This document shows, piece by piece, positions 1 through 64,000 of a DNA stretch of 64,000 nucleotides (the first letter of the stretch is position 1; every line of letters starts with the position of its first letter). The stretch spans positions 2,336,001 to 2,400,000 of the forward strand of contig OZ241867.1 in the NCBI GenBank assembly GCA_965203175.1, read 5' to 3'. Source of the stretch: Candidatus Latescibacterota bacterium. GTDB taxonomy: Bacteria > Latescibacterota > UBA2968 > UBA8231. A program made the translations under genes and the position numbers. The notes beneath the pieces were generated by a model, which saw nothing but the letters and a program-made list of their open reading frames with translations, was not told where the DNA came from and did not search any database.

Positions 1-509
1 AAGAACAAGTACCAGGCTCCGAGTGGCTCAATCCACGCCTCCCACGGAATCGGTGCCCCCGCAGGCAAGCCCTCGTGGAGATCCTTCACCATCTGGAAGT
101 CCTTGGGTGCCACCCAGTCGGGGGTGTGAGTTGCGAAGAGTTCGACCCAGTTGTTCTCGGGCGTGGCGTAGTAGACCAGCCCGCTGATGACGGGGATCAG
201 GTAGCCGACAAAGGCTTGGGTGGGTACGGTGGCGGCCAGCAGGGCCATGACGTAGGCCATGACGAGGTCGGCCTTGCTCAGCGCTAGTTGCCGCCCGATT
301 GCGCCCAGCAGTGCATTGACAAAGATCGCCAAGATGAACAGCAGGAAGATGGCCGCTGGCAGAGAACTGTTGCGCGCTAGATCGGCACCACCGACGAGCA
401 GTACGGCGTAGGGCACGCCGGTCCCCACCAAGAGCGACAGCAAGATGCCGGCCACCAGGCCCTTATAGGTGAACGGACTCGGGCTCTTGGGCGACGTGGA
501 GTTAGACAT
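1..509 (-). CDS. Polytopic membrane protein, DUF6785-like/putative transporter (runs off the window edge)
   Basis: Not in the ORF track. Manual translation from ATG 509: MSNSTSPKSPSPFTYKGLVAGILLSLLVG...YYATPENNW...IPWEAWIEPLGAW, with several hydrophobic helices; open to position 1. Confidence 0.65.
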   Translation of the reverse strand, partial: MSNSTSPKSPSPFTYKGLVAGILLSLLVGTGVPYAVLLVGGADLARNSSLPAAIFLLFILAIFVNALLGAIGRQLALSKADLVMAYVMALLAATVPTQAFVGYLIPVISGLVYYATPENNWVELFATHTPDWVAPKDFQMVKDLHEGLPAGAPIPWEAWIEPLGAWYLF

Positions 510-581
510 CCTTGTACGGACCTCAGTTGCCTAGCGCCTGAAGTGTTGGCCGTCAGGTCAAACAACCCATGCGCTACTCGC

Positions 582-2216
<1,635 letters not shown>

Positions 2217-2234
2217 TAAATGGTGCTCCTTGTG

Positions 2235-3284
2235 CTAAACGCTTGGTAGGACGGCTCCGACCCGCTGAGCGCAATCTAGGATTTGCCGCCAAGTTTCTTC
2301 TTCGACCGTTACGCCGGCCTGCCGCCGCTGTCGCTCTTGCTTTTCCAGCTCTCCGGGCAGCAGGATGGCATCGACGCCCTCGGCTTTGGGCGAGGCCCGC
2401 AAATAGGTCGCGAACGCCCGCACTTGGGCCGCGTACTCGGCGAACGGCTGAAAGCGCCCAATGTCGATGACCAGCAAGAAGCAGCCGTTGCCGATCCGCG
2501 CCTTCCGGCCCCGCGCACAACCCGCCCCGCTCAGCGCCCCGCCCAACAGCTCCACTACTACCCCGAGCCCGTAGCCCTTGTAGCCCATGAGGCCGCCAAA
2601 GGGCAAGAGGTTGCCGCGCGGCTCGTCGTAAAAGTCCGCGGGATCCGTCGATGGCTGGCCAGCCGCGTCGATGATCCATCCCTCGGGGACCGGCTCGCCG
2701 CGATTGCGCTTGACCCGCACCTTGCCCTCGGCCACCACGCTGGTCGTGATGTCCAGCACGAGTGCGCCGCCTTCTCCGTCGGGCCAGCCACCTGCCAGCG
2801 GGTTGGTGCCCAAGCGCCCGGCGATGCCACCCCAAGGGGCCACGCCAGCGCCAGCGCCGTGCGAGTTGGCGCAGAGCAGGCCGATCATGTTGGCTTCGGC
2901 GATGTGCTCCACATAGCTGCCGAGGCGACCGATGTGGTTGGCGTTTTTGACGGTTATAGCTGCGACTCCGCAGTTGCCAGCGCGTTCCAAGCCCATTTCC
3001 ACCGCTTGGTTCATCACGACTTGGCCAAATCCCCAGTGCCCGTCGAGCACGGCCGCCGCGGTTGTCTGGCGCACGATTTCGACCTCGGCGTGGGGGACGA
3101 TCTCCCCCTTTTCAATGGTGCTTATGTACTGGGGAATGCGGATGACGCCGTGCGAATCGTGTCCCACGGCATTGGCGTCGGCCAGCAGCTTGGCGACGAC
3201 ATCGGCTGCCTTGGGTGGCGCGCCGGCTGCGCCGAAGATGGCTGCGCCGACTTGGCGCAGGTGTTCAATGGAAAATACGGGCAT
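2235..3284 (-). CDS. Ldh_2 family (malate/L-lactate/ureidoglycolate) dehydrogenase
   Basis: GHDSHG, HIGRLG, GTNP, LDITTS and GYKGYGL motifs. Confidence 0.9.
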   Translation of the reverse strand: MPVFSIEHLRQVGAAIFGAAGAPPKAADVVAKLLADANAVGHDSHGVIRIPQYISTIEKGEIVPHAEVEIVRQTTAAAVLDGHWGFGQVVMNQAVEMGLERAGNCGVAAITVKNANHIGRLGSYVEHIAEANMIGLLCANSHGAGAGVAPWGGIAGRLGTNPLAGGWPDGEGGALVLDITTSVVAEGKVRVKRNRGEPVPEGWIIDAAGQPSTDPADFYDEPRGNLLPFGGLMGYKGYGLGVVVELLGGALSGAGCARGRKARIGNGCFLLVIDIGRFQPFAEYAAQVRAFATYLRASPKAEGVDAILLPGELEKQERQRRQAGVTVEEETWRQILDCAQRVGAVLPSV

Positions 3285-3289
3285 GGAGT

Positions 3290-4750
3290 TTATCGGGGTA
3301 TAGACGCCGCCAGTACTGCCAGCAGGTCTTGCGCCTGCTCCTCGGAGAGTTTGGCCCGCCGTCGCGCTTTGTCAATTAGGGTTTCGGAACTAGCGACCTT
3401 GCCCTCGGTGTATATCTTTAGGGCCTCGCGGCAGAGCGATTGCACTAAGCGGATAGCTTTGTCGCCATCCACGCCGACCTCGGCGGCGGCATTGGCGATT
3501 TGCTCCTGCAGCCGCCCTTGCTCTAGGTCGGTGAGCGTCTTGGCCAGCAGTTTTTGCAAGAGATGTTGTGCCTGCGCCCGCCAAGTCCCCGCGTATTCGG
3601 CTAGGTCCATGACAATCCCGTCGGTGCGGGCATTAATGCGGTCCGCGGTCAGGCGCGCCAGCGAATGAGTCAATCTGTAATAGAGAGAATCTACTTGGCC
3701 CAGCGACACCTCGTCGTCGTCGTTGAGCGCACGCACCCAATCCGGCGCTGGCTTCCTCTTCGCCAACAACGACCAGTTCTTCCGCGACTTAAGGGCTGGT
3801 GCCGACGCAGTTTGCACGGCTTCTTGTGGCTTTCTCGCGGTCGTTATCGTGCCAGAATCTCTGCTAGCTGCCTTAGTTGGAATTTCTCGCTGTGCGACCG
3901 GACTTTTCTCAACGGCAACCGAGTCTTGCACATCCGGATCCTTCGCTTCATCTGGTTTCTGCTGGACCACCTTCGGCACGGTAATCTCCCGCTTCTTCTC
4001 CGCGATCTCCGCGATGACCTGCTGCTTGGGGGGTAGCAGGCGCAACCCCGAAGGCTGCCCCTTGAGCTGCACCTTGCCCTGCCACCAGATCCACTTGTTG
4101 CTCTGCCGCACTTTGTCGCGCAGTTCCTCGGTGGGATGGTCGGAATCCGGCAGCAGGAAGAGCGCGTCGAGCACCATGTCGGGCTGGGGATAGAAGCCCA
4201 GCCAGCGCCAGGGAATGCCCACTTCAAAGGTGTAGAGCTGATCGCGCAGTGCCCCTCCGGCTTTCACGGGCGCGAGCTCTGTGGGTTTTCTGCGCTGCAT
4301 GTTCCCCCACAGATAAGGTGTGCCGTTGGTCGGACTCAGCCAGATGGTATGTCCCAAGGGCTTCTCGGGGCCGCGCAAGAAAATTTTCAGGTGATCGTAG
4401 TAAAACATCGCGTCTTTGCGCTCCCCGGATGGGCCGCGCCATTCGCTTTCGTCGGGGGGAATCTGTTGGGCATCTACGATATCGTCAACTACTGCGGCTG
4501 CTACGTACACGTAGTCGGCGTCCCACATCAGATAGAGATCGGCCTCGTGATCCGACGAGCCAGTAAAGGCCCCGCGCACGCCCACGCGCTCGCTGCCGGG
4601 GACTAGGCCGATGCGCTCGGGTGCTCCCCACTCGACCAATATGCCGTCGAGGATAGGCTTGGAAGTCGCGGGTACCACGGCGACCGGCTCGGCACCGCCA
4701 GCTCCCACGGCCATCAGGCTCGCCCACGCGGCCCAAACAGCGCGCCGCAT
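3290..4750 (-). CDS. Secreted protein with N-terminal CBM9/DOMON-like sugar-binding domain, low-complexity linker and helical C-terminal domain
   Basis: Start reassigned to ATG 4750 (TAATG overlap with the deaminase stop). Signal peptide MRRAVWAAW...; pattern P.LDG.L.EW...YLMWDADYVYVAAAVVDD...FEVGIPW. Confidence 0.6.
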   Translation of the reverse strand: MRRAVWAAWASLMAVGAGGAEPVAVVPATSKPILDGILVEWGAPERIGLVPGSERVGVRGAFTGSSDHEADLYLMWDADYVYVAAAVVDDIVDAQQIPPDESEWRGPSGERKDAMFYYDHLKIFLRGPEKPLGHTIWLSPTNGTPYLWGNMQRRKPTELAPVKAGGALRDQLYTFEVGIPWRWLGFYPQPDMVLDALFLLPDSDHPTEELRDKVRQSNKWIWWQGKVQLKGQPSGLRLLPPKQQVIAEIAEKKREITVPKVVQQKPDEAKDPDVQDSVAVEKSPVAQREIPTKAASRDSGTITTARKPQEAVQTASAPALKSRKNWSLLAKRKPAPDWVRALNDDDEVSLGQVDSLYYRLTHSLARLTADRINARTDGIVMDLAEYAGTWRAQAQHLLQKLLAKTLTDLEQGRLQEQIANAAAEVGVDGDKAIRLVQSLCREALKIYTEGKVASSETLIDKARRRAKLSEEQAQDLLAVLAASIPR

Positions 4751-5292
4751 TACTCGTCTTGGCGCAAGGAGGAGACGGCCCAAGCAGCGTCTGGGTCGTC
4801 CATGGCCACGGCCCGCACGCCGCCCGGCACAAAGGACAACAGCTCGTCGTAGCTGGCCTGCCGCTCGGCGTCGGGATAGATCCAATCGTGTAGGTAATAC
4901 ACCGCGTGTATCTTGGCTTGGAGGATTTCTTTGGCACAGCCAAAACAAGGCCGCATCGTCGAATACAGCAGCGCTCCTTCGGTGGCGATCCCAAAGCGCG
5001 CCGCCGATAGCAGCGCGTTCTGCTCGGCGTGGACGCAGATGCACAAATCGTAGTCCTTGCCCGAAGCGTACTGGTCGCGGCGAGTGCAGCGGTCGCAGCC
5101 GCCGTCGAGGCAGTTGACCATGTTGTGCGGGGTGCCGTTGTAGCCGGTCGAAATGATCCGGTCGTTTTGCACCAAGATCGCCCCAATGCGGTTGCCCGTG
5201 CAGTTGGCGCGCGCCCGGACGGCCATGGCGATGCGCATGTAGTACTCGTCCCAATCGGGCCGCTCGAACACAGTGCTTCCCATCCTCGACAT
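4750..5292 (-). CDS. dCMP deaminase family protein (ComEB-like)
   Basis: RPDWDEYY, TGYNG, HAEQNA and PCFGC zinc motifs. Confidence 0.93.
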   Translation of the reverse strand: MSRMGSTVFERPDWDEYYMRIAMAVRARANCTGNRIGAILVQNDRIISTGYNGTPHNMVNCLDGGCDRCTRRDQYASGKDYDLCICVHAEQNALLSAARFGIATEGALLYSTMRPCFGCAKEILQAKIHAVYYLHDWIYPDAERQASYDELLSFVPGGVRAVAMDDPDAAWAVSSLRQDE

Positions 5293-5401
5293 GATTGCTC
5301 AGTCACCTAAGCTATTTCGTGCAAATGGTGCGGAATGCGGGTTGGTCGGAGAATAGTACGACTGCTCTTGTAGCGGGTCAACCGCGACATAGTAGGGATG
5401 A

Positions 5402-7408
5402 TCAATAAGCCAACCCCACTGGGATGAGTCTCTTGATTACCTCGGCCTCCCCCTCGACTTCGAGCCCGAGCAGGTAGAGGCCCGTCGGCAAAAGTGTCCC
5501 GCTGTTGTCGCGGCCATCCCAACGAATGCGCTGTAGGCCCGACTTCTGGCTGCCTATCGCCAGCGTGGCGACTTTGCGGCCGTCGAGCGCGTGGATATTC
5601 AGCCGGGTGGCCACGGTACGGGGCAGCCCTAAGAGAGTATACTCGATTTTCAGCAGGTCGTTGATGCCGTCGCCGTTGGGCGTGACGACCGCGGTAGAGA
5701 GGCGCAGGTCGCGGATCTTTTCGGCCTGAGTGGTCGAGGAAGCAAGGACGCGCAGAGTACTAGTGGCAATGTCGTCGCCGACGTCGCCACCCCGCAGGGG
5801 CTGAGGTAGGCTCTGGCGCTGGCTGTCGAGAACTTCGCCGTCGAAGGTCCAGGCAAAGTCGAAGACCTCGGCGGCGAAAATGACGCGGATCAACTCGTTG
5901 CGCCCGGCGTTCAGGTGCTCCGGCAAGCGTATCGTCAATCCGTCTGCGCTTTCGACTACCTCGCTCGCTTCGACCTGTTGCAAAGGGATGCCCATTTCGA
6001 GGTGCTTGAACGCGGGCGGTCCGCCGGTGCGGATGTGCAGCGCGTCGAAGCCGGTGTCGCCAGCGGAAACTTCCGCTTTGACATCGTAGACGAACTCCGT
6101 CATCGCGCCCATTTCTACTTCGGCAACGCCGCGCAGAGGCTGCGGGTCGTCCAACCGGGCCACTTCGCCGATGACCGAAGTAGCCAAAGTTGGCGAGGTT
6201 TCAATCCACAGGGAATCGAGCCGCACGAAGGCAGCGAAATCCTCGCTGTTCAGCAAGATTTTTAGCTGTAGATGGGAGCCGGACCGCAAGCCGAGCGTTT
6301 GGCCCGACTCCAACGTCGGGACTGACCAGAAAGTCCAGTTGTCTTGGTCGTATTCGATTCCAGCGCGAATTCCCGGTTTGGGGCGCGTCGTCAGCGTCAA
6401 GGCTCCCCCTTGCCCATCGTTGACGTTGACCGCCCCCCTCGGGTTTTTGAGCACGTCCTGGTAGCGTTGCTGCGACACTGAGACGCGGGTGCCCATGTCG
6501 GTGAACTCGTAGTAGATGTCCGGCTTGGGGTCAATGCCAGTGCGCGCCTCGACTTGGATTGAGACGGGGGCATCGGCGGCCTCCACCGGCTCGCCATCCA
6601 CCATTCGCAGCGGGGTCGCCGACCAAGAGAAACGACCGAAGTTGACCTTCTGCCCTAAGTCGAATATCCGCGTCTTGTACACTGCACGCAGGGGAACACC
6701 CTCGCCGAAGATTTCGAAATCGCCGATGGTGCCTCGATAGGCTTGGCCCTTGGCCCAAATTTCCTGTGAGGATATTTGCAATGCCTCGATCTGTGCAGCT
6801 TCGAGCGAGCGCGAGAGCCGGCGGATATAGCGGGCGAAGCGCACGTACTGGCGGGGAAACTGGTGCCGCACGACGGGACGGAAATTCTCCTGCACGTCGG
6901 CGATCTGCCGCCATTCGTTCGGGTTGTGGGCGGCGATGTAGAGTTCGTAGGCGGGTACGACATCTTCGCGCAGACTGTTGCCGTCCGAGCGGTATCCCTG
7001 CGAGGGCGTGTAGAATCCGAAGGAGAAGACGGGCACTGGCACGGCTAGGTCGAAGGTAAAGGTGCGGCCGTCGGGACTGGCACCCGACGAGGGCGCGAGA
7101 TAGGACGTGCTGTCGCCGTCCACCAAGCGCAAATTGCCAGACACTCGCGGTCTTTCGCCGTCGACGTAGCCCAGTTCGCGGGGAGTCCAACTGCCCCAGT
7201 TAGTCAAATAGGAGAAGACGGAGCGGTCGGGCTGTATGTAGACGGGCTGTATCGCGCCAGGCGTGGTCGTCTCATCGATGAGAATGGCGACCGAGTCGTG
7301 TTCGGCCCACTCCAAGCCGCTACCGCCTATCTGCCACAAGTCAATGTCAGCTTCTGCCGTGGTGACCCAAGAGGCGACCAGCCACAGCAAGATGAGCGCA
7401 TAGGTCAT
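5402..7408 (-). CDS. Secreted protein with C-terminal FlgD-type Ig domain
   Basis: Signal peptide from ATG 7408 (alternative coupled start 7468). C-terminus TPNGDGIND...WDGRD...G.Y; paralogous to the upstream gene. Confidence 0.75.
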   Translation of the reverse strand: MTYALILLWLVASWVTTAEADIDLWQIGGSGLEWAEHDSVAILIDETTTPGAIQPVYIQPDRSVFSYLTNWGSWTPRELGYVDGERPRVSGNLRLVDGDSTSYLAPSSGASPDGRTFTFDLAVPVPVFSFGFYTPSQGYRSDGNSLREDVVPAYELYIAAHNPNEWRQIADVQENFRPVVRHQFPRQYVRFARYIRRLSRSLEAAQIEALQISSQEIWAKGQAYRGTIGDFEIFGEGVPLRAVYKTRIFDLGQKVNFGRFSWSATPLRMVDGEPVEAADAPVSIQVEARTGIDPKPDIYYEFTDMGTRVSVSQQRYQDVLKNPRGAVNVNDGQGGALTLTTRPKPGIRAGIEYDQDNWTFWSVPTLESGQTLGLRSGSHLQLKILLNSEDFAAFVRLDSLWIETSPTLATSVIGEVARLDDPQPLRGVAEVEMGAMTEFVYDVKAEVSAGDTGFDALHIRTGGPPAFKHLEMGIPLQQVEASEVVESADGLTIRLPEHLNAGRNELIRVIFAAEVFDFAWTFDGEVLDSQRQSLPQPLRGGDVGDDIATSTLRVLASSTTQAEKIRDLRLSTAVVTPNGDGINDLLKIEYTLLGLPRTVATRLNIHALDGRKVATLAIGSQKSGLQRIRWDGRDNSGTLLPTGLYLLGLEVEGEAEVIKRLIPVGLAY

Positions 7409-7467
7409 ATGATTCCTATGGCTGAGTGCCCGGCAGGTAGTCAGGCGTTGGGTTGGTTTCGTGTCCA

Positions 7468-9771
7468 TTAGTAGACTACCGAAATCAGGTGGTTTTCGCT
7501 GCGGGTAAGCGCGTCGCCCTCGGCCGTGACGCGGAGGATGTAGATGCCCGGCGCGACGGTGCGGCCTTGGCTGTCGCGTCCGTCCCATTGATAGGTCTGG
7601 TGCCCGGCCGTGGTGGCTGCATCGCTGATGAGCGCAACCCGGCGGCCGGTCAAGGTATAGACATCGATGATAACCGGACGAGGAGCGAGCACTTTGAACA
7701 GGTTGAGGTCAATGTGCAACCGGTCTGAAATCCCGTCGCCATTGGGCGTTAGTACCCGGTTCGATAGCGACAGATCCGCAAAGAGTCGCCCGTCGGTGGG
7801 CAAGGAGACAAAGGTGCGGTCGCTGGCAATGGCGGTCTCGGCGTCGCCAGGGTCAACCTGTTGGCGCAAAGTGGTTGACAGGGCGCTGTTGAACAGAAAG
7901 GCTTCGAAGCGGGTCTGATTGAGATAGAGAATACTTTCAAAGTCGATTTCGAGTAAGGTCGAGCGTCGCACTGGCTCAGCGAGGCTGATTTTGAAGCCCT
8001 GTTCGGTTTCTTCGACCGTAGGGGCGACCGGCTCGCCAGCGAGGCGCAACGCGTGGAAGGTGGCCCCAGCGGTAGAGGTCAGTTGGATCTGATCAAAGCC
8101 ACGGCTCGACGAGACGAAGTCAGAGTGAAGATAGTACGTAAACTGGCTCCGTTCGCCGGGGACGACCTCAATGGGGAAAACTTCGGCGCGCGTCTCTTGG
8201 GCCAGTGGGTTGTCGTATTCGAGGACGATATCGTCTAAGGTCGCGGCGGCGAAAGGGTCTTCGGAGAGGAAGCGGATGTCCAACTGCACGTAGCGGCGGG
8301 GGCCGGGCGAGAGGAAGACCTGGCCGGAGGTGGCGTAGGCGCGGCTCCAATTGCTCCAGTCGGCTCCCGCGGTGCGAATGGTGTCGATGGGCCCTCGGAA
8401 GCTAGGGATCAGCTTGTCGTATTTCCGCTCGGTGACTTGCTTGCCGTTTTTGTCGTAAAAGACGTACTGACTGTCGAGGAGGTTGCCGGTGCGGCTGCGA
8501 ATTTCGACGCGCGTTTGTGGCGGCGCGTCGAGGTTCCAGCCTATGTCCGCAATGTGTTGTATGGAACCGAGGTCGTAGATGGGCGACCGCGCCATGACTT
8601 CGGCTGGATGGCCTTCGCCGAAGACCTGCCACTCGGCGGTGGTGCCGATGCGGCCATTAAAAGCTTCAAAGCCCTCGGACATGGGGAAGATCAGCCGCAC
8701 GTGGCGGACTTTGCGCAAGGGGAAGCGCTCTTGGAAGTGGCGGACTTTCGTTAGATTGCGTCGATCCGAGGGCAATTCGCCCAGCAACTCCCAGCTCAAC
8801 GAGCCATCCGGTGCCCGAGAGCCGTCGGAGACAAAAAACTGATACCACAGATAATTGAAGACACCAGACCGGTGGCGACCCGAGCCTTTGCCCGGGGCTA
8901 CGCCGCTGTCATCACCCAGCATCCGCACCCGATCCACCCAATACAGCGCGCCTAGGTCTATTTCGAACTGACCGATCTGCTGTTCAGGTTGGGTACCCGA
9001 ACCGCCGCGATGCACCGTGCCCCAATAGGTGGTGATATCGCCATCGACGAGAGTATTGCTGATCCCCTTCGACTCGATGAGGGTGCGACCCAACTTAGAG
9101 GTGGCCTCAGAGATGATTTCGACACTGCCGCCCCGGCCCCATATCCCCAGCGAAAGATTGTCGCCGATGCTTTCGACCACCACCTCGCTCAGGCGGATAT
9201 TCTCCGTGGGCAGATCGGCTTCAATGCGGATATTCTTGAGCGGCTTAAGCTCATAGTCAATCTCGATGACGTGGGCTTTGTTAAAGCTGTAGCGCCAGCG
9301 CTTGTTGTAGCGCAGCGTGCCGGGGAGTATGGAATTGGCATTGCTGAAGAAAGGCTCGCCATCGGAGGTAAGAAGCTTGAAAAACTCCAGCGGGGCGCTG
9401 TCGGCGGCGAAGTGGAGCTGGATTTTGCGCGCCGAGACCACGCGCCCCAGATCGACTTCAATCCACCAATCCTCGACGTTGGCGTTTGGCTCGGGAGCCC
9501 AATAGGTCGTCAGGTCGCCGTCGATGAAATGGCGGGCATCGCCGGGATTGGAGCCGACTTTGCGGATGCCGCCACTGGCAAAGTCTAAGGCGTTGGCCAC
9601 GGCGTTGATGTCGCGGCGGACAAAGGCGGGTTTGAGCGTACCGAGCGCGACTTCGACGGCGTCGCCGGGCAGTTGCCATTGGCGCCAGTCGTTGGAGGTG
9701 GCGATGCGGAGTTGGTCGCCAGCGAGGGGCGTGGCGAGCAGCAGGGCACTGACGAGGATGGCGTTGCGCAT
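7468..9771 (-). CDS. Secreted protein with discoidin/F5-8-like domains and C-terminal FlgD-type Ig domain
   Basis: Signal peptide MRNAILVSALLL; two IDGD.TTYW...DLG repeats; TPNGDG...WDGRD...PGIY. Confidence 0.78.
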   Translation of the reverse strand: MRNAILVSALLLATPLAGDQLRIATSNDWRQWQLPGDAVEVALGTLKPAFVRRDINAVANALDFASGGIRKVGSNPGDARHFIDGDLTTYWAPEPNANVEDWWIEVDLGRVVSARKIQLHFAADSAPLEFFKLLTSDGEPFFSNANSILPGTLRYNKRWRYSFNKAHVIEIDYELKPLKNIRIEADLPTENIRLSEVVVESIGDNLSLGIWGRGGSVEIISEATSKLGRTLIESKGISNTLVDGDITTYWGTVHRGGSGTQPEQQIGQFEIDLGALYWVDRVRMLGDDSGVAPGKGSGRHRSGVFNYLWYQFFVSDGSRAPDGSLSWELLGELPSDRRNLTKVRHFQERFPLRKVRHVRLIFPMSEGFEAFNGRIGTTAEWQVFGEGHPAEVMARSPIYDLGSIQHIADIGWNLDAPPQTRVEIRSRTGNLLDSQYVFYDKNGKQVTERKYDKLIPSFRGPIDTIRTAGADWSNWSRAYATSGQVFLSPGPRRYVQLDIRFLSEDPFAAATLDDIVLEYDNPLAQETRAEVFPIEVVPGERSQFTYYLHSDFVSSSRGFDQIQLTSTAGATFHALRLAGEPVAPTVEETEQGFKISLAEPVRRSTLLEIDFESILYLNQTRFEAFLFNSALSTTLRQQVDPGDAETAIASDRTFVSLPTDGRLFADLSLSNRVLTPNGDGISDRLHIDLNLFKVLAPRPVIIDVYTLTGRRVALISDAATTAGHQTYQWDGRDSQGRTVAPGIYILRVTAEGDALTRSENHLISVVY

Positions 9772-9849
9772 GGGATATATCCGGTTGAGCCGAACAATAA
9801 TCCAATATAGGACGCGCAAAAGGGGACTAACAACAAATAATTCCCCGCG

Positions 9850-10227
9850 CTAGGTCACCCCTATGGAAGCGTGGATCTGAGCAAACTTCCATTCACCCGC
9901 GTCCCGCTCCAATACGCCCGTCAAACGCAGGGCCAGTTCCTCGTCCTGGCCTTGCCATTTGAGCCGCCACTGCTGCCGAGTGTAGAACCAAGCCACTGAA
10001 TCGCGCTCCTGCACGTCGAGGTGCTCTATGTCGATGGTGAAATCCCGGGTACTGGCGACGTGGTGGTGGTAGTACTGGGCAGCGCGTCCACCGCCCTCGA
10101 TGTATTCCCCCGGTTCAGTGCCGATCTTGACAAAGTGATCGGCTGGAGAGATGAGATCGATGAGCCGGTCGGCATCGCCTGTTGTCAACGCGGCGAAGTA
10201 AGCCTCGACCTTCTGGCGGGCGTTCAT
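9850..10227 (-). CDS. SnoaL-like/NTF2 family protein
   Basis: 125 aa; LRLTGVL...WKFAQIHAS C-terminal pattern. Confidence 0.8.
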   Translation of the reverse strand: MNARQKVEAYFAALTTGDADRLIDLISPADHFVKIGTEPGEYIEGGGRAAQYYHHHVASTRDFTIDIEHLDVQERDSVAWFYTRQQWRLKWQGQDEELALRLTGVLERDAGEWKFAQIHASIGVT

Positions 10228-10640
10228 GGCGCAGGCTCCTGTACCCGCTCGTAGGGGATGGCGGCCACCGCGTCTATTTCAATGAGGTACTCGGGCCGCA
10301 CCAGCCGGCTGACCTCGACGAGGGTACTGGCTGGATAGGGTGGCGCGAAGTACTCGGCCCGCACTCGGTGGATTTGGTCGAGATGGGCCATATCCGTGAC
10401 GAAGACCGTCACTTTGACAATATCGTCCAGACGGCCTCCCACATGGGCCAGCACTTGGGCTAGATTGTCTAGCACTTGGCGCGTCTGCGCCTCGATATCG
10501 CCGATACCTACCGCGTGGCCGTCGGCGACTTGGGCCACTTGGCCCGAAAGGTGGAGGACGCGGCCTTCGGCTTGCCAGGCGGCGCTGGAGAAAATGCCAA
10601 AGGGTTGGACGACGTCGGGGGGATTGAAGGCTTGGGGCAC
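10224..10640 (-). CDS. RidA/YjgF family protein
   Basis: LSGQVA, QTRQVLDNL, PASTLVEV and LIEIDAVA motifs. Confidence 0.92.
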   Translation of the reverse strand: MPQAFNPPDVVQPFGIFSSAAWQAEGRVLHLSGQVAQVADGHAVGIGDIEAQTRQVLDNLAQVLAHVGGRLDDIVKVTVFVTDMAHLDQIHRVRAEYFAPPYPASTLVEVSRLVRPEYLIEIDAVAAIPYERVQEPAP

Positions 10641-10721
10641 AATGGAAATCTCCTCAGTGAATTTGCAGGTGACCGCGCAGAAGGTAGCGCAACTTCTTGC
10701 GGTCCGCAGCCATCCGCAAGT

Positions 10722-10752
10722 TTGACAGCCAACGGCTCTCTTGTATTATAAT
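10722..10752 (+). promoter_or_regulatory. Putative sigma70 promoter
   Basis: TTGACA at 10722, then TATTAT (16-nt spacer) or TATAAT, upstream of the DUF3179 gene. Confidence 0.5.
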
Positions 10753-10776
10753 TAAATCTCCCGCATCGCTATCCTA

Positions 10777-11889
10777 GTGTCCGACGCCATGGTTCGCATT
10801 CTGCTCACTCTCTTCATCGCCGTTCCCCTCCACGCCGACATCTACAATCGCCTCGGCGAGTTGACCCACCACCTGCACTCGGGCGGAGTGCCCCGCGACG
10901 GCATCCCGGCCATGACCAATCCCCAAAGCGTTGCACCGGAGGATGCGCACTATCTCGCGGATACAGATCGAATCCTCGGCGTGGTCGCAAATGATGCAGC
11001 GCGGGCCTATCCGCATCGCCTCGGTTGGAAGCACGAAGTCATCAACGACCAGCTCGGCGGCCAGTACATCAGCGTCACGTTCTGTCCGCTGACCAGCACT
11101 GGACTAGTTTTTAACGCGACGGCCCCAGACTCAGCACAAATCGAATTCGGCGTCTCTGGCGTGGTGCTCAACAGCAACTTGGTGCTGTACGACCGCCGCG
11201 ACGAGAAAACTCTGTACCCGCAGATGATCTACGTTGGTATTAGCGGCGAATACAGAGGGCGGCGCCTCCAGCTCTTGCCCGTAGTCGAGACGACGTGGGG
11301 CCTGTGGCGCGCGCTGCATCCGCACACCACGGTCGTCCAAGCGGCGACCGGCCTCGACCGCTACCCGGATTATATCCGCGCACTGTATCCGCTTGAGGCG
11401 TACCGCCACTACCCTTATGGGAGCTATCGCGGCGACCACCGGATGATTATTTTTCCGCTTACCACCGCTCGGCCCAGCGATCGCTTGTCGGCCAAGGAAA
11501 TGGTCTTGGGGTTGCGAGCCGCTGGCGAGACCAAGGCTTATCCCTTTACTTGGATGCCCGACAAGGCCGTCATCAACGATCGCGTTGGCGACCGCGCCGT
11601 GCTCGTGCTCTACCACTTAGCGACTGCCACCGCCATCCCCTACAGCCGCGTCGTCGACGGCCAGCTTTTGACCTTTCGCATCCTCAGCCGCACCGACGAC
11701 CTGCCTTTGGCCTTTGCCGACGTGGAGACCGGCAGCGAGTGGAACATGCTCGGCGAGGCCCTTTCTGGCCCACTCAAGGGAGCGCAGTTAGAGCAGATCC
11801 CAGCCTATAATTCGATGTGGTTTGGGTGGTCGGCCTACTGGCCGGAGACCCGCTTGTGGAATGGCGAGGGCATTCTGTCTTCGCTCTAA
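10777..11889 (+). CDS. DUF3179 domain secreted protein
   Basis: GGVPRDGIPA, RAYP...HEVIND, TFCPLT, FGVSG...SNLV.YDR and WF.W.AY.PET motifs; start may be ATG 10789. Confidence 0.85.
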   Translation: MSDAMVRILLTLFIAVPLHADIYNRLGELTHHLHSGGVPRDGIPAMTNPQSVAPEDAHYLADTDRILGVVANDAARAYPHRLGWKHEVINDQLGGQYISVTFCPLTSTGLVFNATAPDSAQIEFGVSGVVLNSNLVLYDRRDEKTLYPQMIYVGISGEYRGRRLQLLPVVETTWGLWRALHPHTTVVQAATGLDRYPDYIRALYPLEAYRHYPYGSYRGDHRMIIFPLTTARPSDRLSAKEMVLGLRAAGETKAYPFTWMPDKAVINDRVGDRAVLVLYHLATATAIPYSRVVDGQLLTFRILSRTDDLPLAFADVETGSEWNMLGEALSGPLKGAQLEQIPAYNSMWFGWSAYWPETRLWNGEGILSSL

Positions 11890-12014
11890 TTAAGAAGCTG
11901 AAAATCCCCTTCGCCGGCCTTGTCCGCCGCGCTTGCACCGCCTAAAGGCGGCGTATATGCGCTCGCGCTCGGGGCACACCCGGAATTTCCAGATAGCTTC
12001 TAAGGAGCTTGGCT

Positions 12015-13148
12015 ATGCACGAAGTCCCCAAAGGGAAGATTACTTGTATTGAAAAATGCGTTCTGCGCGGCACTCGGCCGCGCTACATCGGCTTCAACGC
12101 CCGCATTCCCGCCCACGGCGCGCAGATCGCGGATCCGGTCGTCAGAATCCGCACGGACGGCGGGGCGTGGGGCTTGGGGTGGTCCCGGATTGGCGAGGAC
12201 GAGGCGCGCGCGCTGCTCGGCAAGGAGGTCAGCGATCTCTTCCAACTCCCCGATGGCTGTCTGCCCGCGGGCTGCAACCTCGACCTGCCGCTGTGGGATT
12301 TGGTGGCGCGGATGATGGATTTGCCGCTGTACCGCCTGCTCGGTGCCCGCGGCAAACGCGAGGTCGAAGTGTACGACGGCTCGGTCTATATCGACGATTT
12401 GGAAGCCGCAGATGAGGAACAGGTCAAAGATATCTTCCGCGGCGAAGTCGCCACCGGCCACGAGCACGGCTACTTGCACTTCAAGATCAAGGTCGGCCGC
12501 GGTGCGCGCTGGATGCCCACGGATGCGGGCCTCAAGCGCGACGAGTTGGTCATTCGCACGGTGCGCGAAGCCGCCGGCCCGCAGGCCAAGGTGCTCATCG
12601 ACGCCAACATGGGCAATACGCTCAATACAGCTATAGCCCTGTTGGACGCCTGCGCGGATGTGGGCATCTATTGGTTTGAGGAGCCTTTTGCCGAAGACGC
12701 CCCGCTCAATCAAGCGCTTAAGCAGCACATCGTCGAAAATGACTGGGACACGCTGGTTGCCGACGGGGAATTTTCGCCGCCGCCGTACTTTTTTGACTTG
12801 GTAGAACAGGGATTTATCGACGTGGTACAGCACGATTTTCGCGCCATGGGGCTGACGTGGTGGCGGAGCACATCGGCGCGTCTAGAGCAGTGGAACGCGC
12901 TCTGCGCACCCCACTGCTGGGGATCGTACATAGAGCGCTTTCACCACGCCCATTTTGCCGCTGCCATCCCGAACTTCTGCCTGCTCGAAGCCGCGCCGGC
13001 TGCCATGCCCGGGCTGATCACCGACGGCTGGCGGCTGGCCGACTCCATCCTACACGTGCCCGACACGCCCGGCGCGGGCCTCGACATCGATCCGCGCATC
13101 TTCGCGCAGGGCATGGAGGATCGAGAGGGATTTAGGGTGGCGATTTGA
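12015..13148 (+). CDS. Mandelate racemase/enolase superfamily enzyme
   Basis: FKIKVGR, IDAN, WFEEP, ADGE and PHCWG motifs; AAGGAG RBS. Confidence 0.88.
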   Translation: MHEVPKGKITCIEKCVLRGTRPRYIGFNARIPAHGAQIADPVVRIRTDGGAWGLGWSRIGEDEARALLGKEVSDLFQLPDGCLPAGCNLDLPLWDLVARMMDLPLYRLLGARGKREVEVYDGSVYIDDLEAADEEQVKDIFRGEVATGHEHGYLHFKIKVGRGARWMPTDAGLKRDELVIRTVREAAGPQAKVLIDANMGNTLNTAIALLDACADVGIYWFEEPFAEDAPLNQALKQHIVENDWDTLVADGEFSPPPYFFDLVEQGFIDVVQHDFRAMGLTWWRSTSARLEQWNALCAPHCWGSYIERFHHAHFAAAIPNFCLLEAAPAAMPGLITDGWRLADSILHVPDTPGAGLDIDPRIFAQGMEDREGFRVAI

Positions 13149-13266
13149 GGTGAAAAAATAAAGAATAGGGAGGCGAAAATCGCAGTTATGCATATCTTTG
13201 TACAATCCCCTTTATCCCCTGCCGTTTTTCTGTCCTAAATACGCTGTAAATGAGGAGGAGTGTGCG

Positions 13267-14676
13267 ATGACAGACGATCTTCACACCAACCCGTTTGAGA
13301 AGATCGACACCAATAAGGTCGCGGAAGATCTGCATATAGTAGAAGATAGCCAACGAAACGCGAGGCGGGGTCGGCCCGCACTAGACAGCGCGGAAGACGA
13401 TCTCGACCCCACCGAACGCAAGGTTATCGGGCTGATTGAGGGCGCTCAAGCACAGGCTCAGAATACGTGCGAGAGCGAGCTAAAGGCATACAGAGAGCGT
13501 CTGGTCGCGCTAGACTTCCGGGAACAACTAAGTTCCATTGATATTGAAACTGCCAAGCAACGCGCGGAGTTCGATCAGCACGTCGATAAGGCCATAGTGG
13601 AGTTGAGTAGAGAGCAGCAGGATCTGCGCAGAAAAAAAGAGGACATGCAGCAGTTTAAGGAACAAAATGGCCTCAGCCGCGAGCCGCAGCCTCGCAACTG
13701 GGACGATAAGATATTTAACATCGGCCTCATCGCCGTACTCTTTCTCATTGAGACATTTGGCAATGCCTCCTTTCTGGCAAAGGGCAACGAGTTTGGGCTG
13801 TTCGGCGCGTACACGGAGGCAGTTGTCATTTCGTTTGTCAATCTCGGTCTTGCCTTTTTGCTCGGCATCCTCGTCACCAATTTCAACCACATCCACTGGG
13901 GCAGACGGTCTGTGGGTATTATCAGCGCCGCGGTGTTTATAGTCTTTGCGTTATTTTTCAACCTAATGGTGGCGCATTATCGGGAAACAACGGGCACGGT
14001 ACTCGACGAAGGGGGCAAACTCGCCATTGCCGCTTTCGGCGAGAATCCATTGGGTCTAGGGGACTTCCAATCGTGGATTCTGTTCTTTATGGGATTCCTC
14101 TTTGCGATTATTAGCTTTATCGATGGCATCCTGTGGGATGATCGCTATCCGGGTTACGCAAAGTCCGCGCGCGTATTCGCGGAGGCCGACGACGCATACA
14201 ACGAATTCTATCAGGCCTGCCTAAAGGGATTGAAGAAAACGTCGGATGAGGCGGTGCAGGCGTTGGAGAATATCAAGCAAAACATTTTGCTCGCGGGGCG
14301 ACAACACGATTCTATCATCGACGACCACCGACGCCTTATCAAATCGTTCGACGACCATCTAGATCACCTAGAACACGCGGGAAACCACTTGCTCAAGCTC
14401 TACCGGGATACCAACCGGGCGATGCGAGACGGCGAAGCGCCAGCGCGCTTCAAGAAGCCCTGGAGCATAGTGAAAACGCCAATAGACACCAGCTTGCCGA
14501 AGGCCATGCTGACGCGCGAGGAGATCTTGAAGATCACCAGCGCGGCGGAGATAAAAATTGATAATGGCGTGAATGAACTGCACAATCACTACGATATGGG
14601 CAGCGAGGAATTGAGACCATTGGCCCCGCATCGGCGGCAGCCGGATAGCCCGAGGGACGATCAGGACGAAGATTAA
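13267..14676 (+). CDS. Hypothetical membrane protein: coiled coil, about 4 TM helices, coiled coil
   Basis: GAGGAG RBS before ATG 13267; E/K/Q-rich helical N- and C-parts; four hydrophobic segments ending ...DDRYPGY. Confidence 0.7.
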   Translation: MTDDLHTNPFEKIDTNKVAEDLHIVEDSQRNARRGRPALDSAEDDLDPTERKVIGLIEGAQAQAQNTCESELKAYRERLVALDFREQLSSIDIETAKQRAEFDQHVDKAIVELSREQQDLRRKKEDMQQFKEQNGLSREPQPRNWDDKIFNIGLIAVLFLIETFGNASFLAKGNEFGLFGAYTEAVVISFVNLGLAFLLGILVTNFNHIHWGRRSVGIISAAVFIVFALFFNLMVAHYRETTGTVLDEGGKLAIAAFGENPLGLGDFQSWILFFMGFLFAIISFIDGILWDDRYPGYAKSARVFAEADDAYNEFYQACLKGLKKTSDEAVQALENIKQNILLAGRQHDSIIDDHRRLIKSFDDHLDHLEHAGNHLLKLYRDTNRAMRDGEAPARFKKPWSIVKTPIDTSLPKAMLTREEILKITSAAEIKIDNGVNELHNHYDMGSEELRPLAPHRRQPDSPRDDQDED

Positions 14677-15476
14677 TGAGTGTAGGTAAGCTATCGAATA
14701 AAACGATAGCAGGCGGTGCGATGATCGCGGGGGTCATCGCGATCTTGCTCGTTGTTGTGGTGCTGAAGCCGCCGTCGGTCGAGCGCGATCCTAAGACTCT
14801 GTGCCGCTCGGAGGGTCCCTCGGCGATTACGGCCATCTTGCTCGATCGCACGGATTCGTTCATGCCCACCACCAAATCCGATCTGGAGACCCGGATCTGG
14901 AACTTGCTCGATGAGATTGAGGAGAATCACGAGATTAGTCTTTTTGCGGTGGACCCTACGCATGGCGGGGCCCTCGACCCGATCATCAAGGTCTGTAGCC
15001 CCGGCGACCCGAAAAACGTCGATCATCTCACGCAATCCGAAGCGATCATTCGGCGCAACTGGCAGCAGAAATTTCGCACACCTTTAGAAGAGGAGCTTAG
15101 AAAGCTGCTCACCAACAAGGAGGCGAAATCGTCGCCGATCATGGAGTCGGTGCAGTCGGTTGCCATAAAGCATTTCCAGAGCACCAAGCGGCGCGATGTG
15201 CCGCGTCGTCTCATCGTTGTTTCAGATCTGCTGCAGAACAGCGACGCGATTTCGTTCTACAAGGATGAGCCGGATTTCCAGCGCTTCCACGGTAGTCCCC
15301 AAGCCCGAGGGCTAAATCCAGATTTGCGGGGCGTCGAGATTGAGCTATGGCTCATTCAGCGGAAGCAACGGCAGCAGGGAGACGGGGAAGCCGTGTTGCA
15401 ATTCTTCCGCTCTTGGCTCGCAGAACACGGAGGCCGGGTTCGCGCGTCTGTCCGAACTTCGGGCATAAACGACTGA
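14676..15476 (+). CDS. Membrane-anchored hypothetical protein with vWA-like fold
   Basis: TAATG coupling to the upstream gene; N-terminal TM anchor; ILLDRTDS, SPIMES and LIVVSDLLQNS resemble a degenerate MIDAS/vWA. Confidence 0.6.
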   Translation: MSVGKLSNKTIAGGAMIAGVIAILLVVVVLKPPSVERDPKTLCRSEGPSAITAILLDRTDSFMPTTKSDLETRIWNLLDEIEENHEISLFAVDPTHGGALDPIIKVCSPGDPKNVDHLTQSEAIIRRNWQQKFRTPLEEELRKLLTNKEAKSSPIMESVQSVAIKHFQSTKRRDVPRRLIVVSDLLQNSDAISFYKDEPDFQRFHGSPQARGLNPDLRGVEIELWLIQRKQRQQGDGEAVLQFFRSWLAEHGGRVRASVRTSGIND

Positions 15477-15500
15477 CGAGAACCGCCCCGGCAACCCTGC

Positions 15501-16361
15501 TCAGCGCTCCAACCACCTCGGCAAGCGAATTTCAGCAGACTGCTGCCAAGCCGTCAGGTAAAGCGAGGCTGTAAAGCGCACGGAGGTGCGGGCTAAATCT
15601 AAGGTCAAGGCGCGCACGCGGGCGTCGTTCTCGTCTTCCCAATGGCCCCACAGCGCGTACACTTCTTCCACCCGCCAGTTGCTTTTTTTGATCTGGCCAG
15701 TGATGGCCTTCATCAGCGAATCAAAGGCTGCAACGTCCTGCTCGGCCGCCAAATCCTCGGGCGCAAAGCCGAGCCGCTCCACCGATGAATCCACCTGTTC
15801 GTGAATGCCCTTGCCTATAACCGTGCCGTCCGCTTGCTTCTTGCCGTCGAAGTCTAGGGTCGTGTGCAGGGGCTGACAGATGTCTTGGGCATAGTGGGCG
15901 AGCATGCCCGCATAGACGAGGCACTTTTGTTGAATCGCCTCGTTCTCCGGCCACTGGCGATGCTCGGCAAAGGCCACGGCTAGCCGCTCGGTCCACTCGG
16001 CGATGGCGTAGGGGGCCATCCCAACTCGCGGTGGGTCTAGCTGTAGCTCGAAGCACAAGGTGATGAAGTCAAAGCGCTTCGCCGGAATCGCTCGTCCCCC
16101 AAGGTACTCCAGATCGAAATAGTGCTCTCCGTGCTCGGCGTGGCTCAGCAAGGGGGTGCGGCGATTCTTGAACAGATCTGGATCGAAGACCACGTGGCTG
16201 GCGAGGTTGCCCCCTTGGGGAAAGAAAGCCGGCATTTCCTCCGGCAGGGCCAGCACCGCCCCCTTGGTCAGAATTCCGTGTCCATCTCCCCACCAAGCTT
16301 GGGACGGAATGGCTACCAAGCTGGCGACGACTGCAAGCCATGTTGCGCGGATTGTTCTCAT
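15501..16361 (-). CDS. S1/P1 nuclease / zinc phospholipase C-like secreted protein
   Basis: Signal peptide then W..GH, HYFD, HYAQD.CQPLH and IHE zinc ligands. Confidence 0.8.
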   Translation of the reverse strand: MRTIRATWLAVVASLVAIPSQAWWGDGHGILTKGAVLALPEEMPAFFPQGGNLASHVVFDPDLFKNRRTPLLSHAEHGEHYFDLEYLGGRAIPAKRFDFITLCFELQLDPPRVGMAPYAIAEWTERLAVAFAEHRQWPENEAIQQKCLVYAGMLAHYAQDICQPLHTTLDFDGKKQADGTVIGKGIHEQVDSSVERLGFAPEDLAAEQDVAAFDSLMKAITGQIKKSNWRVEEVYALWGHWEDENDARVRALTLDLARTSVRFTASLYLTAWQQSAEIRLPRWLER

Positions 16362-16441
16362 TAGGTTTGCGTCCTTTCTTTGTGCAAATTACACGAAGGT
16401 TCCTAAGTAAGCCTCCAATAACCCCCAACCGCGAGGATCTC

Positions 16442-17269
16442 ATGAAACTCTCGCTCTCGGTCCGCGTGGCCGAAAAATTTCACGCCAAGCGCGAAGCCAA
16501 TATGACGCTCGAGCAATTGGCCGCCCTCGCCACCGACCACGGGTACAGCGGGCTGTGTATGCGCGCCTCGCAAGTGGGCGTCCACAGCTCGCCAGAGACG
16601 GTTGCCGCTGCTCGCGCCCTGCTCGACCGCTACTCGCTGGCCGTCTCCATGCTCACCGGCGACTTCCCGATCCCCGAAAACTCCGACCAAGGGCCAGATG
16701 CCCTCCGCAATATAACGCCCTATCTCGATCTGGCCGAACAGCTCGGCGCTCCGCTGCTGCGCGTCTGCCTAAAGACGGACGAAGATATCGCTTGGGCGCG
16801 CCGAGCCGCGGACGAAGCTGCCGAGCGCGATTTGCGCCTAGCTCACCAGTGCCACACTCGCAGTCTCTTTGAGGAAATCGACCGCTCGCTGCAAGTTTTG
16901 GCGAGCATTGGCCGCGCCAATTTCGGCCTGATCTACGAACCGGCCAACCTAGAGCTATGCGGCCAGCCTTATGGGCTGAATGCCATCGGCCGCTTCGCGC
17001 CGTACCTATTCAATGTGTATCTGCAAAATCACGCCTTGACCGCCGATGGTCCAGACGCGCTCGAGACGTGGTGCCGCGGCGAGGTGCGGTTCCGTCAGAT
17101 CCCCCTGTGGGAGGAGGGGGGCATTGGCTTCCCGCCGCTGATGGATGCGCTGCACGCGGTCGGTTATGAGGGCTATGTGACGGTTCATCAGGCCTCAGCC
17201 GAACTGGGCACGGAAGCTGCGGTCCGCGAAAGCGCCCGCTATCTCAAGCGGCTGGTGGCGACCAATTGA
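16442..17269 (+). CDS. Sugar phosphate isomerase/epimerase (xylose isomerase-like TIM barrel)
   Basis: GAGGA RBS; FGLIYEPANL and GYEGYVTVH motifs. Confidence 0.75.
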   Translation: MKLSLSVRVAEKFHAKREANMTLEQLAALATDHGYSGLCMRASQVGVHSSPETVAAARALLDRYSLAVSMLTGDFPIPENSDQGPDALRNITPYLDLAEQLGAPLLRVCLKTDEDIAWARRAADEAAERDLRLAHQCHTRSLFEEIDRSLQVLASIGRANFGLIYEPANLELCGQPYGLNAIGRFAPYLFNVYLQNHALTADGPDALETWCRGEVRFRQIPLWEEGGIGFPPLMDALHAVGYEGYVTVHQASAELGTEAAVRESARYLKRLVATN

Positions 17270-17344
17270 CGATGGCTATGCGTACCTTGATATTTAAATG
17301 CTTGTTCGCAAACCCTTTCACAAGTAGGAAAAAGGAGAACCATC

Positions 17345-17980
17345 ATGGCTGTCCGACTCGGCGACGAAGCTCCGGATTTCAGCGCGGAAACCACCGCGGG
17401 CCCCATCAATTTTCACGAATGGCTCGGCGATTCTTGGGGGGTGCTTTTTTCCCACCCCGCCGACTTCACCCCGGTCTGCACTACGGAGTTAGGTGTAGTG
17501 GCCAATATCGAAGAGGAATTCAAAAAGCGCGGCGTCAAGATCATCGCCTTGAGCGTCAACTCGGTTGACGATCACGAGGGCTGGATCGACGACATCAACG
17601 AAACCCAAAACGCCAATCTCGCCTTCCCGATGATCGCCGATCCCGAGCGCAAGGTCTCCGAGCTCTACGACATGATCCACCCCAACGCGCTCGACAATAT
17701 GACCGTGCGCTCGGTGTTCGTCATCGGCCCGGACAAAAAGGTCAAGCTGACGCTGACCTACCCGGCCTCGACCGGCCGCAATTTCGACGAAATTTTGCGC
17801 GTGATTGACTCGCTGCAACTGACGGCCAATTACTCGGTCGCTACTCCGGCCAATTGGCAAGATGGCGACGACTGTATCGTAGTCCCGGCCCTTTCGGACG
17901 AGGAAGCCTCCGAGAAATTTCCCCAGGGCTTTACGGCGGTTAAGCCCTACCTGCGCGTCACGCCACAGCCCAATAAGTAA
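17345..17980 (+). CDS. 1-Cys peroxiredoxin (Prx6 type)
   Basis: FSHPADFTPVCTTE, YPASTGRNFDEILR and ATPANW motifs. Confidence 0.95.
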   Translation: MAVRLGDEAPDFSAETTAGPINFHEWLGDSWGVLFSHPADFTPVCTTELGVVANIEEEFKKRGVKIIALSVNSVDDHEGWIDDINETQNANLAFPMIADPERKVSELYDMIHPNALDNMTVRSVFVIGPDKKVKLTLTYPASTGRNFDEILRVIDSLQLTANYSVATPANWQDGDDCIVVPALSDEEASEKFPQGFTAVKPYLRVTPQPNK

Positions 17981-17985
17981 GCGAT

Positions 17986-19065
17986 ATGAATTTAACTAGG
18001 CTGGTTGGGGCGGGTGCGTTGGCCATGCTGACGTGGTGCGCGGCGGCTAACGCGGAATCCCTGACCGTGGTGTCTTGGGGCGGCTCGTATGCGCGCGCCT
18101 GCGTAAAAGGCTATCACGAGGCGTTTACGGAAGAGACAGGCATTGAAGTTCGCTTGGAGGACTACAACGGCGGCCTCGCCCAATTGCGCGCCCAAGTGGA
18201 TGCAGGGGCCGTGCATTGGGACGTGATAGATATGGAACTCGCTGATGCCATGACCGGCTGCGACGAGGGCCTCCTCGAAGTGCTGGACCTCAAGCTGCCT
18301 CCTGGGGCGAATGGCGAATCGCCTGAGGACGACTTCTATCCGGAAGCTATGGGTGAATGCGGCATTGGCACGTTGTTCTACTCGACCGTCTATGCGTACC
18401 ACGCGGAGCATTTTAAAGAGCGCAAACCAGAGACCATTGCCGATTTTTTCGACCTTGAGGCGTTCCCGGGTCGGCGCGGGATGCGGCGCGTACCACTCGT
18501 AAACTTGGAGTTCGCCTTGATGGCCGACGGAGTACCCCGGGACGAGGTGTACGCCACGCTCGACACACCCGAAGGGGTCAATCGCGCCTTCCGCAAGCTC
18601 GACATTATCAAGGATCAGGTGGTTTGGTGGGAGGCCGGCGCGCAGCCGCCACAGATGCTCGCCGATGGCGAAGTGGTGATGACCACGGCGTACAACGGGC
18701 GCATATTCAACGCGCAGGTCTTGGAAAAGCAGCCGTTTACCATCGTCTGGGACGGCCAAGTGCTGGACACGGGCCAGCTCGTCATTGCGGCAGGTGCGCC
18801 GAATTTGGAGGCTGCGCGCAAGTTCCTCACCTTTGCGGCGCGGCCATCGTCCATGGCCGGCGTGGGCCGCCACATCTCCTATGCGCCGGCGCGTCGTTCG
18901 GGCATGGACCTGATCTCGGTCCACGCTGAGACCGGCGAGGAAATGGCTCCGCACATGCCTACGTACCCAGCCAACGCGGCGGGCGCGCTACGCAATGACT
19001 GGCGCTGGTGGAGCGACAACATGGATGAGATGAACGAGCGCTTCAGCGCTTGGCTGGCGCGCTAG
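17986..19065 (+). CDS. ABC transporter substrate-binding protein (PotD/polyamine-like)
   Basis: Signal peptide; SWGG, WDVID, FPGRRG and AYNGR motifs; no permease genes adjacent. Confidence 0.85.
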   Translation: MNLTRLVGAGALAMLTWCAAANAESLTVVSWGGSYARACVKGYHEAFTEETGIEVRLEDYNGGLAQLRAQVDAGAVHWDVIDMELADAMTGCDEGLLEVLDLKLPPGANGESPEDDFYPEAMGECGIGTLFYSTVYAYHAEHFKERKPETIADFFDLEAFPGRRGMRRVPLVNLEFALMADGVPRDEVYATLDTPEGVNRAFRKLDIIKDQVVWWEAGAQPPQMLADGEVVMTTAYNGRIFNAQVLEKQPFTIVWDGQVLDTGQLVIAAGAPNLEAARKFLTFAARPSSMAGVGRHISYAPARRSGMDLISVHAETGEEMAPHMPTYPANAAGALRNDWRWWSDNMDEMNERFSAWLAR

Positions 19066-19088
19066 CAGCGGGAAAGGTTGTTCGACAG

Positions 19089-19126
19089 CGGGCCGAGGCA
19101 TCTGCATTTGCCTCGGCCCGTTTTTT
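19089..19126 (+). terminator. Rho-independent terminator
   Basis: CGGGCCGAGGCA-loop-TGCCTCGGCCCG (12-bp perfect stem) followed by TTTTTT, between convergent genes. Confidence 0.85.
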
Positions 19127-19961
19127 ATAATTCGGCGAAAATCGCCTCTATGTCAGCCGTTTTCTTCCACTTGGCGAATTCTCTGTCCATCTTAGGCGAC
19201 CACTTGCGATCCACTTCCCCGGGCGTGTAGCGGCCGTCGGCAATGCTCTTCTTGCCCCAATAGTCGCGCAGGCGGGTGTTTTCGGAGGATTCCACGACCT
19301 CGCGGGCGTATTGCGGCGGCACGAAAATCACGCCCGTGGGGGTCGCCAGCACGATATCGCCCGGCATACAGGTCGCCTCACCCACTCGCACCGGGCCGTT
19401 GATCTCGGCCATGGTCACCTCGCCGATTGCCGAGGGATGCAGCCCTTTGCAGAGCACGTTGATTGGCAACTGGCGCACGCGGTGATCGTCGCGGATGCCG
19501 CCATCGACGATCAGGCCCGTACCGCCGGTGTTGGCCGCGATTGCCGTGCCGAGATTGTCGCCGATAAAGGTCCCGCGCAGCACCTTGCCGAACAGATCGA
19601 CGACCAATACGTCGTTGGCGACTAAAGTGTCGATGACCCAGCTATTCTGGCCGCCGATCCGACCGTGCCGCTCGCCTTCGGCATTCACGACGCCGTCGAA
19701 GTCGGGCCGGTGCGGGATATAGCGGGCCGTAACCGCGCGGCCGACTAGCACGCGGCTTGGGTGCAGGTTGATCCAGTCGCCTTCGAACTGAAACGCATGT
19801 CCCTTGCCCATCAGCACTCCCCAGGCTTCCTCGACGGTCACCCACTTCATTCGCTCGACGATATCGTCGTCGACTTTGGGCCGCCCGTTGCGAAAGCGCG
19901 GGCCTGTGTACGCGCTCGTTATACTCTTTATTTTGCTCGGTGCGTTGAGTTCAAACGCCAT
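19125..19961 (-). CDS. RraA/HMG aldolase family protein
   Basis: Start ATG 19961 after AAGGAG; LVGRAVT, GDNL, VDGGIRD and PGDIV motifs. Confidence 0.85.
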   Translation of the reverse strand: MAFELNAPSKIKSITSAYTGPRFRNGRPKVDDDIVERMKWVTVEEAWGVLMGKGHAFQFEGDWINLHPSRVLVGRAVTARYIPHRPDFDGVVNAEGERHGRIGGQNSWVIDTLVANDVLVVDLFGKVLRGTFIGDNLGTAIAANTGGTGLIVDGGIRDDHRVRQLPINVLCKGLHPSAIGEVTMAEINGPVRVGEATCMPGDIVLATPTGVIFVPPQYAREVVESSENTRLRDYWGKKSIADGRYTPGEVDRKWSPKMDREFAKWKKTADIEAIFAEL

Positions 19962-20067
19962 GATCGCTCCTTGGAAAAATAAAAAAATGGCCGCGCATCC
20001 TTTGCGGACCGCGACCAAGCTAATACATCTCATCCGAGTGTCAACCCGGCGGAATGGTAGAATGGGG

Positions 20068-20490
20068 CTAAAAGGGCAGATCGTCGTGGTTGGGGCCGGC
20101 TGCGGGGGCAGCGGCGAGTTCATGGCCGTTGCCGTTGACCTCAGCGGCCTCGTCGGCCCGCTCTGCACCGAGCATTTTCATGGTGTTGGCGACGATTTCG
20201 GTGGTCTGGCGCTTTTGACCCTGCTGATCTTCCCAAGAGCGCGTTTGCAGCTTGCCCTCGATGTAGACTTTGCTGCCCTTTTTTAGGTACTGACCAGCGA
20301 TTTCGGCGAGGCGCCTCCACAAGACGATGCGGTGCCACTCGGTGCGCTCTTGGCGCTGCCCGTCCTTGTCGTTCCACGACTCGCTGGTGGCCATGCTGAA
20401 GTTGGCGACCTGAGCGCCGCTGGGGGTAAAGCGGGTCTCGGGATCAGACCCTAAGTTGCCGATGAGTAAAACCTTGTTGAGACTCGACAT
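20068..20490 (-). CDS. ssb: Single-stranded DNA-binding protein
   Basis: [32 protein letters not shown] and the acidic tail DDLPF. Confidence 0.96.
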
Positions 20491-20491
20491 A

Positions 20492-20701
20492 TTATTGCTC
20501 CTCTCGGTTGTGCAGGCTGCGATAATCCTGCGTCCACTCGCTGCGCTGACGGCGCTTGCGCGCTTGGGGCGTCTCAATGCCGTAGCGGCGACAGAGGCGG
20601 CTGAAGCTGCCCGGGGCAATGCCCAAGGCCGAGCCGGCGTCGTGGTTGCTGGCATAGATCCGCGCGGCGCGTTCGATGCGATCTTTGGCGATAGGCGGCA
20701 T
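20492..20701 (-). CDS. Small basic Fis-like HTH protein
   Basis: 69 aa; A.ALGI...[11 protein letters not shown] helix-turn-helix pattern; AAGGAG RBS. Confidence 0.6.
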
Positions 20702-20722
20702 GAGTTTCTCCTTTTGTGCCAG

Positions 20723-20866
20723 TTAGGTGAGATAGCGGAAAACGGGAAAGCTCCAGACGACGAAGATTGCTCCTGTACACATCGGCCCCAGTCGGCCAAT
20801 TTGGCGCTGGGCGCGCTTGTTTTTGCTCAACTCTCGTAAGGCGTGAAACGCAAAAATCGGGTTCAT
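20723..20866 (-). CDS. Putative 47-aa small protein
   Basis: AGGAGAG RBS; [47 protein letters not shown]. Confidence 0.4.
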
Positions 20867-20892
20867 TGCTCTGCTCTCCTATGGCCAGCGTA

Positions 20893-20976
20893 TCAGTTGA
20901 GAAGCGGTTTTACCGCGAATACGAAGAGGCTGACGAGGGCGTACATCAGGCCCTGGCTGATGATCTCGCGTCGCAT
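20893..20976 (-). CDS. Putative 27-aa single-TM small protein
   Basis: AAGGAG RBS; MRREIISQGLMYALVSLFVFAVKPLLN. Confidence 0.5.
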   Translation of the reverse strand: MRREIISQGLMYALVSLFVFAVKPLLN

Positions 20977-21062
20977 GTGGTTTTGCTCCTTGCGATGAGG
21001 TCCTGGGTGCTCGGTTTTCCAACGCAAAAAAGGCCCTTTTTTACTTCGATTACCTGCACAAA

Positions 21063-21091
21063 AAGATAGTAAACATTTGTGTATAAGTCAA
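21063..21091 (-). promoter_or_regulatory. Putative sigma70 promoter of the small-ORF/ssb operon
   Basis: Minus strand TTGACT-N17-TATCTT within AT-rich intergenic DNA. Confidence 0.6.
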
Positions 21092-21323
21092 GAAATTTGC
21101 CCCCTTTTTTCGACCCGTTTTACGGGGTTTTTCCCATCTGGCCAAAAAACAATAACTTATTGATATAAAAAAACTTTTTCAGTTTAATAAATTTCTATTA
21201 AAATACGGCTAAACAAGGATTGCCTCGGCCTGCAAACGCGGTAGTGCCCTGCAGTGCTTCGTTTGTTAGATTATGGGCACTAATGGCATAACGGCTATGA
21301 GCCTACGAGAAAGGAGAAAAGCC

Positions 21324-21737
21324 ATGAGTACGGTACTCGTCCACATTGGCGTCCGAGCCACGGACCTCGAAAAAACCATCCGCTTTTGGCGCGACGGCCT
21401 CGGCCTACCCGTGGTCTCGACCCACGGGAGCTGCTACGACCTCAGCGACGGTCACCACAACTTCCGAGTCTTCCAGCACAACGGCCCGGATCGCCCGGCC
21501 CACGTCAGCGGGATGCTCGACTACCTCCACATCGGCGTGCGGGTGCCCGACCTCGAAGAGACCGGCCGCCGCCTATTGGACATGGGCTATGAAATTTTTT
21601 CCGACGGCTTGGGCGGCAAAGAGCCGGTCGATGTCCACAACATCAGCGAAGGGGCCTTTAAGGTCGAAGACCCAGACGGCATTACTGTGGACGTGACGGC
21701 CAGCGACGATCAATGGCCTGGTGCGGTCCTCAAATAG
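21324..21737 (+). CDS. VOC/glyoxalase family protein
   Basis: HIGVRATDLE...FWRDGLG, HIGVRV and DPDGI motifs; AAGGAG RBS. Confidence 0.85.
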   Translation: MSTVLVHIGVRATDLEKTIRFWRDGLGLPVVSTHGSCYDLSDGHHNFRVFQHNGPDRPAHVSGMLDYLHIGVRVPDLEETGRRLLDMGYEIFSDGLGGKEPVDVHNISEGAFKVEDPDGITVDVTASDDQWPGAVLK

Positions 21738-21779
21738 CCCGACTACATCTCAATCCTTACCCTGAATCGAGAGGATCTA

Positions 21780-23177
21780 ATGCCAGCCAAAAAGACCAAC
21801 GTCATTCTCTTCGGCATCGACAGCCTGCGCGCCGATCACATGAGCTGCTACGGCTACCACCGCCAAACCACGCCCCATATTGACCGCTTTGCCGCCGATG
21901 CCGTGCTTTTTGAAAAGAACTATTCGGCCCACATTCCCACGACGTCGGCCTACGCCTCTATGCTCACCGGCCTCGATTGTTTCGGCACGAGCGTCGTGGC
22001 CTTGCGCCATCGCGGCGGCTTGCCCAAAAAGATCCGCACCCTGCCCGAGATCCTCCGCAGCAACGGCTACAACACTTCGTGCGTGGGATTCTCGGGCAAC
22101 CCCAGTTCGCGCGGCTTTAACCGCTATTTGGACTACCCAGGTTGGGGATCCTTTGCCGAAGGCCGCAGCCCCAAGGCCGAGAACCTCAATCAAGTCGCCA
22201 TTCCCGAGTTGGAGCGGTTGGCGCGCTCGAAGAAGCCCTTCTTCCTCTTCTTGCGCCACATGGATCCGCACGCCCCCTATCTGCCGCCGGCTCCCTTTGA
22301 GCGGATGTTTTACAGCGGCAACGAATTCGACCCCAAAAACAAGAGCATGGAGCCGGTGTTCAGCTTCAAGCCCTTCTGCGACTTTTTCGCCGATTGGATG
22401 CCGCCTGGGGTACGTGACCGCCACTACGTGGACGCCCAGTACGACGGTGCCGTCGCCTATATGGACGCCTGCATCCAGCGCATTCTCACTCGCGTCGAAG
22501 AGCTGGGCTTGGGCGACAATACCTTAATCGTCATCAACGGCGACCACGGCGAAACTCTGTACGAGCACGAGTGCTGGTACGACCACCACGGCATGTACGA
22601 AAACACGCTGCACGTGCCACTGATCATCCGCCTGCCCGGCAAGTTGCCCCTCGGCAAGCGCGTCGCGGGCACCGCACTACACCAAGATTTGGTGCCCACC
22701 GTGCTCAAGCTCCTCAACATCCGCACGGACATCGCATTCGACGGCCGGTCGCTGCTGCCGCTGATCGCGGGCCAAAAGGCCTCCAACTACTCGGATTTTT
22801 ACATCACGGAATGCACTTGGATGCGCAAGCACGGCTGGCGCACCCCGGAGTGGAAGCTGATGGTCGCGCTAGAGCCGGACTTCCACTTCAAGCCCGAAGT
22901 CGAGCTCTACAACTTGGTCGCCGATCCGCTGGAGTTGAAAAACTTGGCTAAAAAAGAGCCGGGGATTGTTGCTGCTCTGAAGGAGCGGATGGAGGCGTGG
23001 ATCGCCAAGCGCGAGCGGGAGACAGGCGAGATTAACCCGATGTACACCAATTTGCAATGGCACGGCGCGAAGACGCACGAGGGGCCGTTTGAGACTTCGC
23101 AACAGGCGTATGACACGCTGCACATTGGTTCGGTGGGTGCGGCAAACAGATTGCAGGCGGGTAACAAAAAGAAATAG
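21780..23177 (+). CDS. Sulfatase/alkaline phosphatase superfamily protein with non-canonical active site
   Basis: NVI...DSLRAD, TPHID, PFFL...DPHAPY, YDG.V.Y.D, GDHGE and HVPLII motifs. Confidence 0.88.
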   Translation: MPAKKTNVILFGIDSLRADHMSCYGYHRQTTPHIDRFAADAVLFEKNYSAHIPTTSAYASMLTGLDCFGTSVVALRHRGGLPKKIRTLPEILRSNGYNTSCVGFSGNPSSRGFNRYLDYPGWGSFAEGRSPKAENLNQVAIPELERLARSKKPFFLFLRHMDPHAPYLPPAPFERMFYSGNEFDPKNKSMEPVFSFKPFCDFFADWMPPGVRDRHYVDAQYDGAVAYMDACIQRILTRVEELGLGDNTLIVINGDHGETLYEHECWYDHHGMYENTLHVPLIIRLPGKLPLGKRVAGTALHQDLVPTVLKLLNIRTDIAFDGRSLLPLIAGQKASNYSDFYITECTWMRKHGWRTPEWKLMVALEPDFHFKPEVELYNLVADPLELKNLAKKEPGIVAALKERMEAWIAKRERETGEINPMYTNLQWHGAKTHEGPFETSQQAYDTLHIGSVGAANRLQAGNKKK

Positions 23178-23260
23178 TGGCAGCGCCATGCGTTCTTGTG
23201 CAGGTTGCGCCCGCTCCCATATTGTCTAGGAGTGGGCGCAACTTATAGAGGAGAGTTACT

Positions 23261-23824
23261 ATGACCACACAACCACAAAACCGCGCCTTCACAGTCAGCG
23301 AATACTATCGCATGGCCGAGGCGGACATTCTCACCGAGGAGGACCGCGTTGAGCTTATCGCCGGGCAGATCGTCGCCATGAGTCCCATTGGTAGCCGCCA
23401 CGCCGCTTGCGTCGATCGGCTGAACAGTCTATTGCATAGCCAGCCAAGGCTAGCCGGTATCGTCCGCGTCCAAAGCCCCATCGCCCTCGACGCGTATTCT
23501 GAACCGGAGCCGGACCTAGTGCTGCTCCGTCCTCGCACCGACTTCTACGCAGAAGCCCATCCGTCGGCGGCCGATGTGCTGCTGGCCGTCGAAGTCGCCG
23601 ATACGTCGGCTGACTACGACCGCGAGGTCAAGCTGCCCCTCTACGCTCAAGCTGGTCTTCCCGAAGTGTGGCTGATCGACCTGCAAAAAGGCCACATCGA
23701 AGTGTACGCCCATCCCGCAGACGGCACTTACCAAGAGACCGTCGAAGTCGCTGCCGACGCTACTCTCACCTCGCCGACAGTAGCCGGCCTAGAACTGGCA
23801 GCCGCCGACGTGTTGGGAGAATAG
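23261..23824 (+). CDS. Uma2 family endonuclease (copy 1)
   Basis: RVELIAG...MSPIG..H, PEPDL, VEVADTS...DR..K..LYA.AG.PE.W motifs. Confidence 0.92.
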   Translation: MTTQPQNRAFTVSEYYRMAEADILTEEDRVELIAGQIVAMSPIGSRHAACVDRLNSLLHSQPRLAGIVRVQSPIALDAYSEPEPDLVLLRPRTDFYAEAHPSAADVLLAVEVADTSADYDREVKLPLYAQAGLPEVWLIDLQKGHIEVYAHPADGTYQETVEVAADATLTSPTVAGLELAAADVLGE

Positions 23825-23826
23825 CT

Positions 23827-24387
23827 ATGACCACGCAGCCGCAGAAGCGTCCTTTCACGGTCGGCGAGTACTATCGCATGGCCGAGACTGACATTCTCAC
23901 CGAGGAGGACCGCGTTGAACTTATCGCCGGGCAGATCGTCGCCATGAGTCCCATTGGCAGCCACCACGCCGCTTGCGTAAAACGCCTCAATGTGTTGATG
24001 GGAAAAATGGTCGGGGATTCCATGTTGATCGGCGTCCAAGACCCCATCACCCTCGACGCGTACTCATCCCCCGAACCCGACCTAGTGCTGCTCCGTCCCC
24101 GCGCCGACTTCTACGCAGAAGCCCATCCGTCGGCAGTCGATGTGCTACTAGCCGTCGAAGTCTCCGACACGTCGGCCGACTACGACCGCGAGGTCAAGCT
24201 ACCCCTCTACGCTCAAGCTGGTCTTCCCGAAGTGTGGCTGATCGACCTGCAAAAAGGCCATATCGAAGTGTACGCCCGGCCCCACGGCGGTGCGTACCAA
24301 CAGCGCGTCGAAGTCACAGCCGACGCTACCCTCACCTCGCCGACGATCCCCCAGCTCGCATTGGCCGCCGCTGAGTTGTTAGGCTGA
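23827..24387 (+). CDS. Uma2 family endonuclease (copy 2, tandem paralog)
   Basis: Same motifs; long near-identical DNA stretches shared with copy 1. Confidence 0.92.
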   Translation: MTTQPQKRPFTVGEYYRMAETDILTEEDRVELIAGQIVAMSPIGSHHAACVKRLNVLMGKMVGDSMLIGVQDPITLDAYSSPEPDLVLLRPRADFYAEAHPSAVDVLLAVEVSDTSADYDREVKLPLYAQAGLPEVWLIDLQKGHIEVYARPHGGAYQQRVEVTADATLTSPTIPQLALAAAELLG

Positions 24388-24389
24388 CG

Positions 24390-24446
24390 TTACGCTCCCT
24401 CTTTCCACGCCCAATCTAGCCACGGAACAAGCGCTTCGATGTCGCT
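24390..24446 (-). pseudogene. Displaced 3' end of serC ([18 protein letters not shown])
   Basis: 24408-24446 matches serC 26661-26699 over 13 codons with 5 mismatches, all synonymous third-position changes. Confidence 0.85.
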
Positions 24447-24460
24447 GTCTTGAAATACCT

Positions 24461-26572
24461 ATGATCAATACAGATCAAATCAAAACAGTACGAGCGGTTC
24501 GCGAACTACTTGAAGAAGTAGCTCGTTCTGACAGAAGACTTGTCTATTGGGTTGGCGCAGGAGCAAGTGCATGGGCTGGTTATCCGCTTTGGAATGATCT
24601 TTCTGAGATAGCCCATAAAACTTTCTCACGTTATGAATCGGGTTACGATGCCCAATATGGATTGGAGCTTCTCCAGTCTGGTAATTATCCAACCTTCTTT
24701 GAAAAAATAAAATCTGCTTCTCCTCAGAAATACAATCGACTAATCAAGGATCAATTTACAATACGGGAACCTACTCCTGTTTATAGTAGGTTTTTATCGG
24801 CCGTCTCTTCTATTCAACCAATCCGTCTTATTACCACAAATGTTGACGAGATGCTGGAGAAAGGTTTGGAAGGCGTACAGACAGTACAACGAGATGATAT
24901 TGAGCAAATCTTAGATCTTAATTCTTCAGATAAATCATATCTTCTTAAGCTGCATGGTAGTGTTTCAGACATTGAATCAGTAATTTTTACCAAGTCTGAT
25001 TACGATTCTTTTTGGTGCAGCTCTCGTATCTCCGATATCCTTTCTAAGATAGTCGTCGAGTCCTCGTTAGTATTTGTCGGGTACAGCTTGCAAGACCAGT
25101 CAGTAGTAGAGCTTCTTGAGTGGTCAGATCAACTCCGTAGTCTTCTTGGAGATGGCCCCCACTTCGCAATACTTCCTCAAGATAACACTCAGTTACCTCC
25201 AAGTGTAAGGATTATCGAATACAAACCGATACCTCACAAAGATCACCGAGCCTCGATAACCGTAATTGAGGAATTAGCTGCAGAACGAAAAGGCCAAGCT
25301 CCTGATAATAAACCACAAGAAACAGCTTCAAATTTAATAAGCGCACACCTACTCTTTGATATATTTCCTCCAGGAACTTGGAGTACTTCATCTACTGCGG
25401 AGGCGACCTCTGGCTCTGGTGATGAAATTTCTGTAATTAATGGACTAGGCTTTAAAAGCGATGAACTAGCTACTCGACAATCAACTGCTCTAAATGATTT
25501 GCTAGTTGGTCTCACTTGTTTTGATATTGTTTATGCTCCGTTCACCGCGGTCACAAGACTAATTAAATTACTTGGTGAGCCGCTCTTTATGCATCTCGTG
25601 AAGAAGGATGAACTTCGTTTTATTGATTGGGAACGAAAGTTGGTTCTAGTATTCAGATCTAAGGACACCTTGAGGCGAGGTGAACTCAATCTCATTACAG
25701 TATACGATCACAAAAATGGACCTCCTCTTCAAGCAATAGATCACCTAAAACGTTGGCTTAAACCTCAAACTGGAAAGGAATCTCAAGCAGAAGAAACCGT
25801 CGAAATTATAGCAAACCAAACTATAACTATTAAACAAGAACAAGAACAAGAAATTGTTGGTCGTACTAGAGCATTACTTCTAAGTCCACGTATTAGGGAT
25901 ATGCTTGGTGTGAGCGGAGGAGCTCCTTTAGATCAAATTACACAGTGGAACACATTTCCAGTTCTTCGCCTTGGTCATGTAGTTAAAATTGGCACTGCAT
26001 GTAATTTATTAGGCCTCGCTTCTGCTAAATTAGACTTTGGTTCTAATGGTTTAGCAGGACCAGCTTTTGCTACATCTTTTGGTCAAGAATGGTCTGATTC
26101 AGTTGCGAGTTATGTTTTGTGTGGCACTTTCTCAGAAGATCTCGGTAGGTTAGCAGAATCCGATCCAGCACTCATTGCAGCAGTGCTCAAATTCCGAGAA
26201 TCCGCTGCGGGCTTACGCCTACGCGAAGAGGTGATGAGGCAAATTGCGGCCTCTGAGGGGGCTGAGGTTCGCGCTTCCGTGAATGCAGGTCTTAGGCAAC
26301 TTTTGCCAAGTAGTGTAATGGATCAGGCACGGCGTCAGTTCGTTAATCTATATGTCAGTCCTACAAATTTTCAACAACCGAGAGCGATGTTTTGGAATGA
26401 TACACGTTCAGCGGACCAAGCATTGCGTTTATGGCGCGAACGAAGTCTACGCGAATTGAATGAAATATGCCGTAAAGCCAGTATTTCTCAATATGATCCA
26501 TGTCCTTGTGGTTCTGGAGAGAAGTTAAAATTCTGCTGCGAAGAGTCATTGAGATCTAATTTACAGAATTAA
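24461..26572 (+). CDS. SIR2-like NADase domain protein with C-terminal SEC-C zinc motif; probable defence gene
   Basis: VGAGAS..AGYP.W, ITTNVD, LKLHGS and FVGYSL.D motifs; terminal DPCPCGSGEKLKFCC; markedly AT-rich versus its flanks. Confidence 0.85.
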   Translation: MINTDQIKTVRAVRELLEEVARSDRRLVYWVGAGASAWAGYPLWNDLSEIAHKTFSRYESGYDAQYGLELLQSGNYPTFFEKIKSASPQKYNRLIKDQFTIREPTPVYSRFLSAVSSIQPIRLITTNVDEMLEKGLEGVQTVQRDDIEQILDLNSSDKSYLLKLHGSVSDIESVIFTKSDYDSFWCSSRISDILSKIVVESSLVFVGYSLQDQSVVELLEWSDQLRSLLGDGPHFAILPQDNTQLPPSVRIIEYKPIPHKDHRASITVIEELAAERKGQAPDNKPQETASNLISAHLLFDIFPPGTWSTSSTAEATSGSGDEISVINGLGFKSDELATRQSTALNDLLVGLTCFDIVYAPFTAVTRLIKLLGEPLFMHLVKKDELRFIDWERKLVLVFRSKDTLRRGELNLITVYDHKNGPPLQAIDHLKRWLKPQTGKESQAEETVEIIANQTITIKQEQEQEIVGRTRALLLSPRIRDMLGVSGGAPLDQITQWNTFPVLRLGHVVKIGTACNLLGLASAKLDFGSNGLAGPAFATSFGQEWSDSVASYVLCGTFSEDLGRLAESDPALIAAVLKFRESAAGLRLREEVMRQIAASEGAEVRASVNAGLRQLLPSSVMDQARRQFVNLYVSPTNFQQPRAMFWNDTRSADQALRLWRERSLRELNEICRKASISQYDPCPCGSGEKLKFCCEESLRSNLQN

Positions 26573-26633
26573 CAGCCTTCGAAGGCTACAAACGGCAGCC
26601 TTCGAAAGCTTTATTTATTCCAGTTGACAATTC

Positions 26634-27788
26634 TCATCCCTCGCCTTTTATCTCCGCAAACGCCCAATCCAGCCACGGGACTAGCGCTTCAATGTCACTG
26701 GTTTCCACGGTGCCTCCTCCCCAGATCCGCAGGCCGGGCGGTGCGGCGCGGTATCCGTTGATGTCATAGGCCACGCCCTCTTCCTCTAGCTTGGCGACGA
26801 GTGCTTTGACCTTTGCCCGCTGCGCATCCTCGGTTAAATCGGTAAACCACGTATCGGCGATCCGCAGGCAAATCGACGTGCTAGAGCGAATCGCTCGGCG
26901 CGCGGGCAAAAACGCGATCCATTCGCTTGCGGCTTCCCATTGCTCTAGCACTGCGAGGTTGGCCTGCGTGCGCCGCACGAGTTCGGGCAAGCCGCCGATG
27001 CTTTCGGCCCAGCGCAGCCCGTCGAGCGCGTCTTCCACGCACAGTAGGGAGGGCGTGTTGATGGTGTCGCCCTTGAACAGCGCCTCGTTGAGCTGGCCGC
27101 CTTGGGTCATGCGAAAGAGTTTGGGTACGGGCCAAGGTGGCGTGAAGCTGAGGAGCCGCTCGACCGCGCGCGGGCTGAGGCTGAGCATTCCGTGCGCGGC
27201 CTCGCCGCCCATGACCTTTTGCCAAGAGTAGGTTACTACGTCGAGCTTTTCCCAGGGCAGATCCACGGCGAAGACCGCAGACGTGGCGTCGCAGATGATT
27301 AGACCCGTGCGGTCGGCGTCGATCCAGTCGCCGTCGGGCACCTTCACTCCGGAGGTCGTGCCGTTCCATGCAAAAACCACGTCGCGGTCGCAGTCAACTT
27401 GAGACAAGTCGGGCAACTGTCCAAAGTCCGCGTCAAAGACCCGCACGTCCTCTAGCCGCAAGTGTTGGGTGATGTCCGTTGCCCACCCCTTGCTGAAGCT
27501 CTCCCAAGACAGGACATCGACGCCGCGGACGCCCAGCAGCGACCACAGGCACATCTCCACGGCACCCGTATCCGAACCCGGCACTACGGCCATGCGGTAA
27601 TCAGCCGGTACACCCAGTAGCGCACGCGACCGCTCGATGACTTCTTGCAGCTTGGCTCGCCCGACTGCGGCACGGTGCGAGCGTCCTATGACCGCGTCTT
27701 TTAGAGCCGCAAGATTCCACCCGGGGCGTTTGGCGCAAGGGCCGGAGGAAAAACAGGGATTTTGCGGTTTAACTGCTGGCTTGGTCAT
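26634..27788 (-). CDS. serC: Phosphoserine aminotransferase (Methanosarcina/alphaproteobacterial type)
   Basis: [32 protein letters not shown] and GLRIWGG motifs. Confidence 0.93.
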
Positions 27789-28550
27789 CTACTCGGTCCG
27801 CGCCAGCATCCCGCCGTCCACGGTTAATGAAGTTCCGGTGATGAAGGACGCTTCGTCCGAAGCGAGAAACAGCACGGCGTTGGCGATGTCTTCGCCCGTG
27901 CCCAAGCGCTGAGCTGGTACCATCTTGGCGTAGCGCACTCGCTCCTCCTCCGGCACTTGTAGGTCGTCCCACAAGGGCGTCAGAATGGCACCGGGCAACA
28001 CCGCGCAGACGCGAATGTCTGGCCCGTAGTCAATGGCGAGGGTCCGCGTCAGGCCCAAGACTCCGGCCTTGGCCGCGTCGTAGGCCGTGGCCGTGGCAAA
28101 GCTGACCAGCGAATGCACTGAGCCGGTGTTGATGATCACGCCGCCTCCGGTTTTGCGCATGACTGGGATGCCGTATTTGGCGGCGAGGAAAATCGCCTTT
28201 AGGCCGATGTTTAAGGTGCCGTCCCAATCCTTTTCGTCGAGTTCGGTCGCCGGGCCGTGGCGAAACCATATCGCGTTGTTGTGGACGATATCTACGCGGC
28301 CAAAGGCTTCTTCGGTGCGCTCAAACATCTCGATGACTTGGGCGGACTTGCCCACGTCGGTGCGGACGAAAATGGCTTTGCCGCCGTCGGCCTTGATTTT
28401 ATCGACGACCCGCTGGCCGCCGTCGGCGTTGACATCCACTACGCAGACGGACGCGCCTTCGCGCGCCAGAACTTGCGCGGTGACTTCCCCAATTCCGGAT
28501 GCCGCACCCGTTACAATGGCCGCCTTACCGGCGACTCGATCTTTGTTCAT
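27789..28550 (-). CDS. SDR family NAD(P)-dependent oxidoreductase
   Basis: TGAASGIG, NNA, YDAAK and PG.I.T motifs. Confidence 0.93.
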   Translation of the reverse strand: MNKDRVAGKAAIVTGAASGIGEVTAQVLAREGASVCVVDVNADGGQRVVDKIKADGGKAIFVRTDVGKSAQVIEMFERTEEAFGRVDIVHNNAIWFRHGPATELDEKDWDGTLNIGLKAIFLAAKYGIPVMRKTGGGVIINTGSVHSLVSFATATAYDAAKAGVLGLTRTLAIDYGPDIRVCAVLPGAILTPLWDDLQVPEEERVRYAKMVPAQRLGTGEDIANAVLFLASDEASFITGTSLTVDGGMLARTE

Positions 28551-28591
28551 AGTTGATCTCCTGTGTCAGAAGTTGGGTATGCTGTCTTAAA

Positions 28592-28903
28592 TCACGTCCG
28601 CTCATACTGCACCTCCGCCGAACTAAGTATTTCCTCTCGACGCAGCCAGTTGCGGCTGCTTTCGACTCCCTTGAAAGTGTGCAAATCCACTTGCCGACCG
28701 AGTATCTTCGACAGCTCGTCCTGCATGGTGATGAACTCCAGTCCCGGTGTCTGATCCGGCTCGAACTCCACGAGTACATCTACGTCGCTTTCGGGCGTGA
28801 AGTCGTCGCGCAGGACCGAGCCGAATAGGGCCATGCGCCGGATGTGGTTGCGCTGGCAGAAGGCGGCGATCTCTTCTATGGGGATGTCGATTCTCGCGCT
28901 CAT
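28592..28903 (-). CDS. Minimal nucleotidyltransferase (MNT antitoxin-type), orphan
   Basis: LFGSVLRDDF...SDVDVLVEF and GRQVDL motifs. Confidence 0.9.
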   Translation of the reverse strand: MSARIDIPIEEIAAFCQRNHIRRMALFGSVLRDDFTPESDVDVLVEFEPDQTPGLEFITMQDELSKILGRQVDLHTFKGVESSRNWLRREEILSSAEVQYERT

Positions 28904-28909
28904 GGCTTG

Positions 28910-29254
28910 TCAGACGTGCAATTGCAAGTCAAACACGAGTTCCATATTGGCCCACCACTCGCCCTCTTTGGCTTCGGGCACCTGCTGCTGAAAAGTTCGC
29001 ATCAGCTCGTCCCACTCCTTCGCTTTGGGGTTTTGCTCGACGTAGCGCGGGAAGTCGCGGGCTGGATCGAACTCGTCGGTGGCAGTCATGTACATGAACA
29101 TCCGCTGGCCCAAGAGAAAAATTTTCATGTCGGTGATGCCGACCTCGCCAAGGCCCTGAAGTGGCTCGGGCCAAGGGTCGGCGTGGTATGCCTTGTACTG
29201 GGCGATCAGTTCGGGATCGTCTTTCAACTCAAGGGTTAGGCCAAAGTGCTGCAT
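28910..29254 (-). CDS. L-rhamnose mutarotase family protein
   Basis: LKDDPELI.QY..YH...WPE...GI..M.I.L and WW..ME.VFDL pattern. Confidence 0.85.
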   Translation of the reverse strand: MQHFGLTLELKDDPELIAQYKAYHADPWPEPLQGLGEVGITDMKIFLLGQRMFMYMTATDEFDPARDFPRYVEQNPKAKEWDELMRTFQQQVPEAKEGEWWANMELVFDLQLHV

Positions 29255-30576
29255 TGCGTTCCTCCTTGGTTTTCAGCGCGATAGGCTGCGGCCAAAAGCG
29301 ACACGGGATGGACGACGTCTACGGCGGCTTGGGCGCGGCGGACGCCGTACTGGAGTTGGATGGCGCAGCCCGTGTTGCCCGTGGCCACTGCGGTCGCGCC
29401 GGTCGCGCATACGTGCGCCATCTTGCGGTCGAGTAGCTGCATGGACAGTTCGGGCTGGGTGATGTTGTAGATGCCGGCGCTGCCGCAGCACCAGTCGGCT
29501 TCCACCAGTGGCACGAGTTCCAGATTGGGCACGGCTTGGAGTACCTCTTGCGGGGCTGTGGAAACCCGCTGTCCGTGCTTGAGGTGGCACGACTCGTGGT
29601 AGGCGACCTGTTGTGGGGGCATTGCGGCGCGGGGCTGGCGCAAGCCGATGTCAGCGAGCCACTCGTGGATGTCCTTTACTTTTGCGCTCCACACAGCGGC
29701 TCGCTCCGCATAGGTGGAGTCGTCGGCTAGCAAGCGGTCGTAGTGCTTGCAGTGCAAGCCGCAGCCGCCGGCATTGACGACGATTGCGTCCAGATTTTCA
29801 GCGTCAAAGGCGTCGATGTTGAGCCGCGCCTGCTGCTGCGCCTGTTCGACTGCGCCGTTGTGCGCGTGCAGCGAGCCGCAACACGCTTGGCCTTCCGGCA
29901 GCAGCACTTGGCAGCCGTTGTGCTGCAAGACGCATATTGTATCGGCGTTTACCTCGGCAAAGGAAATGTCTTGGACGCAACCGGCCAACAGCGCGACTCG
30001 GTAGCGCGGTGCGGGCGGATTGGACTGCTGCAAATCTCGACGGTACAACTGGTCGGTAAAGCACGGGGAAATCTGCGGTGCCAGCGGTTCTAAGTCTCCC
30101 AAGCCAAAGGGCAGTAGCCTGAGGAGGCCGCTGCGGCGCGCCAGGGTTTGCAGACCGCTGCGCTGGAATGCGCGCATTAAGCGCGCCACCGTCCGCAGGC
30201 GTGTCTGTTTGGCAAAGAGCCAGCCGAGGATCCAACGGCGCACAAAATTCCGCACTGTACCGTCGAGCAGGCCCTGCCGCTCCACTTCGGCGCGGGCGTT
30301 TTCAAATAGCGCGGCGTAATCCACGCCGGCCGGACATGCGGTCTGACAGGCGAGGCAGCCGAGGCAGAAGTACATCTCTTCGGCAAAGGTCGTACTGGCC
30401 TCTAGCTCGCCATCGGCGATGGCTCGCATCATGGCGATCCGTCCCCTTGGCGAAGAGCGCTCACTCAGGGTCGCGTCGTACGTCGGGCAGGTCGGCAGGC
30501 ACATACCGCAGTGCATGCACTGCTGGAGGACCGAGTAATCCAAGTCTCGGAGCAAGTTCAGGCCGTCGTCGCTCAA
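29236..30576 (-). CDS. glcF: Glycolate oxidase iron-sulfur subunit
   Basis: CMHCGMC..TCPTY, SPRGR, CLGCLACQTACP and CCG domains. Confidence 0.85.
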   Translation of the reverse strand: MSDDGLNLLRDLDYSVLQQCMHCGMCLPTCPTYDATLSERSSPRGRIAMMRAIADGELEASTTFAEEMYFCLGCLACQTACPAGVDYAALFENARAEVERQGLLDGTVRNFVRRWILGWLFAKQTRLRTVARLMRAFQRSGLQTLARRSGLLRLLPFGLGDLEPLAPQISPCFTDQLYRRDLQQSNPPAPRYRVALLAGCVQDISFAEVNADTICVLQHNGCQVLLPEGQACCGSLHAHNGAVEQAQQQARLNIDAFDAENLDAIVVNAGGCGLHCKHYDRLLADDSTYAERAAVWSAKVKDIHEWLADIGLRQPRAAMPPQQVAYHESCHLKHGQRVSTAPQEVLQAVPNLELVPLVEADWCCGSAGIYNITQPELSMQLLDRKMAHVCATGATAVATGNTGCAIQLQYGVRRAQAAVDVVHPVSLLAAAYRAENQGGTQCSTLA

Positions 30577-31952
30577 TCGAACATGTTCCCTGGGTTTAAG
30601 ATGCCCTTGGGGTCGAAGGCGGTCTTGACCCGCTTGAGAATTTCCAGCCCCACCGGCCCGAGTTGCCCAGGCAAGTAGGGCTTTTTGGCCAAGCCGACTC
30701 CGTGCTCGCCTGTGATGGTTCCGCCCAATTCCACGGCGTGGTCAAAAACCTCGGCCATGGCCTTTTCGACGCGGGTCATTTCCTCGGCGTCGCGCTCGTC
30801 GCACAGGAAGGTGGGGTGCAGGTTGCCGTCGCCGAAGTGGCCGAAGGTTCCCACCCGCACTTGGTGCCGCTGGCCGACCTCCTGTACGTAGGCGACCATG
30901 GCGGCTAGCTCGCTGCGCGGCACGGTGACGTCTTCCAGCACGACCGTCGGTGCCAGTCGCGCCAGCGCGCTAAAGGCCGTGCGCCGGGCCGCGGCGAGTT
31001 GCTGGGCTTCTGCGTCTGAGGCGGCTAGCCGCACGGAACGGGCGCCGCCCTCGCGGGCAATGGCCTCAATCTGAGCGGCCTGCTCGGCGACCTGCGCTGG
31101 ATGCCCATCTACTTCCATCAGCAGCACGGCCTCGCAATCCGTCGGCAGGCCAATGTTGGCGTGGGCCTCCACGCACTCGATGGTAGTGCGGTCGAGGAAT
31201 TCGAGGGTGCAGGGGATGATTTTGTGCGCGATAATCGCCGAGACCGTGGCCGCTGCCTGCGTCATCTCGTCGTAGAGGCCGAGTAGGGTCTTTTTGCTCG
31301 CGGGTGCTGGGACTAGTTTCAGTGTGATCTTGGTAATGACGCCGAGCATCCCCTCGGAGCCGATGAAGAGGTCTTTGAGCGTGAGGCCGGCTACGTCTTT
31401 GACGCATTTGTTGCCGGTCTCTAAAACCTGTCCATCGGCTAGGACCACCTCCAGCCCCATCACGTAGTCGCGCGTCACGCCGTATTTTAACCCGCGCAGC
31501 CCCCCGGAATTATTGGCCACATTGCCGCCGATAGTCGAGATTTTGATAGAGCCGGGATCTGGGGGGTAAAACAGGCCGGCGGCTTGGGCCGCGTCGGCGA
31601 TCTGCTGCGTGAGAACCCCCGGCTGGACGACCATGACTAGGTTGGCCGCGTCTAGCTCTAGGATTTGGTTGAGACGGACCAAGCAAAGCGCCACCCCTCC
31701 TTGCGAGGGAACCGATCCTCCGGCCAACCCAGTGCCTGAGCCGCGCGGCACTACGGGTACTCCGCGCTGGTTGCACAGGGCCAAGAGTTGGGCGACCTCC
31801 TCCCGACTTTCCGGCAGGGCCACGCAGGCGGGTCGGTGGTGCAGTAGGGCAGTCCCGTCGAAGGCATAGACGCTGCAATCCTCGTCCGAGGTCAACAGTT
31901 GGTCTGGACGTAGGAAGGTGCCGAGATCGCTAATCAGGGCGGCGTGATCCAT
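30573..31952 (-). CDS. glcD: FAD-linked glycolate oxidase subunit
   Basis: PRGSGTGL.GG, YPPDPGS, GSEG.LG, GH.GDGNLH and GEHGVG motifs; start ATG 31952. Confidence 0.88.
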   Translation of the reverse strand: MDHAALISDLGTFLRPDQLLTSDEDCSVYAFDGTALLHHRPACVALPESREEVAQLLALCNQRGVPVVPRGSGTGLAGGSVPSQGGVALCLVRLNQILELDAANLVMVVQPGVLTQQIADAAQAAGLFYPPDPGSIKISTIGGNVANNSGGLRGLKYGVTRDYVMGLEVVLADGQVLETGNKCVKDVAGLTLKDLFIGSEGMLGVITKITLKLVPAPASKKTLLGLYDEMTQAAATVSAIIAHKIIPCTLEFLDRTTIECVEAHANIGLPTDCEAVLLMEVDGHPAQVAEQAAQIEAIAREGGARSVRLAASDAEAQQLAAARRTAFSALARLAPTVVLEDVTVPRSELAAMVAYVQEVGQRHQVRVGTFGHFGDGNLHPTFLCDERDAEEMTRVEKAMAEVFDHAVELGGTITGEHGVGLAKKPYLPGQLGPVGLEILKRVKTAFDPKGILNPGNMFD

Positions 31953-31972
31953 CGCAGGCCTAGACGCGGTAG

Positions 31973-32662
31973 CTACAATTGGTCGGACAGGTGCTCGGTG
32001 CGGTTGAGATATTTGATGACTGTGGTGCCGGGAGCGAGCGCGATGTGGGTGATGCCCGTGTTCTTGTGCGCGTAATAGGAGCCGTCGTCCATTGCTTGGT
32101 TGCCTAAGGCCGAAAGCAACAGGCTCATAAAGCCGCCGTGGGTGACGAAGCCGATGCGCGTATTCTCTCCCGCCCGCGCTCGCAAGTCTGCGGCTACGCC
32201 GACAGCGCGGCGCTGGGCCTGCTGATCCGTTTCCTTGCCCGCGTCCCACCACCCGTCTTCGCCGACTTCCGCTGACGCGACGCTGGTGGGAAAACGCGCG
32301 GCAATCTCCGCCCGCGTCAGGCCGGGATAGCCAACGACTCCCCGCTCCCCGCCGTGGTCGAGGAAAATGCCGCCCATCTCGTGGATAGCTACCCAGATCT
32401 CCGACCTATATCCCATTGCCTGTCCGATCGCTTGTGCTGTGTGTAGGGTGCGGATCATTGGACTGCAATAAAGCCGCTCGAAAAAGGGTCGATCCTCTGC
32501 GCGTTCGGACGGGGCGAGGTGCAACCCCTCTGCTAGATACGCGGCCACTTGCTCGGCCTGTGCTCGGCCGAGTTCAGTCAGTTCGGGATCGGCGACGCGC
32601 TGGCTAACATCGGTCAGCGCGTTATTGGTGGACTCTCCGTGGCGGATCAGAAATAGCTCCAT
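31973..32662 (-). CDS. Histidine phosphatase family protein
   Basis: LIRHGES, SPMIRT..TA, VTHGG and N.TEHL motifs. Confidence 0.9.
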   Translation of the reverse strand: MELFLIRHGESTNNALTDVSQRVADPELTELGRAQAEQVAAYLAEGLHLAPSERAEDRPFFERLYCSPMIRTLHTAQAIGQAMGYRSEIWVAIHEMGGIFLDHGGERGVVGYPGLTRAEIAARFPTSVASAEVGEDGWWDAGKETDQQAQRRAVGVAADLRARAGENTRIGFVTHGGFMSLLLSALGNQAMDDGSYYAHKNTGITHIALAPGTTVIKYLNRTEHLSDQL

Positions 32663-32744
32663 AGCCTCCTCATAAAGTAAGATGGTTATCGGTCAGTGCG
32701 TTGTTGGTGGACTCTCCGTGGCGGATCAGAAATAGCTCCATAGC
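32609..32744. repeat. Direct duplication of the first 18 codons of the histidine phosphatase gene
   Basis: 32609-32665 vs 32688-32744, two synonymous differences; upstream copy reads MELFLIRHGESTNNALTDNHLTL* (32670-32741, minus). Confidence 0.9.
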
Positions 32745-32810
32745 ATTCTTGACAGTAGTATGGATAGTGGTTAGTGGTTAATGACCACCTATTACCGAAC
32801 CACCAATGTT

Positions 32811-34298
32811 ATGGATATTAAAGTAATACAGGGAGCTATTCAAAAACAGGACGCGGACGTCCTCGTGGTCAACCTCTTTGCCGGAGCGCGCCCAGGCGGG
32901 GCTACGGGTGCGGTTGACCAAGCCTTAGACGGCCAAATCTCGGCGGCGATTGACTTAGGCGACTTTGAGGGCAAGGCCGGTCAGACCTTGCTGCTGTACA
33001 CGCACGATCAGATCCCAGCACCGCGCGTCCTCGTCGTTGGCTTGGGCGAGCAGGAGGGTTTTGACCTCGAAAGGGCGCGCCGCGCCGCTGGCACGGCCAT
33101 CGGTACCCTCGGCCGCTTGGGAGCCAAGAGCGCGGCTACCATCCTGCACGGCACGGGCGCGGGCAACCTGCCCGTTGAGCCGGCCGCGCAAGCTGTGGCC
33201 GAAGCCTCGCTGTTGGCGGCCTATCGCTTTGACGAGTACCGCTCGCGCCCCCGTCCGCAGGCGCTGGCTAAGCTGCACATCGTAGAATTTGACTCGACTA
33301 AGCTCAAGGAGGCGCGGCGCGGTGTTCGCCGGGGCCGCGCCCTCGCCGAGGCCACTTGCCTCGCCCGCGACTTGGTCAACCACCCCGGCGGCGAAGTGAC
33401 GCCGGCCTACTTGGCCCGCACGGCCCGCCGCCTAGCCAAAACCCACGATCTGCGCTGCCGGGTCTTTAGCGCGAAGGGCTTGGCCGAGCTAGGCATGGGC
33501 GCCCTAGTGGCCGTTGGGCAAGGCAGCGCCAACAAGCCGCGTTTTATCGTCCTTGAACACGGCCCTCGCCGAGGGAAACCGCTGGTGTTTGTCGGCAAGG
33601 GCATCACCTTTGACAGCGGCGGCCTCTCGCTCAAGACCGTCGAGGGCATCCGCACGATGAAGGCCGATATGTCCGGCGCTGCTGCCGTCTTGGGTGCGAT
33701 GCAGGCGGTGGCCGCGCTCGGCCTCAAGCGGCGGGTCGTCGGCCTGATTGCCGCGGCCGAGAACATGCCCTCCAGCACTGCCTTCCGTCCCGACGATGTG
33801 CTGCGCACCCTCGCGGGTAAGACCATTGAGATCGTCAGTACGGATGCCGAAGGCCGCCTCGTCTTGGCCGATGCCCTCGCCTACGCCACCCGCTACGAGC
33901 CGGCTGCGGTCGTCGATCTGGCAACCCTCACCGGCGCTTGTGTAACCGCGCTGGGGCACCACGCTTCGGGCCTGTTTGCCAACGACGACGACTTGGCGGA
34001 CCGGCTGCTCGCCGCCGGGGAGCAAACTGGCGAGCGGCTCTGGCGCTTGCCGCTGTGGCCCGAGTACCGCGACCAGATCGACAGCGACATCGCCGACATG
34101 AAAAACTCTGGCGGTCGGCCAGCGGGTGCCAGTACGGCTGCGGCGCTTTTGGCCGAGTTCGCCGACTACTCCTGGGCGCACCTCGACATTGCCGGCACTG
34201 CTTGGTGCACGAAGGCCAAACCTTATGTGCCGCGAGGCGGCGTCGGCATTGGCGTGCGCCTATTGACTCAACTTGCCCTCGATTGGAGTTCATCATGA
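32811..34298 (+). CDS. pepA: Leucyl aminopeptidase (M17)
   Basis: VGKGITFDSGG, MKADMSG, (S)TDAEGRL and DLATLTG motifs. Confidence 0.93.
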   Translation: MDIKVIQGAIQKQDADVLVVNLFAGARPGGATGAVDQALDGQISAAIDLGDFEGKAGQTLLLYTHDQIPAPRVLVVGLGEQEGFDLERARRAAGTAIGTLGRLGAKSAATILHGTGAGNLPVEPAAQAVAEASLLAAYRFDEYRSRPRPQALAKLHIVEFDSTKLKEARRGVRRGRALAEATCLARDLVNHPGGEVTPAYLARTARRLAKTHDLRCRVFSAKGLAELGMGALVAVGQGSANKPRFIVLEHGPRRGKPLVFVGKGITFDSGGLSLKTVEGIRTMKADMSGAAAVLGAMQAVAALGLKRRVVGLIAAAENMPSSTAFRPDDVLRTLAGKTIEIVSTDAEGRLVLADALAYATRYEPAAVVDLATLTGACVTALGHHASGLFANDDDLADRLLAAGEQTGERLWRLPLWPEYRDQIDSDIADMKNSGGRPAGASTAAALLAEFADYSWAHLDIAGTAWCTKAKPYVPRGGVGIGVRLLTQLALDWSSS

Positions 34299-35284
34299 CT
34301 ATTCGCACGATCCACGTAGGAACCGGCGGCCGCGGCCGCTGGCCCCTAAACCGCTTCCGCGACCGCACCGACTTTGAAGCTGTCGCCTTAGTCGATGTTA
34401 ATGAAGAAAACCTCGCCACGGCGCGGGAGACTACCGGCCTAGGCGAAGAGGCGTGTTTTTCTACGCCTGCCGATGCCCTGCAAGCCGTTGATGCAGACGC
34501 CGTGGTGGTCATTACGCCACCCGACCTGCACGCCGGTCAGTGCTTGGAGGCGGTCCGCGCTGGCAAGCACGTGCTGGTGGAAAAGCCCTTTACCAAAGAC
34601 CTCGGCCAAGCGCGGCAGATCGTCGCCGAGGCGAGCGAGCGCGGCCTCAAGGTCGCCGTTACTCAAAACGCCCGCTACTATCCGCCGGTCTTAACCATCC
34701 GCCGATTGCTGCAAAGTGGCGATTTGGGTCAGCCTTCCTTTGGCCTGATGACCAAATACGGCTGGCGTCCGCGCGTTCACCATTCGGGCGCGGACCAACA
34801 CGCCTACTTGTGGGAGCGCGGTATCCACGACTTCGATCAATTGCGCCACCTGCTCGACTCTGAGCCGCGACGGTTGTTCTGTCATAGTTTCAATCCGCCC
34901 TGGAGTCCGTACAGCGGCGGCGCGGCCATCGACGGCTGGATCGAGTTCCACAACGGCACTACGTTCAGTTTTCAGTGTACCTTTGCTACCCATAAAGGTG
35001 GTTCTAGCTGGCGGCTGGATTGCGAGAAGGGCACGGTCGAAGAGGTCTCCGGCGGCTTGGCGATTCGGCGGCCTGGGGCCGATGCAGACGAGATCATACC
35101 GATGGACGAAAATCCCCATCCCGAGGAAGTCCTTTTAGACGGCTTCCGCGACTACGTGCTCAACGACGTGGAGCCGCCCTTCTCCGGCCCGCGCAACCTA
35201 GCCACGGTGGGCCTGATCAACGCCTTAGGAGCCTCGTCAGAGCAAGGCGTTGTGATCGATTTCGACGAGTACATGGCCGGATAG
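34295..35284 (+). CDS. Gfo/Idh/MocA family oxidoreductase
   Basis: VGTGGRG, GKHVLVEKP and GIHDFD motifs; ATGA overlap with pepA. Confidence 0.88.
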   Translation: MTIRTIHVGTGGRGRWPLNRFRDRTDFEAVALVDVNEENLATARETTGLGEEACFSTPADALQAVDADAVVVITPPDLHAGQCLEAVRAGKHVLVEKPFTKDLGQARQIVAEASERGLKVAVTQNARYYPPVLTIRRLLQSGDLGQPSFGLMTKYGWRPRVHHSGADQHAYLWERGIHDFDQLRHLLDSEPRRLFCHSFNPPWSPYSGGAAIDGWIEFHNGTTFSFQCTFATHKGGSSWRLDCEKGTVEEVSGGLAIRRPGADADEIIPMDENPHPEEVLLDGFRDYVLNDVEPPFSGPRNLATVGLINALGASSEQGVVIDFDEYMAG

Positions 35285-35288
35285 AGCA

Positions 35289-36311
35289 ATGGACGAACAG
35301 ACCGCCCGCAGCCTACACCAAGACTCCTTAGTCATCGATTCGCACAACGACAGTATCGTCGCTCTGATCCGTCGAGGTATGTCCATAGACGGCGCACAGC
35401 GCGCTGATTTTCACCAGCGCGACGGGGCTGTCGCTTATTTGCGCCAGTACCAGCCACCGGGCGATGGCGTTCAGCTCGACTTGCCCAAGGCGCGCGAGGG
35501 CGGGCTAGACGCGGCGTTTTTCGCCGTTGATTGCACCCGTCCTTGGGGCAACCACTTGCTCTACTGCATGGATGCCTTGGGCCATTTTTTGCAGGAGGTG
35601 GAAGAGCACAGCGAGGGTATTGCCGTGGCGCGCTGTGCGGCTGACATTGAGCGCGCCCGCGCCGAAGCCCAACTAGCGGCCATACTGGCAGTGGAAAACA
35701 GCGATGCACTGGAGAAAAGCCCTCACATCCTGCCGCTGCTCTACCAGTTGGGCGTCCGCGCCATGACCCTCACCCACAGCACCCGCTCTTGGGCTGGAGA
35801 TGGCTGCGAGGTCGCAGGAGGTGGCGGCCTGACCGGCTTTGGCCGCCAGCTACTGGAGCAGATGAACGAACTAGGCGTAGTCGTCGATGTCTCCCATCTC
35901 AACGAGCCGGGCTTTTGGGACGTGGTCCAAGCGGCCCAAGCTCCTTTTATGGCCACCCATAGCTGCTGCCGCGCCCTCTGCGACCACCCGCGCAACCTCC
36001 GCGACGATCAACTGCGCGCCCTCGCCGAAAAGGGCGGGGTCGTGGCCATTACGTTTGTCCCGGACTTTATCGACGCGCACAACCCCACTTTCGACGGCCT
36101 GCTCGACCACATCGAACACGCGGTGGCCGTCGCTGGCATCGACCACGTCGGCTTGGGGTCGGATTTTGACGGCGGCGGTCTGCTGTTGGAAGACGCGACC
36201 TGCCTTCCGGACATTGCGGTGGGTTTGGCCAAACGCGGCTATGCCGAGGCCGATATTCGCAAAATCCTCGGCGCGAACCAACTGCGGTTCTTGCAACAGG
36301 TCATCGGCTGA
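35289..36311 (+). CDS. Membrane dipeptidase (M19)
   Basis: DSHND, DVSH, THS, PRN and GLGSDFDG motifs. Confidence 0.92.
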   Translation: MDEQTARSLHQDSLVIDSHNDSIVALIRRGMSIDGAQRADFHQRDGAVAYLRQYQPPGDGVQLDLPKAREGGLDAAFFAVDCTRPWGNHLLYCMDALGHFLQEVEEHSEGIAVARCAADIERARAEAQLAAILAVENSDALEKSPHILPLLYQLGVRAMTLTHSTRSWAGDGCEVAGGGGLTGFGRQLLEQMNELGVVVDVSHLNEPGFWDVVQAAQAPFMATHSCCRALCDHPRNLRDDQLRALAEKGGVVAITFVPDFIDAHNPTFDGLLDHIEHAVAVAGIDHVGLGSDFDGGGLLLEDATCLPDIAVGLAKRGYAEADIRKILGANQLRFLQQVIG

Positions 36312-37800
36312 GGCCATAGAGCGCCCCGAACTTCTCCCACAAGTAGTCGATGAAGTAATCGGCACTCAGCTTTGCGCTCGTCACCTCTTCGACCAATTCA
36401 CTCGCCGTTGCCCGCGAGCCGCGGGCGTGGATTTTCTCGTTGAGCCAAGTTTTGAGTGGCCCGAGTTCGCCTTGCGCGATCTGTGCTTCGAGGTCGGGCA
36501 AGTCCTGGTGGGCTTGGTGAAAAAACTGGGCCGCGTACAGATTTCCCAGTGTGTAGGTTGGGAAATAGCCCAGTAGGCCGCAGGACCAGTGCGTGTCTTG
36601 GAGAACGCCGAGAGCGTCGTCGGGCGGACGGATGCCCAAGTATTGCTCCATCCGCTCGTTCCACACCTCGGGCAGTTCCGCCACGGCGACCTGCCCTTCG
36701 ATCAGGTCACACTCCAGTTCAAAACGCAGCAGGATGTGGAGGTTATACGTCACCTCGTCGGCCTCGACCCGGATCAGCGAAGGCTGGACTTGATTGACTG
36801 CCGCGTAAAAGGCGTCTAGATCGACCGCGCTGAGCTGCTGGGGAAAAAGCGCTTGTAGCTTGGGCAGGTAGTGCGTCCAGAAGGCTTTGCTGCGGCCGAC
36901 CATGTTCTCCCACAGCCGCGATTGCGACTCGTGGATGCCCAGCGAGACGCTCGCGCCGGCCGGAGTGCCGATCGCGTCGGCGGGCAGGCCCTGTTCGTAC
37001 AGCCCGTGCCCGGCCTCGTGGATGGTGCCAAAAAGCGAGCCGGGCAGCCAATCGGCGCTGTAGCGCGTCGTCAGCCGCACGTCGTCGCGGGACGTGCCCG
37101 CGCAAAATGGATGCACCGCCAAGTCGAGCCGTCCGGCCTCCAGGTCAAAGCCCATGTCCGCTAACACCTGTTGTCCCAAAAGCTCCTGTTGCTCGATGGG
37201 GTATTCTTGGTCGAGTACGCCCCGCGCTGGGTACTTCCCGGTGGCGGTGATTTGTTCGACTAGTGGTACGAGTTGTTCTTTGAGCTGGGCAAAGACCGGG
37301 GCGATTTCCTCGGCTCGCGCATAAGGCTCGTACTCGTCGAGCAACGCGTTGTACATCGCGCCTTCGTACCCGACTCGCTCGGCGACTTCCTTTTTGAGCG
37401 CGACTATTTTCTCCAGCCAAGGCTGGAAGAGCGCGAAGTCCGATTTTTCTCGCGCCTCGATCCAAGCTTCGTGCCCCAAGGACTCGGTCTGGCTCAGCTC
37501 GACGACCAGCTCCTTGGGAAGCTTGAGCGACCGGCTCTGCTGGCGGTCGATTTCGCGAACGTTGACGGCTGCATCGCCTGTTAGATCGGCGTCTTTGAGG
37601 TCGGCTACGAGCGCGACCAATTTCGGTGCGGTGAGCCGCTCGTGGTACAGACCGGCCAAGGTCCCCATCGCTCTGGCCCGCATGGCCGCGCCGCGCGGCG
37701 GCATATAGGTCTCTTGGTCCCAACTCATCAGCCCCTGCGCGTGGTGTATGTCGGCCAGCTCGTGGAGGCGTTCTACAAAAGCGTCATACGTTCTGCTCAT
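36301..37800 (-). CDS. Carboxypeptidase M32 (Taq-type)
   Basis: WDQETYMP, HPF, HEAGH, HESQS, IRVEADE and GYFPTY motifs. Confidence 0.95.
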   Translation of the reverse strand: MSRTYDAFVERLHELADIHHAQGLMSWDQETYMPPRGAAMRARAMGTLAGLYHERLTAPKLVALVADLKDADLTGDAAVNVREIDRQQSRSLKLPKELVVELSQTESLGHEAWIEAREKSDFALFQPWLEKIVALKKEVAERVGYEGAMYNALLDEYEPYARAEEIAPVFAQLKEQLVPLVEQITATGKYPARGVLDQEYPIEQQELLGQQVLADMGFDLEAGRLDLAVHPFCAGTSRDDVRLTTRYSADWLPGSLFGTIHEAGHGLYEQGLPADAIGTPAGASVSLGIHESQSRLWENMVGRSKAFWTHYLPKLQALFPQQLSAVDLDAFYAAVNQVQPSLIRVEADEVTYNLHILLRFELECDLIEGQVAVAELPEVWNERMEQYLGIRPPDDALGVLQDTHWSCGLLGYFPTYTLGNLYAAQFFHQAHQDLPDLEAQIAQGELGPLKTWLNEKIHARGSRATASELVEEVTSAKLSADYFIDYLWEKFGALYGLSR

Positions 37801-37901
37801 GGCATTGCCTTTCCGTGCGTTAATTAAACGGTTGCTCGCATGTGAATTTTTGTGTGTCTTCTGTCCATCAATCTATGACCCCATCATCCGCGGAGGCTCC
37901 C

Positions 37902-39131
37902 ATGAAGATCACCCACGCTGAAGCCATTGCTCTTAATATCCCCTTTTACGCCGAGCACGTCACCCGCGCCATGCAGCGCGCCTCTACCCACGACGAGCGC
38001 GTGTGGGTTGTGCGCTTGGAGACGGATAACGGCCTAGTGGGCTGGGCCGACAACCACGGCCAGCCATCGGTCGATGGCCTCGTCGGGCAAAACCCGGCCA
38101 GCCTGATAAACCGCGACGATATTGGCTTTGGCCCGCAAGTCGCTTGCCTCGACCTAGTGGGCCAAGACAACGGCGTGCCCGTACACGAACTACTCGGCGT
38201 CAAGCTCCGCGACCGCTGCCCCATATCTTGGTGGGACATAGATATGCCGCCCCAAGACTGGGTCGCCGAGGCCGAGGAATCGCTAAGGCGCGGGTACACC
38301 ACCTTTAAGATGAAGGCCCGCCCGTGGCGCGACATTATCGCTCAAACCGATGCGGTCGCCAAGGTCGTTCCGGCCGACTACAAATTCGATGTCGATTTCA
38401 ATGGCTTCTTGCTCAACCAAGCCAAAGCTGAAATCACCCTGCAAAAGCTCGACGAAAACCCCAATGTCGGCATGTACGAAAGTCCGTTTTACCTGCACTC
38501 GGACGTGGATGGGGCGCGGATTTTGCGCGAGCGGGTGCGCAAACCCATTGTCGAGCACTACCAAGACCAATATCTGCGCAACGACTGCTGCGACGGGTTC
38601 GTCATCGGCGGCGGCGCGACCGATACCCGGCGGACGGCAACGCTCGCGGCCGCCCACAACAAGCCTTTTTGGCTCCAACTCGTCGGCGCTGGCTTGACCA
38701 CTACTTATGCGGCCCACCTCGGCTCGGTGCTCTCGCACGCCCAACTGCCCTATATCACCTGCCACGAGCTGTGGGAGGACGATCTGCTGCAAGAGCCTAT
38801 TGAGGTCCGCGACGGCTATATGCCGGTTCCAGACGCGCCCGGCTTGGGCGTCGCCGTGGATGAAGAGGCGATTGCAAAGTACCGCGTGGATTCCGCAGAG
38901 CCGACGCCCACGCAACACTACATGGCCCAAAAGCGCATTCTCCGCGTGTACTGGCCGGGTGACGGCAAAGAGCGAGAGTGGGAATTTACTGCTGAAGCCC
39001 ACTATCAGCAGGCCTTCTACGCTGGCAACATCCCCGGCTTTGAGCAAGGCGTCGATTTGGAAGTGATCGAGGACGACAATAGCGCGGCCTTCCAAAAGCG
39101 ACACGAGGCTCTGTTGGCGCAAGGGCGCTAG
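37902..39131 (+). CDS. Mandelate racemase/muconate lactonizing enzyme family protein
   Basis: FKMKARP, DVDFN, YESP and PGLG motifs; GGAGG RBS. Confidence 0.82.
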   Translation: MKITHAEAIALNIPFYAEHVTRAMQRASTHDERVWVVRLETDNGLVGWADNHGQPSVDGLVGQNPASLINRDDIGFGPQVACLDLVGQDNGVPVHELLGVKLRDRCPISWWDIDMPPQDWVAEAEESLRRGYTTFKMKARPWRDIIAQTDAVAKVVPADYKFDVDFNGFLLNQAKAEITLQKLDENPNVGMYESPFYLHSDVDGARILRERVRKPIVEHYQDQYLRNDCCDGFVIGGGATDTRRTATLAAAHNKPFWLQLVGAGLTTTYAAHLGSVLSHAQLPYITCHELWEDDLLQEPIEVRDGYMPVPDAPGLGVAVDEEAIAKYRVDSAEPTPTQHYMAQKRILRVYWPGDGKEREWEFTAEAHYQQAFYAGNIPGFEQGVDLEVIEDDNSAAFQKRHEALLAQGR

Positions 39132-40138
39132 TCGCGCTGCCGAGCGATCGCTTCGTAATCCGTCAGCGCGTAGCCGATGCCCACGTAGTCGAGCAGGTTG
39201 AGCAGCGCCCGCAGCGCGACCCCAAATCCATCGACACCGCTGAAGCCGCCGAACTGTCCGCCGCCCTTTAGGTGCGGCTCTAGGTCGAGGAACACGCCGG
39301 GGACTCCTTTCTGCTTCAACTCGTGTTCTAGGGCTGGGACGCGAGTGCGGAAGTCGCGCAATATGGCCTCGTGCGCGGAGTCGCCGCGGTCGGCGGGCAC
39401 GAAGTTTTTGAGCCGCTCCTCGTCCACGACGCCCTCCCATTGGAGAGTTGGGTCGATCTTGTAGTCCTTGATGTGCATCCAGCCAATCCCCTCGCGCATC
39501 GCGTGATACTCGGCTAGGGTTTCGACCGGGGTGAAGTTTTGGCTCGACAGATTGCCGCCGTCAAAAATCAGGCACAGGTTGGGGTGGTCCACCATCTCGT
39601 AGAGTTTCTGTAGGAGTTGCCCGTTCTGGCCGACGAGGTTGGCCTCGACCTCCAGGCCGAAAATGGCACCGCCCCGGCTGCAGACCTCGGCGATTTGCGC
39701 CAGCCGCTCGGCCGCCGGCTCTACGTAATTCGCTGGATCCTCGCCCTGGGGGTGGTAAAACGAGAACCCGCGAATCAGCCGCGTCTCGAACTCGCCGGCC
39801 AGATCCACGGCCCGCTGCACGTCCTGTTGCAAGTATTGGTCGAATGGGATGTAGGCATTGGCCGAGCCGTCTTCCACATCGAGCAGCTTGACCTTGCCAA
39901 TCGGCGAGCCGATTGAGGCCACTGCAATCCCGAATTCGCCGTGTAATTGGCGTAGCCGCGCTATCTCGGGCTGCGTTAGCTGCATCACGTTTTTGACGCC
40001 CTGTCCCACATCGACAAAGCGCAAGCTGTAGTGCGACATGCCCAGCGTTGCGAGCATGGCTAGCTGGGCTTCGGCCTTTTTGTCCTCCGGTCCCTCGTCG
40101 GCAAAGCCGCTGATGATCACCTTGGGTGTTTCGCGCAT
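39128..40138 (-). CDS. Sugar phosphate isomerase/epimerase (TIM barrel)
   Basis: ISGFADE, IGSPIGK, IRGFSFY, FDGGN, HIKD and LEPHL motifs. Confidence 0.85.
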   Translation of the reverse strand: MRETPKVIISGFADEGPEDKKAEAQLAMLATLGMSHYSLRFVDVGQGVKNVMQLTQPEIARLRQLHGEFGIAVASIGSPIGKVKLLDVEDGSANAYIPFDQYLQQDVQRAVDLAGEFETRLIRGFSFYHPQGEDPANYVEPAAERLAQIAEVCSRGGAIFGLEVEANLVGQNGQLLQKLYEMVDHPNLCLIFDGGNLSSQNFTPVETLAEYHAMREGIGWMHIKDYKIDPTLQWEGVVDEERLKNFVPADRGDSAHEAILRDFRTRVPALEHELKQKGVPGVFLDLEPHLKGGGQFGGFSGVDGFGVALRALLNLLDYVGIGYALTDYEAIARQRD

Positions 40139-40239
40139 GAGATTCTCCTAAGTGTAGAGCTTGTACAGACCTTGACAAAATTCACCTTCACTGCTGTCTT
40201 AGGGCTTCTTGCAACCCAACCCTATAGAAGAAACTAAGC

Positions 40240-42795
40240 ATGAAACCGCTATATCGCCTCAATGTCATTCCCTCTCTGCCCGAGCAACTGACGCCGCTGT
40301 GGGAGCTGGGGCATAATCTCTGGTGGAGTTGGAGCAAGGAGACCATCCGCACCCTCTACCAGATCGACCCGGAAGTATGGGTCGAGAGCCAGCGCGATCC
40401 CTTGCGCTTTTGGAGTCTCCTGCGGCCGGACCAGCTCGACGCCCTAATCGACGACGAGCAACTGCGGGGCCGCATCGAGCGCGTCGTCGAGCAATTCGAG
40501 GGCTATTTGTCCCAGCCGACTTGGTTTGGCCAGACGCACGGCGAGAGCCAGTTACAGGTTGCGTACTTCTCGGCGGAGTTCGGCCTGACCGAGAGTCTGC
40601 GCATCTATTCCGGGGGGTTAGGCGTGCTCTCCGGCGATCACCTCAAGGCCGCTAGCGATCTAGGCGTTCCCCTCATCGGGGTCGGCTTGCTCTACCGCGA
40701 GGGTTATTTCCGCCAAGCCCTCAACGCCGATGGCTGGCAGATAGAGCGCAACCCGGAAAACGACTTCTACCAGATACCCGTGCAGCCGGTCCACGGCGGC
40801 GATGGAGAGCACCTGAGCATTGAGGTTCCCTTTGCCCACGGCATGGTACAGGCGCGGATCTGGCAGGTGCTGGTGGGCCGGGTGCGGCTCTATTTGCTCG
40901 ATACCAATCTCGACGAAAACGCCCCTGTGGACCGCGATATTACCGCCCGTCTCTACGGCGGCGACGCGGCCATGCGGATCCGGCAGGAGATCCTCCTCGG
41001 CATCGGCGGTCTGCGCGCCCTGCAAGCCGTGGGCATCGAACCCACTGTCTGCCACATGAACGAGGGGCACTCGGCCTTTTTGGCGCTAGAGCGGATTCGC
41101 CGACTCATGGCCGAGCACGGCTATTCGTTTGCCACGGCCCGCGAGGCCAGCATCGTGGGCAATGTGTTTACCACGCACACCCCGGTCGCGGCAGGCAACG
41201 ACTGGTTTCCCGCGCACTTGATCGAGGCGCACTTGGGTTATTTCCGCGAGTGGCTCGGCCTGTCGCACGAGGAATTTATTGGCTTGGGCCGGGTTGACCC
41301 CCGCGATCCCCACGCCGACTTCTGCATGACGGTCTTGGCGCTCCGGCTCTCGGGCCGAGCTAATGGCGTCAGTCGCCTGCACGGCGCGGTTAGCCGCCGC
41401 ATGTGGCAGGGCCTGTGGCCCGATTTCTCAGAGCACGAAATCCCCATTGGCCACGTCACCAATGGCGTCCATATCCACACGTGGGTTTCGCTGGAAATGG
41501 CCGAGCTGTTGGACCGCCATCTCGGCGACGTCTGGCGCTTGGTATCGACCGACGAGCGGGACTGGGACCCGGTCTATCGCATCCCCGACCGCGAGCTGTG
41601 GGACACGCACCAGCAGCGACGCAAGCGGCTGATTGACGTAACTCGCCATCACCTGCGCCAGCAGATGCAGGGCCAGGGCGTGGCGGCGGCCAAAATTGAG
41701 CAGACCTTAGCGCGGCTCGACCCTGAGGTGCTGACTATTGGCTTTGCTCGCCGCTTTGCCACGTACAAGCGCGGCAACCTGATTTTCCGCAATATCGAGC
41801 GGCTCAAGGCTCTGTTCTCCGACTCTCAGCAGCCCGTGCAGATTCTCTTCGCTGGCAAGGCCCATCCCCACGATGACGCGGGCAAGGAGCTGATCCGCCA
41901 AATCGTCCACCTCGCGCGGCAAGCGCCCTTTAATGGCCGGATTTTCTTTTTACAAGACTACGACATGAATCTCGCTCGCTACTTGGTACAAGGGTGCGAT
42001 GTCTGGCTCAACAATCCCCGCCGCCCCTTGGAGGCGTCGGGTACGTCTGGCATGAAGGCTGCGGTCAATGGCGTGCTCAACGTCAGCGTATTCGACGGCT
42101 GGTGGGACGAAGCCTGCGACAACCACGCTGGTTGGACCATTGGCCGCGGCGAGGACTACGACGACGATCAGTACCAAGACGCAGTCGAGTCCAACTCGCT
42201 CTACGACCTGCTAGAGACCGAGGTGATTCCGCTGTTCTACCAGCGCGATGCGGAGGGGTTGCCCGGCGGTTGGATCGCCCGCATGAAGGAGACCATTGCC
42301 CAGCTTGTGCCGCAGTACAACACGCACCGCATGGTGCGCGAGTACGTCGAGCGGTTCTACTTGCCTGGGCAAGCTCGCTTTGCGGAATTGGCGGCTGACC
42401 GCGAGCGGGTTCAGCGGCTGACGCATTGGAAGTCGCACGTGCGCTCCAAGTGGGCGCAGGTCGAGATTGGCGCGGTGGACGCTGAATTTCCTCGGCTGCT
42501 CAAGGTGGGGATGAAGGTGCCGTTGCGCGCCGCAGTGACTTTGGGCGAGCTAACGCCAGAGGATGTCCGCGTCGAGATCTACGCCGGCCGCCTCAACGCC
42601 CAGCGCGAGTTTGCGCAGACCGAGGTGTATCCGCTGGAATTGGATGGGCATAACGGCGATGGGACTTACCACTTCGTCGGCACCTTCACGTGCGCGGCGG
42701 CTGGGTCACACGGATACACTCTGCGCGTGGTGCCTTCGCATCCCGACTTGCAAAATCCCTTGGAGATGGGGTTGGTTCACTGGGCGCAGGGGTAA
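40240..42795 (+). CDS. glgP: Alpha-glucan (glycogen) phosphorylase
   Basis: YFSAEFG, YSGGLG.L.GD, NEGH, ARRFATYKR and EASGTSGMK motifs. Confidence 0.96.
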   Translation: MKPLYRLNVIPSLPEQLTPLWELGHNLWWSWSKETIRTLYQIDPEVWVESQRDPLRFWSLLRPDQLDALIDDEQLRGRIERVVEQFEGYLSQPTWFGQTHGESQLQVAYFSAEFGLTESLRIYSGGLGVLSGDHLKAASDLGVPLIGVGLLYREGYFRQALNADGWQIERNPENDFYQIPVQPVHGGDGEHLSIEVPFAHGMVQARIWQVLVGRVRLYLLDTNLDENAPVDRDITARLYGGDAAMRIRQEILLGIGGLRALQAVGIEPTVCHMNEGHSAFLALERIRRLMAEHGYSFATAREASIVGNVFTTHTPVAAGNDWFPAHLIEAHLGYFREWLGLSHEEFIGLGRVDPRDPHADFCMTVLALRLSGRANGVSRLHGAVSRRMWQGLWPDFSEHEIPIGHVTNGVHIHTWVSLEMAELLDRHLGDVWRLVSTDERDWDPVYRIPDRELWDTHQQRRKRLIDVTRHHLRQQMQGQGVAAAKIEQTLARLDPEVLTIGFARRFATYKRGNLIFRNIERLKALFSDSQQPVQILFAGKAHPHDDAGKELIRQIVHLARQAPFNGRIFFLQDYDMNLARYLVQGCDVWLNNPRRPLEASGTSGMKAAVNGVLNVSVFDGWWDEACDNHAGWTIGRGEDYDDDQYQDAVESNSLYDLLETEVIPLFYQRDAEGLPGGWIARMKETIAQLVPQYNTHRMVREYVERFYLPGQARFAELAADRERVQRLTHWKSHVRSKWAQVEIGAVDAEFPRLLKVGMKVPLRAAVTLGELTPEDVRVEIYAGRLNAQREFAQTEVYPLELDGHNGDGTYHFVGTFTCAAAGSHGYTLRVVPSHPDLQNPLEMGLVHWAQG

Positions 42796-43358
42796 GGGAC
42801 GCACGCGTGAAAGTAATAAGGCCGCATCTTATTGATCTCTGCATTTCTAATGGAATGGTGCCTCATTCTTGCTTCTACCCAGACCGTATTGCTTTAGATA
42901 TGCCCTCAATAGTTATTATGACTTAGACGATTTTAAGGCGACGAACGCGTCCTAAAATGGCGTCCGTGTCTCTTGACGCAGAATGATAAGTGGCGTAGGT
43001 TGTTATTTGTGTTGTTTGTTTAATGGACTCTATAGCCAAACAGGATATCTCATAGTGATACTTGAAGATCAAATAGAAATTCTGCGGAGAAATTTACCTG
43101 AAATTAAGAGGCAAAAATTTTGCTTACCATTAATGGGCGGAATCATTGATACGGAAAAGGTATATGAATTTATATCACTTATACATCCTGCCAGAGACAT
43201 TTCTACGATGATCTATAGAGCCGATCCGTCGGAGAAAAAACTTACTCCAGACTTGCGTAATTGGTCCTTACGATCCAGGGATACATTTGGCGACATAAAA
43301 ACTATTCAATTGAAATCCTTTTTAAACATGATAGTTCATTCATTTTATATATATAGGG

Positions 43359-44518
43359 GGCGTTGTTGCATGAAAGCTGTGTTCGGGTCTTGAAATGAGT
43401 CAGGCTCTTCGGTTAGATTGGTTCGTGGTTTCCAGCAAGAAACACGTTCCTTTCTTCCCAAAGAGCCTGTGATGAGCAAAGTATCTGGCAGTTCGCCCTC
43501 GGTCAAGTCGCAACCGGTGTATCGGGTTAAGAATTGGTCGTCGTATAATCGGGCGTTGGTGGCTCGTGGTAGCCTGACGGTGTGGCTGGACGATGGTCTG
43601 TGGAAGCAATGGTATGCTCAGGGGCCATCGCAACGGGGTGCTCAGTTTGTCTATTCGGATCCAGCGATTGAATGGATGTTGACGATGCGGGTGTTGCTTG
43701 GGTTGCCGTTGCGCCAGACGCAGGGGTTTATCCAATCGCTGTTGGACTTGATGGGGTTGGCCTTGGCCGTGCCGGACTACTCGACCTTGTCGCGTCGCCA
43801 AGGGGCCTTGGCGGTGGAGTTGCCGAAAAAGCAGCCCGATAGCCCGGCTAGCCCGATGCACTTGGTAGTGGATTCGACGGGTTTGAAAGTCTATGGCGAG
43901 GGCGAGAGGAAAGTCCGTCAACACGGCTGGACCAAACGGCGCACGTGGCGCAAACTGCATGTGGGGGTCAACGAGGCCACCGGCGAGGTGGTCGCGCAGA
44001 CGTTGACGTCCCATCGGATCGATGATGCCTCGCAGGTGGCCCCTCTGTTGACCCAAGTCGACGAGGCGGTGGAGGCGGTAGGCGGCGATGGGGCCTATGA
44101 CAAACAGAAGGTGTTCGACGCCTTGGCCACGCGGAGTGATCCCTCGATTCGGCCGATCATCGCACTGCGCAAAGACGCTACAATCCATCAGCATGGTAAT
44201 TGTAAGGTCCCCCCGTTGGCGCGCGATGAAATCCTGCGGGCCATACGACGAAAGGGACGCAAGGAGTGGAAACAGGCCAGTGGCTATCATCGACGCTCGT
44301 TGGCCGAAACGCAAATCTATCGCTATAAGCACCTCATCGGCGACAAGCTGAAGGCGCGTAGCTGGATCAACCAACAGGTCGAAAGTCGCCTCGGCTGTGC
44401 CCTCCTCAATCGAATGATCCATGTGGGCAAACCCCAGTCGTATCGAGTAGAAAAAATCAACTGAACAAAAAACAACATTCGACAATGATGCCCCAGATAT
44501 GATTCATGCAACAACGCC
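43359..44518 (+). mobile_element. IS5 family (IS903-like) insertion sequence, 1160 bp
   Basis: Terminal IRs GGCGTTGTTGCATGAA / TTCATGCAACAACGCC; 9-bp TSD TATATAGGG at 43350-43358 and 44519-44527. Confidence 0.93.
43418..44464 (+). CDS. IS5 family DDE transposase
   Basis: NW..YN.AL..RGSLTVW, PDYSTLSRR, VDSTGLK, GDGAYD and YHRRSLAET motifs; start may be ATG 43472. Confidence 0.93.
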   Translation: MVRGFQQETRSFLPKEPVMSKVSGSSPSVKSQPVYRVKNWSSYNRALVARGSLTVWLDDGLWKQWYAQGPSQRGAQFVYSDPAIEWMLTMRVLLGLPLRQTQGFIQSLLDLMGLALAVPDYSTLSRRQGALAVELPKKQPDSPASPMHLVVDSTGLKVYGEGERKVRQHGWTKRRTWRKLHVGVNEATGEVVAQTLTSHRIDDASQVAPLLTQVDEAVEAVGGDGAYDKQKVFDALATRSDPSIRPIIALRKDATIHQHGNCKVPPLARDEILRAIRRKGRKEWKQASGYHRRSLAETQIYRYKHLIGDKLKARSWINQQVESRLGCALLNRMIHVGKPQSYRVEKIN

Positions 44519-45089
44519 TATATAGGGAAAACGATGTTATAGATGTTTCTGATGATTCTGGAAAAAGACGCATAGTTTCATACGATTTGTTTACAAGTAA
44601 CATTGAACGACTTATTCTTAATCCCGATCAAATGCTCTTGGTGACTTGCGGTTTTTCCGAAAATGAGATTATTAACAGGCAAAAGGATATTATTTCAGGA
44701 AAGACAAATTCATCGGGATTTATTACTGCTATTCCTGATGTTGTTCAATATAATTTTCTTAATCTATTCCGAGACAACAAGTTTCCCCAATTAAAAAATC
44801 ATATATGGAATAAATTTTTTTCTTCACAATCAAAACCTTTAGTTGATAGACAAACAGTAGAAGATCAGCCATTTTCCATGTCATTTAAAAAATCAATTAT
44901 TTGGAAAATAGGATGGAGAAAAGGAGATGTCTTTTCGGAATCATGGGTAAATATCCTAGACTTAATCCAAGATATTTACAATTATTATTCTGGCTCAAAA
45001 AAAACATCCCACACATAATTATATTATCCCGAGAATAGAAAGCGGGCCGCTGGCTCCTTGCAAAGCAATCCACTATCAAGAAAATCGTT

Positions 45090-45812
45090 ATGACTGATAA
45101 ACACTGCTCTAATGCCTTCGATTCTGACTTCAATGGGATCAAAGGGTTGACGTGGTTACCCTGGGTCGGGCGACGTTTCTCGAAACGTCCTCAGGGTGTC
45201 CGTCTCCTCATCGTAGGGGAGTCGTGTTACGACTGGCCCGAAGAAGGCGGGGGCAAAGATGCTCTCCAAAAGCCCAAATTTACGCGGCGTATGGTGTCCG
45301 AACACGCGATCACTAGGAAACGACGGAGCCCTACCTTTGCCAATCTCGCACTTCTACTCCTCGGAACAGGCCAGTATGAGCGAGAACGGTTCTGGAGAGA
45401 CGTAGCATTCTACAATTTGGTTCAACGGCCCATGTACGATCGTTGGGAGCGTCCAAATGGGGAAGATTTTGTTTCGGGGTGGAGCACATTTACGGATGTT
45501 ATTCGTATTCTAAAGCCGAGTCATGCTCTTTTCATCGGGGTTTCAGCGTTCAACTTCTTCAGCTACTCGATGAACGGACAGAACGCTGATTTCACGGAGG
45601 TTCAGTGGGCTGAGCAAGTCGGTCGAACCTACGGACGCAAGGCTTCCATCTCGACTGGATCAGAGGTGGTAGCTTTGATTGGTGTGCAACACACCGGCAA
45701 GTTTTTTTCTTGGTACCGTTGGAGGGATTACCTCGGAAGGCATCACAGGGACCTAACCGCCTTTATTGATGCTGAAGGCTATACAAGAGAGAGGCTGGCA
45801 TGGACTTATTGA
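45090..45812 (+). CDS. Hypothetical protein, possibly uracil-DNA glycosylase-like fold
   Basis: WLPWVG...LLIVGESCY...AFYNLVQ...L.P..ALFIG...QH pattern. Confidence 0.5.
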   Translation: MTDKHCSNAFDSDFNGIKGLTWLPWVGRRFSKRPQGVRLLIVGESCYDWPEEGGGKDALQKPKFTRRMVSEHAITRKRRSPTFANLALLLLGTGQYERERFWRDVAFYNLVQRPMYDRWERPNGEDFVSGWSTFTDVIRILKPSHALFIGVSAFNFFSYSMNGQNADFTEVQWAEQVGRTYGRKASISTGSEVVALIGVQHTGKFFSWYRWRDYLGRHHRDLTAFIDAEGYTRERLAWTY

Positions 45813-45820
45813 GGAGGCAA

Positions 45821-46075
45821 ATGAATATGCCTATCAAGCGGGAAGAACTGGACAGGCGGGAGGTCGATTTCTCGGACGTGGCCTCTGGACGACGGCTGCC
45901 GCCGGTGCATCCCGGCGAGATTCTGCGCGACGAATTTCTGACGCCCATGGAAATCAGCGTGTACCGACTTGCCCAAGCGATCAAGGTTTCGCGTCCGCGA
46001 CTGAACGATATTGTGCTTGGACGCCGGGGGATCACGACCGATACTGCGCTGCGCCTTCGTAGTGGTACATTTTGA
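45821..46075 (+). pseudogene. higA: HigA-type antitoxin, 5' part (truncated)
   Basis: PVHPGEILRDEFL.P..IS...LA....VS..RLNDI..G.RGIT.DTALRL, then a stop inside the junction motif. Confidence 0.85.
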
Positions 46076-46209
46076 AAATAATTCCGTGGCCTAAAAAATT
46101 AAGCCCAGACTCTCTGCAGACTGTACCTCCTGCCGTTTTTCTGGTCTTGAAACAGACCCTATGTGCCGTAGCCGTGTGTCGCCCTCGGTAAATTTCCTCT
46201 TGATGTTAC

Positions 46210-46224
46210 TACGGCAATGCCGTA
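46210..46224. promoter_or_regulatory. Palindromic operator upstream of the TA module
   Basis: TACGGCA-A-TGCCGTA perfect inverted repeat, 10 nt before the toxin ATG. Confidence 0.6.
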
Positions 46225-46233
46225 ATTAAGATC

Positions 46234-46581
46234 ATGCACACGGTCATCGAAACACCGACTTTCATCAGCAAATGCCGTCGCTACCAGATAAGCGACAGCG
46301 ACCGGGAGGCTATCATCGACTTTGTCGCCAATAATCCCGATGCCGGCGACGTAATCAAAGGATCAGGCGGTGCTCGCAAGCTCCGGTTCGCCGCGCCGGG
46401 AAGAGGAAAGAGCGGTGGATACCGAGTGGTGACTTTTTACAGTGGCCAAGACATTCCTGTGTTTTTGCTGTCAATCTTCGCTAAAGGCGATAAAACAAAC
46501 CTGACCGACTCGGAAGTTAGTGTTTTGCGGACTGTGTTGCGCACACTGGCAGACGAATACCAACGGAGGACCCAACCATGA
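46234..46581 (+). CDS. RelE/HigB-family toxin
   Basis: NPDAGDVI.GSGG.RKLR....GRGKSGGYRVV...FLL.IFAK motif. Confidence 0.9.
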   Translation: MHTVIETPTFISKCRRYQISDSDREAIIDFVANNPDAGDVIKGSGGARKLRFAAPGRGKSGGYRVVTFYSGQDIPVFLLSIFAKGDKTNLTDSEVSVLRTVLRTLADEYQRRTQP

Positions 46582-46871
46582 CCAAGGCTGGAGAGGAACT
46601 TATCAAGGCCGCAACGGAGGCTCTGGAAATCACGCACGGCCAAGCAGACCCAGAAAGCTACCGCGTCCACCTCCCCGACGAGATCAACGCCCGCTTGATC
46701 CGCTCGCAACTGAACATGACTCAGGACGTATTTGCCCAGACCTTTGGTATCGACATCCGCACCCTTCAGGAGTGGGAACAAGGCCGGCGGATTCCCAGTG
46801 GTCCGGCGCAAGCACTTTTGAAAATCATCTACCGGGAGCCAGAGGCTGCTAAGAGGGCGGTAGTGAGGTAG
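46578..46871 (+). CDS. XRE-HTH antitoxin
   Basis: IRSQLNMTQ..FA..FGI...TLQEWEQGRR.P.GPA..LL; ATGA overlap with the toxin. Confidence 0.9.
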   Translation: MTKAGEELIKAATEALEITHGQADPESYRVHLPDEINARLIRSQLNMTQDVFAQTFGIDIRTLQEWEQGRRIPSGPAQALLKIIYREPEAAKRAVVR

Positions 46872-46882
46872 TGGTGTACTTT

Positions 46883-47153
46883 ACGCCCATGGAAATCAGC
46901 GTGTACCGACTTGCCCAAGCGATCAAGGTTTCGCGTCCGCGACTGAACGATATTGTGCTCGGACGCCGGCGGTATCACGACCGATACTGCGCTACGCCTT
47001 GGGCGCTACTTCGGCATGACGCCTGAGTTCTGGATCAATCTTCAGACCCGCTACGATCTCGATGTCGCCGAGCGCACGACGCGTCGTCAAATCGAGCGAG
47101 AGGTAGAGACGCATGCTGCTCTGGACGGGGAATTAGGCGGTAAACGGCAGTAA
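46883..47153 (+). pseudogene. higA: HigA-type antitoxin, 3' part (frameshifted, end replaced by the cassette IR)
   Basis: TALRLGRYFGMTPEFWINLQTRYDL; lacks the N-terminus. Confidence 0.8.
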
Positions 47154-47193
47154 GGAAATTACCATCACTGGACACACATCAATATATTATCAT

Positions 47194-47308
47194 TGCCCTT
47201 ACGCATGAGGGGAGACTGTCTCCGGGTCTCCCGCTCGAATACAATAGCCTGTCCTCGGACAGGTAAATAGACGGGACTATCCGCAGAATCCCTTATGCGT
47301 AAGTGGCA
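47194..47308 (+). ncRNA. Candidate rod-shaped structured RNA
   Basis: Nested stems CTTACGCATGAGGG/CCCTTATGCGTAAG, CGGGT/ATCCG, TCCCG/CGGGA and CCTGTCC/GGACAGG; G-U pairs favour the plus strand. Confidence 0.35.
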
Positions 47309-47370
47309 GGGCCCGGTCAGTCGCCGGAATAAACAAAAACCCACATCTACTAATCAGCACAGGATTAATT

Positions 47371-47667
47371 TTGATCGAGGCCATTGTCGGAGCAGTTATA
47401 GGAGCTATTGTCACCGTTATACTTACGAGAACTCCTGTTCCTAAACTTCGACCTCTTACCTGTAAAGTACTTAGAAGGCATAAATATAAACGTAGCGAGA
47501 GCGGAGCATTGGGAGAGTGTATAAGGTGTGGTAGATATGCATGGATGGACTTATTAATTAGCAAAAAACCAAAAAAGAAAAAGCGCCTATCTACTCGGCT
47601 TCTTAGGCTGTTTGCCGGATTGATTATCTTGATCTTTTTGATCTGGCTTTCTCTGTTTGCTCGGTAA
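47371..47667 (+). CDS. Small basic membrane protein with putative zinc ribbon
   Basis: Hydrophobic N- and C-terminal helices; C...HKY...CIRCG; TTG start after AGGA. Confidence 0.45.
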   Translation: MIEAIVGAVIGAIVTVILTRTPVPKLRPLTCKVLRRHKYKRSESGALGECIRCGRYAWMDLLISKKPKKKKRLSTRLLRLFAGLIILIFLIWLSLFAR

Positions 47668-47717
47668 CGGCGTTTCAAGACACCGCTTAAGCGCATTATT
47701 AAATACTTTACGTTTTC

Positions 47718-47753
47718 TTGACATGGTTATCCCTTATAATATGATAAGGGATA
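47718..47753 (+). promoter_or_regulatory. Sigma70 promoter overlapped by a palindromic operator
   Basis: TTGACA-N16-TATGAT; perfect IR TATCCCTTAT-N6-ATAAGGGATA (47728-47753). Confidence 0.6.
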
Positions 47754-47904
47754 GCGGGTACGCGCGTATCCGCCATCTTGAGGGGGTGCCTCTCCAGCGG
47801 GAACCCAACCGCTGCGAAGCCATGTGATCGACGGGGCGAAGGGGCGGGCCGCCAAAACCCGTCTCTTGTATTTTTATAAACATTCTCGACAAGGAGACAC
47901 AACT

Positions 47905-48225
47905 ATGAGTTTATCTCGTCACGATTTTAAGGTGAGGCAAGTTGCACAGTACTACCAAAACCAAGGTTATCAAGTTCAAGCGGATATTAACGATGGGCCT
48001 TGGAATAAACCAGATTTAATACATGGGTGTTACCCTGATGTGATAGCAACGCTAATAGGCCCATCTGCAAAACATAGAGGCGAATTTATAGCAATCGAGA
48101 CAGTCATAGTTGAAGTCGAGACTGAACTATCAAAAGACGAAGATCATTCTAAAAGACAACAAGAAGCGTTTTCAAGATATGCACAAGAGAATGACAATGT
48201 ATATTTCAAACTTGTAATAGCATAG
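47905..48225 (+). CDS. Small PD-(D/E)xK-like nuclease-fold protein
   Basis: AAGGAG RBS; H...V..VA..Y...GY.V.AD...PDVIA...IVEVET pattern. Confidence 0.55.
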   Translation: MSLSRHDFKVRQVAQYYQNQGYQVQADINDGPWNKPDLIHGCYPDVIATLIGPSAKHRGEFIAIETVIVEVETELSKDEDHSKRQQEAFSRYAQENDNVYFKLVIA

Positions 48226-48406
48226 CGGCAGGAGGTACTGTTACCCTCACCTTTCGTCAAGTTTTGTGCCACGTTAAACGCTTGACTCTAAATCAGGCGT
48301 CCCTGAACATGACGGCAACCGCTGTCGCTAGGGTTGACAGGTGCAATACCTCCCCCGCTATGCCTTACTGCCGCTTTCCGCCTAATTCCCTCTGGACGCG
48401 ACGGCC

Positions 48407-48499
48407 CTAGATTGATGGGCGATATTCACGCTCGACCAATCCCACCTTTCGCTTGGCTGCCCAAACGGTGTTGTAGAGCAACAGCGCGATTGTCGTCGG
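48407..48499 (-). pseudogene. Displaced 3' end of folD (PTTIALLLYNTVWAAKRKVGLVEREYRPSI*)
   Basis: 48437-48499 vs folD 53682-53744: 21 codons, 6 mismatches, 5 synonymous. Confidence 0.85.
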
Positions 48500-48587
48500 T
48501 AGTGGGTTACTTTGAACTTGTGGGTATAAAAAGGCTCCCTTGGCACTGTTCTTGCCGAGGGGGCTTGCTGTAGGGAAAACGGAATAC

Positions 48588-49832
48588 TTAGCTCACAGCC
48601 CTGATCTTGTGCTTGACGCTCTTCGGCCCATCCGAAAATGAGATCATCATCCCGCCTTTATACTCGATCCACCAACCGGGGCGAGAGGATTGTGGCTGCT
48701 CTGACAAACACGCAAGGCTCATTATGACTTTGTAAGGGTCGTCACTCAGCCGCTCTAACAGCTTTTCGTATAGGTATAGCGCACACTCGGTCACGATTAG
48801 GTGTGCATAGCGGATTCCACAAATGGTGATGGCATTCAGGATATGGGGGGCTGGCTTCATCGCCGCCCTGAAAGCCTGTTCACCTTCGATGGCGGCTAGG
48901 CGTCCGACGTCAATAGAATGCGCTCCCTCAAAGTTCGCTACGGTCCGAATCATCTCCTTTAGTGAAATCCCTTTCCCATCGAACATCACGACCTGCTGGC
49001 CTAACCAATCGTCGCAGCTTAAACCGGAGCCGGCACCTGCGTGAAATAACTGGTCGGCGCTCACCGGCCAAGCTGTTTCTTTAGACGGTACTCCCGTCCA
49101 GTCCGCCGCACCCGGTAGCGGCCACTCTATGAATATCTTTACCTCATGCGGCCCCGCACTGAACTGATTGGTTTCTTGGGGTTCCAGCGTATCGTCGTCT
49201 AATTTCGTCCATTCTACGACCATATCAGAGCAACCGAAGCCGACCTCAATCTCTCTCCGTCTGTCTTGGGGAATCTTACGCAACCGATCAAACTGCAACC
49301 CGACTGATTTTAGGATGCTATCATCGAGCAACCGGGTCTCGCGCCTGTCGTGGTCTCCTATGACGGTTTTTCGGAGGAACACCGAACAGAGCCGTGCTAA
49401 TGATGCGAATAAGTCTAGCACATGCCCCCGCTGGTTTCCATCGCACGCGCCGGATAACTGACTATTCAGCCCGTCGATTCCTAGTCGTAGGTCGGCCATT
49501 GCGCCCTTGATCCGAGCCATCTTATCCTGCTGCATGCCGCCAATCAAACTGCCCCTCACCGGCATTAATCTTACTCCACGTTCCTTGGGACTCTTTTGAA
49601 GAGCGGCAACAATCTTCTGGAGTTGAGTTACAGCAAGCTCTCTGCTCTCAAAAGCAAAATAAAAATTCTTTGACGCCCCGCTCGAATCATATACGATTCG
49701 GCCCTGATCGTTAAGTACCGGGACAGCCTGTATTTTTAAGATGAAAGTCTCATCGTTAGGGCTTTGAAACGGTACGATGTTTTTCATCCCATAAACAAGG
49801 TCATCGGGCTGTAGTATATCGCTGTCCTCCAT
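48588..49832 (-). CDS. Hypothetical protein (possibly two fused parts)
   Basis: 414-aa ORF with AAGGAG RBS; internal GGAG+ATG at MPVRGS; no recognised family. Confidence 0.6.
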   Translation of the reverse strand: MEDSDILQPDDLVYGMKNIVPFQSPNDETFILKIQAVPVLNDQGRIVYDSSGASKNFYFAFESRELAVTQLQKIVAALQKSPKERGVRLMPVRGSLIGGMQQDKMARIKGAMADLRLGIDGLNSQLSGACDGNQRGHVLDLFASLARLCSVFLRKTVIGDHDRRETRLLDDSILKSVGLQFDRLRKIPQDRRREIEVGFGCSDMVVEWTKLDDDTLEPQETNQFSAGPHEVKIFIEWPLPGAADWTGVPSKETAWPVSADQLFHAGAGSGLSCDDWLGQQVVMFDGKGISLKEMIRTVANFEGAHSIDVGRLAAIEGEQAFRAAMKPAPHILNAITICGIRYAHLIVTECALYLYEKLLERLSDDPYKVIMSLACLSEQPQSSRPGWWIEYKGGMMISFSDGPKSVKHKIRAVS

Positions 49833-50047
49833 CGTCTGGCTCCTTTACGGTAGGATTATTTGGGGGGACTTCCCCATTCGGTCACCCTGTGCGTCTCGGT
49901 AATGGGCTAATTTGAAAAATGAAGTAGTGGTTCACTTAAAAAATAATCGGCGATGGCTTTGGTCTGGCCAGACGCGCTTCCCGAGATCAACAGTAGTCTG
50001 CCCAACCGCAAGTTCTGCGCCTAACTTTGGCGGTTTAGGGCGAGATT

Positions 50048-50413
50048 TCAAACTGAATCACTATCCTCTGAAGGTTGTTGGCTCGTCGTCAGTGAATCGG
50101 CAAGGGTGGCTATGATGGATTTCTCGTCCCGTTTCGACAGCCTCCCAATTTTGCGTACCACCGATTTATTATCGAGCGAGAAAAGCTTGAGGCGGATTTT
50201 GCAAGGCACATTGAGGCCGGCTTCCTGCCAATCCTCAATGACTACATCGCTTGGCCATTTGTTTTTCGTGCTCGTAATCATGGCGAAGATCGTTTGCTTG
50301 TGAACCTTATTGAAGCTCACTGAAGAGACAACTAGCGCTGGGCGGCGTTTCTTTTCATTGAGGTCTGCGAAGGGGAAAGGAACGACGACTACGTCGAATG
50401 GATCAAAGGTCAC
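50048..50413 (-). CDS. PemK/MazF family toxin
   Basis: GTG start overlapping the upstream stop; DVVVVPFPF.D....KRRPALVVS...AMITS...AGL...IR.K motif. Confidence 0.9.
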   Translation of the reverse strand: MTFDPFDVVVVPFPFADLNEKKRRPALVVSSVSFNKVHKQTIFAMITSTKNKWPSDVVIEDWQEAGLNVPCKIRLKLFSLDNKSVVRKIGRLSKRDEKSIIATLADSLTTSQQPSEDSDSV

Positions 50414-53400
50414 GCCAAGCCTCCTCATCTTCTGGGGAAGTCCATTCTTCACTCATCGTCTGATAAAGATCACGCAGATAATCATCCTGAACTAGTGGCC
50501 AGCCGCCGTGGGCGTCTATTGTTTTGTCGATTTTGGCCATGATGCGCGGCGTCTCGGCCAAGGCCGCGCAGAGGCGGGAGTAGTGGTCAATGTCATCGTA
50601 TGAGAGGGTGCGATTTTTGCGGTCTTTGAGCCACTTCTCTGCCGGCTGGTAGCCACCAATGGTGAATTCCCACGTGTCTAGCGCAACGCCGTCAAAATAC
50701 TGCTCGCCGTTGATCCACACCCGCTTTTGCGGCGGTGCATAGCGCACTTTTTCTACGCAATTGTTGCCTTTGATCGGAAAAGCAGGGACCTCGTCATCAT
50801 CGGCTTCCATTAAGTGCAGGGCTGTCAGCCGCTTCCCAAGCATGGCGAGCGACTCAAACAGCGCACCGCAGTTGGTCACGGGAATGCGGGGAAAATCTGA
50901 CTTGAGGAAATCAGCGTAGCGGCGGCGGTATTCTGGGCTGTGGAGGACGGCGTAGAGATAGTGGAGTATATCTTCCGGGCCGAAGGTAGTTGTGAGGTCA
51001 CCGGTGCCTTCGGGGATGAAATCGAGAGTGGTAGCGGAGGAGAAGACTTTGACGAAATCGGAGTTCAGGTTGGGGACACGCCTAGATTCTTCTGTTGAAT
51101 AGATATAAAGCGGGAAGAGACAGTTCCCACCACGTCGAAACAAATTGAAATCCGAGGAAAATTTTGAAGCAAAAACGATCTCCCAAGTGTCGGAACCAAT
51201 AACTTGACCAGCACGGCCGACGCACAACCCTAAGTTCGGGCCTGCCAACATGTGACGCATGACGCGCTCACGCCTGTGGACAGCGACATTGCGGTCGAAT
51301 ATTGTGGCCCGGACATCGAACGGTCGGTAGAGGACTGGTTTGATTCGCTCGCGCCAAGAGCCACCCGCTAGTTCCTGTTTCGCTTGGTCATATTGCCATT
51401 GATTCTGCGAACACAGACGCCATTGGGCACGTGCCTCATCTTCCGATGAGGTGGCGAGCAAACGCTCGACTTTAGCCGCCGCCTCTTCCGGTGTCCATGA
51501 GATGGCGAATTGATCGTGTGTAGTTACGATACCCGGTGCTGGATCGCCATTCGGCGAAAAAATTGAGGGGATAGACCACGCTGCTTCGTACTCTTCGAGC
51601 AATTCTTCGTTGCGCGGAATGAACAGATATAACGGCGGCTTAGGTGAAAGCTCTGTCCAATCGGTAGTTTTAACGCTGTTGGCGGCGAGCCAGCCATATT
51701 TTCCGCGATTCGGCCCCGACTCGCGCTCGCCCCACAAGTCAGCGTGAAACACTTTGGCTGGGCCGTTATCGGCATTTTTGCATTTGACGAACAGACCTAT
51801 GGCGACCCCCTGCTGAATGTCGAACACATTTTCGTCGTTGCCGCCATCAGGAGTGCGCTCCTGCTTCTTGGCGTTGCCGTGCAGGTCGAGCAAATAGATC
51901 TCGTCAAAGGTTTCCATCAAGCTGCGGCGCATCCCACGAAAGGTCGGGTTGTCCAAATAGCCATGGTCGGTCACGAAGCCGAGCACACCCTCACCAGTGC
52001 GCTCAATGCGCCATTGGGCAAAGCGGATGAATTTCACGTAATCGTTGCTGAGCCATTTTGCTTGCGCCGGTCTTTCTAATTCGGGAAAACCCTGCTTGTA
52101 GCTACCGATCAACTCCGCAATCCACGCGTTCTTGTTGGCGGAGTGCCCGGAATAGGGTGGATTGCCCATCACGACCATTACCGGCTTTTCTTGCTTGACC
52201 GCATAAGCACTGGCCGCTTCGCGCACAATTTCGGGAGCAAAAAGCGGGGAACTATGCCCTTCGTCTGGTCCTTCTAAGGCATTGGTGAGGAAGACATTGA
52301 GCCGCTCACCGGCGGGCATGGCAAAGCCGCGGTCCGTGCCGCCGATTTCGAGCGCGAGTTTCAGGTGGCAGATCGAGTAAGGGGCCATCAGCAACTCAAA
52401 TCCGAACAGGCGCGGCAAAAGGTGCTTATGTACGTAGCCCGGCCAAGCACCGCCTAATCCCTTCGCTTCAATGGTCTCGCGGATGGTGGCGACTACTTCG
52501 CGCAGAAAGGTTCCTGTGCCCGCTGCTGGGTCGAGAATCGTCACTCTCGGACGGGGAGAGCCGCCGTTTTCGGATGCGACCGTCGCCGTGTCGGCTAGCC
52601 CATCGGCTAAGCCAAACTGATCGCGCAACAAGTGGTCCACACTCTGCACGATGTAAGACACCACGGGTTCGGGAGTATAGTACACACCTCGCTTCTCGCG
52701 TAGGTGCGGATCATAAGCCGCTAAGAAATCCTCATAGAAATGCACTACCGGGTCTTCTTGCCGGGTCTTCTTGCCGAACTCGGACAGGATAGATGCCATG
52801 TCCGCCCGATCTAGTAGGTACGCCAGATCATCAACTATCCAAGCGATCCGCTCGTCCATCCCTGGGCCAGCAATCCTCCCGAAGACATCTCGCAAAAAGG
52901 GCGTGGTTTCGGCAAACGCGGCCGACTGGCGGGTAAAAGGTTTATTGTCGTGTTCGTGTCGGCACCGTGCCGCAAACAGCCCATAAGCAGCCGTCTGCGC
53001 CTGCAAATCGGCGAAGTCTGCTTCCGACAAGCCGGCGATGAGCCCCTCGCGGTAACCGGTGAGCATATTGTGGAGGGGGCCGGCCTCAGTTTCTTGAGCC
53101 AAGATGCGCTCAATGCTGTCACGGAGTAGCCGCGCCTTGGCCGCCATGCGCTCGGCCAGTTCACGCGGCTGGCCAATGGACGGCGGGTCGGCGTCAAAGA
53201 ACGCGGTGAACAGTTCGGCGACTTGGGGAGCGCCGGTTTGGTCAATAGTGATACGATCTCGATTGCCGGTGTGTGCAAGACGAGCCTTCAGGTGTAACTC
53301 CCCTTCTACATACCAGCGAAATTCGAGATAGTCGGTGAGAATCAGATTCGGCAAACTGTCGAGGTAACGCGTGAGTTGGTCATCGCGTTCGACTCGGTTC

Positions 53401-53654
53401 AGATCTACGTCGATATCCTTGCATTCGACATGCCCGATGGGTACCCCTCCCCGCTCGACGATGAAATCGGGCGCACCGCACTTGACGCGCTTAGGCTCAT
53501 TGAGGGCACGAACTCGTTTGCCACCCAACCCTTGGATCAGATTCTCAAGGGCCGAGCGGTAGCTGTGCTCGGTCGCCTGCTTGGTAGCAAAGGTAGTCTT
53601 CAGGCTATTGTAATACACCCGAAGAGGACTACTAAGGGCCTGTTTTGTCGTCAT
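50403..53654 (-). CDS. Single-chain restriction-modification enzyme (N6-MTase with Type ISP-like specificity domain, no helicase) with antitoxin-like C-terminal tail
   Basis: N-terminal PDF...VECK nuclease motif; GVYYTP, LDPAAGTG, GNPPY, ENVFDIQQGV, YRPFD and IGGYQ..KWLKDR motifs. Confidence 0.88.
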   Translation of the reverse strand: MTTKQALSSPLRVYYNSLKTTFATKQATEHSYRSALENLIQGLGGKRVRALNEPKRVKCGAPDFIVERGGVPIGHVECKDIDVDLNRVERDDQLTRYLDSLPNLILTDYLEFRWYVEGELHLKARLAHTGNRDRITIDQTGAPQVAELFTAFFDADPPSIGQPRELAERMAAKARLLRDSIERILAQETEAGPLHNMLTGYREGLIAGLSEADFADLQAQTAAYGLFAARCRHEHDNKPFTRQSAAFAETTPFLRDVFGRIAGPGMDERIAWIVDDLAYLLDRADMASILSEFGKKTRQEDPVVHFYEDFLAAYDPHLREKRGVYYTPEPVVSYIVQSVDHLLRDQFGLADGLADTATVASENGGSPRPRVTILDPAAGTGTFLREVVATIRETIEAKGLGGAWPGYVHKHLLPRLFGFELLMAPYSICHLKLALEIGGTDRGFAMPAGERLNVFLTNALEGPDEGHSSPLFAPEIVREAASAYAVKQEKPVMVVMGNPPYSGHSANKNAWIAELIGSYKQGFPELERPAQAKWLSNDYVKFIRFAQWRIERTGEGVLGFVTDHGYLDNPTFRGMRRSLMETFDEIYLLDLHGNAKKQERTPDGGNDENVFDIQQGVAIGLFVKCKNADNGPAKVFHADLWGERESGPNRGKYGWLAANSVKTTDWTELSPKPPLYLFIPRNEELLEEYEAAWSIPSIFSPNGDPAPGIVTTHDQFAISWTPEEAAAKVERLLATSSEDEARAQWRLCSQNQWQYDQAKQELAGGSWRERIKPVLYRPFDVRATIFDRNVAVHRRERVMRHMLAGPNLGLCVGRAGQVIGSDTWEIVFASKFSSDFNLFRRGGNCLFPLYIYSTEESRRVPNLNSDFVKVFSSATTLDFIPEGTGDLTTTFGPEDILHYLYAVLHSPEYRRRYADFLKSDFPRIPVTNCGALFESLAMLGKRLTALHLMEADDDEVPAFPIKGNNCVEKVRYAPPQKRVWINGEQYFDGVALDTWEFTIGGYQPAEKWLKDRKNRTLSYDDIDHYSRLCAALAETPRIMAKIDKTIDAHGGWPLVQDDYLRDLYQTMSEEWTSPEDEEAWRDL

Positions 53655-53675
53655 ATCAAGTCCCCCTTTACAATT

Positions 53676-54560
53676 CTACGCCAATCCCACTTTCCGCTTG
53701 GCCGCCCACACGGTGTTGTAGAGCAACAGCGCGATCGTCATCGGCCCGACCCCGTTGGGCACAGGGGTGATCGCACGGACCTTTGGGCGCACCTGTTTGT
53801 AGTCCACGTCGCCGACGAGCCGCCAGCCGCGTTCGCGCGAGGGGTCGTCAACTTGGTTGATGCCCACGTCGATTACCACGGCGTCTTCTTTGACCATATC
53901 CGCCGTGATGCCACGGGGAAATCCAGCCGCCACCACTAGGATGTCCGCTTGGCGCGTAAAATATCCGAGGTCGCGGGTGCCGGTGTGGCACAGAGTTACC
54001 GTGGCATTGGCCCCGGTCGCCTTGTGCCCCAGCAAGATGGCTACGGGCCGTCCCACGAGCGTGCTGCGGCCGACTACGACCACGTGCTGGCCGTCCACCT
54101 CGATTCCGCTGCGACTGAGAATCTGCAAGACCCCGTGCGGCGTACAGGGCCAAAAGCATTCCTCCTGCCGGACGAGGCGGCCCAAATTGACCGGGTGCAA
54201 GCCATCGACATCCTTGTTTGGGTCAATGGCGTTGAGGACTTGTTGCTCGTCTTGGCCTGGCAGTGGTAGCTGTATCAAAATGCCGTGAATTGCGTCGTCG
54301 GCGTTGAGTCGATCGACGGTGGCTAGCACGTCTTCGGTCGTGGCGTTGGCCGGCAGATCTATTTGCTCGGAGTGAATGCCGAGGGATTCGCAGGCGCGAC
54401 CCTTGGCGCGCACGTAGGACTGTGAGGCTGGGTCGTCCCCAACCAGCACGACTGCTAAGCCCGGAACTAGACTGTGCTCCTGCTTCAGGCGCGCGATGTC
54501 CACCAGCAACTCTTCTTGCACTTGGGCCGCAATCGTCCGGCCATCGAGTCGCTCTCCCAT
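53676..54560 (-). CDS. folD: Bifunctional methylenetetrahydrofolate dehydrogenase/cyclohydrolase
   Basis: GDDPAS..Y, QLPLP, KDVDG, PCTP, GRS..VG.P, IDVGIN and PVP.GVGPMT motifs. Confidence 0.96.
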   Translation of the reverse strand: MGERLDGRTIAAQVQEELLVDIARLKQEHSLVPGLAVVLVGDDPASQSYVRAKGRACESLGIHSEQIDLPANATTEDVLATVDRLNADDAIHGILIQLPLPGQDEQQVLNAIDPNKDVDGLHPVNLGRLVRQEECFWPCTPHGVLQILSRSGIEVDGQHVVVVGRSTLVGRPVAILLGHKATGANATVTLCHTGTRDLGYFTRQADILVVAAGFPRGITADMVKEDAVVIDVGINQVDDPSRERGWRLVGDVDYKQVRPKVRAITPVPNGVGPMTIALLLYNTVWAAKRKVGLA

Positions 54561-55921
54561 CACGCGCCTTTCGGTTGCAGGACGCTTTTCTGAACGACCC
54601 GTTGTAAGGCTTCGGGGACCTGTACTGCGCCGTCCGGTTGCTGATAGTTGTCCAAAATGGCGATCAGCAATCGGCCCATCGCGCAGCCTGTGTCGTTGAC
54701 TAGGTGGCAAAATCCCCGACCGCTCGCGCCCTTGTAGCGGATGTTCAAGCGCCGGGCCTGATAGTCCGTGGCGTTGGTGTCGGTCATTACCTCCATGAAC
54801 TCGCCCGTCCCGGACATCCACACTTCCACGTCCCGCTGCCGATGGCTAGCCAGATAGCCCGCGTCTCCGTGGCACTTATCGACGACCCGGTAGGGCAGGG
54901 CTAACTCTTGCAAAAGCCATTCGTTGATTTGGCCGAATTCTTCGTACAGGGCTTCGGACTGATCGGGCAGGCACACGGCGTTCATTTCGATTTTGTCGAA
55001 CTGGTGCATGCGCTTGATGCCCTTGACGTCTTGGCCCCAAGACCCGGCTTCCGAGCGAAAGCAAGCCGTATAGGCAAAGAGCTTGACCGGCAGTTCGGCC
55101 GAGTCCAAGGTCTGGTCCATGAAGTAGCTGAAATTGGTCGGCTCGGACGACCCGACTAGGAAGAGCTCGGCCCCTTCTTCTACGTTATCGGTCTTGATGG
55201 CATAGACTTGGTCGCGGCCCTCGGGAAAGTGCGAGGTGCCGTACAGCGAGCGTTCCCGCACTAGGAGCGGCGGTACGAACATCTCGTACCCGCGCGCTAA
55301 AAGCTCGTCGATGAGGAGCTGGCTCAGGGCGTATTGCATCCGCGCGACATCGCCGCGCAGATAGGCAAAGCGCGAGCCGGAGACTTGGCCGCCCTGTAAG
55401 GTGTTGATGCCGCCTAATTTGACGCCGAGGTCTGCGTGATGGAGGGGCTCAAAGGCGTCGTCTGGGGCGTGCAGAGGCCGCGTGGGCATGTATTGGGCAC
55501 TGGTGTTCCCGCGGCCCAGCTTGTCCGCGGCTAGGTAGCCTTGCCCCGGAATCCAGGCGTTCTCCTCGACGTTGTCTTCCTCGCTAGCTCCTGTGGGCAT
55601 ATCGGGATGTGGCCAGTTGGGGAACCAATCCATGATTCCCTGCCACTCGGCGACAACGGTTCCCAACTCGTGCTCCAGCACTCGCCCGCGCTCGCGCAAC
55701 TCCCGCCCTTTTTCCCGCGCTGCATCCGGGTCGTTGCGACCGAGTTGGGCTAGTTGCTTTTTCTCGCTGTTGAGCGCGTCGATATTCCGTTGCAGCTTTT
55801 GCCGCGCTGCGTCGAGGGCCAACCAGCGATCCACATTGGCTTTGGCCGGGTCAACCTTGCGCACCCGTATCGCCTCGCGCATGGCGTCGGGATCGGTGCG
55901 CACGGCCTTTGGGTCGATCAT
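54560..55921 (-). CDS. serS: Serine--tRNA ligase
   Basis: N-terminal coiled coil; GSRF, CFRSEAG...G..RMHQFDK, TDYQARRL and NYQ..DG motifs. Confidence 0.92.
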   Translation of the reverse strand: MIDPKAVRTDPDAMREAIRVRKVDPAKANVDRWLALDAARQKLQRNIDALNSEKKQLAQLGRNDPDAAREKGRELRERGRVLEHELGTVVAEWQGIMDWFPNWPHPDMPTGASEEDNVEENAWIPGQGYLAADKLGRGNTSAQYMPTRPLHAPDDAFEPLHHADLGVKLGGINTLQGGQVSGSRFAYLRGDVARMQYALSQLLIDELLARGYEMFVPPLLVRERSLYGTSHFPEGRDQVYAIKTDNVEEGAELFLVGSSEPTNFSYFMDQTLDSAELPVKLFAYTACFRSEAGSWGQDVKGIKRMHQFDKIEMNAVCLPDQSEALYEEFGQINEWLLQELALPYRVVDKCHGDAGYLASHRQRDVEVWMSGTGEFMEVMTDTNATDYQARRLNIRYKGASGRGFCHLVNDTGCAMGRLLIAILDNYQQPDGAVQVPEALQRVVQKSVLQPKGA

Positions 55922-56003
55922 GATGCTCGCTCTCAGTTTTGGGTCAAAAATGGATTAAAAATAAGAACGCCGCTGGCGCGAATCGTGGCAATATCGCGGG
56001 ATT

Positions 56004-56927
56004 TTAGCTCTTCGGAGCGATCTTTTGCAGCCACTCGTCCCGCCCGCCGTAGGCGGCAAACACGGCTTCGAGCAAGAGCCGCACGGCTTGGCCAAAGTAG
56101 CGGCCCCGCCGCCAGGCCACGCCGATTTCGCGCTCAAAGGCCACGCCGCGCACTTCTACTATTTTGAGCGCGCCGCTGGCCAGCGATTCGCGGATGGTCA
56201 ATCGCGGCAAAAACGAGATGCCCACCCCGGCCTCCACTAACTTGCGCATGGCCTCTGGGCTGCGCAGCTCCATTACCGCCCCCGGTGTTAAGCCAGCTTC
56301 GGCGAACTTCTCGTCAACCACCTGGCGCGAGACCGAGTCGGCGTGAAAGAGGATCAGAGGCTCTTCCACTACTTCGGCGAGGGCGACGGACTCGCACCGG
56401 GCAAAGCGATGCGCTGGCCCGACGACCAAGGGCATGTCGTCGCGGTAAATCGGCACGGCGTCGATTTTGGGATGGGTATAGGGCAGGTGGACCAGCGCGA
56501 ATTCAGAGCGCTGCATCAGCAGGTCGTCGATGAGATAGCGCGAGGGGGCCACTTGGGTCTTGAGCGCGACGCCCGGATAGCGGCGCATGTACTCTTTGAG
56601 AATTTCCGGCAGGAGATAGATGACAGCCGCGTCCACCGCCCCAAACTGAAAGCCTCCCCCCGGCGCTAGGTCGCTTCGCTGAAGCCGCTCGCTGGCCTCC
56701 TCCAGCAAGTCCTCGACTTGGACGGCATAGCTCAGCAGCAGGCGGCCCTCGGTCGTCAGGGCCACGTGCCGCTTGTCGCGGTTGAAGAGCTGGACTCCCA
56801 TGCTTTTCTCCAACTCCGAAACCGCGCTGGAAACCGTCGGCTGGGTCACGTTCATCTGGCGCGCCGCTTGGGTAAAGCCGCCCGTGCGCGCCACGGCGAG
56901 GAAGTAGCGCAGGTGTTGCAGATTCAT
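56004..56927 (-). CDS. LysR family transcriptional regulator
   Basis: N-terminal LRYF..VA..G.FT.AA...TQP.VS..LE...LF.R helix-turn-helix. Confidence 0.93.
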   Translation of the reverse strand: MNLQHLRYFLAVARTGGFTQAARQMNVTQPTVSSAVSELEKSMGVQLFNRDKRHVALTTEGRLLLSYAVQVEDLLEEASERLQRSDLAPGGGFQFGAVDAAVIYLLPEILKEYMRRYPGVALKTQVAPSRYLIDDLLMQRSEFALVHLPYTHPKIDAVPIYRDDMPLVVGPAHRFARCESVALAEVVEEPLILFHADSVSRQVVDEKFAEAGLTPGAVMELRSPEAMRKLVEAGVGISFLPRLTIRESLASGALKIVEVRGVAFEREIGVAWRRGRYFGQAVRLLLEAVFAAYGGRDEWLQKIAPKS

Positions 56928-56951
56928 GGGCGCAGCGCGCCGTGTGCAGTG

Positions 56952-57833
56952 TTAGGTGGGTTGCGCGGCTTTTGCCGATCCGAAGGTTGAGTGGCGCAAT
57001 ACGGTTTGGGTGGCGTAGATGGAGCCGCCGACTTTGGCGCCGGGCATCGGCATGCTCACGGGCACGTCGGCGACGCGGATGTGCCGGCTTGGCTCGCCGC
57101 GCACAAAGCTGCGGCAATAGCCGTCCCAGTCGGGCGCTGGCACCAAAGGCCAGGAGTCGCCAGCGCAATACTGCAAGAGCAGGAGTCGGCGCGGATTCGG
57201 CGAGGTGTTGGGTAGGGAGCCGTGCAGGGCGCGGACGTGGTGGAGGGAGATGCCGCCGGCTGTTAGCTCGATCTTTTCGGCTGCGGAGTCGTCGAAATCC
57301 GCTGTGGTCACCGCGCCGGCGAAATGGCCGTCGAGGTGGTGGTTGTAGATCGGTCCCTTGTGCGACCCGGGGATGACGAGCAAGCAGCCGTTGGTCTCAT
57401 TCATGTCGTCGATGCACACGCCCACGGCGAGGAGGTCGTCATTGGTATGCGGATAAAAAGCCCAGTCCTGATGCCACTCCACTGGGCTGCCGAACTCGCC
57501 GGATTTCATGTTGAGCTTGTCGCCGTTGGTGCGGATGCGCGGGCCGATTAACTGGCCGACGATGTCCAGAATCCGCTCGTGGTGCAGCGTGTTGCGGTAA
57601 ATCTCGTGCTGGGCGACCGGGCTTTTGAGCCGCCGTAGCTTGGGGTTGTCGGGCGCGTGTCCCGGTTCCAAGTCGAATACAGAATCGCTTTCTGTCGCGG
57701 CGCGGGACTGATCGACGAATTCGTCGGTGGTCTGCCGCAGTGCCTCGACCTCTCCGGCGTCTAGTACTCCCTCGACGCCGAGGTATCCTTTTTCGTGGTA
57801 GCTGGTGATTTGTTCTTGAGTCAGCATGGACAT
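56952..57833 (-). CDS. Phytanoyl-CoA dioxygenase (PhyH) family protein
   Basis: WHQD, NGCL.VIPGSH and HGS.PN....RR motifs. Confidence 0.92.
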   Translation of the reverse strand: MSMLTQEQITSYHEKGYLGVEGVLDAGEVEALRQTTDEFVDQSRAATESDSVFDLEPGHAPDNPKLRRLKSPVAQHEIYRNTLHHERILDIVGQLIGPRIRTNGDKLNMKSGEFGSPVEWHQDWAFYPHTNDDLLAVGVCIDDMNETNGCLLVIPGSHKGPIYNHHLDGHFAGAVTTADFDDSAAEKIELTAGGISLHHVRALHGSLPNTSPNPRRLLLLQYCAGDSWPLVPAPDWDGYCRSFVRGEPSRHIRVADVPVSMPMPGAKVGGSIYATQTVLRHSTFGSAKAAQPT

Positions 57834-57840
57834 TTCTCCG

Positions 57841-58584
57841 TCATTTTAGCCTGAGTATTTCGCGTTGTTGCTCGGGCAATGCCTCGTAGATTTCGTTACT
57901 GAAGCGCAGGTGCTGTCCGCCCCAATCGGGCATGTATCCTGTGCTGTAGCAATAATATAGGGTCCGGCGAGGGCGACCGGAAGTATTGACTAGCGAGCCG
58001 TGGGTCAATGCCTCGGTAAAGATGATGGCGTCCCCGGCGGCGGCTGGCACTGCTTGTAGCGCCGGGTTTTCGTCTGGGTGAGGACCCCAAGGCCTAGGGA
58101 AATTGCTTTTGTGAGCACCTGGAATCACTGCGAAGCAGCCGTCTTCCTCGGCGCAGTCGAGCAAGGGAAAGACCGCCTTGGTTAGGGTCGAGACCATCTG
58201 CCCGTTGCGGCAGTGATACTGACACTTGGGAATGATGGGCGTGCCGTGCATGTGCAGGCCAGTGTAGCCGCCGCCCCAGCGATAGATGGTATAGGTGTGG
58301 TTGAGTCGGTACGGTCCTCCGGTGACTGTGGCGACGACATCTAGGACGGCGGGAATATCGATCAATGCGCGGAAGACTTCGTCTCCTTCGAGAATGTTTG
58401 AAATATAGAGGTTCTGTTGCGTGCGCTGGTCGCCTAAACACAGCGGCGGTGGGTAATCGGCCTCGTCCATGGTTTCGAAGCGGTCCAGAACCTGATTGCA
58501 GGCGGCGACCACTGCTGCGGGCACGACGCCCTTGAGGACGATGTAGCCCTGCAGGTCGAAGAGGTACTGCTGTTGAGCGTCCAT
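57841..58584 (-). CDS. PhyH family dioxygenase
   Basis: YLFDLQGY, LH, DG.F.VIPGAHK and HGS..N....RR motifs; start ATG 58584. Confidence 0.85.
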   Translation of the reverse strand: MDAQQQYLFDLQGYIVLKGVVPAAVVAACNQVLDRFETMDEADYPPPLCLGDQRTQQNLYISNILEGDEVFRALIDIPAVLDVVATVTGGPYRLNHTYTIYRWGGGYTGLHMHGTPIIPKCQYHCRNGQMVSTLTKAVFPLLDCAEEDGCFAVIPGAHKSNFPRPWGPHPDENPALQAVPAAAGDAIIFTEALTHGSLVNTSGRPRRTLYYCYSTGYMPDWGGQHLRFSNEIYEALPEQQREILRLK

Positions 58585-58732
58585 GATATGTTTCCCTTTG
58601 CTGGTATTGCTGCCTATCATCTCTTTATTTGAATGTGCGCTGGCGGTTGGTACGCAAAGCAAGAAATTGCTCCTTGCCGGACGATGGGGCAAGCAGCCGA
58701 CCGGGCCGCACCTAAATGGAGGGCTTGCACTT

Positions 58733-59527
58733 GTGACTGACGCCAATTACGACAATCCCTGGTGGCCGCTGATATACGACCAGTGGAACGAGCGGGGCGA
58801 CAGGCAGCAGACGCATGAGCGCGAGTTCCAATTCTACAGCAAGCAGCTCGCCGGAGAGACGGGTCCGGTCCTCGAAGCGGCTTGCGGCACTGGTTCGATT
58901 CTGCTCCGCCTTTTGCGCCAGGGCGTTGACATCAGAGGTTTCGATTGCGCCGCAGGGATGCTGGCCGTTTTGCGCCGCAAGGCAGCGGCTATAGGGTTGG
59001 GTGATATCGACTGCCGCGTCTGCTGTCAGGACATGGTTGATTTCTGCTATGACCAGTCCTTTGCGGCCATCCTAATTCCGGCCAGTTCGTTCATGCTCTT
59101 GCCCACACAGGCGGCCCAAATCGCCTGTCTCGAACGCATTCGCGCCCATCTGGTGCCTGGCGGGCGGCTACTAATGAACTTCTATATCCCTTCGCTTGCC
59201 GACGACCTGCTTGCCCACATCGATCCGTCCCCGTCGCTGGAGGAATTCGGCGAATTCTCCCACCCCCAAACAGGCCGCCAAATCAGCGTCCGGTTCAAAA
59301 AGATCGTTGATCTGGGCGAGCAGACTGAGCGCTACCAGTGGTTTTTTGCTTACGACGGAGAAACAGAGATAATCCCCATGACGGCGCGGTGGATCTACAA
59401 AGAAGAATTTCAGCTATTGCTGCGCCTAGCAGGATTTAGCCGCTGGCAGCTTTTTGGCACCCACGACGGCCAGCCATACGCAGGTTCAAAAGAGATCGGG
59501 ACGACGTACTGGATCGTCGGTCGCTGA
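58733..59527 (+). CDS. Class I SAM-dependent methyltransferase
   Basis: GGAGG then GTG 58733; VLEAACGTG, D...ML and HL.PGG motifs. Confidence 0.85.
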   Translation: MTDANYDNPWWPLIYDQWNERGDRQQTHEREFQFYSKQLAGETGPVLEAACGTGSILLRLLRQGVDIRGFDCAAGMLAVLRRKAAAIGLGDIDCRVCCQDMVDFCYDQSFAAILIPASSFMLLPTQAAQIACLERIRAHLVPGGRLLMNFYIPSLADDLLAHIDPSPSLEEFGEFSHPQTGRQISVRFKKIVDLGEQTERYQWFFAYDGETEIIPMTARWIYKEEFQLLLRLAGFSRWQLFGTHDGQPYAGSKEIGTTYWIVGR

Positions 59528-59648
59528 GCGGATCAAGGTGATAAACGCCGCTGAAATCGATTACTGGTCGCCGCCAAAGCAGTTTGCATCCCCACCTGCA
59601 AATACAGAAATTATGTCCGTTCATTGCAAGGAGAATTGAGGTCCTATT

Positions 59649-60137
59649 TTGCCAAACACGCTGCGCAGAACGCTTAGTCTTCTCATCTTGCTGTTTTTGA
59701 TCTGGCTTCTTTTGTCGGGCATTTACACGGGTCTGCTCTTGGGCTTGGGCGTGCTCTCGTGCCTCGTGGTCGTCGCTGTCTGCCGCCGCATGAAGATCGT
59801 CGATCCCGAGGGGCATCCCACCCACCTAGTTATCGGCATGATGCGCTATATGCCTTGGTTCCTCTGGGCGGTAACCAGAGCCAATATCGATGTCGTGCGG
59901 CGGATCTTAGACCCTCGGCTGCCGATAGCACCCCGCGTAATCCGAATCGAGGCAAGCCAAAAGACCCACTTGGGGCAAGTTATTTACGCCAACTCCATCA
60001 CCCTGACGCCGGGCACGGTCGCCGTTGAAACCGACGAGGGCATCGTTGATGTCCACGCCTTGACCCGCGAATCCGCCGAGGATGTGCGCTCTGGGGACAT
60101 GGACCGCCGCGTAACCGACATGGAGGGGGAGAGCTAG
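59649..60137 (+). CDS. mrpE: Mrp Na+/H+ antiporter subunit E
   Basis: WLLLSG, ANIDV, ANSITLTPGT and VHAL motifs. Confidence 0.9.
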   Translation: MPNTLRRTLSLLILLFLIWLLLSGIYTGLLLGLGVLSCLVVVAVCRRMKIVDPEGHPTHLVIGMMRYMPWFLWAVTRANIDVVRRILDPRLPIAPRVIRIEASQKTHLGQVIYANSITLTPGTVAVETDEGIVDVHALTRESAEDVRSGDMDRRVTDMEGES

Positions 60138-60403
60138 TGTTCGCTGCTGCAATGGTCGGGGTGCTGGCCACCATGCTGCTGGCCTTAGTGCGCGCGCTGA
60201 AAGGCCCCACCGTGTACGATCGCGTGCTCGCCGTCAATATGTTCGGGACCAAGACCGTATTGCTTTTGTCGGTCATCGGCTTTTTGACCGGTCGGCCCGA
60301 TTTTCTCGACTTGGGGCTGGTCTATGCGCTAATCAATTTCATCGGCACCATCGCCATCCTCAAATACGTCTCGACCGCTGGCGAGGAGGAGGCCCAAGCC
60401 TGA
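60137..60403 (+). CDS. mrpF: Mrp antiporter subunit F
   Basis: GPT..DR.LA and D..LVYAL.NF.GT motifs. Confidence 0.9.
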   Translation: MFAAAMVGVLATMLLALVRALKGPTVYDRVLAVNMFGTKTVLLLSVIGFLTGRPDFLDLGLVYALINFIGTIAILKYVSTAGEEEAQA

Positions 60404-60717
60404 TGGAAGCACTGCTCTACTACGCTAGCTGGGCCTGTCTGCTGTTGGGGGCTGGCTTTTGCTTCGTCGGCGGTTTGGGTCTCCTGCGGTTGCCCGACTT
60501 CTACAGCCGCATGCACGGCGGCGGTGTCACCGATACGTTGGGCGCGGGTTTGATTCTGTTGGGGCTTATGTTCCAGAGTGGTCTGTCGCTGGCGACTGTC
60601 AAGCTGGTGATGATCGGGTTGTTCTTGCTGCTGGCCAGCCCCGTCGCCACCCACGCCATCGCCCGTGCGGCGCGGCACAGTGGGCTTGCGCCTCAAGGCA
60701 CTGGGGAGGAACAGTGA
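60403..60717 (+). CDS. mrpG: Mrp antiporter subunit G
   Basis: GLLRLPDFYSRMH...DTLG and P..THAIARAA motifs. Confidence 0.9.
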   Translation: MEALLYYASWACLLLGAGFCFVGGLGLLRLPDFYSRMHGGGVTDTLGAGLILLGLMFQSGLSLATVKLVMIGLFLLLASPVATHAIARAARHSGLAPQGTGEEQ

Positions 60718-61685
60718 CTATCGCGCTAGTTGACATCGCGCTGATGACGTTCCTCGCCGTCATCGCTGTGGCCATTACCCAGGTGCGGGACCTTTTTGCC
60801 GCGGTGGTGCTCACTGGCATCTTCAGCTTGCTCTCGGCCTGTATCTTTACCTCGCTCGACGCGGTCGATGTGGCTTTCACCGAAGCGGCGGTGGGTGCCG
60901 GCTTGGCGACGGTTCTCTTCTTGGCCGCGCTCTCCTTGACCGGGCCTAGAGAAAAGACCCAACCCCACCACTCTTGGAGCGGCCTCTGCGTCTGCCTCCT
61001 CACCGGCGGTGCGCTCATCTACGGCACGCTGGATATGCCGCACTTAGGCGATCCCAACGCCCCGGTCCATCAGCACGTGGCCCCTCGCTATATTGCCGAG
61101 TCGCCCGAGGAGATCGGCATTCCCAATATGGTCACCTCCGTGCTGGCCAGCTACCGGGGCTACGACACCTTGGGCGAGGTAACGGTGATCTTCACCGCTG
61201 GACTAGCAGTGTTGTTGCTGTTGCGCGGCAGCGGCACTAGACTGGATGCGGCCGCCGACCAAGCGATGCGACACGCGATGATCCTCCGCGTCGTCTCCAA
61301 GCTCTTCATTCCGCTGATTCTGCTCTTTGGGCTCTACGTGCAGTTCCACGGCGACTTCGGTCCGGGTGGCGGTTTTCAGGCGGGCGTGATCTTTGCCGCG
61401 GCCTTTATTCTGTACGCCTTGATCTATGGGGTCGAGGAGGCGCGCCGGGTGGCCCCTGCTGGTCGCGTCCAAGTCTTTTTCGCCTTGGGGCTCCTGCTCT
61501 ACATCGGCACGGGCTTGGCCTGCCTGTTGGCCGGGGGCAATTTCCTCGAATACAAGGTGCTAGCCAGCGAACCCACCTACGGTGAGCACTATGGCATTTT
61601 GTTGATTGAGCTAGGGGTTGGCATTACCGTGGCCGCCGTGGTAATCAGCATCTTCTGCCACTTCGCCAGTCGGGAGCGGCCATGA
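60714..61685 (+). CDS. mrpB: Mrp antiporter subunit B (DUF4040 + MnhB fusion)
   Basis: GTG 60714; A.DVAFTEAAVG, YRGYDTLGE and PGGGFQAG motifs. Confidence 0.85.
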   Translation: MTIALVDIALMTFLAVIAVAITQVRDLFAAVVLTGIFSLLSACIFTSLDAVDVAFTEAAVGAGLATVLFLAALSLTGPREKTQPHHSWSGLCVCLLTGGALIYGTLDMPHLGDPNAPVHQHVAPRYIAESPEEIGIPNMVTSVLASYRGYDTLGEVTVIFTAGLAVLLLLRGSGTRLDAAADQAMRHAMILRVVSKLFIPLILLFGLYVQFHGDFGPGGGFQAGVIFAAAFILYALIYGVEEARRVAPAGRVQVFFALGLLLYIGTGLACLLAGGNFLEYKVLASEPTYGEHYGILLIELGVGITVAAVVISIFCHFASRERP

Positions 61686-62038
61686 GCTCGTTCCTCGGTC
61701 TGTACAACTACTGGATCGTCATTTTCCTGATGATGGCCGGCTTCTACAACGTCATTGCCCGCGGCAATCTGATTAGGAAGCTGGTTGGCCTCAATATTTT
61801 CCAGACCTCGGTTTTTTTGCTCTACATTAGTATGGGCAAAGTCGAGGGAGGGACTGCGCCCATACTCGCCGAAGGCGTGACGGCGTACTCCAACCCTCTG
61901 CCCCATGTCCTCATTCTCACCGCCATTGTCGTCGGCATCGCCACTACCGCTGTGGGATTGGCGCTGGTGGTGCGCATTCGCGCGGCCTACGGGACCATCG
62001 AAGAAGACGAAATCCAACGCCGGGAAGAGGGGTCGTGA
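61682..62038 (+). CDS. mrpC: Mrp antiporter subunit C
   Basis: NPLPHVLILTAIVVG motif. Confidence 0.9.
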   Translation: MSSFLGLYNYWIVIFLMMAGFYNVIARGNLIRKLVGLNIFQTSVFLLYISMGKVEGGTAPILAEGVTAYSNPLPHVLILTAIVVGIATTAVGLALVVRIRAAYGTIEEDEIQRREEGS

Positions 62039-63516
62039 TCGCCGCCCATCTACCCGCCCTGCAGATCGTCTTGCCGCTGGTCGCTGCGCCGCTTTGCCTA
62101 TTGCTGCGTCCGCAGCGCTTGCTGTGGCCGTTTGTCGTGGCCGTCGGCTGGGGTACGCTGGTACTGGCCGCGCTACTGTTGCAGCAAGTCCTCTCCTACG
62201 GTCCCATCTCCTATGCCTTGGGCGGCTGGAGCGCACCTTGGGGCATTGAGTTCCGGGTAGATGTCTTCAATGCGTATTTGATTCTACTGGTGGCGCTAAT
62301 CGGTGCCGTGGTCCTGACCTACGCACCGGCGAGTGCGGCGCGCGAAGTCGAAGCAGAGCGCCGCCCGTATTTCTGCGCGATTTTTCTGCTTTGTCTCGCT
62401 GGTTTGCTGGGCATTGCCATTACCGGCGACGCTTTTAACGTCTTCGTGTTTATGGAGATCTCGTCGCTTTCGGCGTATGGGCTGATTAGTCTCGGTCGGG
62501 ATCGCCGCGCCCTTATGGCGACGTATAACTACCTGATCTTGGGCACGATTGGTGCGACCTTTATCCTGATCGGCATCGGCCTGATGTACGCGATGACCGG
62601 CACGCTCAACATGGCCGATCTCGCCGGGCGGATCGAAGCCGTCTCCCAAACCCGCACCATCCATGTGGCCTTTGCCTTTATAAGCGTCGGTTTCACCCTC
62701 AAGATGGCGCTTTTTCCGCTGCATATCTGGTTGCCCAATGCGTACACCTATGCGCCTTCGGCCGTTACCGCCTTTATCGCGGCGACTGCGACTAAGATCG
62801 CAGCGTACGCCTTCCTGCGCTTTGTCTTCACGATTTTTGGCGCGGACTTTGCCTTTGGGACCATGCACCTCGATGTCCTGCTCTTGCCGCTGGTGCTCTT
62901 GGGCATTTTCATCGCCTCAGCCGTGGCCATCTACCAGACCGATCTCAAGCGGCTTTTGGCCTATTCGAGCGTGGCGCAGATCGGCTATGTGATGCTCGGG
63001 GTTAGCTTAGGATCGGCCACCGGACTGACAGCCGGCATCGTCCATCTTTTCAATCACGCACTGATGAAGGCGGCGCTCTTCCTAGTCGCTGGCTGCATCT
63101 TCCTTCGCATCAACTCCCTGCAATTGACTGACCTCAGTGGGTTGGGCAAGCGCCTGCCGCTGACTTCGTGCGCTTTTGTTCTCGCTGGTTTGGGGCTAGT
63201 CGGTGTGCCGTTTACCGTGGGCTTTATCAGCAAGTGGTACTTGATCCTGGGTGCGCTGGAGCACGGGTGGTGGCCAGTGGCGGCGCTGGTGGTGGTCAGC
63301 TCGCTGCTGGCGCTGGTCTATATCTGGCGCTTTGTCGAAATCGCCTATTTCCGCCCGGTTCCCGAAGATGCCGCGCCTGTTGCCGAAGCCCCCTTCTTGA
63401 TGCAAATCCCAGTATGGCTACTCATCGCGCTTACCATTGGTTTGGGAATGCAGACCTCGTTGACGGCTGGGGTCGCTCGCAAGGCGGCGCATTGGCTCTT
63501 AGGTGTTGCTCCATGA
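62035..63516 (+). CDS. mrpD: Mrp antiporter subunit D
   Basis: D.FN..VF.E, K.ALFPLH.WLP.AY, KRLLAYSS and GF.SKW motifs. Confidence 0.9.
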   Translation: MIAAHLPALQIVLPLVAAPLCLLLRPQRLLWPFVVAVGWGTLVLAALLLQQVLSYGPISYALGGWSAPWGIEFRVDVFNAYLILLVALIGAVVLTYAPASAAREVEAERRPYFCAIFLLCLAGLLGIAITGDAFNVFVFMEISSLSAYGLISLGRDRRALMATYNYLILGTIGATFILIGIGLMYAMTGTLNMADLAGRIEAVSQTRTIHVAFAFISVGFTLKMALFPLHIWLPNAYTYAPSAVTAFIAATATKIAAYAFLRFVFTIFGADFAFGTMHLDVLLLPLVLLGIFIASAVAIYQTDLKRLLAYSSVAQIGYVMLGVSLGSATGLTAGIVHLFNHALMKAALFLVAGCIFLRINSLQLTDLSGLGKRLPLTSCAFVLAGLGLVGVPFTVGFISKWYLILGALEHGWWPVAALVVVSSLLALVYIWRFVEIAYFRPVPEDAAPVAEAPFLMQIPVWLLIALTIGLGMQTSLTAGVARKAAHWLLGVAP

Positions 63517-64000
63517 GTACTTCTACCGCCATCGCTGCGGCTGTGCTCCTGCCTTTGGGTGTCGCGCCATTGATCGCCCTTTTGGGCCGCCGTCCCAATT
63601 TGCGCGAGACTGCGACCTTACTCGCCGCTTTAGGTACGTTTGCTGCGGTCTGCACCTTGGTGCCCAAAGTCGCCGCAGGTGCCCGGCCGTCGGTACATCT
63701 GGTGGAGGTCTTTCCGGGTCTGTCCCTAGCCTTTGAAGTCGAACCACTCGGCGCGCTCTTTGCGCTGATCGCCGCTGGGTTGTGGATGGCGACCTCGGTG
63801 TACTCCATCGGCTACATGCGGGGACATCACGAGGAAAACCAGACCCGCTTCTTCGCCTTCTTCGCCTTGGCGATCGCCGGTGCCTTGGGGGCGGCATTTG
63901 CCGGCAACATGCTGACGCTGTTTTTCTGCTATGAGGCGCTGACGCTTTCGACCTATCCGCTGGTCACCCACCACCGCAGTTCGGAGGCTAAAGCGGGGGG
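63513..64000 (+). CDS. Second MrpD-like subunit (partial, runs off the window)
   Basis: ATG 63513 overlaps the mrpD stop; PNLRE, YSIGYM...QTRFF and YE.LTL.TYPLV.H motifs. Confidence 0.8.
   Translation, partial: MSTSTAIAAAVLLPLGVAPLIALLGRRPNLRETATLLAALGTFAAVCTLVPKVAAGARPSVHLVEVFPGLSLAFEVEPLGALFALIAAGLWMATSVYSIGYMRGHHEENQTRFFAFFALAIAGALGAAFAGNMLTLFFCYEALTLSTYPLVTHHRSSEAKAG

What the first reader, a model, noticed from the sequence alone, without database searches (positions are those of the whole stretch)
46059..50064. Unexplained ~18-bp motif brackets each cargo unit: possible integron-like or shufflon-like cassette system
Seen: six gap-free copies, GTAGTGGTACATTTTGAA (46059), GTAGTGGTGTACTTT (46868), GTAGTGGGTTACTTTGAA (48499), GTAATGGGCTAATTTGAA (49899), GTAGTGGTTCACTTAAAA (49924) and, on the minus strand, ATAGTGATTCAGTTTGAA (50064-50047). 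Copies 1 and 2 are direct repeats enclosing the RelE/HTH module. Copies 3 and 4 enclose the 414-aa hypothetical gene. Copies 5 and 6 are inverted about 140 bp apart. Copies 1, 2 and 3 lie at the breakpoints of the duplicated higA and folD segments. The motif supplies the stop codons of truncated higA, the HTH antitoxin and PemK. I noticed no full copy in the backbone. It does not match attC (RYYYAAC/GTTRRRY), dif or the IS ends in this window. Inference: a recombination or end signal for a trans-acting enzyme that inserts defence/TA cassettes; no recombinase is encoded here.
Basis: partly seen in the sequence, partly recalled or inferred. Interest (0 to 1): 0.85.

Follow-up and report, generated by a model that had tools for sequence, protein, structure and literature searches.

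The report
IS1-type transposon ends, not integron sites
The repeated 18-22-base motif is the terminal inverted repeat of an IS1-family transposon lineage, so the "cassettes" it brackets are transposase-less passengers and leftover ends in an insertion hot spot, which is ordinary mobile-DNA biology rather than a new recombination system.

Summary
It is the terminal inverted repeat (consensus GGTAGTG-N4-A-N-TTTGAA) of an IS1-family transposon lineage. In 7 relatives' genomes and 2 alphaproteobacterial plasmids, inverted pairs of the motif bound 2.5-5.8-kb elements. Each holds an IS1-type DDE transposase at one end plus passenger genes, and 7 of 9 have perfect 8-10-bp target duplications. The RelE/HTH module is a transposase-less derivative. 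It sits at a different locus in three relatives, starting at the same base, with a full right end and a duplicated AAAAATTG. The window's genome has only a truncated cognate transposase, so its copies are relics: one cargo unit, one 141-bp inverted pair and solo ends. Copy 2 is mostly the antitoxin's own 3' end. The integron/shufflon reading is not supported; "end signal for a trans-acting enzyme" is. Still unexplained are the long target duplications (117 bp of higA, 64-95 bp of folD, 80 bp elsewhere). They resemble the published "insertion with long target duplication" of restriction-modification genes.

The parts
46059..46080 (+). Copy 1: left terminal inverted repeat of the RelE/HTH cargo unit. 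The usual G before it is a C here.
   Evidence: 30.2 bits. Homology to the same unit at another locus in G021, G022 and G002 starts exactly at 46059. It matches 13 of 14 conserved columns of the transposase-element ends.
46234..46871 (+). Cargo: RelE-family toxin (46234-46581) and HTH/XRE antitoxin (46578-46871).
   Evidence: Pfam RelE PF06296 at 40.4 bits and HTH_3 at 26.4 bits. The unit is 95-98% identical in G021, G022 and G002.
46868..46882 (+). Copy 2: 15 bases, made of the antitoxin's own 3' end (GTAGTGG) plus the start of an inner repeat copy. It is cut and joined to higA.
   Evidence: In L009-L011 this spot continues as a full motif, a GC hairpin and an inverted motif. GTAGTGG is also present in contexts without a repeat, L012 and L013.
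45941..46057 (+). First copy of the 117-bp higA segment. The second copy is 46883-47000.
   Evidence: higA is single and uninterrupted in G023, G013, G002 and G010. A contig of run X1 joins 46025 to 46969, which is the empty form.
46883..47000 (+). Second copy of the higA segment. It carries one extra G compared with the orthologues, a frameshift.
47128..48390 (.). A different transposase-less element with 28-bp inverted ends (GGGAATTAGG...) and an 8-bp target duplication TCTGGACG (47120-47127 and 48391-48398). It is inserted in the 3' end of higA.
   Evidence: Contigs of X1 and X2 skip it (47119 to 48394; 47118 to 48390). X2 holds it with a different right flank.
48391..48499 (.). Native junction fragment: the last bases of higA plus the 3' end of folD (duplicate of 53681-53744).
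   Evidence: Aligns to the uninterrupted higA-folD junction of G010 and G023.
48499..48520 (+). Copy 3: a solo left-type end followed by a GC hairpin. No partner end was found.
   Evidence: 27.2 bits and 14 of 14 conserved columns. The best reverse-strand score at 48540-48640 is below 0.
48588..49832 (-). 414-aa gene of unknown function between copies 3 and 4.
   Evidence: No hit in Pfam, NCBIfam or PADLOC. It is unique in the genome. A 3530-base contig of run X1 covers 48563-50200 with 100 differing letters.
49899..49945 (+). Copies 4 (49899-49920) and 5 (49924-49945): two left-type ends in tandem, starts 25 bp apart.
   Evidence: 28.8 and 28.2 bits. The same 25-bp tandem occurs in L028 (1035/1060) and L030 (809/834).
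50043..50064 (-). Copy 6: a right-type end. With copy 5 it forms a 141-bp inverted pair. Its TGA is the PemK stop codon.
   Evidence: 29.7 bits. It is conserved next to PemK in G002, G013, G022 and G023. No target duplication is present.
50048..53654 (-). PemK/MazF-type toxin (50048-50452) and a Type IIG restriction-modification enzyme (50403-53654). This block is inserted at the 3' end of folD.
   Evidence: Pfam PemK_toxin at 57 bits and Type_ISP_C at 265 bits. PADLOC REase_MTase_IIG at 912 bits.
53676..54821 (-). folD (backbone). 53681-53744 is the second copy of the duplicated 3' end.
   Evidence: Pfam THF_DHG_CYH and THF_DHG_CYH_C.

Best explanation
The motif is the terminal inverted repeat of a lineage of IS1-family transposable elements. 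The conserved core is GGTAGTG, four variable bases, A, one base, then TTTGAA.

Full elements are 2.5-5.8 kb. They carry a single-ORF IS1-type DDE transposase of about 280 aa at the right end, with its stop codon in or next to the right repeat, and unrelated passenger genes to its left. The transposase binds the two repeats and inserts the element with an 8-9-bp staggered cut, which leaves a target duplication.

Units that keep the repeats but have lost the transposase can be moved in trans. The RelE/HTH module is such a unit. In the window's genome the cognate transposase survives only as a truncated remnant. The window copies are therefore relics piled up in an insertion hot spot between a glycogen-phosphorylase-like gene and folD: one cargo unit with a damaged right end (copies 1-2), a solo end (3), a tandem left end (4-5) and a right end (6).

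Shown: identity of the motif with the element ends, the transposase family, the target duplications, the presence/absence polymorphism, and the lack of an intact transposase here.

Inferred: trans-mobilisation, and the order of events in the window.

Inferred with low confidence: the 117-bp higA duplication arose when a circle holding the truncated unit plus a piece of higA recombined into an intact higA.
For: 1. Non-random and lineage-specific. Matrix hits of 20 bits or more: 32 in the genome against 1 and 2 in two Markov simulations. The pattern with up to 1 mismatch gives 14 in G000 and up to 28 in genus mates, against 0-2 for the reversed control. The 16 genomes of other genera give 0-5.

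2. Link to a transposase. A motif of 20 bits or more lies within 90 bp of the transposase's C-terminus at 7 of 15 places with a homologue in the genus. With longer flanks, 7 of 8 places show both ends.

3. Family assignment. Pfam DDE_Tnp_IS1 scores 33 bits against a cut-off of 24.1. NCBIfam transpos_IS1 is the best hit at 66 bits. Plasmid genes annotated 'IS1 family transposase' are 46-48% identical over the full length.

4. Conservation across phyla. The matrix was trained only on G000 copies. It still finds inverted pairs bounding those plasmid transposases in Mesorhizobium (33 and 29 bits) and Hoeflea (27 and 22 bits).

5. Target duplications. Perfect 8-10-bp duplications occur in 7 of 9 transposase-bearing elements and in 3 of 5 transposase-less units. 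IS1 makes 8- or 9-bp duplications (PMC12903888, passage read).

6. Paired ends. The left and right ends of one element share the same variable bases. Window copies match 11-14 of the 14 conserved columns.

7. Mobility of the RelE/HTH unit. It has the same left boundary at a second locus that is empty in G000, and AAAAATTG(G) is duplicated around it in G022 (perfect 9 bp) and, by eye, in G002. higA is uninterrupted in relatives and in a contig of run X1.

8. No intact cognate transposase in G000.
Against: - The NCBIfam IS1 score (66 bits) is below that model's curated cut-off of 100, and the Pfam match covers only about 40 residues.
- The transposase is one ORF, not the insA/insB' frameshift pair of IS1. 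The elements are 3-7 times longer than IS1.
- 8 of 15 transposase places have no motif within 90 bp of the gene's end. One element (L025) and one broken one (L057) lack a perfect target duplication.
- None of the 5 short inverted pairs tested in G000, including copies 5-6, has a target duplication. Their interiors are unique, so they are not a classic multi-copy MITE family.
- In a sample of 20 motif loci from relatives, every locus held only one hit of 20 bits or more within 6 kb on either side. Most copies are therefore solo ends.
- In the window the RelE unit has no 8-9-bp duplication and no right end. The 117-bp duplication is not what a DDE insertion makes.
- Trans-mobilisation was not tested.
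Confidence: 0.85

Rival explanations
1. The motif is a site for a site-specific recombinase (integron attC-like or shufflon sfx-like) that inserts, excises or inverts cassettes.
For: Copies bracket gene units, and no enzyme is encoded nearby. The RelE unit lies in opposite orientations relative to the same flank in G021 versus G022 and G002, which an inversion between inverted copies would give.
Against: Units bounded by the motif carry 8-10-bp target duplications, which site-specific recombination does not make. The gene found inside motif-bounded elements is a DDE transposase. No integrase or recombinase family turned up among the ORFs scanned at 40-55 kb of the window. Opposite orientation is also what two independent insertions, or an intramolecular transposition, would give.
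Confidence: 0.03
2. The motif is a regulatory or structural signal (promoter -35, operator or terminator module) that happens to be repeated, not a mobility signal.
For: TTGAAA in copy 1 forms one promoter-like site facing RelE. Copy 3 and the inner copy of the RelE unit are followed by GC hairpins. Copies sit at gene 3' ends and supply stop codons.
Against: Promoter-like and terminator-like sites in 45700-50300 are no more frequent than in shuffles: 7 against 4.4 +/- 1.9, and 6 against 4.6 +/- 1.9. No Rfam family matches. A regulatory role does not explain inverted pairs with target duplications around a transposase. A secondary role is not excluded, because IS ends often carry promoters.
Confidence: 0.04
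3. Single ends of this transposon take part in an unusual one-ended or aberrant insertion route that produces long target duplications (64-117 bp). On this view the motif at the higA, folD and genome-1904-kb breakpoints is causal and not a bystander.
For: Three loci in G000 have a motif at or within 21 bp of a long direct duplication of the flank. These are 117 bp, 64 bp and 80 bp (at 1904046-1904125 and 1904416-1904495). Only 12 of 600 random positions show such a flank duplication. One orthologous locus in relatives has 82-bp and 20-bp duplications next to a solo end. In each case only one good end is present.
Against: Two of the three G000 cases are the ones that prompted the finding. The independent yield is about 2 of about 23 loci, which is not significant. 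In G023 the folD duplication is 95 bp and its inner edge has no motif, so copy 3 came later. Long target duplications around restriction-modification genes are reported without any transposon (PMC2853133, passages read).
Confidence: 0.08

Closest known systems
IS1 family insertion sequences (IS1 of E. coli as type)
   Same: DDE transposase matching the IS1 models, terminal inverted repeats of 20-30 bp, and 8-9-bp target duplications (IS1 features from PMC12903888, passages read).
   Different: The transposase is a single ORF of about 280 aa, not insA/insB' with a frameshift. Elements are 2.5-5.8 kb with passenger genes, not 768 bp. From memory, and not checked, ISfinder lists single-ORF and passenger-carrying subgroups of IS1 (ISMhu11 group) and gives the family's ends as GGnnnTG, which the repeat fits. 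A full-text search for 'ISMhu11' found no paper.
Mobile insertion cassettes (MIC), transporter IS and solo IRs as defined by ISfinder/ISsaga
   Same: IS-type inverted repeats around passenger genes, either without a transposase (the RelE/HTH unit, the M48-peptidase unit L028) or with one (the 2.5-5.8-kb elements), plus isolated ends (PMC3129680, passages read).
   Different: The window's RelE unit has lost its right end and is flanked by a 117-bp duplication, not an 8-9-bp one.
MITEs
   Same: Copies 5 and 6 form a 141-bp non-coding inverted pair. Similar pairs of 77-249 bp exist elsewhere in the genome.
   Different: No target duplications in 0 of 5 short pairs. Interiors are unique and not a repeated family.
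Insertion with long target duplication (Furuta, Abe and Kobayashi 2010, PMC2853133)
   Same: A Type IIG restriction-modification gene with PemK is inserted at the 3' end of folD, flanked by a 64-95-bp direct repeat that is single in genomes lacking the insert. The paper's criterion is a repeat over 30 bp.
   Different: Remnants of transposon ends lie inside or beside the inserts here. The same pattern also surrounds a toxin-antitoxin unit (higA, 117 bp) and a 290-bp insert with a 69-aa ORF.
Integron attC sites and shufflon sfx sites
   Same: Short repeated sites that separate gene units.
   Different: No integrase or Rci-type recombinase was seen among the ORFs scanned. Insertions make target duplications, and the associated enzyme is a DDE transposase.

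Membership tests
IS1 family | DDE transposase of the IS1 type | tested here: met
   This holds for the elements that own the motif, not for the window itself. PF03400 scores 33 bits against a cut-off of 24.1. NF033558 is the best NCBIfam hit at 66 bits, below its cut-off of 100. Annotated IS1 family transposases on plasmids are 46-48% identical over the full length.
IS1 family | Terminal inverted repeats bound by the transposase | tested here: met
   The 18 ends of 9 transposase-bearing elements share GGTAGTG-N4-A-N-TTTGAA, and the two ends of each element co-vary. Binding itself was not tested.
IS1 family | 8- or 9-bp target duplication (PMC12903888) | tested here: met
   Perfect 8-10-bp flanking repeats in 7 of 9 transposase-bearing elements. 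None in L025 and none at the exact boundary in L057.
IS1 family | insA and insB' joined by a -1 frameshift; size about 768 bp | tested here: not met
   Single ORFs of 260-284 aa in elements of 2.5-5.8 kb. This departs from IS1 proper. Whether it fits a named subgroup could not be checked.
Mobile insertion cassette | IS-type inverted repeats around passenger genes, no transposase, target duplication | tested here: met
   RelE/HTH unit in G022 and G002: motif, RelE, HTH, motif, hairpin, inverted motif. AAAAATTG(G) is duplicated around it in G022 (perfect 9 bp) and, by eye, in G002. In the window the unit lacks its right end and the short duplication.
Mobile insertion cassette | Mobilised in trans by a cognate transposase | not testable with these tools
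   Indirect support only. The same unit is at two loci, with empty sites in other genomes. Copy 1 is nearly identical to the left end of the intact G010 element.
MITE | Short non-coding element with terminal inverted repeats, target duplication, many similar copies | tested here: not met
   Inverted pairs of 77-249 bp exist. However, 0 of 5 have a target duplication and the interiors are unique.
Integron cassette / attC | Neighbouring intI integrase and attI; cassettes inserted without target duplication | tested here: not met
   No integrase family among the ORFs scanned at 40-55 kb. Motif-bounded units have target duplications. The attC core sites were not scanned by me.
Shufflon | Rci-type recombinase and inverted sfx sites separating invertible 3' gene segments | tested here: not met
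   No recombinase among the ORFs scanned. Only one inverted pair lies in the window. An orientation difference of the RelE unit between genomes is the sole hint.
Insertion with long target duplication | Insert under 20 kb flanked by a direct repeat over 30 bp that is single in the empty genome | tested here: met
   folD: 95 bp in G023 and 64 bp in G000, single in G010. higA: 117 bp, single in relatives. Genome 1904 kb: 80 bp, with no empty-site genome examined.
Insertion with long target duplication | No other mobile element involved | tested here: inconclusive
   IS1-type ends lie at or near one edge of each insert.

The most novel reading that the evidence does not exclude
Single ends of this IS1-type transposon seed a second, non-canonical insertion route that leaves long target duplications of 60-120 bp. 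The insert would be a cassette cut at one true transposon end and at an arbitrary second point, entering a convergent gene junction, for example as a circle that carries a piece of the target. This would give a mechanism for the 'insertion with long target duplication' reported for restriction-modification genes and would extend it to toxin-antitoxin units.
Probability: 0.1. Interest if true: 0.55.

Novelty: new member of a known kind. Interest (0 to 1): 0.3.

Why it matters
The result explains a striking repeat as ordinary mobile DNA. It also gives a usable annotation rule for this genus: GGTAGTG-N4-A-N-TTTGAA marks ends of IS1-type elements, their transposase-less cargo units and solo scars. 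It shows a toxin-antitoxin pair travelling as the passenger of such a unit. It shows that the same 22-bp end is kept between this genus and alphaproteobacterial plasmids. The long target duplications around the toxin-antitoxin and restriction-modification inserts are the only part that is not routine.

Tried and rejected
- Rfam at a permissive threshold on 42-55 kb: no match.
- Promoter and terminator scans: no excess over shuffles.
- Long-range motif pairs in G000 (3649328/3653751, 3408670/3413710, 1362855/1368648) hold ordinary genes and no transposase, so they are unrelated solo copies.
- The two IS types nearby do not own the motif. The 1162-bp IS at 43359-44520 is IS5-like with different ends. 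The 1.2-kb IS present in 4 copies is a distant IS1 relative with ends starting GGTCGTA.
- A right partner for copy 3 was not found.
- Reading copies 3-6 or 1-6 as single elements: no target duplications.
- The 414-aa, 133-aa, 240-aa and 98-aa ORFs have no family in Pfam, NCBIfam or PADLOC.
- Contigs of the two runs that hold the locus (X22, X23) show no form with a cassette removed. Contigs drop rare variants, so this says nothing about excision.
- A first matrix script was not run. The matrix was then built from 8 G000 copies read by coordinate.
- The PNAS 1985 paper on variable IS1 target duplications is not held; I saw only its title in a reference list.
- ISfinder could not be queried.
- Supplementary files of papers were not consulted.

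Full report
**Observation.** The six copies are at the stated coordinates and strands. The pattern GTAGTGGNNNANTTTGAA with up to two mismatches gives 6 window matches against 0.26 expected, and 0 of 100 shuffles reach 6. Copy 2 is missed because it stops after 15 bases.

I built a 22-column matrix from 8 copies of the window's genome, read by coordinate. It gives 32 genome hits of 20 bits or more, including the 8 training copies, against 1 and 2 in two first-order Markov simulations. At 18 bits the counts are 44 against 4 and 4. In the window the five full copies score 27-30 bits and the next best site scores 11.7.

The higA duplication is 45941-46057 and 46883-47000. The folD duplication is 48436-48499 and 53681-53744, at 91% identity.

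**What the locus looked like before.** I compared 42000-57000 with 40 relatives and read the junctions. In G010, higA (+) and folD (-) are convergent and share the palindromic stop CTAG. In G014 the phosphorylase-like gene that ends at 42795 is joined almost directly to folD. The stretch 42.8-53.7 kb of the window is therefore an insertion hot spot.

In the window, higA is interrupted twice and frameshifted. It is followed by a leftover piece of the native higA/folD junction (48391-48499). Next come the 414-aa gene, the PemK and Type IIG restriction-modification block, and the complete folD.

**What the motif is.** The RelE/HTH unit (46059-46882) is 95-98% identical in G021, G022 and G002. Homology starts at exactly 46059, but the locus is different, and that site is empty in the window's genome (genome 1056596-1056608). 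There the unit continues past the antitoxin as a full motif, a GC hairpin and an inverted motif. In G022 and G002 the whole unit is flanked by duplicated AAAAATTG(G) (by eye in both; perfect 9 bp confirmed for G022).

A genus-wide pattern search shows the motif is enriched in the genus: 14 in G000 and up to 28 elsewhere, against 0-2 for the reversed control. It is near background in the 16 genomes of other genera. That search also showed inverted pairs 2.5-2.9 kb apart with identical ends. One pair (G006, L025 1029-3712) encloses a 281-aa ORF whose stop codon lies in the right repeat. This ORF matches Pfam DDE_Tnp_IS1 at 33 bits against a cut-off of 24.1. It also matches NCBIfam transpos_IS1 at 66 bits, the best hit but below that model's cut-off of 100.

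Searching the genus with this protein found homologues in 11 of 31 genomes at 15 places. At 7 of the 15 a motif of 20 bits or more lies within 90 bp of the gene's end. With longer flanks, 7 of 8 places show both ends.

Plasmid genes annotated 'IS1 family transposase' are 46-48% identical over the full length. The matrix was trained only on G000 copies, yet it finds inverted pairs around two of them: Mesorhizobium at 33 and 29 bits, and Hoeflea at 27 and 22 bits.

The 18 ends of these 9 elements give the consensus GGTAGTG-N4-A-N-TTTGAA. The two ends of each element share the same variable bases. The window copies match 11-14 of the 14 conserved columns, and copy 1 is nearly identical to the left end of the intact G010 element.

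Perfect 8-10-bp flanking repeats are present in 7 of 9 transposase-bearing elements and 3 of 5 transposase-less units. IS1 is reported to make 8- or 9-bp duplications and to have imperfect 28-30-bp ends (PMC12903888, passages read).

Passenger genes are varied: metallopeptidases, an SNase-like nuclease with an SH3 protein, an SDH-type protease, many unknowns, and other IS elements nested inside. In ISfinder's vocabulary these are transporter IS, mobile insertion cassettes and solo IRs (PMC3129680, passages read).

**State in this genome.** The window's genome has only a truncated homologue of the transposase (residues 108-278), plus four copies of a distant IS1-like element with different ends. 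The copies here are most likely immobile relics.

**Reading the window copies.**
- Copy 1 is a true left end.
- Copy 2 is the antitoxin's own 3' end, which already reads GTAGTGG in contexts without a repeat (L012, L013), plus a few bases of an inner repeat, then a break.
- Copy 3 is a solo end with a hairpin and no partner. It lies inside the leftover folD fragment, and in G023 that fragment runs on for 95 bp without it.
- Copies 4 and 5 are tandem left ends with starts 25 bp apart. This arrangement is also seen in L028 and L030.
- Copy 6 is a right end kept next to PemK in four relatives.
- Copies 5 and 6 form a 141-bp inverted pair but have no target duplication and a unique interior.

**What does not fit simple transposition.** The RelE unit in the window has no right end and is flanked by 117 bp of duplicated higA. 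The PemK/restriction-modification block is flanked by 64 bp (95 bp in G023) of duplicated folD. A third case in this genome is an 80-bp duplication around a 290-bp insert that ends with a right-type repeat plus 20 bases.

Random positions show such flank duplications in 12 of 600 trials. Two of my three cases are the ones that prompted the finding. An independent sample of 20 loci in relatives gave one orthologous locus with 82-bp and 20-bp duplications. The excess is therefore suggestive only.

Restriction-modification genes inserted with long target duplications have been described (PMC2853133, passages read), and the folD case fits that class. For higA, the left junction is a true transposon end and the right junction is arbitrary. 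This is what integration of a circle carrying the truncated unit plus a piece of higA into an intact higA would give. That is inference.

**Public runs.** Two runs hold the locus as assembled (X22, X23). Metagenome run X1 holds an uninterrupted higA (joint 46025 to 46969), a higA without the second element (47119 to 48394), and the RelE unit in the G021-type context. Run X2 holds the second element with another right flank. These are contigs and cannot show rare excision products.

**Verdict.** The motif is real and non-random, and it is explained. It is the end of an IS1-family transposon lineage, and the window holds its passengers and scars. The integron/shufflon idea is rejected. The idea of an end signal for an absent enzyme is right.

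Noticed in passing
window 47128-48390 (target duplication at 47120-47127 and 48391-48398): A second, unrelated transposase-less element: 28-bp inverted ends GGGAATTAGG..., an 8-bp duplication TCTGGACG, and small ORFs of unknown function. Its ends are unique in the genome. Run X2 holds it in another context, and runs X1 and X2 hold the empty site.
   Followed up: partly
window 49899/49924; L028 1035/1060; L030 809/834: Left-type ends occur as two tandem copies with starts exactly 25 bp apart in three independent elements. This could be a double transposase-binding site or a preferred insertion next to a resident end.
   Followed up: no
G000 genome 1904046-1904495: An 80-bp direct duplication (96% identical) of a convergent gene junction. 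It flanks a 290-bp insert that holds a 69-aa ORF and ends with a right-type repeat plus 20 bases. There is no left end.
   Followed up: partly
L078 5000-8194 (G012); also L068 and L073: Nested 20-bp and 82-bp duplications of a convergent gene junction lie around two inserts. One insert ends with a solo right-type repeat 18 bases from the duplication.
   Followed up: partly
L009 versus L010/L011, around position 2000-2900: The RelE/HTH unit lies in opposite orientations next to the same flank in G021 versus G022 and G002. The whole composite insert there is flanked by a 13-14-bp duplication (CTATTTCTGCGTCG) that is single in G000.
   Followed up: partly
window 46880 joined back to 45809 in contigs of runs X23 and X1: Some contigs follow the end of the RelE/HTH unit with 38 other letters and then the start of higA. 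This is another arrangement of the same two modules. The 38 letters begin with an inverted half-repeat.
   Followed up: no
window 43359-44520: An IS5-type element (Pfam DDE_Tnp_1_5) present in 7 identical copies in the genome. Its ends differ from the motif.
   Followed up: partly
G000 genome 3386000-3441000: A second cluster of motif copies (about a dozen hits of 14 bits or more). It also holds the only remnant of the cognate transposase (3391903-3392421) and is probably another insertion hot spot.
   Followed up: no
window 45800-47153: higA is a pseudogene here. It is split by the RelE unit, has one extra G in the second copy of the duplicated segment, and has the second element in its 3' end. 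In relatives higA and folD overlap at their stop codons (CTAG).
   Followed up: yes
L060 (Hoeflea plasmid) and L061 (Mesorhizobium plasmid): Both plasmid elements carry a 370-395-aa helix-turn-helix/XRE-type gene next to the IS1-type transposase. It may be a conserved accessory gene of this lineage.
   Followed up: no
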